A DNA stretch of 64,000 bases from positions 110,006 through 174,005 of the forward strand of contig NMRA01000735.1 of assembly GCA_002633005.1 (NCBI GenBank). Direction: 5' to 3'. Below the pieces are notes generated by a model. That model had not been told where the DNA came from and made no database searches. It saw nothing but the letters and a program-made list of their open reading frames with translations. Of this stretch, positions 1-64,000 are shown piece by piece. The position numbers were made by a program, and so were the translations under genes. Numbering within the stretch: position 1 is the stretch's first letter; each line of letters starts with the position of its first letter. This DNA is from Phoronis australis (lineage: Eukaryota > Animalia > Phoronida).

Positions 1-2699
1 AATAAATGACACTATCGCGTCCGGTTACACATGGTTTCGTGACAATCCTTTTACCCCTTCATTTGTTATTCTTTGCACTATTTCAGTATTTCCTTTTGCA
101 CTTTGTACATGAAAGTCTCCAGCTTATGCTCTATTGTGGCATATCTGCATTATTTTATTTCCATATGAGAATGAATCAAACATGTTTCGAAATCTTGTGT
201 ACCTTTTAATAATGTCTCTTGGTTAGTTACTTCATCAATGTTCCGTCGAGTGTAGAGTTTTATTCCAAACATATGAACAGAACGGAATAAAGACTGTCAG
301 TAACGAAAAGAGTCGTGTGTTTAATCAATACTACGGGTCGGATAATCAAATGTCCACGATTGCGGAAGGAATACAAACAGATACTAGTAGGTGAACGGCC
401 GTCTAGCGGCACCTCGTTTGATAAATTCACCCATTTGAGTGTGACGTTAACGTGTACATGTATATTACTCCATATACTGTAGTAACATCAACTTTTATTT
501 TGCAATGAGTTTGTCGGGTTCACCACGTGTTGTAGAAAAAACAATACTAAAATCTTCTATCGCGTCAAACTTCAATGCTGTGTGAATAGTCGCTGGCATC
601 TTTGTAATGGTGTCCGTCGCATTTCGCGTTGGTTGCATTCAAGGTACGCCTGAAATAGTCAGTTTTGCACAATTCGAACATAGATCTAGTCCTCTTAGCC
701 ACTCCCTGAGATGATTGATGGCTGAAATCACTTAATTCCACGATTAGGTGTGCGTAAATTTAGAACTTTAGGTTAACTCAATCAATCTCGATTTGAAATA
801 AAAACAAATCTGTGTACGATTTTCAATATGAACAAGGCCACATAAAATCTATATTTTTTCTAAAGTTATTCAATTTTTGTATCAGTATTTCTTACAGTCA
901 CATATTCTTCAGGCAATTTGAACCACCTCAGAATTCCATTCATATTTAAGTGTTTCACATGTGGCACACGACCAACTCAACAAAGAAATCTCCGAACATG
1001 ATCAACTTCTCTATCACGGCTGATATTGCAGGGTTGAACATAAAAATTCTGCAGTTTTGCGCGTGCGTTTGAACACACGAGCGTTAAAGCTTCGGTGACA
1101 AGCTTGAAACTCAGATGCAAAAGAAGCGGAGAAAACTTAACGTCGAGAAAATATTCAGTCGTTCACGGTGAGAATGACTGATGCGTGATTGGTTGAACGA
1201 AGCTTTTCTTACACTGGGAGTGATGCTCCCCGTATAAGCCAATCAAAATGTGGAGGAGGGATTTAAAATGGTATAAATAAAACCTTGGTGCAATGGTTAT
1301 TCCGTACGGCATACACAACAGTGGTGAGTCTGCAGGTAAGAATTTAATGTTCACTGAATAGGGCTGCACAGTTTTAGACTAGTGAAAAAACACGTTCCTT
1401 AAAACTCCGTCAGATGTGTCCGACTTGCAGTAAAAATCGTTCCTTGTAACGTGGAACGGAAAATCACGTATTGTATTCAATGAGCGTGACCTAATGCGTT
1501 CGCGTAGATTTTCCAAAACAGTCCCCGAAGAAAGAACACTATTTGTTATGCAAACTGTACTCTTCGTCAAAATTTCTGATCTTTTCTGATAGAATGTCAT
1601 GCAAACACTAGAAGATTAAACAGGACCAATATTTTGAAATATTTCCTGTAGTTAGCCTATGTTGTGGTCGCCGCTTGTAAGGGCCAGTGAAGACGGAGAC
1701 CCTAAACGCATTTGTTATATTTTAGAACACAAAATAGAAAATACAGCTAAAAATATTACACCTTGTGAACGAAATTATTGAATTCTAAAAGCGCAACACA
1801 CCATGTGTTTCCTTTGGAATTCCTACTGAACACAATCTTTTTGTTATTCCAGGGGTCCTGATCATTAAGTGTTTAAATGATGGTGATAGTAATCTCGTTA
1901 GGTTGTCTAGCTTGTTTTTGGCAATAAATTAAATTGAAACGTTATGCATGGCCTGGCCATTAAATTTGTCTGACTACAATCCAAGCAAACGATGAGGACC
2001 AAGCACAGGAAGACTTGCTATTGTAACAGCTAGCTTTTTTCTGTTCGCGGTTGGAGACATGACGGGCACTGATCATAATTACGATGTCATAGATATCTCA
2101 TTAGTTTTGTGGCAACTCTTTAAACAATTCTTTGATCATCCGTTGAAGAGTGAGTACATGCATATGAGGCTTTGTAAACAAGCCGTTTAATATGTTTCGC
2201 GTAGTGTTCATGTAGCAATTTGCTTTCTTATATCAAAATGAAAACCTGTCGTTTTACATACACTGTATTTAGTACACATGTATAAGGGTGAACTCGTTGC
2301 ACCAGCACACCATGGAAAACCAACAACGCAAAGCAATCCTGCAGACAACAAAAGATGTATAGGCAAAGTATTAGTCATCAACACCTCTTTATGTCAATTA
2401 CATACCACAGGAGAACAATACTGCACTTCTGCTTCTAATACAGACGACTGAACCCTTATTTTACATCGTTCCGCAGTGTGTTCTTACACACAAAAACATT
2501 ATTTAACGGAAACATTTACCAATCTACACTAACATGAAGTGAAAAACAAAAGTCACTCAAATACTTAAGGCAACGAGCATTTTGCATCATTGTGGTATTG
2601 TGCCATTTAAAATATACAGTCGAGAATATTTTTTCATTTATTCCTTTAATACATGTACCTGAATCCTTGCTGTTAATACAAAAAAATATCTTTCACACA

Positions 2700-3780
2700 A
2701 AAATCTTGTTACGTGATAAACGTAGGTCTCGTTGTATCGTTTTAAATCTTAGAACGATACAGCTATTAGAACGAGACGCACGCTGCAACGCTGTAACTTC
2801 TTGGAACGAGACAGCGTGCCTAACGCAAGTGCCGTGGCATTGTTTTGTTTCAAAAATTAAAAACTATACAGTGAGGTGAGCGAGACACACTGTGTAACGT
2901 TGCAAAATCTTATAGCACAATACAGCATGATAAACACAAGTCTGGCTGTATCGTGTTAAAGACTAGAACTGCACAGCAAGTAAAGACGTACGCTTTAACG
3001 CTGGAACCCTGAGAACAATGCAGTGTGACAAACGGTAGTCTCCCTGCACTCGTTTTAAATTCTAGGATGATACAGAGAGATGAACGACACCCACGATTTA
3101 ACGTTGCAATGCTTAGAACGATAAAGCGTGACAGACGTGCATTAAGTCTTGCTGTATCGTTGTAAAAATCAGGACATTACAGAAAATTGAACGAGACGCA
3201 CGCAGTAACGTTATACATTGTAGCTGTTAACGATACAGGATGACAAACACGCGTCACGTTGTGTCGTTTTAAAGTCTACAATGGTACACCAAGCTGAACA
3301 AGACGCAAGTTGTCACGTTGTTACCTGCTTAGAAGGACACATCGTGACAAACTGGCGTCTCTGTTGTGTCGTTTTTAAGTCTAGAACCGTAATACAACAT
3401 CTGGAACGAGACGCACGACTTTACGCAGTAAACACAAGTAAACACAGGTACCTTTAATACGACCTCGACGATATCCTATTGTAAAGATAAAGGTAAATAC
3501 AACTACAGTCCAATTTTCCAGCGCGCCTGGCACTTTCGGAATAAATCAAAACATGTCAAAGATGGAAGTAATTTAACTCACACAATTTATCTGTGACTGC
3601 CACACACAGCCGGACAAACGCGCGTCTTGTTGCATCGTTTTAAATTGTAGAATGGTACAACGAGCAGAATGAAACGCATGCTTTATCGTCGTCACTCTTA
3701 AAAAGATACAGCGTGACAAACACAAGGATGTTGTACTGTTTTAAAGTCTAGAACGATACAGCGAGTGAGCCGAAATTCAT
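2700..3780. repeat. Degenerate tandem repeat, ~105-110 bp units containing palindromic gtatcgtt...aacgatac motifs
   Basis: Recurrent gtatcgttttaaatcttagaacgatacag-like and gaacgagacgcacg motifs at ~2735, 2950, 3050, 3155, 3262, 3367, 3632, 3735. Inverted copies at 52780-52965. Confidence 0.7.
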
Positions 3781-5999
3781 GTTCTAACCAAGGGGTGTAG
3801 TAGAGTAGGAGAGTTCACTCCGCCATTTTACCATCACCGCAATGGTTACAGGTCGAAACTCTAGTGCTCCAAGCGGTGAATAATCAGCACTTAGGAGCGC
3901 AGTCCGAACAATGTAAACACTCATGTATTCATAATTTAATGACATTCAACGTGCAATAAAATTACTGTGTGATTGAAAATGGTTAGAATACATAAACCAA
4001 CATCCACTTACAAGAGAATGAGAAAGAAAATGTGTATTTTAAACAATATTAAAACGTATTTGTTTTTCTTCTCTTGAAGCTCCCTTCAAAAGCCATCATG
4101 GTTTTTTTCATGATTGAGTTCTTACCAAGGTAATTATCGTTCTTATAACAGTTCATACCCCCATGGACTACATAATTTGAATGATTGCTCCTGGGGGTTC
4201 AGAGGGGAATTCCTCCCAGGTGCCAGCTACTGTAAGGGGGTACCAGGCAGAAACCAGGTGGGCGCCAAATGTGTGTTGCCCCCCTCCCAGGGGGGTTACA
4301 TGGCAGGAGCGCTAAACAGGTAAAAACCAGTGGGTATGTATGCCACATGGGTGTTGAGCCCCTCCCATCGTCACACATTTTGATTGCTCCCCTGACCATT
4401 GACAAACATGTTGCTCCCAGCTCATTGCTGGTTTCATCTCCACCCAGCAATTTCGCATGTCTTCCCTATTCAATGCACCAGGCTACTAGCTATGTAGACA
4501 ATTGTCTTGTGCAGTGGGTGTTACCCAAGTGAGAAGAAGAAAGCAAGGCAATTCACCACTACCACAAAATCGTAATACAATTTTAGAACATTCCATTATT
4601 TCTTAGACATGCCAGTATAGGGTAAACTCAATATCACTCTCCTACTCACTAACAGTTAAAAGTCAGTTGCTAATCTGTGGAATAGCTCACAACTAACAAA
4701 ACGTAGTAACATTGGGTGTATCATCAATCATAGCAAGTCAAAGTTCAAAAGGTCACGACAAAAAATTGTACTGAACAGCAATCAAAATATTCACTACCCA
4801 GGTAGCTTCATACAAAACTGAATTAAATATACCCACTGTTCATGTAAGTTACAGCCAGACCACAAGATCATATCTGATGCCTAGCCTCAACTGGGGCTTA
4901 AATTAATCACAATCTCCAAAAACGTACAAAATAGGCAACACATACACCAACCAATACAACAAGAAAATCTGAACAACCTTGTCACTCTCTATTAATTCAC
5001 TAGTAAACAACAGCACTTTTTGCCAAAGAATTGCGTTATAAATATCGCTGGAAATTAATTTACTCACAGGGGTTTTTGTCATCGAAAAGCATGATACGGA
5101 TAGCTTGGGCTTAACAAAATTTAAGCCCACCGTTCAGATTCTGAATGATCAATCAGTTTCACTTTGGCTCTCTCCAAATCACAGGCTAACCATTCAGCTG
5201 AAAAACGCGGGAATACTGTTGGGTTGGTAGACTTCATGGGATTATTAGGTTAAAACAGACCCATGAATTTAAATTATTACGCCGTTTATCAACTGGTATT
5301 TAGAGTGTTAGGCTGCAACTGCAGGGCTTACAGGTTTGACGCCATGCTGAAACAGATGTCCAGCAGACAGCTGCTTTTCTCGACGATAATGTTCTTTCAA
5401 TCACAGCGTCAAATTGCCTCAAGTGACCACTTTTCATTTTACTGTCCAGTTTTACCCTTAGTTATTTTTCGCGCAATACCTTTGACAGAGAAATTTACAC
5501 GTGTTACCAGAATAACAACAACGACAACAATACACAATATAGAAAATAAACCGTCAAAAACCGTTCCTGACAAATGTACAATAGTATTTGGGCAAAAGCA
5601 GGTTTTCCTTGCCATGTTTTAGGAAAGGCTGGTTGTTTCCTGACGAAATTCACCCAAAAACCAATACCATGATTTTGCATGGCTGGCAAATACATGTAAT
5701 GGGTTGCATTTTGTGATCTGTGTTGTGAATGCACCGTAAAAGCCTGTATTTCCGGAGTTCACGTGCATAGTCAAAAAATACAGTCCTTGAAAGATGATGA
5801 GACTATAACAGGTTACCTTATGACTTTGTCAATTACTGGTTATCAAAGTTGCAAAATAATTGTTCATGTACATGACGTGTGCATGATCGCAAACGTGATT
5901 TACAGCAATTATGTGGACACGTCCATAGTGATTATCACTGGATATTGGCCAAAGACATTTGACAGATAAATCTGAATTTGCCCGCATCTTTCTGCATGT

Positions 6000-7650
6000 A
6001 CATTGAAAACTAATATTGTTCCCAAAAATGTGTATTTATTGAAGAATTTAAGTGGTCCGTGTATTCGCCTCCGTCAAGAAGGTCAAGGCAGGTCGTTTCT
6101 ATGGCTGGCATGAACGTTTGTTTGTCCTTCGGAAATCGTTGTCCATTATCACGATATTCGAAGATTAGATGCTCAAGTGTGTGCTTAGCTGTATTTAGAA
6201 GAACCAAACATATTATAAAATGTGAGATATGACTTAACTCTTTTGAACGGCAATTTACGCGTTTCTCAAATATTACGGTAGCAGAGAACAAGAAGAATGC
6301 GTCAAGACGATGACAGCAATGTCTATCAACACTTCTCCGACAATAATGGAACTATTTCCTGTTAGTGCACTTCCAAATTATGATTCTGATACATAAGGCT
6401 GTTTCAGCAGAAGCTGATAATCCTAGAGCCTAATTTGCAAGAAATGTTGGAAATGACGCGTTCTTAGTGCAACGTATGACCAATAAGGCGCCGATGATCT
6501 CACCCATTGCCTATTACATGTACTACATGTAATATTAGAAAATACCGTCGGAAAGACTTGAAATGTGAGAAAACGCATAAAGTCAAGGATCAAAAGGACA
6601 GCGAAAAAATGGTATCTCTGAGCGTGAAAATTGATAAGTCTAGTATCTTATGGCGGAGGATGATTCGTCTGTACTATTGCAACTGAGAATCCTAAGCAAC
6701 GGCGGTTCAAAACGATTTTGCCACTAATGAACGTTGTGCAAAATTTTCCAATAACGGTCTTACAAAGAACCAAAACAAACACAGATCCTACGATTGTTCG
6801 TACGCATTATTGTAATGGTGGGAGAGGGGATAGCGTTTTATCATTGGAAACTTTTCTCAACAAATGGCCACAGGGGTCGCACTTGTTGAAACGGGAAAAA
6901 TCACGCCTCAGATGAAGGATTCCTGCAGGCCTACATAGAAGCATATGACAAAGAACTGTTTCTACATTCATTCATCTCGTAGAAGAGAATGAGCGCAATA
7001 AACAATGAACATAATTATATGTTTGAACGATCAGCATAGTCAGTAGTTTGTTCGCACTGGGTACTGGTACTGGGGCAGTCGAACGAAAAAAAAACGCAGC
7101 GTTAATAATTCCATGTAAATATCGTAGCAAGGTCTGATAAAAACTATCACACAGGCTTCAAAACACTTTTAGGAAATCTATTTGAATGAGCTACGAAAGC
7201 ATGTTTCGACGTATAACTATAGGCAAAGGCATCACTGGTATATCCCTGGAGAAAAACCTTGATTGTTTCTCGTGGACCGTCATTTCCACCAGTTTTTCCT
7301 GGTAATAATCTTCACTTCTCCAAGGTGACCGTGATGATGAAGGTACAATGACTGCAAGCAACATCGCTAGTATTTCCACAATTTATCAACCATGCGGTTA
7401 TTAGGATATCAGACACAGATTTCTCGGTAATCTTGACTGGAACTCTTGGGTAATGAAAGCTACAAACACGATCAACGAACAAAATTACCATAAACTGCGA
7501 AACGGGAAAGTGAAGGACATTGATCAAGATGCTTAATATTGTAAACTTTTTGATAAGCCCTGAGACGGACAAATCTGAGCCCTACCTGGAACCCATGCGT
7601 TCATTGAGTGGGACTACACATCGCCCTTTATCAAGGGCCGAGGCGAATAG
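6000..7650 (+). mobile_element. Highly degenerate Academ-like DNA transposase remnant
   Basis: Frame-broken motifs at ~7310-7645: LQGDRDDEGT (cf. LQGDHEEADT), VIRISDTDFSVILTG (cf. VRxxDTDVxVIL), ALPGTHAFIEWDYTSPFIKGRG (cf. ALPGLHAFTGCDYTSxFxxKGK). Boundaries uncertain. Confidence 0.55.
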
Positions 7651-8779
7651 GCACTGTGGTGATTTCACTTCTAACTGGAACTAAACGAATTGATGCACTG
7701 ATTCTTTTTTACGTGGAAATGGTGTCTGAATAACCTCTTATGATTTTGCTGTTGAAAAATCCTATAATACAAGCATTTGCAATAAAAACTTAATTTTTCC
7801 CCACTTTTGTCAGAACAGTCAAATCAAGTTATTGAATGTTTTTGAGAGTGCAGAGAATTTTGTTCATTGTTTTGGACCGATAGGCATAGCAGCGTTGATG
7901 TTGGTACAGTCTCTGAATTAGCTTATCCGCACAGGGTAGCTTCAAGGATGACGACGATGCCCTGTTTGTCAAACTTATCGACATGATTTTATACTCGTAT
8001 CTCACAGCACAACTCATTCAAAATCGCGACTGCAACTTTTCTTAAATTTTTGTTCAGTGGAATCTACTAGTACATATCTCACGAATTGACGACTGTTTCC
8101 TTGAACAAAGCACTGAAACTGTGTTGTTCCAGTCGACTTTATTGTTTGAAACGAGTTCCACGATGATTGTGAAGTCACCATTCGAAGTTAAAAGGCCTTG
8201 GTGCTTGCTCTTCGTGAACCGTTAGCGGCCCCATGACTCGTGAAGGTTTCCTTTGCGTACATGGCATCATATGATGGGGAGATGTAGTCATGGTAAGATA
8301 GCGCGGAATATTCCAATAGATACAGTGTAACTGAGGTGCCAGATTTGATTTGTGTCGTGTACTGTTTACAATGCGTGGGAACGAGTGGAATTAGGAATAC
8401 ATGTAGGTTAGTTCGTTTGTCTACAATCAGTTGAAGTTGCCTGCCCAGAACATTTGAGATGAAAGTGATTGATACATCAAATTATTTGAATAACTATAAA
8501 GTTATCGAGCAGTATTCACTCTTCGTAAACGACACTTCTCGAACAGTTTTGATCTTTTATTTTGACTTCCTTTGGTCTCCCATGTTCGAAATTCTCTGGC
8601 ATGTAGCAGTTGTGCCAGCTGGAGTGATCCTGAACATGTTGAAATTGGTGTCAACCAGTCACCTGGTGAGTTAATGTTTAACTCAACTCGCAGGTTTGGA
8701 GTTCCTGGCAGGGATAACCCATCACAGAAACTATCTGCCAAATATACGTGGTTATATGTCGAATATTTTGGTGCTAGTT

Positions 8780-9905
8780 TCATGTGGTAACTTCTTGGGG
8801 ACTTCCTTATTTGGCAAAGGCACCACACCACTGAAATTTTCGGTCGTAAAACGGTTATGTTATGTAGAATGATGCTGAACGTTATGTAGTTTGCTTCAAT
8901 TGATTACATTGTATCTGTTGGGTTGATCTAGCTCAACTCTTGGGTTTAGGCATGCCTGGTGGGGTTGCACGGAAATTGTCTAGCAGTGTTATTTCAAGAT
9001 GCACGAGGTAATTTTGAAAATTTCGCAATCATTTTTATGCAGTTTCCTTTTGGGTTCATTTAGCTCAACTTTACAACCCCGTTTTTAGCCGGAAGCGTTT
9101 ACCACACCACTGTCATTGCCTGGAATATAACTGCAGCCCCTAAAGGATTTATACACTCCGAAACCCTATAGTCGTCCGCCTAAGCATAAAACCGGCTTGT
9201 TGTCTTACTCACCCAATTATTCCACTTCAAAGTTATGATCTGAATAGGACTTGATTTAACTCTCACAAATATATAGTATTCGTTGATTCAAACGTNTTAA
9301 TTTCGAAAATATCTTCTGAAAATGAACAAAAAAAGTGCATCAGTAAAATCAACAAGTTTTTAAGTGGTCTCAAAAAAACAGTCGGTAAATGCATTAATTT
9401 TAGTCTCAGTTCTTCCACGCGTGTTTCTCCCGAGAGGTTAGTACCTACATGTAACGTGCAGACGAGCGTTCCAAATTGGAACGCTAAGTCCCGCGTGGCA
9501 GCGCTGCACGCGAAACAAGATGGCGGACGACCTTTGGAGACTGACGACGAGAGGTAATCGGACTATACTGGATGTTATACAGTTGGTTCCAACCGGTTAC
9601 ATGGTGGGTTGAGCCAGCTCAACCTGCAGATTTTGGCGTGCCTGGCGAGGGTAATGCATCTTTGAATTTTTCTGACAGTTTTCATCATGATGCATTGTTG
9701 AATTGTTTGTAAACACTTTCAGGTGGTTACCTCTTGGGTTGATCTACGTGTAGATCCACTTTTGCTTTAAGTTAAAACCGCGTGGCTGATATTACCCACC
9801 ACTGAAATTGTCTGGAAATGGATAGTTTTCATACAGTAAATTGAGTAGTGGGTGTTGCTGGCAATTCTATGTGGTTACCAGAAAATTTGATCCAGCTAAA
9901 CTTTC
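8780..9905. repeat. Degenerate array of gggttgatctagctcaac / accacaccactg motifs (probable subterminal repeats of a non-autonomous DNA element)
   Basis: Motif copies at ~8920, 9052, 9606, 9736, 9886. accac(a/c)ccactg at ~8822, 9101, 9794. Confidence 0.45.
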
Positions 9906-11487
9906 CGCCCAGACCCTCCTGACTAAACATTCCTATCATTGGGATACCCATGGATCAGTGCGGCATCAAAAATGACATACATACCTTTTCATGCCCAGAA
10001 ACATTTGGGATCTCGCTGCCTCATTTTAAGAGTCACTGCATGAGAAAGTCAGGCAGATGCGAGAACATGACATGTCACGGATTGTTTGAAGTATACCTTA
10101 TTTTTACTCTTAGGTGGAACGGTCAACACCTTAAATACTTTTATTTTAAAGTACCTAACTTCTTCACAGAAAACTGCCCCTCGAAATTTTTTACTATTTT
10201 GTAGCTTCGGAAACCATCAAATTTGAGCATTTTTGTTGCATAACTGTGCAACAACGATAAATTAACAAAAACTAAGAATGGCATACTGAATAAACACAAC
10301 TTCTGTCTACATGAAAATGTAAAACTCATAGTTGAAACGTATTCGCAAATTATCTACAGTGTATATTTGTTACCTATTCAACCCACCTGAGTCAAGCTGT
10401 GTAACTGGTGGAAATGCCCTTTATTCGATCGTCATTTCTTTTACCGCGCAAAAACACTCAGAAATGTAACACACTACATGTGAAAGCTGAGCCTTTTTAG
10501 AGTGCACATCTATTAAAACATTTGTGGACAGCGACCTGTGTGTCCTGCATGCTTTGATTGAAACCACCCACTTCGCTGATGTCGGTCGACTTGTTCGCCA
10601 TTACTGTCACACTCCCATTAACAAACGAGCAAAATTCTAAACATTTATGACTAACAAAAACGATATCAACAAGATCGTTATGATTTTTCAAAGCTCAAAA
10701 TCGGAATTACATTAAAATTCTCACGGCTAGTGCTCAGAACTTCACAATTAAAGCTGAACCTACGGCCTCAAAACGGTCGGTCCTGTAATGTCTGCTTGAC
10801 GTCTAGTAACGTTAAGGGTTTCCGAAAAAGTAGGAACGTATATTAATACGAGACAAGCCAAAAATCATACTTGATTGAACACATGCAGTTATTGCTAACC
10901 ATACCTTTTAAGTAGCGAAGACCCACGGGGAGCACTGATTCTCTAAGGGTGAAAATTTCCGGGTAGTAATTTTTCTGCTGCTCATCAGATGGCGCACCGG
11001 TTTACCATCTGTTGACAAGTTGTACTCATTACGCAGTGCAGTCAATATTTTAGGGCGCGCCCAAGCGTATAACTTTGAGAAATCCTACATTTTTGGCTAA
11101 CTATTCAATGCACGGAAAACGTATATTGGCTATTGCTATTTCTGTAGGAGTGTTTTCGCCAACATCCACTCAACAGTCCTTGAAGCAACGTTTCAGCCAG
11201 TTGTATTTATAATTATCACCGGGACTTCCATTTTAGTGATGACGATTGCAACGTAGATTCGACGAAGCATTGCAGGTTCTGATCAGAATACTGTACATGT
11301 AGACCAGAAGATTCCAACTGTGATTATAGAACATCCCTAACACATTATGATTTCGAGATGTACACAAAAATACTACATAGGGCTAGCATTGTTATTGGTT
11401 AATCTGGGCATCAGATGTAAACCACTAGCAGATCCAGAATTTCAAAAGTGCAATTGCAGTGGTGCCATGAATTTGAAATACAGGCAG

Positions 11488-13082
11488 ACTACGAAAATGT
11501 CAAATTATTTTACTTAAGGTATATGGGAACTTAAGTGTTTTATTATCTATTACTCAAGTAAACTCTGACTTGCAACACATAGAAAAACACATCAGTGCAG
11601 TATTTATTACCCAGGCAATTTATACAACGCAGCCTTTGGTCATGGTTGACATTGAGCTATGGAAAGGACACTTTAGTTTCCCACCTGTAAGTTGATAATA
11701 GTGCATATGTGTATTATACAAGTGTGGGTGTTAAAGTTGGTTGTGAGCGTTAAGTTTTGGATATCGAAATCTTTGATCAAAAGAAGTTCAAATGAAATCA
11801 TACTATTAGCCTACATCACAATGCAGTTTTTGTCTGTATCATACAAAAACAGGAAAAACGGAAAGTGCCGAAGATTGCATCTCTGGCAGTATGCTTCCAG
11901 GGATGTTGATAATGTGTAATATATAAAATAAAAAACCTCTAAGTGGTGCAGCATACATTATATTCATCTGAAACAAGACAATCGCTGTCACATGTTTGCC
12001 AAATTCCATACATCAAAATACTTGGTTGATACAGAAACGCTAGAGGACACCGCAGCACTCAGATGTCCTAAAATTTATGCCGATCATACTCTCCTAAATA
12101 ACGTAAAACATACATAATATTGCACCCAGATTCATCAACACAACTTTCTAAATATTGCTGTGCAGATAAACAAACAAATTGCCACTCCGGACGTCTCGGT
12201 GATTGCACCCATCAGAAAACCTGTCAGTCGTGATCATCTCAATAGGAACACATGAGCAAAATTTCAGAACTATCCTCCAAGCAATTTCAAAGACAGAGAG
12301 GCTGCTGCCAGAAATAATATTCTTTAGTGGCACAGAATATTTTATTCCAGCCGAAAATACATCAAGAAAATTGGTAGATATAGGGGCATACATAAAGAAA
12401 ACCTAAACTGCCATTGAGCAGTGTTGTAGTGGAGCGTAGGCACAGGTAGGAGCAACCAAACACCTTTTGGCATTTGAACGTAGTGCCTACGCACCATACG
12501 TTACATGTACGTTCAGTGCTCAACGTGATACGGTGGGCTTTGGGCCCCTACTTACCTTTAATTTTACGCCTACAGCACTGCCATTAAAGGGCACCATAGA
12601 AGATCGCCTAGTCAACAATCAGTTTCAGTCGTGCTCATCTCAATGGCAACATTTCTGTACATATTACATATGTACGCCAGGAAGTAGGAAAATGTGGCTG
12701 TCTCCATAACTGAAACTTATTTGCGAAATTTGATGAAAATCAGTCAAGGAACCTGCTAGATAAAGAGACTAACGTGAAGAAGTAAAGTTGCCAATAGGGG
12801 CCCAGTGGTAGTCAAATACATCCCAAAACTGTCTTGTGTCATCTCATTTGTAAAATTTCACATTCACTAAGGATTTGGAGATGAAGCAGCAGATGCCAGA
12901 CAAAAAGACATAATGGGTCTACACACGCATGCTTGTAAACAGTCATACAGAACAAGGCAATTGTAATCAGACAATATAAATCTTTGCCCCATTTGATGGC
13001 TAGTCCTGTTAATGCAAAAATGACTGGTAATAGCTATTAACACAGCTAATTACAGAATGTCTTAGCCACCATACTAACTTTC
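11488..13082 (+). repeat. 1.6-kb dispersed repeat, inverted copy at 33485-35151
   Basis: Continuous reverse-complement alignment (e.g. actacgaaaatgtcaaattattttac; cttagccaccatactaactttc). ORF-track peptides at 12148 and 34236 are homologous. Confidence 0.9.
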
Positions 13083-15496
13083 CTGTTTCCCTTCATTTTC
13101 AGTCACAAAGGAAGACCACTTTGACCACGAATTCTACTTTTGCTCTAGCTGTAATGGCAAGGAATTCCGGGTCATTTTGTCAGGATACGTTTGGCTTGTA
13201 CTGTATATTAATGCATACAAATAACCCCGAAATGACAGTTAAAGAAACACTCTTGGCGTGAGAAAAAAAAATTCACAGAAAATATCATGGAATCAAAATA
13301 ACTAGTAACATTACTTCTTAGCAATCGACACACCATAAGGTGCACAACAAGAATACAATAACACTGATGATTACGATCTACATGGATACTGCTCAAGAAA
13401 TTCAAACAGCTGTTCTATGATTGTGTCCTTCAGTTCTCGTTTGTTGAGAACACCTCACTGGATCGCTTGTTGACCAGTTTCCATGCCTTAGTTGAACGCA
13501 TTAGTCAAAAACATCTTTACGCTTTCAGTCATTATTTCAGACCTTTATGCTGACTTAAGAGCCCACCCCATTGTGCTGTATGACTCTCTTGCTGTTTGGG
13601 TACTACCTGCCTGCATTTTTACACCTGCAAATGTAAAACTCAATAAGATATTATATTTTATCTAGTCCATTGGTAGGCTACCAGAACAACAATTGTCAAA
13701 CACTCGTAAACACCACTCACACACCTAACTGTAAGCTGATCCCTGTTCATTCAATTCAAACACAGCTTTTGCAACCAATAATCAGTTCAAAAACTCACGT
13801 GACTAGGAATCATGTGCATGACACAGGGAAGAGTGTGTGAGGAGTGTTTAAAGGTAACAAAGCTGGATGCAACACCAGGAGCCATGCTTTTTGAATGGGT
13901 AGCCATGTTTTGTGAATTAACAAAATGAGCTTAAAAATTCCATATGTTGTGGTCATAAGTGAGAGAATTGTGCTGTTTGAGTGGTCTGATTGATACAATA
14001 ATCCACGTCAAAAATCCAGCCTAAATTTGTGGGAAAGTCCAAGCCATGGCTGCGTAGGCTGTTGAGTAGCATGCTCCACAACAGCTTCACTTTTTGTTGG
14101 GTTGTAATATAAAACATCACACAGCGTTTTTTCATGTTGACTATTAAGTCAACTAGGAACATTCAGTTACTAAAATGCACAGCAAAGGTTATGTGTCAAA
14201 CTTATGTATTTGTGATGCCAAATTGAGTTCAACGAGCATGCTGTTAGATCATGAACTTCACCTTCTATACCAGTGACTTTGGCAACCCACTTTCTCCCCA
14301 CATCAGTGATGATCTTCAAGTGCTGTTGGCTGTTTATTATGCCAGCCCATGCTAACTTGCTGCTTGAGTTCGTTGCGAGAGGCAAAAGAGTTGTTAAAGC
14401 CACCATTCAGATTTCCTAGCAAATAGTCATGTTGGTATCTAATAAATAGTCTTTGTAGTTGTATTAATAAACTTAAAAAATGTTGATAAATAACTTGACC
14501 AAGGCTTTTCCTTGCGGGAGCACTGAATTGACCTTGAGGCAGCACACATAGACAGTCCCACAGCGTTTCTTGAGTTGCGGTTCGTTTGAATGAACTTGGA
14601 TAAGGAATTCTCTGCCGAAGATGGGTTCGTTAAAAAGTTGTTTGCAACTCCTTGCTTACAGGAATACGTACAGTTGCGACACCCGATTTGTCAAACATAA
14701 CCTTGTCACCTTCTTGGAATCCCGGCATTGCTTTTTGGCGCTCGTTTAGTTGCTTTAGTGTATTGCAGACGGTAAAATGTAAGGCGTATGGATTTCTACT
14801 TTACACTACTTTGTGTTCCTTCCGTGTAATATCAAAACAATTACGTTCTCGTGGTAGTTAACCAGGAAATGTGAGAAACTTCGTAATCCCTTAGAACGAT
14901 ACGGGTTAAGAACGTGTCTCGTCGCATTGTGTTAAACTCTGGGAAAGTGTGTATCCATTATTTAGTTATGGTTGTAATAGCGGAAATATACATTTTAGTG
15001 TCTTGGTTGCCCGTTATTCAGTTGATGTAATGCAGAAGTGACGATCTGAAGACTGCATCGTTTTACATCCGATGCACTGAGTGTCATTTTCCTTACAGAA
15101 GAACACAAGATAACAACAGCGCAGTCAGACATTTTCTATAGTTTCCTACTGAAAAATGCGCATAAACCCGGATCCCATGTCAACCGCTGCTATTAGGAAT
15201 CCAATATTCAATCATGGAATCCCGATGTCTCATTTTCTGCCATCAATAGGGGCAAATTGATATAAAACTAACCAAATTTCTTCAACATGTTTCAAAATGC
15301 ATCGGAATACCAACTTCTGAAAAGTTTTTTCTAGACTGGCATAAGTCACGTAAAATATTTTTTGATATGCATCACCAGCTTTAAATAAATTCGCTTATAT
15401 GTAGTCCAAATTTTACAAAGCAAACGACTATCTTATGTGAAAAAACTAAGTCCTATCTTGCATGTGAGGACAAAAAATTCTTTGACTATGTTTGCC

Positions 15497-15520
15497 GTCA
15501 CATGGCAACTCCATATAAAA
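15497..15520 (+). promoter_or_regulatory. Candidate core promoter of gene A (gtcacatggcaac + TATAAAA)
   Basis: 13-mer gtcacatggcaac followed by TATAAAA (15514-20) is conserved in paralog B at 45960-45935 while the flanks diverge. TSS not determinable. Confidence 0.45.
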
Positions 15521-15927
15521 ACTGAAAGTACAAAAGGTACGAACTTTCTCAGGCTAACTGCCGTTTGTTAAGTAATAAGACTTTTTTTCAAATCTATAAT
15601 TCACAAGATAGATTTAAGAAGTTTTCAAAGCGACGCGTTCAGATACTTGACCCTTTAAATGTACCTACATGTAGAAATGATTGCGCTGCAGAATTCGTAT
15701 TGCACAGGCGATCTAAGGGTCACAGGGTTACAGAAATCTCCATATCCACATTTGTTTCAAGTTGTGCTTGATGATACTAAAGGGTAATTGTTCTATCGAG
15801 GAAAAAAGTTTGCATACGATTTTTCACAATTTGGTTGAAATTAATATCACATATACTCGATTTCCCTTTCATGAATGTGTTCGTCCGTAACTTGATCTGA
15901 CATTGAATTACAGAAAACATTGAAGTC

Positions 15928-16009
15928 ATGAAGTACGTTGCAGTATTCCTTGTATTGATGCTGGCTGTGGGCTACCTCCAGGGGCTGCCGGAAGATGGCG
16001 AAGACGACG
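15928..16009 (+). CDS. Defensin-like gene A, first coding exon: signal peptide + acidic propeptide (MKYVAVFLVLMLAVGYLQG-LPEDGEDD, phase-1 donor)
   Basis: ATG at 15928 follows acceptor gaattacag (15911-13). Hydrophobic signal ending ...LQG. Donor G|gtgag at 16009/16010. Inverted paralog at 45700-45619 has identical length (82 nt). Confidence 0.9.
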
Positions 16010-19000
16010 GTGAGAACAATAACTGTCAATGCCCTGGACTTTTTGTTGGCACGAATTTTGCAAGTAAAGCCGAAGTGATCACGGGCAGTGCTTGGAATAC
16101 CTGGCGATGTCTCGCGAATTATTGTATTTTCGCGAGGTTTTTATAGCTGCTAAATCATGGGACGTGGATTAAAAACCTTATTACACTACACTAGCACCTC
16201 ACACTTAATGGTGCATTTCCTCCTTTGTTGAGCTGACTAAAAGAAAAGGAAATTAGGACTTTTACTTTAACAAAATCAGTTTCGTGATAATTCTTACCGC
16301 TATGCAATCCCATTCCCGTTTCCAACTAAAATATCAAAACCATCAACTACTCAAAAACGTTTCAGAGTCTACATGTATTTGGGTTTGGCAACCTTAAAAA
16401 TAAAGATTAAAAACGATGCACGTATGCCTTGTCTCTGACTTGATTTAACAAGTCAAGAACTGACGAGCGTGATCATGTTTCGAAACTCAGAAAAGCTTTG
16501 GTTAAGAAGTCGAAGTTGAAAGCTGAGCAACAATGAAATGAAGTTCATCAGTGTTTCTTTGCATATAGTAGTAGGTGGATGTACACACTATTTGACCAAA
16601 TTTTTGGACACTAAGTAAAGATCTCAAGCAAGGTAGTTTTTATTTACTATATATTACTTTATAGATACCCGTGTAACTTTCTGCAGATCCCTCAGCCACC
16701 GAGAGGTGGCGCGACAAAACTGCATGATGACTAATCGGACGATAAGAGCCTACTTACGGTAGTAAGGCATGAGCTCATTGTTGCGACTTTGGCGCAACGC
16801 CCGGAACGTATATTTTTACTGTTTGGGCTTATCGGTATGTATGACGGATACACAATTACCCAGGCACCACTCACGGGGGTTGTGACAATTCCTGTGATGA
16901 GCCGGCCTTGGGAAGATGAAGCGTTCGACGTGCTTAACAGGTCTTCAGTTTAACAGCGTATAAGATTACTTGTCTGACTCGTTCCTGTAATTGTTTGCCA
17001 CGTCAGTTCGGAAGTGGAAGCCTTAACAGAACCAGGACGTGCTTTCGTTCTTGGGAGAAAACAGAATAGATTACTACTTGGATGTTGCCTGTGTTGGTGA
17101 TGAGTCGGCCGTGGCTCAAGTTCACGCTGGTTGTTTTCCAGTATATGTGTTTAATATGAAAGCGAGCACTACTCCCAAAGCTTTTGCCATAGCCAAATCG
17201 CAGGGGAAGGTGTTATCAGATGTATAGCGTAGCGTTCCTCTGCTTCATACAATGAGTTTTGGTCCTATGATTTTTTTGCATTTTGCAAAGTAATTAGTAT
17301 AGTAACAGCCAATCTGCGTTGTCACACGGTTCGCCTTATGACGAAGCTCAGCGACTAGTCTGTGATTAGAGGCTCCTTAACCAACTTCCAGGCTGACAAA
17401 TGTTTTGCTGTGGACCTCTTGTTCGATCTAGGCATCAAAGTAAATGTAGAGAAGTCTGTTTTGCTCCCTCACAGACTGTGTCTTATATTGGTGGTTATCC
17501 TTCTGCAGACGGAGTGGCGAGTCTCAATCTTTCAGCATTGCGCTTATTGAACCTTCACCATACGACTCGACACTTTCTAGACCTGTTAGGGAAGATCGCG
17601 ACTAGCGTCAACCAAGTACTCAAAACGGCTTCAGATCAAAATATAGGTTATTATGTAACTGATGGGTCAAACAACAAATTGATCCCTTTACTGTTATGTT
17701 GAGTGGTTGCCTGGATTTTCTAGCTTAAAAGTTTGATCAAGGACCTGCTTTCAGGACTTAGAAACTTTTACCTGTAGGGCAGCATCCTCACGTCATTAGG
17801 CTGTTAAGTGGCACCTAAGATAGGTGACCTTCTGAGAAACAATTCCTGATTAAGATATTTTTCAGGTTGTTAAGACTCCTTGCAACCCTCTTAGGAAATC
17901 AAAATTAAAACATCTCACTAAGAAACTTGTTTTATTATTGTCACTATGTCTTTTTGGAGCTGCGGTGGTTTCCTTTTAGGTTAAATCTCAGTTTTTGTTT
18001 TTGTCCAAAAACAATGTCTGCCATATCTGAGACAGATTTTCCAAGCAGAGTAGAGTCATTCATAAACCTTATCTAGTTTTTTTGTCTAGGAAATTCTAAG
18101 AACAAATACTTGGACCCTAAGCGTTGTCTGTCGATTCCTGTATATCTCCAGAGATCAGAGTACCATCCTTTTTATTCTCCCCATCTACATGTACATGTAA
18201 CAACGAAATGGGTAGTCACAACCGTTCAACTGGCTTATATGTAAGACTTCAATCTTGCACTAAAATGCTCCAAATCATACCAGAAAACGCTTTACTCGTA
18301 GTACAAGTCGTTCTAGTGTTTTCTTCAAGGGTGTGTCTGTGTTGACCATTTTGTCTTCGGGTGACTGGTATTCAGAGTTAATGTTTATTTAACACTATTT
18401 GTAAGCAGCTACTATGGTTTTTTGTTATTTACTTTGTGTATTTTTCCTATTATGAATGCTATGATACGCCTTATTTTGCGGGTTTCTGTTCGGGAGAAAA
18501 GTGTTTTTCATTTATATGTAGTATTATTCGCTTTTGAGCTCGGGGTTTGATCTCACGTTGATTTTTTACAATTGCTTATTTGTTTGTTTACTCGGGTATT
18601 CATCCCGAGTGGTGTTTTTAACAAATGAATACAGTCCGAATATTGACTTATTTTTGGTTTGCGTGTATTTTCTGAACCGTACACACAGTTTATCCAAAGC
18701 ATGTTCATCAATTTTCTTCATAGGTAACTATAAGGTAATTCTTGTACATGCATATGGCAAATAAAATTGACAATTTTTTTCAAATTGTATTTTATGAGAA
18801 TATACGTACCATATAGTGGCCACTTCTCTCCATACCTGCCCTTGAACTTCCACAGTCGCTTTCATAAAGGTGGTCTAAAGTTAATCCTGGTTGAAACTGG
18901 GCTTAGACCAGGTTTAAAGATAATCTGCATTTCATAAAGGTGGTTTAACTTTTAGACCAGAGGTCTTGTAAAACCTGGTTTAACTCCAGTTTAGACCTGG

Positions 19001-19113
19001 TCAAAGTCAGTTTTCATTTCACCAACGAGGTATATATTACTTAGACCTGTATTAAGATCATAAACCAGGATTAACTTTAGACTTGGTCATACCCAGGTTC
19101 AACACTTTTAAAT

Positions 19114-20089
19114 ATGGCTGACTCGGACTTGCGAGATATACATGTGCTCTATCGAGCAGGTTAAATACGTCGCGCGTGCGTCGCCGACGCAATTTTAGAG
19201 CGAGAGTAAACTATTTTGAATTTTACGACGAGACAGATTTCAAAAAGCGGTTCCGAATGACAAAACAGACAACCTGTTTGCGATTCTATGCAACCGGCAG
19301 CTATCAATGCGTGGCGGGCGACCTGAGCGGCATTAGTGTGGCATCTGTCTGCAGGATTGTGCGGAGGGTAAGCGAGGCGATCGCATCACTGAAACCACAA
19401 TACATCAATATGCCCGATCCGAGAGAAGCCAACAGAATCAAACAGCATTTTTTCCACGTTGCACATTTCCCTGGAGTTGTCGGTTGTATTGACGGTACAC
19501 ACATCAGAATTGCTTGCCCACGAGGAATCGGGAATCCTGCCGCGTACGTCAATCGGAAGGGGTTTTACTCGTTGAATGTGCAGGCAGTATGCGATGCATC
19601 AATGATGATTCGCAATGTAGTAAATCGCTGGCCTGGATCAACCCACGACAGCACAATACTTCGCAACAGCACACTGGCAGAAAAGCTTCAAAATGGAAGG
19701 ATCAGGGGTTCACTTCTTGGCGACAATGGATATGCCTGTGAAAGATATCTACTAACCCCTGTACTACGACCACCACAGATGCAGAGTTGCGTTATAATGC
19801 TGCCCACAAACGTACTCGAAATATCATAGAAAGGGTTTTTGGGACACTTAAGAGACGTTTTCCTTGCATCAGCATAGATTCTCGACTTAGGTGCCGAACA
19901 CACACTGCCCAGGCAATCGTTGTATCGCTGTGTGTATTGCACAACATGTCAAGATTGAACGGGGACGAAGATTTCATTCCCCAAGAAGATGATGGTGATG
20001 ATGAGGACGTCAACATCAATGTTGTTACACATGACGGGCAAAGAGGACTAGTGTTTAGACGTTTGCTGATTCAACACCATTTCGCGTGA
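19114..20089 (+). pseudogene. Harbinger DDE transposase (HARBI1-family), frameshifted and internally deleted
   Basis: Motifs LRFYATGSYQ, GCIDGTHI, QAVCD, WPGSTHDS, LLGDNGY, then frameshift near 19775 to RNIIERVFGTLKRRF...CVLHN. Early in-frame stop near 19161. Confidence 0.9.
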
Positions 20090-20259
20090 TAACAAAGAAG
20101 TGTGTGAATTGTAAACAAGTCATAAACTCCTATATCGTGTATATAAATACTTATATTCATCTATTTTGTTCTCACAAACTGAAAACAACGAATATATGTT
20201 TGATACACTTGTCAAAATTTAACAAAATCTGATTACACGGTAATAACCAGTGTTCTTTC

Positions 20260-21794
20260 TTACATTAATGTACTTATTTCTTTCTGTAGTTTCTTTTCTT
20301 TCAAAAGAAGAACTCTTTCCTTGAGGTCCATAACTTCCATCCTCCTGTGATGCTCTTTGCGTCTCATTGTAAGAATTTCGACAGGTACAATTTCGTTGTT
20401 ATAATTGGCACGCGTAGAAGCTGAAACAAAATATATCAATTGGATTGAAAGCCAAATAGAGTCACTGACAGTGGTTTTTTTGGTTGTAAATGTTTCATGT
20501 ATCTATATACATGTGAGGAAAATTGATACAGTACAACGAGTCTTCGTTAATCGGACATTTTAAATCACGAAAAGTCAAAAATTTAATTATGAATTCTTGG
20601 CTCCAACATTAATGGTTAATTCCCCTCGATGATTGGTTTATAAGTATTCAACGTAAATCTATAACTTTCTCAAACAAAGGGCCAATGAAATATCATTTGT
20701 CATATACATCATTCATGCCGCCATGCAAAACAACCACACCCATATTAAACGTTAATTAAGATAACTTTGTTTTTAATCGTTTATTTTAATAATTACGAAA
20801 CATGCAAGTCCCGTTCATGCAACTTTGTCAAGGAAAATGGCGTTAAATATTGAGGCGTCTGAATAACTGCAATGGTTCCGCAATTTTTGTTCTAATGCAC
20901 AAAATTTCCCATGATACGGAAAATATTTCCGCAAGTATTTCCGCAAAAACGCCTTCCATGAACGGGACTTACATGTAGGTTCATACACGGAAAAGACTGC
21001 ATGCCTACAATTGTACCTCGGGAATTTGACGGCTTTTCTGACTCCATTGCTTTTCTAGCACCAACAGGGCTTCTCAGGCGAAATGGAACTTGGTAGCTTT
21101 GTGGCGTACCTTGTCTACTTATCTCTGAGTAGGGGGTACAGTAGACTTGTTCTTGGTTGCCACGCGGTGTACTCAGTGTACTGGAACCACGTGCGGGACT
21201 CGAAAGGGGAGTCTGCTGTCTACTCAGTTCGCGGCTCGTCCCGGGTACATAGGCTCCTTGAGCACATTGGGATTTGCTCTCCCTGTAGCATCTGAGTTTT
21301 TGTGGACTGCATCTACCGTGGCTGACAAGAAGACAGCACATTCAAATGTTGACCCGTACCTGTTGCAGTGTGTCCCTCAGACTCCATACAGTCTGACTGG
21401 TTATGCAGGGCGTCATCGTCGTAAGCATTTCGGGCAGGACTGACGACGTCATCATCTAGGATCAAGTCTAACACCACCTGATTTTCATGACTGAGTTCCA
21501 CCTCCTTTGGTCCTCCGCCGGTTTCCTTTGCAGCTTTTTTAGTGATGAAAATTCCTTTTTGGCCTTCATTTTTGAGCGTTTCCAAAAGACCTTTATCTGT
21601 TTATCGTTGCGTTTTTCTGATTGCGGGAACTGTGCAGCCAGTCTGTACCCAATGTCCCTCCAAGCCTGTTGCTTCCGTTGACTTGTTTTGGCGTCACTTT
21701 TCTTGTTCTCTATTACATCAATTTTTTCTGCAATGAGTTCTGTGAGGAAACCTTTTTCCTCAGAAGAAAAGTTTTCCAACCTTTTTCTACCCAT
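20260..21794 (-). pseudogene. Harbinger Myb/SANT-like DNA-binding protein (spliced, frameshifted)
   Basis: MGRKRLENFSSEEK...QAWRDI...QIKVFWKRSK, frameshift to KETGGGP. Terminal coiled-coil exon 20420-20260 (…EILTMRRKEHHRRMEVMDLKERVLLLKEKKLQKEISTLM*) after a cag acceptor. Confidence 0.8.
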
Positions 21795-23714
21795 TTTATT
21801 GATGACAGAGCCACCACGAAAATACTTCTGCACTGATTTACCTACATGTACCAGTGTGTGCTAGCTGTCATTGAAACCCACGTGATCACAATTCCATTGA
21901 AGCACTTCAATAGCTTCTTTGTTGGGTTTACCGGGCTCTACACAGTGGGTTGCCTTTGATACTTTAAGCCTGGTTTTACTGAACCGGCTAACTGGTCTAG
22001 CAAAACCAGGCTTTCAGATTGTTAAACCATGATGGTGAAATGCAAGTTAGGTCTAATATTAGACCAGGTTTAGGAAGACCAGGTTTAAGTCTTAAACCTG
22101 GTTTTGTTAAACCACCTTTATGAAATCGGCTGCCAGTGTTCAAGTTGGGGAATCAATCAACTCATGCCGTCCGAGCAGAAGTGAGTTCCTATTGGTTAGA
22201 TTGGTGATAAAGCAGTTCGAAGTCACCCTTTTCGGTGACTGAAAGGACTGGGGGTTTAAGAAGGAACCAAAAATAAGTTAGTATAAGGTAAGTTTATTCT
22301 CATGAATTTTACAATTTTATGGTTAACTGGCCAGTTATCCGTGATAGTCTGTATTGGCTGCTACTTCACCTGGTCAAAAATGGCCAGCTTTAAAGCCATC
22401 TTCAAATAATAGTAAACTAATGATTATCTAAGCCAAAAATAATACCTGTGGTCGACTGGTGAAATTACATCACTCGATTCATCTGAGGATTAACAAAAAT
22501 TAACTCAATCCGCTTGCAATTTGATTAAACCAGCTGACCAAATGTTTTTAAGGTCAAAATTTAAAACTGGCACGAGATGCTTAAAAAACAAAATCGTAAC
22601 GGATATCCGTATTGCACGTGCCACAAAGTTTACAATGTTAATTTTCATGGTCTGACAATCTAAGCGTTCAACCCCACCATACATCGGTTCAATGCACGCA
22701 CACCACGAATCAAATACGCAAACAGGTAGGAAATGTTTTATCTCCAATTCATTTATCTTCCCTGGTAACAGACACTTTTAATCGGGACTTTTACTGCCTG
22801 TGTTGTCAGGCTATGCCAAAGCAAAGCATGACGGGACCAGTCAGCGGTAGCCAAATTGCTATACTGGAGAGTACTTACATGTATAACATATCCCGCCAAA
22901 ACTTCGACTTGTTGAGCGACCACAACTAACCATTTTGCACTGGGAACTGCTGCCTTGCCTAAGCTCGAATACGAAGAATTGGAAAAAAATATTAAGTTTT
23001 AAAACGTATTTAAGAATACGTACATCAAACGTACCTAGAGTGGCGTACATGAAGTAATATCCCACGAGACATTATTACGCGTATCGACCGAGACTGAAGG
23101 AATAATGTCGATTGCGCTAACAATGCCCTAACTTTTGAACTTACCATGTCAGAGGTCACTATTGAAGTAGTGCGGAAGGTGAATACGAAAAACATTAGTA
23201 CATGGCCGTATTTCCCTGGACAGGTTCAACGCGTATGGGATAAAAAACGTTCTACATTATTCAACATTAATGAACTAGTCGTCCATGGATTTTTTCAACA
23301 GTTGTGTTTATTTATATGCCTTATGTTAACTGCAACAGAGGCAGTTTTGGATGTTATCCGTAAAAAACCTAAAAAACTGTGGTAGCTAACTTGTATGCTT
23401 CACGAACTGGAAAGGATGCTCTCATTGGTAATAAGCTGTTGTTTTGATACAACTCCGTTCAACTCCACGTCACTTAGTCTTTCTTCCCCGAACCCCCCCC
23501 CCCCCACCCGAGAGGACGCTCCCTCTCCAACACTCATTATACAACAGCAGGTGTTATGATTTTCGTCACTTTCTACATTGTGCCAGAGCCTTTCGAACGT
23601 CGACGCCCTTACCTCCAAACACAGGTCAAGAGCTGAAGCCGCACGCTTCTACCGTTAGAATTCTGAAATAACGTACGACAGTATTTTACAAATGAATAGT
23701 GTCCTCTATTTCAG

Positions 23715-23827
23715 CTGGACAGCAAAGATCCCGCCGATGCTCTGGTATAAGTTGCGGTATAACTTGCCTGACCAAAGGTGGAGGCGAATGCAAAGGGTCA
23801 AGATGTGTGTGTAATAGATCTAAATAG
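23715..23827 (+). CDS. Defensin-like gene A, second coding exon: (A)GQQRSRR-CSGISCGITCLTKGGGECKGSRCVCNRSK*; CS-alpha/beta-type six-Cys peptide
   Basis: Acceptor cctctatttcag|CT at 23714/15 in the phase matching exon 1. Open frame to TAG 23825-27. RSRR cleavage site. Spacing C-x4-C-x3-C-x7-C-x4-C-x-C. 113 nt, same as the paralog exon. Confidence 0.9.
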
Positions 23828-25043
23828 GTAGGTATCAAACTATGGAGAATCAAGGAAAATAGTACAATTGGTTCTGATCTGCGACAAAACGTTTGTGAAA
23901 AATGCACCTCAATGTTAAAAAAACAGCGCCAACACCCCAACAATTTTTGTTCCAAAAGCTTCACAAACGTAAGCAACAACATCGTATGGTAACTTAGCAA
24001 GACTCACCACTTTCTTAGCTACAAATGTTGCGGACAACTCTGCTTACCACATGATTACAATCAACCCGGTCATTCCGAGCGGTAGTACCGCGTCATTGGA
24101 GAGTTTGGGCTGGATAAAATAGCACACCACTTAAGCGCATATTGTGTGACTTTTGAAAATTGTATAACTACATGCATACCGCATCACGCATCAGTTCTCC
24201 AAGACAAGAGCCAGATAGTCTAACCAAGATCTGTCCGGATCTTGGACATGAGATTGACGGGTTTAATTTCTACTTTTCCAATACTGGGTGGAGTTCAATA
24301 ACTCTAGGACCTCGTTGGAAAACCCCGACTTCGCTTGATTACGCGAGATATTGCAGTCTCTTTTAAATAAAAACACGTGGTTTTGGCTACATGTTTCTAG
24401 CAGTGACACAGCTACTGATACAGTGTATATCCTAGTATTATACCTCGCATCGTGTGGTACAGAATCTGGGGGCAGCTTTTTTAACAGCAAGGCCACTGCG
24501 ACTGCAGAATGATGGTGAAGTCTACGTTAAATTCTCTATATTATGGAACATACATGTACATGTAGAGTATGCACTGTTGAGGCTGCACCCTATTGTTTGA
24601 GACTACAACTACACATATACATGTAGGCCTTTATGTACATGTAAGTGTTTAATGAACGAAAGGCTCACTCAGTTTTTATTTATACATGTATTACTAGAGT
24701 TTGGCAAATTGTAAATTACTTCATATTAGCAATAAGATGATGGGGTGAAGTCACACATGCTTGAGTTTTGAACGTCACAGGCACGCAATTGATTTAGGGA
24801 TCTTAGTTGATTAGGTATGTTCACAGTCCAAATTTGGATATTAGGTCCCCTGTGTCCAGGAATTGAGAATAAGTTAACTTAAGCAGTTGTTAATATTTCA
24901 CTAAGAAATATTTGTTCACCATTTCAAACATTACCATTATCACAATGATGAAGACAGTTCAGACCGCAGAGGTTACCGTGAACATATCCAGTTAAAGTAC
25001 TAGATTTAACAACAATAAATCTTCTGGAACTTTCTAGGATATC

Positions 25044-25320
25044 ATTATCCCGACGTGGTAGAGCCGCATTGCTTGGCATTGATGACTAGCTGGTTTGCGC
25101 GAAGATTTCGTCGCTCGCTACCGGTGTTCATAGACTACAGATCAAGTCTCTGGGTCCCGAGTCAGATAACTCAAATCTAGCCTCTCCTTTTCATTCATAG
25201 AGGGCGTTCTTGCCGTTTTTGTCTGTGGAAATCTCCAGAGGACGACGGACTTCGTGCGTGAACCAGTCAGTCATCAATACCCAATAGAAGGAACTAGTCG
25301 ACTCCGTAAGGACGGGAAAT
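25044..25320. mobile_element. Old foldback/MITE-like hairpin in the post-stop intron of gene A (paralogous copy 43110-43405 in gene B)
   Basis: Arms ttatcccgacg...ggcattgatgactagctggtttgcgcg and cgtgcgtgaaccagtcagtcatcaatacc...gacgggaaat are imperfect reverse complements. Confidence 0.6.
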
Positions 25321-25790
25321 ATATTTTGCATTGAGTTCCAAATGTTGTTATTTATGATGTTTACACATTGGAACATATCCACAGAGTTTCCGGTAATCTA
25401 CATGTACAGTATATCCCATATTACAACTACATGTACACTATGACGTAGAATTGTCGTAAGGACTTGACAGGGACCTCAGGGGTCTCACACTCCACTGATT
25501 TATCCACATTATTTTGAAAACGCTTTGCCCAGGTGTCATAAAACAAATAAGCATACCTGCAGCTGACGCAGCAAGTAGAACTACTCTCGTTTATCACATT
25601 GGTGTAGAATCACAGTTGAACTGTGGTTTTCTGTTGACCCCAGACCGTCCGGAGTTGCACCATATACCAACTCCAGACCGTCTCCCACGACGATTTAGCG
25701 TTACGTGTACATGTACCACTGTCTTCCACTTTATGCTAAACTATATGACAACTGTAATTACACAATTAGCTTTTCAGATTTGATTTTCAG

Positions 25791-25890
25791 GGAATTGGTT
25801 GGTCAGCGGAATGGACGACATTTGAAATTAACAGTTAAATGAATGTACTGACGACCAATTGAAGGCAAAATAAAGATATGTGAAACCCAC
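25791..25890 (+). other. Gene A non-coding 3'UTR exon with polyadenylation signal
   Basis: Donor TAG|gtaggt immediately after the stop (23828). Acceptor tgattttcag|GGAATTGG at 25790/91. AATAAA at 25869-25874. All conserved in paralog B. 3' end approximate. Confidence 0.7.
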
Positions 25891-27589
25891 TCTCATATGT
25901 CTCGTTATTGCTGCATTTCTCGCTCCCATGGATGTCGATGGTGTGAATAATGCGCCTAAACGAAAGTCACGCTTTTCTAAAGATACAGTGTATGCGTGAG
26001 TTTCCACCGCTCGTCTTTCTCAGCGGCTTTTACCAGGATCAAAGAGAGCGCGGAGCCATACGCGGACTCGGTTGCAACGACCGCATTTTCCGGTGCGAGC
26101 AAGACCCAGTTACGTGTAATTACCCGGTCATAAACTGTAGCAAACGTCTCTGCCTGTACATACATGTACTTCCGAATTTTCAAAATGCATTAACCAAAAG
26201 TTTTCGTTAAAAAAGAAATACCACAGCGGTAATCATATGGAAAAAACAACCACGTTTGGTTTTCTATTTTTTAAAAATCGATGAAATAGTAAGCCAATAA
26301 CTACGAACATAGGGTACGATTGAGGATAAACTACTGTGTGTGTTGATAAACTCGATGGACTTACAAACAGTGATCAGAGTTAACAATATCATGTGGATTT
26401 TTCTTTTAGTATACATGTACAACTAAGTTACATTGAAACATCTACATGTGTATAAACAACACACAGTGATTAATATATATGTCAATAATTTAAAGCATCG
26501 CTTATGCTCCAGGGCAGGCCGAACTACTTTACTCGAGGAGTAGTGCACTAACCGGATCAATGATATTCGCGGAAATGCTCCAATTTTGATAGTTAGGTTG
26601 TAGTTGTTATAGAACACCTGTGAAGACAACTAAGTTGGCTAGCTTTGTAGTCAACCAGAGAGTGCAAGCTGTGGATGAGGTTGGTCGGTGGGCAAGAGCT
26701 GTGACTCCATGTTTTATGACTGAGGAAAAGCTAAAATAGTTATTTAGTTACTACAACCAAAATTGTTCAGAGGTTCCAAATCTTCAGTTTGGCTGCCACC
26801 ATATTTGCATTTTTGTTTATATTTTATGATTTGAATTCTAATAAATATTGAACTTGAAGTAAAGAAAGGTGTAATTTTGTTTGCTGACACATGTTTGGTG
26901 GAGCTATAATCTGGAAAAGTCAGGGATGGGTTTACAATTAGCTGACTTCTAAATTGTTTTGATATTTCGTTTAAAAACAAAATAAAAAGATAGCAACCCT
27001 AACCGGTAAAAAAGTAGACAGGAGATTTGAATATATATTAATGAAAACAGGTGTGAAACATCGTTAAAACCAACGTTCCGTTGGGAAGTGGTCGTTTGTC
27101 AAGATCAACGCAAACTTTTGTAATATTCAAATTTACCAAGTTAAAACTACTCGCCACATTACAGGCTTTAACTCTGTGCAAATGCCAGAGAAAACCTATT
27201 TGGGTGTAATAGCCACCATCATTGTTAAGAAAGTAGTGCTTGATTTTATCTTTCACTTCATTAGCTCAGATCTTCATCAATACAAAGGGCGTGCTGATTA
27301 CCCATCGTAAAAATTTGTCTGGGGCTTAGGGAATCAGAGTAGTAACCAGTGTAACCGAGATGGCGACTTTGAATTATGATCATCTTCAAAGCGAGACTGG
27401 GTACGATATTACAAAATCGTCCCTGTAGCAGTGTTGAAGTGTAAAAAGACCATCCTGTGGTCATCCTGTGTACGGGCCAGTGAAGACATATACCTAGGAG
27501 CTGATCAATTGTCTGCCACAAGTGAACATTACATGTAGCTGTGCTGAGGGGTCACCAGTTACATTCAATTCATTTAATCGTTCTGATAT

Positions 27590-30500
27590 TTCAACATCGT
27601 GACGTGATTCGAGCTACTACCTAAACTATCGTTCAGTAGAGGCATACAACTCAGGTAAACGCGGTATCCATCAGGCTGCTTGACTTTTGGACAAAATCGC
27701 CAGAAGTTTGGTTTGCCAAAGCCGAGGCTCAGTTTGGAACCAAAGGGATTGTACAAGACCAGACAAAATATGATTATGTGGTGGGTGCCTTTGATGTCAA
27801 CACAGCCGACGAAGTTCAAGTTATTCTCTTTCACCCACCGCTCACAACCAATATAACGCATTGAAGTCCGCGCTCATCAACGCTTTTGGAAAGTCCCAGG
27901 GGCAGAAGGACTCTGAGCTCTTGAACCTCAATGGCCTGGGTGACAAACATCCCACCGCTCTGTTGAGACGTATCAGCGCTCTCAATGATGTCCACCAAAC
28001 TTTAAAACGTGCTTTGTTCCTAACGAACCTGCCTGCTGACGTTCGCACTTGCATGGCGGGCCACAGCATTACTAGCATAAAGGACCTGGCTACGACCGCG
28101 GACCGTATGTGGGAGGCACGTACTGCCGGAGTGCAATAATTCTCTATGCCTACCACCAGTCAGACAACTTTTTCGGGTGATGACACCGCCAAGTCCACGT
28201 CCGCTTCGGTGGACGTGGTTTCTGCCGATAAGCGCTTCCGACGCCGTTCCCGTCCCCAGCACGGTGACGCCATCCACCGTTAGGGTTCCTCCACCGTAAG
28301 CTTCTACCACGTGGAGTTTGGGTTCCGAGGCTCGTCGATGCCAGCCTGGCTGTAAGTTTGAGTCACTGATACCCAAGACAAACAACCGGGGAAACGCCAT
28401 AGCCGGCCCTTGAACGTGGTAGCGGCCGGCGTCTCCACCTCCAACACGTTCTCCATTAATGACCAACACACTGGTACAGTAGATACTTTTTAATTGACAC
28501 CGGCGCCGACGTTCCTGTTTATCATGCCTCTGCAACAGACCGCAAGACCAATCCATCTGCCGCACCTCTCTCCTCTGCTAACGGAAATTTCATAAACGCA
28601 TGGGGCACCCGTACCCTCTCGGTGGTGCTCAGGCCTAAGCAGCGGTACCCTCATGAATTTTATCTTGCCGATGTTACTCGCCCGATTCTGGGAGCTGATT
28701 TTTTTAATTGCCCACAATTGATCTTAAGGGCAAGCGCCTTTTGTCTATCGATAATCCTTCTGTTTTTCTGCAAAATAACACGATTTCGCTGACCCTTGCG
28801 TGTCTCTCTCTTCATGCCCATTTCGATTACTCACATTTGTTACCACACTTTTCAGAGCTCATTACTCCGTGTTTTGATTCCACGTTGAATAAATACGGTG
28901 TTGAACACCATATCATAACCCAGGGACCACCTGTCCACGCACGTGCCCGACGTTTGAATCCTGAACGACTGACGGCGGCGAAAGACGAATTTCTGCGAAA
29001 GGAAAAGATGGTTGTGATTCACCGATCCAATTCACCGTGGTCTTCACCGCTCCATGTCGTCGCCGAGCCCGGCGGTCTATGTCGTCCTTGTGGTGACTAC
29101 AGACAACTTAATGGTTCTACCACGGATGACCGCTACCCGTTACCGCAGCATATCCATGATTTCAACAACCACCTGACCGGATGCCAAGTTTTCTCCAAAA
29201 TTGATCTGGTTCGGGTCTATCATCAGATTCCGCTTGCGCCATCATCTGTGGCCAAAACTGCAATAATCACACCTTTTGGATTGTGGGAATTTCTTTGCAT
29301 GACCTTTGGCCTCAAGAATGCTGCCCAGACTTCCCAACGCGTTATGGATGGCATTTTCAGGACGTTTCGTTCGCTTTTGTCTACCTCGATGACATCTTGG
29401 TGGCCAGTCGCTCGCATGCCGAACATCTGGAACATCTTCGTCAGATCTTTATGCTGCTGTCCTCCAACGGTCTCGTCATCAACAATCCCAAGTGCATTCT
29501 TGGCGCTGTCGAATTGGCTTTCCTTGGACACCACGTCACATCCCGTGGGATCCTTCCGCTCCCCGATCGCGTGGCCTCTATTCAAGATAGCTGTGCTCCC
29601 CCAACCAATCGTGCTGTGCTGCAACGGTTTCTAGGATTGGTGAACTACTATCACCGTTTTGTTCCACACATCGCTGATGCCCCGACTCCACTCCACACAA
29701 TTCATTGCAAGGTAAAAATTTGGTCTATTTTACTATACCCCTTTCTAAAACCAGCCTGAGCTTCGTTAAATAAGTCATTATCGTTGGCCCAACTTGTTAG
29801 ACGAGGGTTTATGAGTTTCGTAAAAATTTTCCCGAGAACAGGTAGAAGTGAAATACCCCGATAATTATTTACGTCATTGACGTCCCCTTGCTTATGCAAT
29901 GGACATATTATAACGTCACACCAGGACTGAGGAAATTCCCCTGATCGTAGAGCATTATTAAAAATGATTGTCAAAAGAGGTGTTATATAATCTTTGGTGG
30001 ACTTAAAGAGTTCATAAACGAGTCCGTCAACACCGGAAGCCTTACCGTTCGGTAGGTCTCGAAGAAAGACAAAAATCTCACTTTCGCTAAAACCATGATT
30101 CAATTGATTTGGGTCATCTACCATACAGTCATTACAATACACATCATGACTTGCCAAGTTTCTTTCTATTTGTCCAATCATACGTCCATTATCAGGATTT
30201 CCTTGGTTTAAGAGTGAGTGAAAGTGGCAAAACCATTCATCAGCAGAAATAGAAGTATCTGACGTCATTTTCCTAGAGCATGATTTTACTAGCTGCCAAA
30301 ACGCTCTGGGATTGTTAACATTTTCAATTAAGTTTTTCCTCAGTCCATATTTAAATAACTTTTCTTTTGACTTAAAAGTCACTTTGAATTTTTGTCGCAA
30401 TTCTTTGTACTTATTAAAATTAACCTGATTACTATAGTGTCGGAAACCAGACAGAGCACAATTTCTCTCTCTTTTCAGCACCTCTAACTCCTCATCCCAC

Positions 30501-32823
30501 CATCATGGTTGGGTTTTCACAAATTTAACCGCAGCATTGGAGTGTACAATCATGTCGCAGGCAGCTGATTTATGCATTTCATTTAACAACTGAAGTGCGT
30601 CTTCAACCCGACAGCTCTCAATAAGATTCGCTATATCACTAGAGAACACTTGGAACCCACTGACAAACTTGTACATGAATTGACTACATCTTTCAGCCTT
30701 CCATCTAATTCTGTCATATTCACGGACGACATAATTTGTGCTATGAACAGTGTGATCCTGTGACTGAGTGAAGCCGTGAAAAACACAAACAAGAGGAAGA
30801 TGATCAGATACATCCAATAAATCAACTTTAAAATCTGATACAAAATCAAACAATTCAGTGGACAATAGTACATAATCAACTACACTACACCCTGTATTAG
30901 ATAAACACGTAAACTCTCCTTCCTCATCACCTGAAAATCTACCGTTACATGCATGAACATTTAACTCGCAACACATTCTCACAGGTCAAGTGATTTTCCA
31001 AATGAATTAATAACATGATCTTTACTAATCCTTGGAAAATTAAAGGCATCTGAGTCGTACCTTTCACCTGAAGGCAAAAATTCTGCTGAGTCGTCTTGAA
31101 TATAATCGGAGAGTATGCCAATTCTAGCATTAAGATCGCCAGCAACCAAAAGAGATACATCATCGTGGGCATTCAAAAGGGCATCTTCAATACCACTTCT
31201 CAAGATTTCTACACCATTCTTTTCAATATGATTTTCATACACTGTCACACCCTCAGATGGCAAATAAACACAACAGAATAATACATCCTTTTCAGTACAC
31301 AATAGACTCTTATTAATTAATAGAAAAAACACCAAAATCGAAGTTACATTTCACTCGAGTTACATACATGTACCGAGCTAAACATTTTTTTACAAACACA
31401 CATACCCCACCGGAGTTTCTACCAAACCTCTTTTTCTTTGAATTAACTTTACTGAAACATTTATACCCAGGCAAAAAGTTATCAAACTGATTTTCGTTCG
31501 TTGCCCAAGTTTCCGCAACTCCAACTAAATCAAAAGAACATAAATAATCAACGATACTTTTCTTCTCTGTTTTGCTACCTAATCCGTGTACATTCCAGAC
31601 TGTTGTATTTCGCTTGTCCTTGAAGGCTCTGGGCCATGGCCAAACTGCTAGGCATTTCTGTAGATATCATGCTTGATTTCTTTAACCATTTTCTCTGCAT
31701 CATCATAAATAAACTGTTTTCCACGCCAATAGAGCTTGTTGAATTGCATAGTTGCATTCTCCATATTGTTTTCTTTTGAAAACGTGTACAGCTCCTTTCG
31801 GACTTTTCTTACTTTCATCGAAAAATCTTCAGAGATGTGAATTGATTCATTGGTTATTTCCTTCTTTTTGCTCATCACTTTGCGTTTGTCCTTCGACGAA
31901 AACTTGGCAATTATTGGTCTTTTTTACCACGCTGTCGACGACCAATGCAACAAGCTCTTGGGTGTTACAACTCACACCACAACTGCATACCACCCACAGG
32001 CGAATGGCATGATAGAACATTTTCACCGCTCCCTAAAGACGTCTCTCAAGGCGCGCATTACCAGCCCGCACTGGTTAGCAGAACTGCCACTGGTCTTGCT
32101 AGGGATATGTTCGTCCCGGCGAGTCGATCCCGGCTGTTCTCCCGCTGAGCTTGTGTATGGGTCACCTCTCCACTTACCAGGCGAGTTTCTTAAACCGTTC
32201 GAAGCTCGTGCGATGGAGCCGGACTCCATTTTCTTAAAGCATCTACATCACACCATGCGGTCGCCCCAGTTATATACCCTCTAACTTGGCTTCTACAGGG
32301 TATGTGTATGTGCGCCGCGATGCTTACCGTCATCCGCTCCAGCGCCCATACGATGGCCCGTACCGCATACTCAACACAAATGACAAGTTCTACACTCTTG
32401 ACATTAAGGGTCGCTAGCAGAAGGTTTCTGTTGATCGTCTCAAAGCTGCTTATGTAACCCAGTTCAAGACCTCGGATGACACCTTCACACGTCCCGATGC
32501 CTCTACTCCATTAGTGCTCCCCTCGCCGGCGGCTACCCTTGACTCGTCCGACCGACCTGTGCAATCAACGTCTGTTGCTGCAGGTCAAACTTTTAAAGTT
32601 ACTTGTTCTGGTCGAGTATGGGGGTTGCCCGTGCGTTTTTTTGTGATTCTCCACCCACTTCGGGTTTGCCTTAGTCTTCCGCTTGGAGTGGGGTACTGTG
32701 GTGCCACCTATTAGTTATAACAATTTGTTAAATCACTGTAGTTTATTCAATAATACCAACATCAAGTGTCTGCTTCAATATAGTATTTTATTCACTGATA
32801 ATTGTGTGTTTCTGATTCCTACA
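27590..32823 (+). mobile_element. Degenerate Ty3/Gypsy LTR retrotransposon 1 (gag, protease, RT, partial integrase, 3' LTR), interrupted by a LINE
   Basis: gag VNAVSIRLLDFWTKSPEVWFAKAEAQF (~27660); FLIDTGADV (~28490); RT SPWSSPLHVV, CGDYRQLN, FSKIDLV, YLDDILVAS; integrase TTAYHPQANGMIEHFHRSLK (~31980); purine tract then TG...CA candidate 3' LTR 32697-32823. No clear 5' LTR. Confidence 0.9.
29702..31925 (-). mobile_element. APE-type non-LTR retrotransposon (L2/CR1/Daphne group) fragment nested in Gypsy 1
   Basis: ORF1 tail RPIIAKF...ISEDFS (31650-31920). Endonuclease ETW, GDLNARIG, VVDYVL, SDHLPL. RT start KASGVDGL, NYRGISLL, QAGFRKGYS, ending abruptly at 29702. Confidence 0.9.
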
Positions 32824-33484
32824 GGTCATACATCTGAGGTACATGTATGTCGTTGATGGGACTGGCTCTTAAGATTCACTGCATGAGAACGTCAGGCAAT
32901 TTGCAATATTACAGGAACATGACATGTCACGAATTTTGAATTTAATATGGTACATATATCACTTCGGGTGAATTAGCTACAAAAATATAAAAATTAGTTT
33001 TGTAATTCGTCAGTTTGTAAATATAAATGCCCTATGTTTCCATGGTATTAAACCACTTTGCGGGAGCTTAAATAATAGAAATTTGGTTGAGTTATACAGG
33101 TGTACACAAATATCCTTTTTTAATTGAGAATGCCAAAAATAATTCAGAATGACGTATTTTGATATTTTTAAGGAACGTTTGAATGCTTTGCCTCCACGGG
33201 CCAAATACAGTTACCAATTTAGACCTATGCCAATATACCCAACTTGGGAAATGATTACACTTTGCCCTGGTAGTTCCCCCCCCCCCTGCATTGATCACAC
33301 TGACACAACCTCAGAAGACAGAAATATAATTGCCTAATAGCCTTATGTGGACGTTATGGCTTCCTCTGATGGACCTCCAGAAGTATATTACGCGTTAGAA
33401 GTTTAGATAATTCACACACAGAATGAGTCCATGTAGGTATGTGACAGCGTGACTCGTTAGTGGCTAACAGTGACAATAACAACT

Positions 33485-35151
33485 GAAAGTTAGTATGGTG
33501 GCTAAGACATCATTCTGTAATAAGCTATGTAATAAGCTGTGGTAATAATTATTACCAGTCATTTTTCATTAACAGGACTAGCCATCAGGTGGGGCAAAGG
33601 TTTATAGTGTCTGATTACTTTTGCCTTGTTCTGTATGACTGTTTGCAAGCATGCGTGTGTAGGCCCATTATGCTGTCATCCTGGTCTTTTTGTCTGGCAT
33701 CTGCTGAGCTACATCTCCAAATCCTTGGTGAATATGAAATTTTACAAATGAGATGACACAATAGAGTTTTGGAATGTATTGATTACCACTGGGCCCCTAG
33801 TGGCAACTTTACTTCTTCATGTTAGTCTCTTTATCTAGCAAGTTCCTTGATTGATTTTCATCAAATTTCGCAAATTAGTTTCAGTTATGGAGACAGCCAC
33901 ATTTTCCTACTTCCTGGCATATCTATGTAATCTGTACAGAAACGTTGCCATTGAGATGAGCACGACTGACACTGATTGTTGATTGGACGATCTCCTATGG
34001 TGTCATTTAATGGCAGTGCTTTAGGGGTAAAATTAAAGGTAAGTAGGCGCCCAAAGCCCACCGTATCACCTTGAGCACTGAGCGTAACTTATGGTGCGTA
34101 GGCACTACGTTCAAATGTCAAAAGGTGGTTGGTTGCGCCTACCTGTGACTACGTGCCACTGCAGCACTGCTTAAGGGCAATTTAGGTTTTCTTTGTGTAT
34201 GCCTCTATACCTACCAAGTTTCTTGATGTATTTTCGTGCAATATGGTATATTTGTTTCAGTTGAGGTAACGAGAACAAACTGCTATTTTCGGCTGGATTT
34301 AAAATATTCTGTGCCACTAAATATTATTATTTCTGGCAGCAGCCGCTGTGTTCTTGAAATTGCTCGGAGGTTAATTCTGAAATTTTGCTCAGGTGTTCCT
34401 ATTGAGATGATCACGACTGACAGGTTTACTGATGGGTGCAATCACCGAGACGCCCGGAGTGGCAATTTGTTTGTTTATCTGCGCTGCAATGTTTACAAAG
34501 TTCTTTTGATGAATCTGGGTGTAATTTGATGTATGTGTTACATTACTGAGGAGAGTATGCACGGCATATATTTTGGGACATGTCTGAGTGCTGCTGCGTC
34601 CTCCAGCGGTTCTGTATCAACCAAGTATCTTGATGTATGGAATTTGGCAAGAATGTTACAGCGATTGTCTTGTTGCAGACGAATATAATGTATGCTGCAC
34701 CACCTAGAGGTTTTTTATTTTATATATTACACATTATCAACATCCCTGGAAGCATACTGCCAGAGATGCAATCTTCGGCACTTTCCGTTTCTCCTGTTTT
34801 TGTATGGTGTTGACACAAATGCAGTGTGATGTAGACTATGATTTCATTTTTACTTCTTTTGATCAAATATCTACATACCCAAGACTTAACGTTCACAACC
34901 AGCTTTAACACCGACACTTGTATAATGCACACATGCACTATAATCATATTACAGGTGGGAAACTTAAGTGTCGTATCCATAGCTTGATGTCAACCATGAC
35001 CAAAGGTTGCGTTGTATAAATTTCCTGTGTATTAAATTCTGCACTGATGTGTTTTTCTCTGTGTTGCAAGTCAGAGTTTCCATGAGTATTAGATAATAAA
35101 ACACTTAAGTTCACCGATACCTTACGTAAAATAATTTGACATTTTCGTAGT
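33485..35151 (-). repeat. Inverted copy of 11488-13082
   Basis: Same alignment as for 11488-13082. Visibly higher identity than the segmental-duplication arms. Confidence 0.9.
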
Positions 35152-35153
35152 GT

Positions 35154-35445
35154 GTACTCTTGGAATGATGAACAGATATTTCTTAAAATGACGATGAATG
35201 CTCAAGTTAACTTATTCTCAAGTCCTGGACAATGTATTGTACGTGCAAAGCCAGTGGATCGGGATGCAAGAAGCTAGGTATTACTTCAAGACAGAACAAT
35301 TTTCGATAGGGCTGAATCACTCGGTTAGAAGTCGAGAAAATCATTGCTCTGCAGTCAGAGTGATTGTCATTTTTTTCAAAATTATTTATACTAGCGTAAA
35401 ATTTTGAATTATTGTGAACAAAAGGTAGCCACTAATGTGTATTTG
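35154..35445 (+). repeat. Direct copy of gene B post-stop intron segment (43463-43781)
   Basis: Near-identical gtactcttggaatgatgaacagatatttc...gccactaatgtgtatttg. More diverged inverted homolog in gene A at ~24690-24960. Confidence 0.85.
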
Positions 35446-35574
35446 TTTTACTTTCTTTGCGGCAGCTAAGGGGGAGGGGGGCGGGCCCCCTGGGCCTCAC
35501 CCCCCTAACTCCGCCTATGCACAATTATGAACATGCTGCGCTTTTTACCGGGAGCAAAAGCGGCTTAAGCCAAC

Positions 35575-38500
35575 TTACGCGTGAAGCGCAAAAGTCCGTA
35601 TTAACTGGACGGCGCTTGCTCTAGTACTGTCTACGGTGACCAGTGGTTGGGTGATTACATCGAGTGTCTAAGCGAGACCGACAAGCGTAACGTGAAGCGT
35701 AACCTAGGCGTTAGATCATTCAAATTCGGTAGTGGGCACAGCCTCCCATCGAGGGCCAGCGTTGAGATCCCAGCCGTTCTGGCGACAAAGCCTGTCACGA
35801 TCAAAACTGATGTGGTTGAATCCGAAATACCACTCTTGTTATCTAAACAAGCGATGAAAGAAGCTAAAGTGAAACTAGATCTAGAAAATGACACCGCTGA
35901 GATTATGGGCGAGCGAGTCAATTTGCAACAAACGACATCGGGTCATTATTGTGTGCCAATCGTTCCATTGCGTACTGTGGAAGACCACGAAGTGTTCGCT
36001 GTTAATCTTCAGCATCTTACCGCAACAGATCGCAAGAAGGCTCTGCTCAAATTGCACAGGCAGTTTGCGCATCCTCCCACTGACAAACTCGTTGGCTTGC
36101 TTAAAGACGCGGGGGTGTATGATGACTGTTTCCTGGATGATTTGTCTGGGATTCGGGACAATTGTTATTTGTGTAAAATCCACGCGAAAATGCCCCCGAA
36201 CCCAATCGTTGCGTTTCCTATGGCCAACGATTTTAATGATGCTGTTGCAGTCGATCTTAAAAAGTGGAAATCGCGCTGGATTCTCCACCTGGTTGATATG
36301 TGGTCCCGTCTGAAAATCTCCGTGTTTATTGACAGAAAGAAACCATCCGAAGTAATTGACAAAATAATGACTCACTGGGTTGGTGCTGGATTTGGTGTTC
36401 CGAAAGCGATTTTGTCGGTCAACGGAGGGGAATTCAGTTTGGATGAACTCGAAAAGTGGCCAGTATTTTGAACATGAAACTGCACACCACTGCTGCCGGT
36501 AGTCCATTTCAGAATGGTTTGTGCGAACGCGTGAACGCAGTTACCGATACTATGCTGATAAAGCTTGAGGATGAGTTCCCAAAACCGATTTAGCTGTGCT
36601 GCTGTGTTGGGCGAATGTTGCTTGAAATTCTCTGCATATGTGGAACGGATTCAGTAGTTATCAGTTAGTCTTTGGCAGGAATCCGAACTTGCCCAATATC
36701 ATGTCCGACGGTTTGCCCGCCCTGCAGGGAATTACCTACAGCGAGACTCTTGCGAAACACTTGAATGCGCTGTACGCCTCGAGAAGAGCGTTTGTGGCGT
36801 CTGATGCGGATGAGAGAATTAGAAGGGCGTTGTGTCACAAAGTGAGATCATCGGAACGATTTTTTGAGCATGGTACTGTTGTTTATTACAATCGTGAAGA
36901 CCGAGAACGATGGCTCGGACCCGGAAAAGTTTTGTTTCAAGACGGCAAGGTGGTGTTCGTGCGCCTTGGCGGTTTAATCGTGCGCGTGTCTCCTACGAGA
37001 CTTGTGAAAGCCGGTGAGGCACTTGGCACCCAGTCTGATGATAGTGATTCTGTTTCACAAAATGACATTTCCGATCATGGTAACGCGAAAAATTGTACAC
37101 CGACTAGAAACGTTACGTGTAGTGAACAGCTTGGTGCCTCGAATAGTGACAGTTGTGAGAATAGAAGTGACACTGCAGTTCGCCCCGACATACGCATCAG
37201 GTACTAAGTGCTCCCATCGGACGAATGGGTTACAGCTACCGTGCTAAGTCTTGCGGGAAAAGTTGCGGGAAAGTACAAAGACCGGTTTAATGTGCGGTTA
37301 GATGACGGTGGAGAAGACTTGAGCGTTGATCTTGCGAATCCTGCCGAATGGGAAACTATTGCCGATGAAGAAGTAAATCTCGTGCTTATTCCCAAATCGC
37401 GTCACAACGAGTCCGAGTGCGTTATTGCAAAACAAGTTGAAGTTGACAAGTTGAAAGAATTCGGTACCTACGAAGAGGTAAATGGCAACGGACAAAATAG
37501 CGTGTCCACCACCTGGGTTTTGTGGAGTAAAGGTGATCAAGTGCGAGCGAGATTGGTCGCCAGAGGCTTTGAGGAGCAGGCGGGCATGCCGCGGGACTCG
37601 CCCACCATTGGTAAAAGTGCATTGCGGGCGCTGCAAAACGTTGGACTCTCAAAACCACTGACATCAAGTCTGCGTTTTTGCAAGGTCGTAAACCCGAACG
37701 CGATATTTTTATCGTTCCTGAGGCACAATGCGCCGAGAAACGTTGGAAGTTGAACCGCTGCCTATATGGATTGAATGATGCTGCTCGTCAATTCTTTGAA
37801 AGCGTGTGTGAAGGGCTGCAGAAGTTGGGTTGAACCCAGTCATCCCATGATCCCGCCCTGTTTACTTTCCGCAAGGACATTCGACTAGTAGGTATGTTAT
37901 GCAGTCACATTGACGATTTTTTGCATTGCGGTGAGAACTGGTTTGACATGTTGGTTATGGCTCGTTTGCGCGAATTTTTTACGGCTGGAAAGTTAGAGGA
38001 AGGCGGCCATTTCAAATATATCGGTTTTCATGTGAAGCAAACTGACGGGAGTATTGTTCTGGATCAAAGCGACTATGCTCGCGATTTGGAAATGATTGAT
38101 GTTCCTCCTGAACGATTTAATCACAAAAGTGACATGCCGAACACGAACGAACAAACCCTGTTAAGAAGTAGCGTCGGGAGTTTGAATTGGGCAGTACAGG
38201 GCTCCCTACCGGACCTGGCGTAAGATCTGGTCGAGTTGAGCATGAAGTTCAAAACTGCCAATGTTGGTGATCTCAAGCGAGCTTTGAAAGTACTAAAAAG
38301 ACTGAAAGACTGTGATTCATTAGAGGAGGATCCTAATCTATGCCCCGTGAGTGACTGGCAGTTGACTGTTTTCAGCTACGCTGGTCATGCGAATCTTTGC
38401 GATGGTGTAAGCAGTGTTGGCGCGCACATTATCTTTCTTGAGGGCGATAACAATAAATGTCGCCCCTTATCATGGGTGGCAAACAAGATAAAACGGGTGG

Positions 38501-39155
38501 TGCGGTACACTATCGCGGCTGAAGCCCTCAGTTTGGAGGAAGCATTGGAGGACACCATCTATTTCCGCAGTATACTGGAAGATTTGTTGGGACTGCCTCC
38601 GAAATCAATTCCCATTGTCGCATTCGTGGACAATAAGAGTGTTGTCGAGGCCGTTCATTCGACCAAGTTGGTTGACGATAAACGCTTGCGGCTTGACATT
38701 AGTGCGATAAGACAGTCGTTAGAAACCAAAGATGTAAACTATACCAAGTGGTGTCCTGGTCATCAGCAGTTAGCGAACTGTATGACGAAGCGTGGTGCTT
38801 CGTCTGTGAACATTTTTAACGCCATCCCAACCGGACAGTTATAGACTTTCGCATTAGTTTACATGTAGTTAGTTTTTACTTTCAGTTTTTTCTGTTCATA
38901 CATGTATATTTACCCACGTTTTACAGCCATCCTCATCATAAAAGAAAAAGGAGTGAGTGTCGGTGATAAGCTTTGTATTAGCCGCCAGGCGTCTCTGGTG
39001 TTTAACCTCTCTCCACTGGCTGGAGGAGAGTTCCAGAGCGTCCATGCTGGTGGACTGTTCACGTTTATTGAGCTGGGACATTTGCGTTGTCTTTGAGCGA
39101 ACTAACACCATCAGCCAAGCCTTCAGGAGATCAACGATATTAACTTGTATTGACA
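35575..39155 (+). mobile_element. 5'-truncated degenerate Ty1/Copia element (GalEa-like), pol + 3' LTR
   Basis: Order PR-INT-RT-RH: LDGACSST, LHRQFAHP...CxxC, NGGEF, SPFQNGLCER, RARLVARGFEE, DIKSAFLQG, LYGLNDAAR, HIDDFL, KIKRVVRYTIAAEA, QLANCMTK. PPT aaagaaaaaggagtgag then TGTC...GACA LTR 38958-39155. Confidence 0.88.
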
Positions 39156-42100
39156 ACTAGAATTCCTTACCACCCAAAATAAAAGAAAGCACTTCAATCG
39201 TCACTCTCAAAAATAACTTTAAAATGCATACCACTTCTCAAGACATGCCAGTCCCATTGACATCACTTCCTTGCAACCATGAAATAACCCTATGCAGATC
39301 ACGATGCAGTCTATTCCTTAACAACAAGAAATTTAGATATTTCGCCTCTGTTCCTGTGGATACATTCAGGCAAATTCTCATGTTTTCTTTGCTTGTGACG
39401 TATGCAAGGAGCAGAGGGTACAGCTTTTCCAGACACTCGAACAATAACCCAATGTCTACAAATATATTCTGAAATTCCGCAATTGTACAACACTTGTTTT
39501 TTTTCTATATGGATGTCAAGAACTCAACTCGACTGAAAATAAGGTTTTATTTGAAATAGCATCAGAATATCTTTATAACATTAAATCTCATTGTGTGAGT
39601 CGATAGAATTGCATACTTGTGTATGAAAACGAATTATTTACATTCGTAATCATATTTCGTTGTAATCTTAACATCGCTTTTTCAAAAACGCTTTCTGGGT
39701 TATGTATATTCATTGTATTCTGAAGATTTCATAATTAATATTAAAAATCCAGCAACTGTCATCGGTCCTTATTGTCAAGTTTTTTCTTCATCTGGCAGTC
39801 ATCTTTTGTATCATTGAAACTAGATCCATAATATTTAACTAGCCACCTGTAAAATGACTACCTGGCTAGTTGGCTTATTTTCACGCTATAATTAAAGTCT
39901 TAACTGATTGGCACTAGTTCATTATTAAGATAATTTATCTGCCGTCATGCCCAGTATTGTACAATGACAAGTTCTTTGCTCAATTTTCAACTATTGGCTC
40001 ATGACCTGCAGTAATTGGCCCTTTGAGTTGCATGCCCAGCAAACTTATTGAAGCAACTCACTGGCTAAAAACAAATTTCTACGACAGTTTTTGTTTTAGA
40101 ATTCTTGCTTGATTCTCATATTAATAAACCTAGCGACATGTGCAAAACATCTGTGTCATTTAGAACTTTCACATTGGACATTTAAACAAACTTGAATGCT
40201 GTCCCCACTGCTTACAACAATGTTTATAAAGGACTAAGTTTGCGCGTGGTTACTCAAGTTAATCTTCACAGATCTACAGCCGAAACTGGCGGGTGTCTTT
40301 CAAGACAACGGCGGGTTTTAGTGTTAGGGAACCGGTCGAGTTTCTTAAACTATCACTTTCTCTCTGAAAATGTCAGGGTAAAAGTCTTTAAGATGATAAC
40401 TAAGTTTTTCATTATTAAACCCTCCATTATGTTTTGCACTTTCGGTAACTCTTCTCTTTCTCGGAATTGAAAAGAAAAAATAATACTTGTAAACCTCTCA
40501 GAAGTGCAAATAACTATGTAGAAAACAAAATGTTTATATTTTGCTTCTAGTATTGTCATAATACCATCAACAGCTCATCAACTGAATCCTGTCGACTTAC
40601 GCTTGTGCAATTCTATTAAAAAACAGCGAAGTTACAAAATGTTTAGTGGCATTAAAGAAAGTGACAATGTTCCCATATGCGTGGTATTGAAAAAATCTTC
40701 GGTAATTATTACACCTGAGTACAAGTTTGTGATCTCACGTTAGAGCTCAGATGGCGCTTGATCAAGTGCATACACTTTAATCTACTATAACTTTATTGAA
40801 CTTGAAAGCCTGCGGCCCATTCAAGAAAATATTAAATGACATCAACGTACAAAGAGGCTTGCATTGCTGAAATATACGTATGCAATTCAACATTTATATT
40901 CATAATATAATTTGCTGGTTTGCAGACCCGCAGGTAGTGCATGTATTTAGACAGAATAACCGCTAGTGACACGTCTTGCATTTAGCTAATGCAAAATATT
41001 TGTAAATGCTTACATGTATCTCGTAAATCATCATATCAAGTGCAGTTTGTAATAAAGTGGAAGTCGTCCTTAATTACAAAAATTCCAAACTTTTGACAAG
41101 CTACACAATGTTTCCACTCCCTGTCAAGTTTACGCCTCCCTGCTTCAGTTTCTAAACAATGAATGTCGTTAACCTTTGCCCTTGCCAGGCTTCCATGAGA
41201 ATATTTCGCGAGATGGCTCTGTTATACAATACATGTATACGTATACAATGCACCAATTTCTAAACAATGAATATAGCGTCTAATTTCAGTTATTGTTTTT
41301 ATGAGATTTGTCTTTTCTGTTGCCTCTAAGTATTGCGCCATACAAAAATTATGAAAAGCATCGGCATACACAGAAAATCTATAATTACAATTGACATTAG
41401 CTTCCGTTCTTGGAAAATACAATTGTTTACACTTTGTTTATGAATTCACTCAGAAAAATCGCTTTCACCTATCCCTTACTGAGCCCAAGTCAAACCCTTA
41501 CTAACATAACAAATTTCTGATATGAGTTACCTAAGTAGTTATTCCATGTTCGTCATATACTCGCAACAGTTTGTATCATACTTTTGGAAGCATACCCCTT
41601 CACACCTCTAATATTGTCAACATGTGTTTAAAGCAACTTATAAAGTAATTAAGATACAATTAACGAAACCGCTGACAGTGTTATCACTGAAACAAGTCCG
41701 TATTTATGTAACAAATGTCCGATATGAGTCGCCCAAGTAGTTTTTCCATGTTCGTCATGCACTTGTAAGAAACGTTTGGACGCCCTTCAGTGTAATCTCA
41801 AATAAGTTTTACCAATGCTTGAAACATTTGTTGAAGTAATCAACATACAACGGTAATCTTCACGATCTTCCAAGAACTGTGCAGTTGAAAGTACAAATGT
41901 ATTATCACTGACTCTAAATATATATTTAGAAACGGTTAACTCCACGTCCTCAATGATTTTTTAGTGTTGATAGCCCCACACCGTATGGTTGCCTTTTATG
42001 AGAAAGGTGGTTTTGCAGATTATGCCATTATGGGTCTGTCAATAAAAATGTCCTTGCAACCGCATTCCTTCTGACGTTTCTTTCATTAATTTAACTATAA

Positions 42101-42789
42101 TGAGAACAGGAACAGACTTACAGGTGTAGAACACACCATTGTCCCACTCCTGTTGTGCATTTAAAAAGCTTGTTCTGTGAACATTATCCACTCGTGCAGA
42201 CCATTCGACCTTTTCCTACATTGATTGGATTACTCTTAATATGTTGCCATGGACACTGGCGCTGATACTTTTATGGAATAGGAGTCTGAACTCCACACAT
42301 GAAAACAAAGTCAGTACCAGGTCTTTTCGTATTTTAGTGATTTGGAAGCAAACTCCACGATCTCATTAAGTAATGAAGGAATGTCTTATTAAGTGTTTCA
42401 TCAAACCAAGAAAACTATATCTTTATTATGACTCTGTGTGATGAAAAATATTGTGTGAAGTGCAATTAACTCACGAACCCAGGCTTAAGGACCCTGGCTC
42501 TGCGAGTAAAGTAGTGCATGTTACCAACCTGCAAACGGGAATAAAATAATCGGCAGCAGAACTGTGTGACAGCGCCCTTTTAGTGGACTTCTGTCTCGTT
42601 TTTGAGATTTTTGATTCCCGGTGGCGGTACATTGTGGCCACTTCGCCAAATGGGTGGTGCCACGNAAACTTAGACAGGAACGATTTCGAAATGTCCTACC
42701 CAGTTGCGTTTTGAAGATGATCACAATTCGAACTCGCAGCCACGGACAGCCATGGGGGCGAGAAATGCAGCAATAACATGACCAAAAAA

Positions 42790-42891
42790 ATGGCATTGAC
42801 ATATCTTTATTTTGCCTTCAATGGGTCATCAGCACATTTATTTAACTGTGTCAACTTCAAATGTCGTCCATGCCATTGACCATCCAATTCC
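42790..42891 (-). other. Gene B non-coding 3'UTR exon with polyadenylation signal
   Basis: Reverse strand acceptor tgattttcag|GGAATTGG at 42892/91. AATAAA at 42811-42806. Homologous to 25791-25890. Confidence 0.7.
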
Positions 42892-44285
42892 CTGAAAATC
42901 AAGCATAAAACGCCCGTTATGTAATTACAGTCGAGCACAAAATGAAAGACACTTATGTTGTGCAGTATAGTGAATAATTTTCAAAACCCCAGTCAGAGTT
43001 ATACATGTACATGTAATTCTAGTCCCAAGTTTATTTCTAAAAACAGTGCGTACATCTTCCAATGTGTACAGGTCACAAAACACAATTTTCGGAAATTACT
43101 GCAATATAATTTTCCCGACCTTACGGATTCGCCCGGCTCATTCTATTCGGCATTGATGATAAACCGTTTCAGGCACAAAATCTGTCATCCCGTGTCGATT
43201 TTCAAGGACAAATCTGCAAGAGCTCTCTATGATCGGAAAAAGGAACGATCAGAATTGAGTTGTTGATATGACTTGTGGCCTAGAGATTTGCATCTGTTTC
43301 GTATAAACACAGGTAGAGAACTATGTGTAAGAAATCTTCCTGCAAACCAGCCAGTCATCAACGCCCAGTAAAAGGAGCAAGGCGTCACTATCACGTCGGG
43401 ATAATTTCGATAAGATCGAAAACGTATCATCTACAGTGTCTGTTCAAGAGTGTGAGTCCACGGTACTCTTGGAATGATGAACAGATATTTCTTAACATGA
43501 CGATGAATGCTCAAGTTAAGTTATTCTCAATTCCTGGAAAATGTCTTGTACATGCAAAGCCAGTGGGTCGGGATGCAAGAAGCTAGGTATTACTTTAAGA
43601 CAGAACAATCTTCGATAGGGCTGAATCACTCGGTAAGAAGTCGAGAAAATTGTTGCTCTGCAGTCAGTGTCAGTGAACTTGGATAGGGATGAGTGATTGT
43701 CATTTTTTTTTCAAAATTATTTATACTAGCGTTAAAATTTTGAATTATTGTGAACAAAATTCAGCCACTAATGTGTATTTGGTAATCTACAGGACTCCAA
43801 AATACATTTTAACTCCATGTTATACTTGCGGTAACCCCTCCTGCTATAAGTGGACTGATCCACTATACATTAGCTGTGAAATTTATTGTTCCAGTTGCAG
43901 CAACCCAACATGAATATCAGTCGTTTCTGACAGAAATTACGTATACTTTTTCTATTTTTGTTTACTTTTATTTTTTATGGTTGTGTATACTAACAATTCT
44001 AGAATGTAGTATTCAATTGCGAGTTGCTATGGAACTTTTAAAAACACTATCGGCACTTTTTGTCGGCCATTTTCCTTCACTTTGCAAGCTCTAAATTTTC
44101 GCTTTCCCCGACAAGAATTGGCAATAACTCGGTCATTTGTTATGATAAGGACATGCTTCATACATCAAAATGATCAGAAAATACTGTATTTTTAGAAAAA
44201 ATAACACTTACAAAAATGACAAATCCCGACTTAAGACTCATTTTGTGGTGCTGGGTCAGATATACATGTATAGTTACATACGTAC

Positions 44286-44398
44286 CTAATCATTACACTT
44301 GCAATATGACCCACCGCACTTGCCACCATTTTTGAATTGGATACGGCAAGCGTAATCGCAAACTGGATCCCAACATCTTCTTCCCCTTTCCAGTGCAA
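44286..44398 (-). CDS. Defensin-like gene B, second coding exon: (V)ALERGRR-CWDPVCDYACRIQFKNGGKCGGSYCKCND*
   Basis: Acceptor tctctttttcag|TT. Open frame to TAG followed by gtacgt donor. RGRR cleavage site. Spacing C-x4-C-x3-C-x9-C-x4-C-x-C with GxC motif. 113 nt. Confidence 0.9.
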
Positions 44399-45618
44399 CT
44401 GAAAAAGAGATTTATTATTCACTTGCAAAATAGAGCCCTACTTTATTCTCACCATTCTAACGACAGACATGTGCATCTTCAGCCCGTGGCCGAGATTTGG
44501 AGCGATGGGGGTTGGCGTAGAAATGACACAAGCACCATGGAGAAAATGACGGCATAAGAAGTGTTGGATAGGGGGCGTGTTCAGGAGGTCGGGTGCTTGT
44601 TCTTGGAAGAAAAGAGCGGGGAACGTGGAACTGAATGACAACCGGTTATTATCATCTTTGCAGTTCGTGAAGTATACACGTTGACTACCACCGTGTTGAA
44701 GCTTTGGTTATTACATGTAGCTTCCAAAATTGATTATATTGCCGTTAACGCAAGATATTTCAATCAAAAATAACTGTTGAAAAATTGGACGCTTACAGTG
44801 TACATTGTAGAACCACGAAGTAAAGAGCTTTGTAAACGTTGTACCTTATGCAATTCCAGTACCAGCTCTCATTGTATCTTCATAAGCATTCTGTGCCAGG
44901 TTTGAATTTCGACCTTTAAAATCAAGTTGATTCACAGAGATCGCTGCTAATTAAAATGACTGTTTGTTACCTTGTGCCTTCCGGATTCAATGAAATGCCA
45001 GTAGATTGGTTTGATTTTTTTACTACTCAGATCGAAGGAGTCGTGAACTTACACCAGTGAACACTTCCTTTTTCTATGTTCGGACTGTCGACCATAGGTA
45101 TTATTTTTAGAGAAGAAAACCAAAATTCTAGGAATACTTTCTAAGGAAAGTATGCACCAACGTTGTGGCGTGTTGACTGACTCCTAAACAAAAGTAAACG
45201 ACGACCAAACTTGTCACAGCCGAGGTAGAACTTTGACTGACTCGGCAGCTCTCAAAGTTGGACTATATGAAAAGAAATTGGCGCGAAATTCTTGCCTCCC
45301 AAAACGTCACTTCCGGAGTAGAGGACGAATACTTGTTTCAATTAAAAAATGCTGTAATTAACTGAAAATATATCTGGGATAATCAACGAAACATATTTTC
45401 GCTAAAAATAACATGAAGAAAGCTTCCCTTCGCTTTTAATCCACGTCACGTGCTAGTCCAGTAGTCAGCTCCACGGACATACATGTATAAACTTCACAAA
45501 AACGCAAATGTTTGCGAGACATCGCTAGGCCTTACAAGCACTACACGTGATTACTTTAGCTTTACTTGCAAAACCTGTGCAGAACTCGGCCCAGGGCACA
45601 GAAAGTTATTGTTCTTAC

Positions 45619-45700
45619 CGTCTTCTTCGCTTTCTACCGACAGCCCCTGGATGCAGCCCACTGCCAGCATCAATACAATGAATAGCCCGACGCACTTCAT
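45619..45700 (-). CDS. Defensin-like gene B, first coding exon: MKCVGLFIVLMLAVGCIQG-LSVESEED, phase-1 donor
   Basis: Reverse strand: gaattacag|AAAACTACAAGTC-ATG. Signal peptide 13/19 identical to gene A. Donor G|gtaag. 82 nt. Confidence 0.9.
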
Positions 45701-45934
45701 GACTTGTAGTTTTCTGTAATTCAATATCACATGAAGTTACGGAGATTCAAGTACATAAAAAGAGAAAAGTGCACACCGTGTGTCCCCTGGATTGCCTGCG
45801 TAACACAATTTCTGCAGCGCAATCATTTCTACGTACAGTTAATAAGTCATGTGCAGGCATCTTTCAGAACTTCCAACTCCATCATTTGAATTGTTTTTTT
45901 AAAGAAAATCTTGTAATTAAAGAGCCAGCAGTTA

Positions 45935-45960
45935 TTTTTTATACTGAGTTGCCATGTGAC
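45935..45960 (-). promoter_or_regulatory. Candidate core promoter of gene B (gtcacatggcaac + TATAAAAA)
   Basis: Reverse complement of ttttttatactgagttgccatgtgac. Matches the gene A upstream block. Confidence 0.45.
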
Positions 45961-46277
45961 AGCAAACCAAGACAAAGAATATTTTGTGATTCACTTGGCG
46001 TTTGCTATTGCTATTTCCTTACATATCAAAGACAATTTATCCAGAACAATGTTGAGCAAATCCTATACAAACCTGGTGATGCATGGTAAACTTTGATGTA
46101 GGTTCAAATTCTGAACAACTACTACCTAATAACAATAATATGCTACGTGATTTATGCCAGCCTAAAATAACTCTATAGTAAGCATGTACATGTATTCCGG
46201 TGCCTCTTGACGTAGGTTGAAGATATTTATACAAGTTATAACAATTTGTCCCACTTGGTGGCAGGCCAAAGCAACTC

Positions 46278-46286
46278 GGGATTTCC
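46278..46286. promoter_or_regulatory. kappaB-like site GGGATTTCC upstream of gene B (aligned with GGAATCCC at 15216-15223 upstream of gene A)
   Basis: Motif resembles Rel/NF-kB consensus and occupies the homologous position in both paralogs. Short motif, may be chance. Confidence 0.3.
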
Positions 46287-46574
46287 GTAACATTGGATTG
46301 CTAATAGACAGCGGTTGGAGTGAGAACAGGTTTTATGAGCATTTTTAATGGGAAAAATATGGAATTACGGTGTCTAAAAAGTTGCTGATTTTGCACAATT
46401 GTAATCTGGTGTTGTTCATTATGGAAACTGACACTGAATGCATCGGATGCAAACGATGTAGTCTTCAGATCGTCACTTCTGCATTGAATCAACTGCAAAA
46501 TGGGCAACCAAGACACTATAATGAACTACATTCCTGTTATCACAACGACAGCGCTAGTGTCAACTAAATGAGGT

Positions 46575-49500
46575 TGTTGAGTAAAGTAGAGTAGTTAGTA
46601 TTATTGCCGGCCACGGCGCGACATTCGGTGTCTGTCTGTTCGCTCCAATATAGAGCTCCGGCTATCTATGGTGTTGTTTTTCTCTTGACTGACAAAGAGT
46701 CATCGTCATCAGACCTTAATTTAACATGGCGGCAGCATGTAGCGCCTTTTTGAACCGGTTGTGCCGGACTTCCTGTTTTCACTGGCTATCTTACACGCCA
46801 CCGACCTGACCTCCGTCATTCTCGCCGGCCTCTGTCCCTGTCACTTCGCTGCGTGCTGACTTTGCAACATGCCCCCAAACCGAAACCTGTGCCAGGAATT
46901 CATCGTATATCTACTCCGGACTTTTCTGGCCCAACCTCTAAGGAAAGCTGGAAATTGTTTACGCAAAAGTGGCAAATTTATAGCGTTATTGCCCAACTGG
47001 ACGAGCATCCCAGGGATTACCAGGTGACGTTGCTATTGCACGCCGTAGGGGATGAAGGGCTGAAAATTTACAACGGTTTCCAGTTTGACACAGAGGGTGC
47101 AGACCGCACTATAGCTGAAATCTTGGTCAAATTTGATAATTTCGCCGTGGGGGAGGTTATTGAAACGTATGAACGATTTATATTCAACCAGCGTTCACAG
47201 GGTCCCGACGACAGTTTTGAATCTTTTCTTGCTGCGATTCGTACCTTAATGACAACATGCAACTACGAGCAGTCGTCGGCTGATAGTTTCTTACGAGATA
47301 GAACAGTACTTGAAATAGGCGTTAAGGACACTCAAAAACGTTTGTTGCGAGATGGACTCACATTAACAAAGTGCATCGTAATATGTAAGGCGGCAGAAGC
47401 CGCGAGTCTGCAAGCCCAAGCATTGAACCCGGTACCCTCTATTTAACGTTTATCGCGCTCCGCCCGTGGAAAATCTGTTTTTAAACCACAGCCGCGAAAT
47501 AAATCTTGGTCGACCTTCGAAACTCGCGAATGCATGTTTTGCGGCGGCGGACACCCATCGCGGCAGTCTGACTGTCCCGACTGGGGGAAACCTGCAAAAA
47601 ACTACGGCGAAAGGAATCATTTTAAAGCTAAATGCCTCGATAACAACGTGAGACAAGTTGACGGAACGTCAGATGACGATACTTACGATATACCTACATG
47701 TATTTACAACCAGTCACCGCCCACGCAAAGAAAAACCGCATTACAGCTAAACTTTCGGTCAACGGGAGCCAGAAACGTTTCCTGGTTGATACTGGTGCGG
47801 ACGTCAACACCATCAGTAAACGTTTTGTTAAAGCTAAGGACAGTTTTCAGTGGAGAACGCGTTACAATCCTGGGCGAAGCGACACTATCCGTCATTAACG
47901 TACGCACCAGCCAACCTTATACCATTGTCTTTGTGGTGGTGCCCGATGACATGCAGTGTTTGTTGAGCTTGAAAACTGTGCTTGATATGGATTTGATCAC
48001 AATCAACGACACCAATTTTATGTCACAAGTAGAGTCCGATGAGTCCAATCTGGGCGACTTGGGGAGGCCCAACTACATCTAAATCTCAAAGTCAAGCCTC
48101 GCGCTTTGCCATCAAGCAACATCCCGATGGCGCTTAAGGATTCGGTCAAATACGAAATCGATCGGTTAGTTAACCAGGGTGTCCTGGTCCCAGTCAACCA
48201 ACCGACCTAACGGGTAAGTCAAATGACTTTTCTCCAGAATCCGAAAGGCAAGCTTCGACTTTGCATAGAACCCCCGCCACTCAACGAGGCATAAATGCGC
48301 GATCATTATACATTACCTACCGTGGAGGATGTATTGCCCATGCTCCGACATGCCAGAGTGTTAACTAAGCTAGACGTCAAAAATGCGTTTTGGCACGTAC
48401 GTTTGGACGAGGAGTTTAGTCTGCTGACCACTATGATACCACCATTTGGAAAATTTCGTTGGGCAAGACTGCGGTTCGGTCTAAAGGTCTCTAGCGAGAT
48501 GTTTCAACGGCGTTTAACCGAAGCTCTCGTTGGACTAGACGGCGTATTCACGATAGCAGACGATATCGTAGTGGTCGGCTGCGGTCAAAATAAATCAGAG
48601 TGGCAAATGGGCCATGATAACAAACTGAAACTTTTATATAACGCGTGCGAACAGCGCCACATTATCCTTAATACTGAGAAGGCAGATATTGCGAAACCCG
48701 AAATACCATTTCATGGACACTTGTTCAGTGATCAAGGGATGAAAGTGGACTAAAATAAAGTAGACGCAATTTTAAAAATGCCAGCTCCGCCTGTGTGGCA
48801 TGGTTCAATACGTGGCACGATTTCTTCCGAATTTATCCGTAGATTTGGAACCGCCACGAGCCCTTACGCGCAAAGGCGCACTGTGGATTTGGTCCAGTGC
48901 ATGTGACACGGCCCTACAAACAGTCGAATTGAACTTGACTGAAGCCCCCGTGCTGGTTTACTATGACCGGGACAAGCAGACTGTTCTGCAGGTGGATTCT
49001 AGTAAGGATGGCGTCGGAGCCGTTCTCCTTCAGGATGGTCATCCCGTCGAATGTGCTTGCCGCTCTCTATTTCAATCCGAACGTAACTGTGCTCAGATTG
49101 AAAAAGAACTACTGTCCGTGGTTTTTTGATAAGAACGTTTTGATTAGTAAAGTTATGGCACCAAAGTGGTAGTGCAGAATATTCATTGGCCCCTTGCACC
49201 TATTTTGAAATGGCCGTTGAGCCAGACCCCGAAGCGCCTGCAAACTTTGCTAATGAGAATTCATCGGTATCAACTTCATTTTCAGATCGTGAAAGGAACC
49301 GAACTATATATCGCTGATTCGCTGAGTCGTTCATATTTGGAAGCAGCTGACGGAACCTCGAGCGTAAGGAACATTCAGTTATTCTCGAACATTTCCGACA
49401 CGCAATTACAAGAAATAAGAGAGACTACCGAAAGCGACAGGGCCATGACAATGTTGAAAACATTTGTTCTCGATGGTTGGCCAGACAAAAATCGTGTGCC

Positions 49501-50910
49501 TTGTGAGCTTAAACTTATTTCAGCTTGCGTGACATACTCTCTTGCGAAGATGGCATAATGTTGAAAGGAGAAGCCATAATAGTTCCGACTAAACTCCGAA
49601 AGGACATCACTAAACGACTTTATTCCGCACACATGGAATATAACAGCATGATGCGACGTGCTCGCTCGCTCGTTTACTGGACCGTAATGAACATAAATCA
49701 AACAGCTTGTTGACTGTTGCCCTCCGTGCCAGGAATTGCGTCCCAGAAATCAGACATTAAAGCCAATGCCTGACGGAAACGCACCGTGGGAGAAAGTATC
49801 CAGCGATTCTTTTTAACTCGATGGCCGACAGTTCCTTGTGGTAATTGACCAGCATTCAAACTTAATTGAAGTTGACCGATTACAAAGTCTTACAAGCTTA
49901 AAAGTCATCGCGTTTTGGCATTCCGAAACTGTTTATGACTGATATCGATTCGCAATTTACCTCATTCGAGTTCCGTTCGTTCGCTAAAGAATGGGGAATT
50001 GCGCAGTCGTTTTCGTCACCAGGCCATCACAGTGCCGTTAAGGTTGCAAACCATCTGATGATTAAAGCTACAAAAGATGGCACTTATCCTAATCTCGCAC
50101 TTTTGGAACAGCGCATCACTCCTCGCGAGGACACGGGATTTAGCCCAGTTCAAATGTTGTTCGGTAGATTGACGCGCATCACGATACCTCATTTAAATTT
50201 CAAAAGAGACCGCGAGACCCGGCGCCGCTGAAAGGAGAAATGCGACGAAGGAGTCCATGAACAAGTATTTTGACCAAAATGCAAAGGACTTACCGGAGCT
50301 TATAGTTGGCAACACTGTCTACTTCGAACATAAGGAAGGGCATCGATGGATTCTGGGGAAAGTTCAAGAGAAATTATCAGACAGGACGTACGTGGTGGAA
50401 TCTTCCAGTGGAGGAGTATATCGGAGAAACCGAGTTCAAATTCGTCCAACTCGAGTGCCTTTTCAACCCTTACCAGATGTTGAGCTCCCAGATGTAATGC
50501 CAAACCTACCGCAAGAAGTTTCCGATATTCTGAGCGATCCGAGTATACCAACTCAAACGGACGTTTCGAGTTCAGGCGATCCAGCGATTGTCAGGAGAAG
50601 CGAACGAATTCGTCGAGCTCCTACGCATTTAAAGGACTACGATACCAAGTGACACTATAGTGTGGCTACTTAGGGACTATCGGGATGTGTATTATTTTAA
50701 GTTAGATTTTATAAGTTTTACATTATATTCAGCAGATAAGTTACTTAAAAGAGGGAGGATGTTGAGTAGTGTAGAGTAGTCAGTAGTACTGCCGGCCACG
50801 GCTCGGCATTCGGTGTCTGTCTGTTCGCTCCAATATACAGCTCCGGCTATCTATACGTATGGTGTTGTTTTTTCTCTTGACTGACTAAGAATCATCGTCA
50901 TCAGACCTTA
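46575..50910 (+). mobile_element. Degenerate Ty3/Gypsy LTR retrotransposon 2 with both LTRs
   Basis: 5' LTR 46575-46726 (TGTT...AACA), PBS tggcggcagc 46727-36, gag (46853-47446), Zn knuckle, LVDTGADVN, RT IADDIVV, RNase H QVDSSKDGVGAVL/AQIEKELL, integrase, PPT aaaagagggagga, 3' LTR 50760-50910 lacking its terminal bases. Many stops and frameshifts. Confidence 0.93.
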
Positions 50911-53139
50911 TCGTACCCACGTTCTTAGATTTTAAAACGACACGACGATTATCGTCAGTCCTGCAAAGCATTAGCTGAATAACAAACAATCAAGACACTA
51001 TAATGTACTAAATTTGCGTTATGAAACCCACAGCTAAACAATGGACGCGCAATCGTCTATAGTTTAACACGATAAGACGAGACGGGTTCGTAACCCGGTA
51101 TTGTTCTACGGGATAACGATGTTTAACTCGATATACATGTACATGCACTTTGTAGGATTAAAAGTGATGCAGCGAGATTTTCGTTTCATACCGGTATCAA
51201 AGATGTGTTTAAGCATGAAATGCTAAACAATTTTCCTTGTTTCCACAATGACCCACGGGTATCCCACTTTTAGGAAATGGCGACCTTGCACGTTTGTTCT
51301 GGTAGGTGTGATCAAGGGGACCATTAGAAAGACACTCAAAAATGAGCCAGAATAAATTTTTCTAGTAACCACCTAAAAATACCTGCAACACCTACTACCC
51401 AATTCACTGTGTAAATTGGTGATTAAAATAATGAGTTATGCCATATCTCACATTGTGTCATTTGCTTGCTTCTTCTAAAACATACATTAGTTTACACTGG
51501 TGCTTGCAAGTTTCGGATGTCGTGAGTGTGGACAACGATTCCGAAGGACATATAAACGTTCCCGTCAACCATAGAAACAACATACCTCGACCATGTTGAC
51601 GGAGGCTTGTCCGTTGGCCACCTAAATCTTCCAATGAATACACATTTTTGAACACTGCTATTCTTCAATTTACATGCAGAAAGAAGCGTGTGAATTTAGT
51701 TTGAACCATAAGATGTCTTGGGCCAATATCTAGTGATAATCAAAATCGCCGAGTCAATATTACTGCTATAAACCGACTGTTTGAAATCATGCACATGAAC
51801 TTTTAATTTGCGCGTCTGATTAACTCTGTTATCAGTTCACCCTCTTTCGAGGATTTTTTTTATTGTGACTATGAACGGTTTCTCCTGAAATACAGGCATT
51901 GTTGGTGCATTCATAACATACATGTAGACAACAAAAATGCAACCACTTATTTGCTAGTCTGAAGAAACCATAATATTGGTTTGGGTCAAAATCCTCAGAA
52001 AGCAGTCGACATTGACAAAACATGCCGATGAGAAGTCGGCCTCCCGTTCAGTAACACTAGAACCTCGCTAAAAAGCAATACTTTGCAAGATTACGAGAGA
52101 TACATGTATCTCCGTGCATTGTAAATAAGGATACGTGACGGTGGCTAGATTTTATCTACAATGTAGGTCCTAGCGTAGGTCCTAGCGTTACTGAACGCAC
52201 TCCTTGTTTTGCCCAAGTACACTGTTCATTTTTCATGGATGAGTGTAGACGGAAGCTTATTTTCAATAATATGTGTTGTTGTTGTCGTGGTTGTTGTAAT
52301 TGTTGTATTATTTTCTCTGTCGATGGACTTGTACAATAAACAACTGAAGCTAGAAGTAGAACTGGACTGAGAAGTCGACAGTTCTCAGTTGAGGCAACTT
52401 TGCTACTGTTAGTAGTGTTCGCTATGTATAAAACGAAGCCGGTTTTTGGTTTTTACACAGTGAGAAAAGACATTTCAATGGCGGTCGTAAAGAGCAGTGA
52501 CGCATTTTTGCTACCTGAAATTTATGAGTATTTAACTCCGCAGGTAAAAGAGAATCTAAACCTTTTCTCAACGCTCTATCAAAATGATTTTGGCGCTTAA
52601 AAAGAGTGGGCCAGTGTTGCGACCTGGCATTTATGAATGCCAGCTGGATTTTAAAACGCGACTTGGGATTTTGGGTCTCAATCACAAAATGCAACCTGCC
52701 GATTTCCTTAACGTTGAGCCCATCTCAGATTGTTAAGATGCCAGTGCAAAACAGATAACTCTTCCCGCAGATGCTGCCCTAGTATGTCTCGCTCTACTCG
52801 TTGTATCATTTTTTTTTTGTTTTTAAAAAGGTGCAACGAGATTTGCGTTGGAAACACTGTATCGTTCCAAGCAGTTACGTTGTAGCGTGCTTTTCGTTCT
52901 ACTCGCTGTATCGTTCTAAGATTTAAAATGATATAACAAGACCCGCGTTTATCACGTAACACGATTTCTTTTGTTTACTGCTTTTGTGTGAAAGACCATC
53001 GTTTTTGTGTATTTTACAGTAAGAAGAAGAAGAAGTTATGAATTCTTGTTGACTATATTTTAACTGACATGATGTGGAGTTGATAGAACCACGCACTGAT
53101 CTACGCATAGGAGTATCCATAGTGGTCAACGGTCTGGAA

Positions 53140-53321
53140 TCTTACTTAGACCTGGTCTAATCTTGGGTTAAACCAGGTTTCACTAAACGATTTTTCTAAA
53201 GGTTAAACCACCTTTACAGAATGCAGATTATCTTTAAGTCTGTTCTAAGTCCAGTTAAAACCACGTTTAATATTAAACCAAGTTTAAATTTAAATTTAAG
53301 CCACCTTCATGGAATCGGCAG
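53140..53321 (-). mobile_element. Solo left-end fragment of the same Harbinger family
   Basis: Reverse complement matches 18853-18960 (ttaaagataatctgcatt...aaaggtggtttaac) and ends in ccaccttcatggaatcggcag. Confidence 0.75.
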
Positions 53322-54564
53322 TCTGTTGCGAGTTTAGAACTCTGTAAGTGCGCTCACAAACTGTCACTTTTTGTTCTATTTTCTATTTTGTGTTCTAACG
53401 CAGACCAAATATGCTGAGGGTCTCCGTCTTCGGTGGCCCCTTACAAACGATGACCACTACATGGGCGTTTTACGGACTTAAGTATCACAGAATATTATCG
53501 CTCCTTTTTTAAGCTTCTAAAATTTGTTTGCAAGACATTCCTTCAGAAGGGTACAGTTTGCATATCAGTGTTGTTTCTTGGGGACTGTTTTGGAAATTTT
53601 CTGAAAGTCTTCACGAGCGCGTAACGTCATTTTAATTTAATATAAATAGGTAAATGAAACAACGATAATGGATCAACTGAAATTTTCGGATATAATAAGG
53701 TCCTTCGTCAACATTAACAGAAATAAAGTAAAATCAAAAACTATATGACAATGGACATTTAAGATGTGGCGTAATATATTATATCCAAAAATTCCAGTTG
53801 ATCCATTCTTGTTGTTTTATTCATCTACTTATATTCTACATTTCGGGGGAACAATAGTATCCTTGGGAGCATCTGTATCGCCTTATTTAGATTCAGATTT
53901 ATTTTGTACGTTATCTAACGGAATATAAGTCGTGATTTCTCCCACCACGTTACAAAAAGCATACATAATCTAACCTGCATGAGAGATTTTTAACCAAATC
54001 GGGCTCTTCTAACGAGTTTTAAGGAACTTAATTGTTGGAATTCCTTTTCACTAGCCTTGCTAATACCATGCAGTGAACATTTTTAAAACTTCTTACTAGG
54101 ACTAGTTCTTTGTTCGAATTGTGCAAAATTGACTATTTCAGGCGTATCGTGAAGAGAATCAACGGGACTTGCGACGGAGACCATTGCAAACATGCCAGTG
54201 ACTGTCCACACAGCATAGAAGTTTGACGCGATAACAGATTTTATTTTTAATGTGGCTAACCGTGCAAATTTATTGCAAAAACTGGTGTTACTAGGTGGAG
54301 TAAAAGTACATGTACATGTACACGATAAGTTACACTCAAATAGATGAATTTATCGAACGAGCTGGCTTTAGGCAGCCGTTTACTCTCAAGTATATGTGCG
54401 TATTCCTTCCGGAAGCATGTACAACTGATTAATCGAAAATGAAGACTTTAAAAAGTCGTTTAATGCTGTGAATCTGCAAGACAGTCCATATAGATTGGGG
54501 GTTGAGGGGGAGTCTCAGGCGGAAACATCCAGCCCGAACCTATTCGTTAAAGATAGTACGTAGT

Positions 54565-55030
54565 ACATGGAAAACAACACCAAATTGGCTGCGGCTACTG
54601 GTATCGCTAATTACTGTTGATAACTGTTTTGCTGTTAATTGTGAACTTGCTTCTGATTCTAAGCACTTCACGCAATCATAGGGACGTACCCGGCAAAATT
54701 CTTCCGAGTGGTGTTTCCGTAAATGACAGGAGAGTCCAAACTATTAGAGGACAGCCTGTAGACACCATTGAGCGGGAAGATTTTCGAAATTCTAAAGCAG
54801 TGACCTTTGATATGTTGCAAAGGTTGACACTGCAGAGGTTCCTGCATGACACTTAACACAGCTTCAGTAGGGGGAAAGGAAATTTGTACACACAACAATG
54901 ACTCCCAGCTCTATGTTTCTGAGATGAGACGGAAATGAGGATGCCGTCATGGTTGTTCGTAAAGAATGGGACTCAAATTTCTGATATGTACTTTGGTAAA
55001 GAAAGAGAACGTTCTTGCATTACCGAGGAA
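54565..55030 (+). pseudogene. Probable decayed exon of a secreted/membrane-anchored protein; second copy 58865-59320
   Basis: Hydrophobic LITVLLLIVNLLLILSTS followed by hydrophilic sequence. Between copies several third-position changes (gtc/gtg, caa/cag, act/acg, agg/aga). No in-frame ATG, stops present. Confidence 0.4.
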
Positions 55031-55435
55031 ATCTTTCCAAGCAGGCTAGCATAAATGAATGATTACACCGCAATACATACTGGGATGGAAATGGAATTTT
55101 TTAGTCTGAGAATGACTTGACGAAAGTTTTTTATCTGGTTGCATGTTACTTATATCGCTGGATTCGGGAACCATTCACTATTCTGGAAGTTCACTACTCG
55201 GAAGGTTAACTACTATGAAAATATCGAAAATTTAGGACTCTGGTTTAGGGTTTCTACTTTTGCATGCGAAGTAAACGATGCTTTGGTAATTATATGCACT
55301 GAGTGGTGTATATGTACTTATACCAAAAAAAAGTCCAGGAACTACATTTATCGATTTCTTGCGCATACGAAATTGCCCTCATGTATTACGAATACGCAAC
55401 ATGAGTACGTTCTTGAATTTTTAAAGGGATTCCAA

Positions 55436-56050
55436 ATCCGGTTTTGGTTCACTCTAAAAATGGCTTTCTCATTCAGTTCTCTAAAAAAGATATGCTCTGT
55501 AATCCTTGACTACCCTCAAATGTTTGCTGGAAACTTTGAAAACTCCTTTCAATGATTGCTAAACGGGCAAGCGTGACATGCGCTTTCTGCTAATTACACG
55601 GCAACTGTGGAGAAAAGACCATCCACCAGCGACCATAATGTCTAAACTGTGACAAAGGGTGAATGAAATTTTAATAGATTCAATCCATAAAAAGGACACT
55701 GAACCTTGTTTTGACGATATCAACCAATCCACAATATATCACCTGCTGATGCATTAATGGCTTGATTCTTGAAAGATAGAAACGGGAATCAACGAAGAAT
55801 TCATACCAAGTCTCACGAATTGGACATTATGGAACTTGGTGAGTGGTCTTTTCAGACAGATGACGTGTAACTCGCTAAAAGCCTACGCCACGCTTGCCCC
55901 TACAGAGGACTTTGAAAGGAGTTTTCTAATTTTCCTCAAAATATTTGGGGGTTGTCGAGCCTTTAGAGAGCATTATTGTTATTATTATGGTACAGAGAAC
56001 TAGATAGGGAAGTCGTTTTTAGCATATGTTAAAAGGTCAAAATCGGGTTT
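55436..56050. mobile_element. ~600-bp imperfect foldback (MITE-like)
   Basis: gaaaactcctttcaa/ttgaaaggagttttc, ggcaagcgtg/cacgcttgcc, gaaaagacca/tggtcttttc, ccataatgtc/gacattatgg are symmetric about ~55740. Confidence 0.75.
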
Positions 56051-57500
56051 AGTATACATTTTACTTAGAAGATAGACGCCGGTGATGCATTAGCAGATCA
56101 CAAAACGAGGATTTGTGGAAATCATCATAAAACTGGGCTTAGTAGGAAGTAAGAAAATTGATGAATTATCAGCCAAGTTCCATTCATCAAACCATTGTCA
56201 ATTTCGCATCGTTTCACAGCGCGAGTGATCTAGTATAGTATGAAACGCGACTAGGGTCACTTTGTGACAGGTCTTGTCTGACACGTGACGAGTAGTATTT
56301 TTAACACTCTGCCAAGGCCTATTTGTGAAAGACACTTTTAAACAACGGTATCAAGATTTTTGGGTAGCGGCTCAACTCATGCATAGGTGGATTTAGTAAT
56401 ACACATCACTAATTAAACAAAAGAAAAGCGAGCTTTTGTATATGGCCGGTTACAGAATATCGGATATCGAACATATTCGTAAATAATATCAGCTGGATTG
56501 CACACTGGCGAGTTTTGGTAATGTAAACCGAGGAACTTCGGCATGGTATCATTTTCAAATAGTTTTTTTTATTCATTATTCAGTAACCGGTCATCCGTAA
56601 GTTCTCTATTAACTTGTGCAGAAATGTAACAGCAATGAACACCTAGTCATGCACAAACCTGAAAATGCTATTACTCACAGCAGAGTGATCTCAAGGTGAA
56701 GGTAAAGGTGACATGCTGGTACATTTAATAGGCATTGGGTCAATTGTTAAAGTTACGCTGCGTAAAACAGGTAGTCATATTACTAGTACTCATTCAATAT
56801 AGTTACGTTGCCAAAACAACAATACGAAGACAATGATGCTCACTTGATTCATATGCAGCTCAATCTGAATCCTCCATTATCGTTCAAGCAAAATTCAATA
56901 GTTTTGCTCCAGAAGCCTGGTCGACACCACCACCAACACCACCATTCTATATACTTATAGTTAAACTAGTCAATATGTAAAATAACCATAAGTTACCTAT
57001 GAAACTGTTACTATTGCACGGCTGGGCACGTTGCAAGACACTGGGGATGTTTTTAACTCATCAACACCATTTTCTGTGTAATAGTTGGCTGGGCCAAATC
57101 CATTAATCATAGGAAAGACTCAAAAACGTGGGTAAACGTCCCATAACTGCTTTTTGAAGAAATGTAAGCGTCCTCTTACAGGGACTGGTGGAAATTTTTA
57201 GTAAACATCCTTCACACAAGAATGCAAGATTGATAGATCACCCAAAAATCTGGGGTACTAGTATGAATGTTCGGTGTTCTTGCCTTTTAGAATACCGTTC
57301 ATTCGGTAACGTCGTTATACTTTCAAGGAATTTGTCAGTTTTTGGCCACATTTATTCAAAAAGGGGTCTTTTTCACTATAAGAGGGAGGGGGCAGTGTTT
57401 TCTGGGTTAGTCAATCTGAGGACGATGCTTGCTTTGCAGCCACTCGGTAAGCACTAAAAACTGGGGCTACATCAGTCTTCCTTTTGTCAGTTAAGTTCAG

Positions 57501-57512
57501 ATATATATATAC

Positions 57513-57557
<45 letters not shown>
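57501..57557. repeat. (TA)n(TG)n microsatellite
   Basis: Direct reading. Confidence 0.95.
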
Positions 57558-57559
<2 letters not shown>

Positions 57560-59559
57560 CGAATGTGATTTTTGTGTCACTGATTACAAAAGGGAACTTT
57601 TGGTTTCCAAGTACGTTGGTCAGACCTCTTGGTGGCACATTTTCAAGAGAACCAGCCCTCCCCTCTGGTGAAAGTAACACACTCAAAAGGCGGTGTTTTC
57701 TGGAAATTTTTTTTTCGTGGAGTTTCTTAACAATGGGCCCCTTTGCATAGATTTCACTCTCTAAATCGGTGTACATCATAAGTTTCCAGATCAGAGGTAA
57801 TTTCCCGTAGTAGTATATAGTTAACTGTTACCACGGCGTACAAGTACGACTCTATTCTTTTGTATAACCTACATGTACACTACAGTACCCGTACGCAAGT
57901 CGAACACACCCGGCCAGCGAAAAGGTCAACTTACTTCGCTTTCACGAAAGTGAGGTTCATTTTGCCGTTTGAAAGACTCTACAGCAACACTCTCGCTCAC
58001 TTTTAATACCGGCAACAAGTTTTATTGCAAAACAAATAGTGTTCTTTCCTTAAGGACTGTTCTGGAAATTTTCTGAAAATCTTCAAGGGCGTTTAGGTCA
58101 CGCTCTTTCAATACAGTTCGTGATTTTCCGTATTACGTTACAGCAATGCATGTATAAGCTTGAGGGACAATTTTTTACTCCGTGTCAGACTTTTCTAACG
58201 GAGTTTTACGGAACTGGCATTGTTTTTCACAAAAGTAATACCATGCAGCCGTATGCAGTGAACAATAAATTCCGTACCTGCAAAATCACCACTTGTTGAG
58301 TTTGCCGTAAAGAGCAATCCTTAGAAAAAGGCTTTATTTAAGCCATTTTAAAACCCTCCTCAACGTTTTGATTGGATGATACTTAAAACATCACTCGCAG
58401 TCGAATAAACACATTGCTCAAACAATCACCTACCATGCCATTCTCACCTTGAAAAATTGAAGATTTTCTCGACATTAAGTTGTACTGCGCCTCGTTTGCC
58501 TGAGGTTTACCCATACGAGAACGCACCTGTTGCCACACGCACGCGCCTCACTGCAAAAATTATATCTAGAGGCGTACAGCATAAGCTGCGATGTTTAAAT
58601 TGACCATGTTCGGAGAATGCCTTTTTGAATTAGTCGTGTGCCAAACTTGGAACACCGAAATAAGAACGGAATTGCGAGCTGGTTAAACTTCTATGATGAA
58701 TAGATGTTTGTAGGAAATACTGATACAAAAATTGGTTATCTCTTGAAAAAATAGATCGTATCTGACCCGCTTTATGTAGCAATATGTCACCAAATTATTG
58801 ATAGATAAATCTTCACCGGTGACAAAATAGCCGGTTGATTGTGCCTTTCAGTTCAGAATTGTCGCTATGTATAACAACAACATAATAGTTGCCGTTAGTG
58901 ATAGCACTAATTACAATGATAACTGAGTTTGCAATAATTTTGAACTTGCTTTTGATTTAAAGCATTCCATGTAATGATCGAGCCTTACACGGCCAAATTC
59001 GCCTGGGTTTTGATTGCGTAGATGGCAGGAGCGTGCAGACGATTAGAGGAACAGGCCTGTAGCCAGCATCGCGCGGGGGTGGTTCGAATATCTAAAACAG
59101 TGGACCTTTGATATTCTGCAAAGATAAACACTGTAGAGTTTTCAGTAAGGCCAGACAATAATTAATTAGGGGGAAAGATAATGTATACACAACGGTGACT
59201 CTCAGCTCTGAGACGAGACGAAAATGAGGATGCCCTGACGGTTGCTCGTAAAGAATGGGACTCAAATTCGGATATGCAATGTGGTCCAGAAAGAGAAAGT
59301 TCTCGCATTACCTTCAGCAAAACTTTCATATCAGTCTGAGAAGGACTTGACATGCTCATTTTAAATAAACTTCTAATTGACAATTTTTTAAATTATTTAC
59401 ATGTTCGTAGTTTGGGTTTGCGCAAAGTTCCCACCCTGCATTCAGCCTCGAAAAGAGTCTCGTTTTGGCCTTTTCCAGATCACAAGCTGACTTTTGATAA
59501 AATGCTCCAATCTGATCAACCTCAGTAAAATTTTGAAAAGAACTTTTCGACCAATTATT

Positions 59560-60615
59560 CTTTCTGTACGTGAGGTTCCAGTAAAATACATGTACTTAAT
59601 ATTTTTGAGACGATGATCAGGCATGCAATAAGTCTATTCCAGAGCTGTAATGTACACAATTTCGTGCCAATTGTACTAGGTTTCCGCCCCATATCTCCAT
59701 TATTCGCCGTGATCGGAGTAAATTTGCGAACCCCAAGAAAGTATCAGAAGACCCGATTTTATATTGAACGTCACAGAGGAAATAGCCCTGCCCTCCAAGC
59801 ACCAGCGCAATAACCAAGTTTCGGTATAACACACGCATCACATAATGTGGTGTATGTATTGAACACAACATCACGCATGCGCTTGAATTTAGATAAATTA
59901 GCGCCAACTGCACGGCCACCAGATGCTGCTACTGCGGCAGCGGCTATTTTAAATTGCAAATGTTCATCTATGCTGACTTACAACAGAGAGCAGGTTGTTC
60001 GCATAATTGAAGAAAAAGTTGTTCCGCCTCGCACGGGGCTTACGAAAATGCATAACTTCAGTTTACTCAAATTCATCTCCGTCCTGCATTGATTACACCA
60101 AATGGGCAAAAGATCCAGTATGGCCTGCATATCATGATCACGTGACTAGACTAAGGCAATGTCGTCAGCATACAACAAGGACCTTATTACATCTACATTA
60201 TTTCCTATAGAGATACATGTATCACGGTCGAACAGATTCAGTTCATCAGCAAATTCATTTATAAAAAGACTAAAAGAGTCGGAGAAATCGTTTCCCCATG
60301 ACGTACACCAAAACTTATAGGGAACAGTGAAAGTTTTTAAAAATCTGAACACGAGCCACAGGATCGGAATAAATACCTTTTATCGCATTATTAATGTACG
60401 TATTACCGTCAATATTATTTAATAGATGTTTATAAACTAAAATATGTCTATATACACTGTCCAATGCTTTCTTCATATCAGCAAATGTTACAAGTATTGG
60501 AAATGTTTTCATTTTTTCCTGTTTTGGACTATAGACGCCAATGAAATTACATGGTGGATACATAATCTACATGTACCTTTACGAAAACTATTTTGCTCTT
60601 CAGCAAGCAGGCTTT
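59560..60615 (-). mobile_element. Degenerate LINE reverse-transcriptase 3' fragment
   Basis: AEEQNSFRKG, FADMKKALDSV, SLLYADDIALV, ACVIPKLGYCAGAW in broken frames. Confidence 0.8.
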
Positions 60616-60967
60616 AATTTTTGGATCGAGTCTGTTGACCGACTAAAACCGGATTTGGTATAGTTTGACGTCAGTGATGCATAGCAGATAACAGAACTAG
60701 GACAAGAACAAGTCGTTGACACTCATGGCCTTGGGAACTCCCCTGTTTTGTGGAGAGTAATCGACAAAAAAACACTTAAGGTCATTTTTTAAACTATGAG
60801 ATGGTTTATTACTGACTGTATTACGCTTGGAAAATGCGTGTCTCAGAAATAGTACAATAACTGGGCTTTCACCTAATAGGAAGTAACTTCAGAGATAATA
60901 GAATACGATTTCCAGGTGTGATATTTTAATTTCGATTTCCCAGTAGCCTCAAAAGGAGCACCTTTCA

Positions 60968-61890
60968 AGGGATTGTTCTAAGAACTTCACGACTTCCTTT
61001 ACCCCCGCAGCCATGGACCCCCTAAACCCACAACCCTCTGGACCCAAAACCCCCTTGACACACTGCCTCCTCGACACACGACCCCCACGACTCACGATCT
61101 GTGGCAATAGATGTATTTTTGCGCTTTTTACGTATTTGATAAGCTTACAACGTCGCTCTGTGTCTTCCCCGTGAGACATACCTACGTGTACACGCCAGTC
61201 TGCTCTGGCTCATGTCTGGTGATTCAAAACAGAAAGTGTCGTGAGGACGTATTCTGAAATAGCGCAATGAATGCACTGTCGTTTTCACGGAAATAGTTCC
61301 ACTAGCCTCTACCAATGGCCCAGTTTTACTAAACTTAGGGGGAGAGTACGTTAACGTGAACGTAAATGCATGTAGTTTCACATTTTTATTATTTGCTTTC
61401 TGGTATATAATCGTTTACAATAATCTCCATGTAACGTTGTTTTACGCTTTAATTAACAGTTTCTTTTTTCAAAAGGTATTTACTGATGGAATTACAGTTT
61501 TGTCGGTTCCCGCACTCTCGCAAAAAAGGTTGAGTCTGCCATTCACTAAATATCAGACAAGACGATTACACTCTTACTGCAACAGCATTTGTAACCTTGG
61601 TAGTTATTTGATTTTTTGTTTTTGGCTATTAAACTTGCGGAATGGACTCTCTTAATTGCAAAAAACGCGAAAACCAGTCAAGCTCACGACCCAAGTCATT
61701 AGTCCTGCAAGTGAGCGACTGTTCTGTGTTCAGATCCAGTCGAGGTTTTGTAGACTTGGTCAATGAGGTTGTGGTCGTGGGCAGAGGGGGTCGTGGGTCT
61801 AGGGGGTTGAGGATAAAAGTGATCGTGGGTCGAGGGGGTCGTGTGGTGTTGATATCGAAGGGTTCGATGGGGTTTTAGGAAGATTCCCCT
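60968..61890. mobile_element. Non-autonomous DNA element with C-rich/G-rich subterminal repeats
   Basis: Left gggattgttctaagaacttcacgac...cacgacccc repeats versus right gggtcgtg repeats...ggggttttaggaagattccc. Confidence 0.6.
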
Positions 61891-62199
61891 TCAAGGCCTT
61901 AACAACCAGAAATATACCTTAACCATGAAACAGTTCTTAGAAGGATATATCCCAACGTAGGTGCCTCTCAATATCCTAATGACGCGAGGATGTTGCCCTA
62001 GAGGGATACCATTCAATACATTTAGTTATGAAAAAGGAGACAACATCTACAGAAAAAAGTCCTGTAAGCAGTTCCTTGAAAAAACTTGTAGGCTAGGAAA
62101 TGTAGACATTCATTGAAATAAGCAGTAAAGGTGTCGTTTTTGGCGCATCAGTCACTGTACAACCTAAATAATTTTTTACTTTTGTTCTTTTTGTGTAAA

Positions 62200-62420
62200 T
62201 GGGGTTTCCTCCAAGAAACTTGCTTAAGTTTATTGTTGACTTAAGTGTAAGATTTGCCCCAACTTCCTAACTTCGAAACTTCCACATTCGGTAAAATAGT
62301 CGAACTTAAGACAAAACTTAACCCAAATATTTATGTCAAATTTAAGATCACTTTTTGGAACCGACTTAGGACAAATTGAAGTTTTATCTTAAAATTGACT
62401 TAAATTTTAAATTTTTTATT
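62200..62420. repeat. cttaag-rich repeat, probable Harbinger/Tourist-type MITE fragment
   Basis: Repeated acttaag/cttaa motifs following ggggtttcctccaagaaac. Confidence 0.35.
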
Positions 62421-62747
62421 AAATTTCCAGCCTATTTTAGACCTATTTATGTAAAAAATCATATGCACTGTTTGGAACTAAATATGAAAATGCAAATATC
62501 GTCATGTTCTCTAATTCATTAATATTAAAAAATCAAAGTTTTTCAAATTTCAGTGTATCACACTTTGGAGATTCTTGAATTGGAGAATTTTTGCATAGGG
62601 AAATTGTTAGTGTTCCAATGATGTGCTATCTAAAACAATAAGCGTCAAAAGAAATGCTGGCATTTTTTCAATTTCACATGAAAACTATTGCCAGAATGAC
62701 CAATCCTCTATTTTCAATTTCTGAACTACAGAATTTAAGAAGATAAC

Positions 62748-63694
62748 ATTTATTGGGGACAAATAAAACAACAAGAATAATAAATATTTTAAGTTGTATT
62801 GGGAATTTCAGGGTCACAGCTCTACAAATAAATATTTCAAAGAAGGAACCAGATGGGTTCCTTAATTACAAGAGATAACACACACATTTCCGATACCCAA
62901 AGTGTAACTGAGTATCGGATACTAAGTGGCACCGGTTAGCATAGTACCAAATGGGTACATAATACCAAATGGGTATTGGCCGATTGCCTACCAACTGGGT
63001 CGAGCAAAGCGGCAAATTCAATAACAAGTACCAAGTGGGTACAANTCGAGCAAAACAGCAAATTCAATAACAAGTACCAAGTGGGAACACCAAACAGCCA
63101 ACTGGGCTATAACAACCTGCAAAGCAGGTTCCGGACAAGCTGAGTGAGCAGACCAGCCGGAGTGATAAAAAGAGATATTGTAAGGGGCGTGGTGTTGTGG
63201 CTCGGTATGTGCCGAGAGCTGTGACCAAGGTGGAGAGAAGCAAGCTGCAGTAATGGATGCTCGAGTACAGGGCGGTCGCTAGCCAATGACGCCGGTTCTT
63301 GCCTGACGGTAAGACGCTCCGGGCTTGAAGAAGGCGCCAGCAGTGACTGCAAAAACAACAATAACCAACAGCAGATTTTGTTCGACAAAAGGGAGGGAGC
63401 GTGGGAAAGGTGTAAATCGGTTGACTTGAGATTTTGTGGTACCCAGGGTAGGGAAGGTGGGAGAGGTATAAAACTGTCTAATTAGGAAAACTTACGAGTG
63501 AATGTACTGTTGCTTGAGGCTGGGCCAATAGGAAGCTGGAGAAAAAGAACAAACAGCGCTACCATGGGACAAGGTAGGAACTAACTAGGAGTTGGATATG
63601 AAGCATAAAGGGCTGTATAATGGTATTTGCCCAAGTAATAGGATTTATGTCAGAGTGTCTTAATCTCATTATTGGGGACAAATAAAACAACAAG

Positions 63695-63769
<75 letters not shown>

Positions 63770-64000
63770 TTGTATTGGGAATTTCAGGGTCACAGCTCTA
63801 CAAATAAATATTTCACAGAAGGATCCAGATGGGTTCCTTAATTATAAGAGATAACACACAAACTTCCGATACAAAAAGTGTAATTGAATATCGGATACTA
63901 CGTGCCACAGGTTAGCATAGTACCAAACTGACAAATGGGAAAATATCATATAGAGTAGCAAGTGGGTACACTAAATAGCCAACTGGGCTATAACAACTTG
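62748..64000. repeat. ~920-bp-period direct repeat (62748-63119 repeated from 63668 to window end; second copy carries an (AT)n expansion at ~63698-63767)
   Basis: attggggacaaataaaacaacaagaataat...aagttgtattgggaatttcagggtcacagctctac...gccaactgggctataacaac occurs twice. Confidence 0.85.

Follow-up and report, generated by a model that had tools for sequence, protein, structure and literature searches.

A 29-residue six-cysteine peptide gene of Phoronis australis belongs to a compact defensin-like family and is probably a host-defence variant rather than a potassium channel toxin

Does the minus-strand segment at 44286-44398 of the 64,000-nucleotide stretch of Phoronis australis DNA analysed here (the window, to which all positions refer) encode a K+ channel toxin, or does its toxin-like appearance belong to a peptide family of another kind? 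A first-pass annotation had proposed that the encoded peptide (peptide B) has the geometry of a K+ channel toxin and that B and a paralog (peptide A) have split function, A acting as a cationic antimicrobial and B as a target-binding peptide. Our analysis places B, an unannotated product of a small spliced animal gene, among the CSαβ defensin-like peptides. With a probability of roughly 60% we regard it as one variant in a duplicated, fast-diverging family of compact six-Cys peptides that would be secreted host-defence defensins and not K+ channel toxins.

The segment 44286-44398 is precisely the coding portion of one exon, the last coding exon of gene B, which follows an AG acceptor (44400-44399, phase 1) and codes for the last residues of a propiece, then RGRR (44376-44387), a 29-residue peptide with six cysteines (44289-44375) and a stop codon (44288-44286). 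From established knowledge RGRR is a predicted furin/Kex2-type cleavage site, and the N-terminus of the predicted mature peptide is placed directly behind it. A phase-1 GT..AG intron (44399-45618) separates this exon from one at 45619-45713, also on the minus strand, that contains an ATG (45700), codes for a signal-like hydrophobic stretch and an acidic propiece, and is followed by a GT donor at 45618. Read from the sequence, hydrophobic start, acidic propiece and RGRR follow the secreted-prepropeptide layout of invertebrate six-Cys defensins, and the precursor of B is likely to be secreted. A signal-pro-mature layout with dibasic cleavage has been described for insect defensins (PMC11116330, PMC3234185). 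The mature peptide carries cysteines at residues 1, 6, 10, 20, 25 and 27, which gives a spacing of 4-3-9-4-1 within the C...CxxxC...C...CxC frame of the CSαβ superfamily. Its Cys4 is embedded in GKCGG, a Tyr precedes Cys5, the residue separating Cys5 from Cys6 is Lys, and Cys6 is followed by Asn; four residues of the peptide are aromatic. Its net charge is +1 (three Lys and one Arg against three Asp). The exon translation thereby bears out the features that had been read at first sight, namely four residues between Cys1 and Cys2, GKC before Cys4, a Tyr near the CxC and a charge of +1.

Gene A is found on the plus strand of the same window, with a signal/acidic-propiece exon at 15928-16009 (67 of 81 nt identical to B) and a last coding exon at 23715-23827 that encodes RSRR and a peptide of again 29 residues (spacing 4-3-7-4-1, no aromatics). 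Peptide A is the second six-Cys pattern match of the window (23738-23812), and its Cys4 context, GECKG, and net charge of +4 agree with the GEC and the charge of about +4 noted before. Each arm of an inverted duplication carries one of the two genes, and upstream blocks with GTCACATG and TATAAAA have been kept aligned between the genes; on the B side this block (45936-45987, minus strand, 86.5% identity) is a putative core promoter. The inverted duplication itself (343-27426 versus 42674-62169) is long and old, shows 64-87% identity in blocks and takes up most of the window, and the insertions that came after it differ from arm to arm. The six-Cys pattern occurred twice in the window versus once in 100 same-size order-3 Markov windows. 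We rejected a chance ORF for B, given the rarity of the pattern in simulated windows, the paralogs in the inverted duplication, the signal-like exons, and spliced RNA reads of relatives at both introns.

The signal exons of A and B differ with dN 0.20 and dS 0.17. For the mature parts we obtained dN 0.63 and dS 0.47 over 27 aligned codons, and dN 1.03 and dS 0.36 over the 21 non-Cys codons, small numbers from a gapped alignment in which leaving out the Cys codons inflates the ratio. These values fit a fast divergence of the mature parts. Such rapid change of the mature part is typical of antimicrobial and toxin families alike.

Mobile elements occur on both sides of gene B. An LTR retroelement with a reverse-transcriptase ORF (RVT_1), which we take to be Ty3/gypsy, occupies 46570-50910, about 0.6 kb upstream of the putative TATA box of B, and splits a block homologous to the upstream DNA of A. 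A further element (35154-43781, presumably copia-like) has direct repeats of 87% identity and pol-like ORFs that have decayed, and reaches to within about 0.5 kb of the B stop codon on its downstream side; the single ORF scanned in it gave no Pfam family. The 7.7-kb intron of A contains a PIF/Harbinger-type transposon at 19122-21860 (DDE_Tnp_4 and Myb_DNA-bind_5), and five of six other long ORFs scanned fell into transposase, Myb-like or reverse-transcriptase Pfam families. An inverted pair of 1.6 kb with 85.5% identity (11485-13082 and 33485-35154) and a degenerate array of 107-nt repeats (2700-3770) were also observed. The window has a GC content near 40% and an 18-fold enrichment of TACATGTA, both of which are common in marine invertebrates. 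Sites resembling kB motifs were not above chance in the window (8 found, 6.2 expected); one of them, upstream of B (46278-46286), has a near-match at the aligned place upstream of A (about 15222-15229).

Four RNA runs with the same species label (X1-X4) were mapped on both genes, with about 18-19% read of each of three raw runs. Reads on the coding exons of A and B were stranded in the predicted direction, with heavy coverage of the signal exon of A, and those on 45619-45713 (X1-X3) showed about 90% identity to B and come from relatives. In X3, 359 reads splice across the B intron at the same joint and 29 across the A intron; their source is a B-like and an A-like relative, not A and B themselves. 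The signal exons of the relatives' transcripts are about 90% identical and their mature parts are different, the B-like one starting C-WGFG-C and the A-like one C-SGFA-C in a hand translation of read pieces. The mature part of the B-like relative (X3 reads on 44369-44398, hand translation, with the C-terminal half outside the reads) begins C-W-G-F-G-C-E-L-S-C-R; its C-E-L-S-C-R is also found in the helix of tamapin, and its G-F-G-C resembles the N-terminal motif of plectasin-type defensins, both of which may be chance.

Besides B, at least six kinds of transcript continue from the shared signal exon, with alleles and paralogs not separable among them. The dominant one continues R-T-R-R-I-T and reached 1,183, 2,125 and 2,723 reads at one junction in three runs. 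In the X1-X3 reads on 15928-16009 this commonest transcript, with I-T after the dibasic site, is neither A nor B, and in two further types the propiece ends differently, with V-D-I-Q-E-R. The window thus shows only part of the size and variety of the family. Two 5'-end motifs of the relatives' transcripts were not above chance in the window, and a non-coding first exon was not located there. Since RNA reveals this many other transcript types, a division of functions between two genes is too simple a picture, but some functional divergence of A and B is plausible because their mature parts diverged fast.

The mature part of B itself was not seen in the four runs, with no depth at 44335-44421 in X1, X2 and X4 and non-B letters in 360 of 360 X3 reads at 44379-44385. 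Together with the LTR elements on both sides of B within about 0.6 kb, this would agree with B being a duplicate that is silent or in decay, or else a rare allele, with residues shaped by relaxed selection. We consider such a status unlikely: the frame is intact with all six Cys, the splice sites are canonical and the promoter block is conserved, and the RNA covered, that fraction of each raw run, stems from other individuals; the gene may also be inducible.

The label defensin rests on fold and gene layout, because neither the B exon frame nor the A signal-exon frame had a homologue in the protein collections searched. Pfam returned no family for any of three proteins scanned, including the 36-aa B exon product, all short queries with little power, and a profile of A and B against 1.84 billion representatives gave no match at E<=0.001. 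The single-sequence AlphaFold2 model of B (pLDDT 74, pTM 0.41) predicts a helix (11-21) packed on a sheet of two strands (25-28 and 31-34), as is characteristic of CSαβ peptides. Among 48,161 chains, this model had 23 structural matches at Z>=2, weak and near-tied (Z 2.0-3.6), which from their titles we take to be CSαβ-type throughout. Seven of these are toxins or channel ligands and 16 are defensin-type or other non-toxin peptides. The top match is ergtoxin (Z 3.6); drosomycin, plant defensins, nasonin-1M, termicin and plectasin are among the non-toxins, and brazzein, a neurotoxin on a defensin scaffold from fly venom and a Nav1.5 antagonist were found as well. Foldseek with the B model yielded no rows at E<=0.001 and 69 weak rows at E<=10, the first a scorpion defensin (not significant) and many of them tamapin/SK toxin entries. 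For the A model Foldseek gave three rows, and the lack of any structural match at Z>=2 says nothing on the fold of A. The models favour a more standard scaffold in B than in A and do not discriminate between toxin and defensin. Sequence searches of the PDB gave three matches for A, navitoxin (E 0.11) and two α-KTx15 toxins, and six for B, of which the sole six-Cys one is a scorpion defensin at a non-significant E of 9.5; the A+B profile matches navitoxin at E 0.006. In Atlas language-model features short scorpion toxins were nearest to both A (0.89) and B (0.86), leads only at values under 0.9. Judged by sequence and language-model features, A is at least as toxin-like as B.

The short n-loop had been taken as the toxin mark of B. 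We rejected it as a B-specific trait: a four-residue loop cannot separate B from A because A has the same loop, and it is present in four of four family members in which this part is visible (A, B and two RNA relatives). A hand count in supplement 1 (parts 1-2 of 5) of PMC5116183 gave a four-residue first loop in 10 of 62 hexapod six-Cys rows, including gallerimycins and termicins, and the same study describes a scorpion defensin and charybdotoxin of the same scorpion as both short-looped and different in the Cys4 motif. Nasonin-1, with an n-loop shorter than in classical insect defensins, kills two Gram-negative bacteria (PMC2853521). The loop of B is thus not diagnostic of a toxin and appears to be a family trait that is common in antimicrobial defensins. 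Its length of four lies inside the range of 4-16 given in PMC5116183 and outside the older defensin consensus of 5-16 (PMC3234185). The full spacing 4-3-9-4-1 is confined, in parts 1-2 of 5 of the PMC5116183 table, to cobatoxin, BmBKTx1 and two ESTs from velvet worms that are uncharacterised; none of the characterised antimicrobials there has it.

Usual contacts of K+ channel blockers are K27, M29 and N30 (charybdotoxin numbering) and an aromatic residue (PMC5705969, PMC8252768), and counting from the cysteines allows a comparison with B. Lys19 (codon 44319-44321, minus strand), directly before Cys4, is at the position of K27, where A has Glu, and the Lys after Cys5 is at the position of R34, which forms a salt bridge in simulations (PMC5705969). 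B has Gly-Gly in place of M29 and N30 and Asn in place of Y36, and the α-KTx signature K-C4-x-N is represented by K-C-G-G, as the first-pass annotation had seen when it called the match partial. In pore-blocking α-KTx the dyad aromatic lies 5-7 A from the Lys; its usual position, Cys6+1, is Asn in B, and the Tyr at Cys5-1 might stand in for it. The RXCQ-type helix motif common to SK blockers (PMC9523135) is also lacking, with P-V-C-D around Cys2 in B. Of the proposed toxin geometry, the predicted CSαβ fold, the compact spacing and the Lys at the K27 position stand, and K-C-x-N, the Cys6+1 aromatic and RXCQ are absent.

A dedicated pore blocker, with Lys19 plugging the channel filter and A as the antimicrobial partner, would explain Lys19, the second Lys at Cys5+1, the spacing of cobatoxin and BmBKTx1 and the G-K-C-x-G-x-x-C-K-C that B shares with tamapin. 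Some toxins also work without the dyad (PMC8252768). Acidic residues can orient a binding face (PMC4424837), and Asp3 and Asp7, on the loop and helix and probably away from the sheet, could give B this toxin-type polarity; Asp29 at the C-terminus, near the putative contact face, would work against it. We nevertheless regard a pore blocker of this kind as quite improbable, since navitoxin with Lys or Asn mutated loses Kv1.3 activity (PMC8252768), most blockers use M29 and N30 where B has glycines (PMC5705969), the Cys6+1 aromatic and RXCQ are missing, the net charge is only +1, the short loop is found in A too and the mature part of B was not seen among the reads of the four RNA runs. Canonical pore block by A appears unlikely because of the Glu at the pore-plug position, and the contrast between A and B at the single residue before Cys4 stands. 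A bolder version, which we judge very improbable, would have a minimal, lineage-specific CSαβ family of 29-residue peptides lose the long n-loop independently, with B becoming a true K+ channel pore blocker by a non-canonical face (Lys19, Tyr24, Lys26, no Asn) next to its non-blocking sister A. If true, this would be an independent origin of a channel toxin from a defensin outside scorpions. Channel block at micromolar concentrations does not discriminate between toxin and defensin and would be compatible with a host-defence role, since plectasin, an antibacterial defensin, blocks Kv1.3 at 2.8 uM (PMC4303811).

We return to host defence as the preferred function of the family. The short loop is common to the paralog and the RNA relatives, and B is therefore more likely a variant of a fast-changing immune family than a K+ channel toxin. 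The toxin determinants missing from B (Asn at Cys4+2, the aromatic at Cys6+1, RXCQ), the 16 of 23 fold matches of the model to defensin-type or other non-toxin peptides and the abundant family transcripts in three RNA runs support the same conclusion. The precursor would be secreted, its acidic propiece cut off behind RGRR in a furin-type cleavage, and the released product would be a 29-residue helix-plus-hairpin peptide with three disulfides, which in the CSαβ superfamily join C1-C4, C2-C5 and C3-C6. With four aromatics and near-neutral charge, B would probably bind one particular molecule of the microbial surface, either a precursor of the cell wall or a lipid of the membrane, through its aromatics; charge-driven lysis would suit the aromatic-free A (+4) better. 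The compact frame would be ancestral to the family, and the position before Cys4 a variable one, with Lys as one of its states. Antibacterial activity is on record for an anionic defensin (PMC3234185). Against host defence count the exact spacing of B in two K+ toxins and in no characterised antimicrobial of table parts 1-2 of 5, the older 5-16 loop consensus, the scorpion toxins as Atlas neighbours and the many SK toxins among the 69 Foldseek rows of B. A conserved signal with a hypervariable mature part is just as characteristic of toxin families, which also counts against it.

This last pattern, together with the high expression and with the fly venom neurotoxin and Nav1.5 antagonist among the fold matches of B, could also mean that the whole family has come to serve as toxins, defensive or predatory, against varied targets. 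The same pattern is known from antimicrobial families (PMC2853521) and the long ORFs of the window include no other toxin-like genes, so that we rate such a recruitment as rather improbable. A non-immune ligand or protease inhibitor on the CSαβ scaffold seems far-fetched: the scaffold has such roles elsewhere, brazzein is among the fold matches and a fungal defensin-like peptide acts in stress signalling (PMC4165938), but no result of our analysis points to a receptor or protease, and fast diversification fits an external target better.

This unannotated family of very small defensin-like peptides, which evolves fast, is highly expressed and has no match in the protein collections searched, is a modest source of antimicrobial candidates. 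The natural pair of A and B, with the same short loop and Glu versus Lys at the pore plug, offers a simple test of whether a short loop and Lys without Asn suffice for channel block. Potent channel block by B, if it occurred, would form a natural counterpart to the defensin-to-toxin route proposed for scorpions.

Among known systems, B can be compared with short-n-loop invertebrate defensins (nasonins, termicin, gallerimycin and Centruroides limpidus defensin 1), which have the same six-Cys CSαβ frame and a short first loop, of exactly four residues in the latter three (PMC5116183). The B model superimposes on nasonin-1M and on termicin with an rmsd of 1.8 over 30 residues each, and nasonins resemble the B family in their multigene expansion (PMC2853521). 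However, B has no significant sequence similarity to these defensins, is only 29 residues long with a net charge of +1, and has an acidic propeptide and RGRR, whereas nasonins lack a propeptide. Insect-type defensins of the classical kind, which mussels and amphioxus are also reported to have, share signal, propiece and dibasic cut with B, and the G-G-x-C and C-x-C end of coprisin resembles that of B (A+B profile, E 0.47). Their n-loop has 12-16 residues in most rows of PMC5116183 versus four in B, and the amphioxus genes described in PMC4165938 have an intron inside the mature region that A and B do not have. Scorpion α-KTx (charybdotoxin type, cobatoxin, BmBKTx1) and the engineered navitoxin are like B in the compact frame, the Lys before Cys4 and a basic residue between Cys5 and Cys6, but B differs from the α-KTx pore blockers in the absent signature Asn, the absent aromatic after Cys6 and its weak net charge. 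The α-KTx5 SK blockers scyllatoxin and tamapin have, as B does, a four-residue first loop and a G-K-C-x-G-x-x-C-K-C hairpin without Asn; their RXCQ-type helix motif is basic, where B has an acidic P-V-C-D (PMC9523135).
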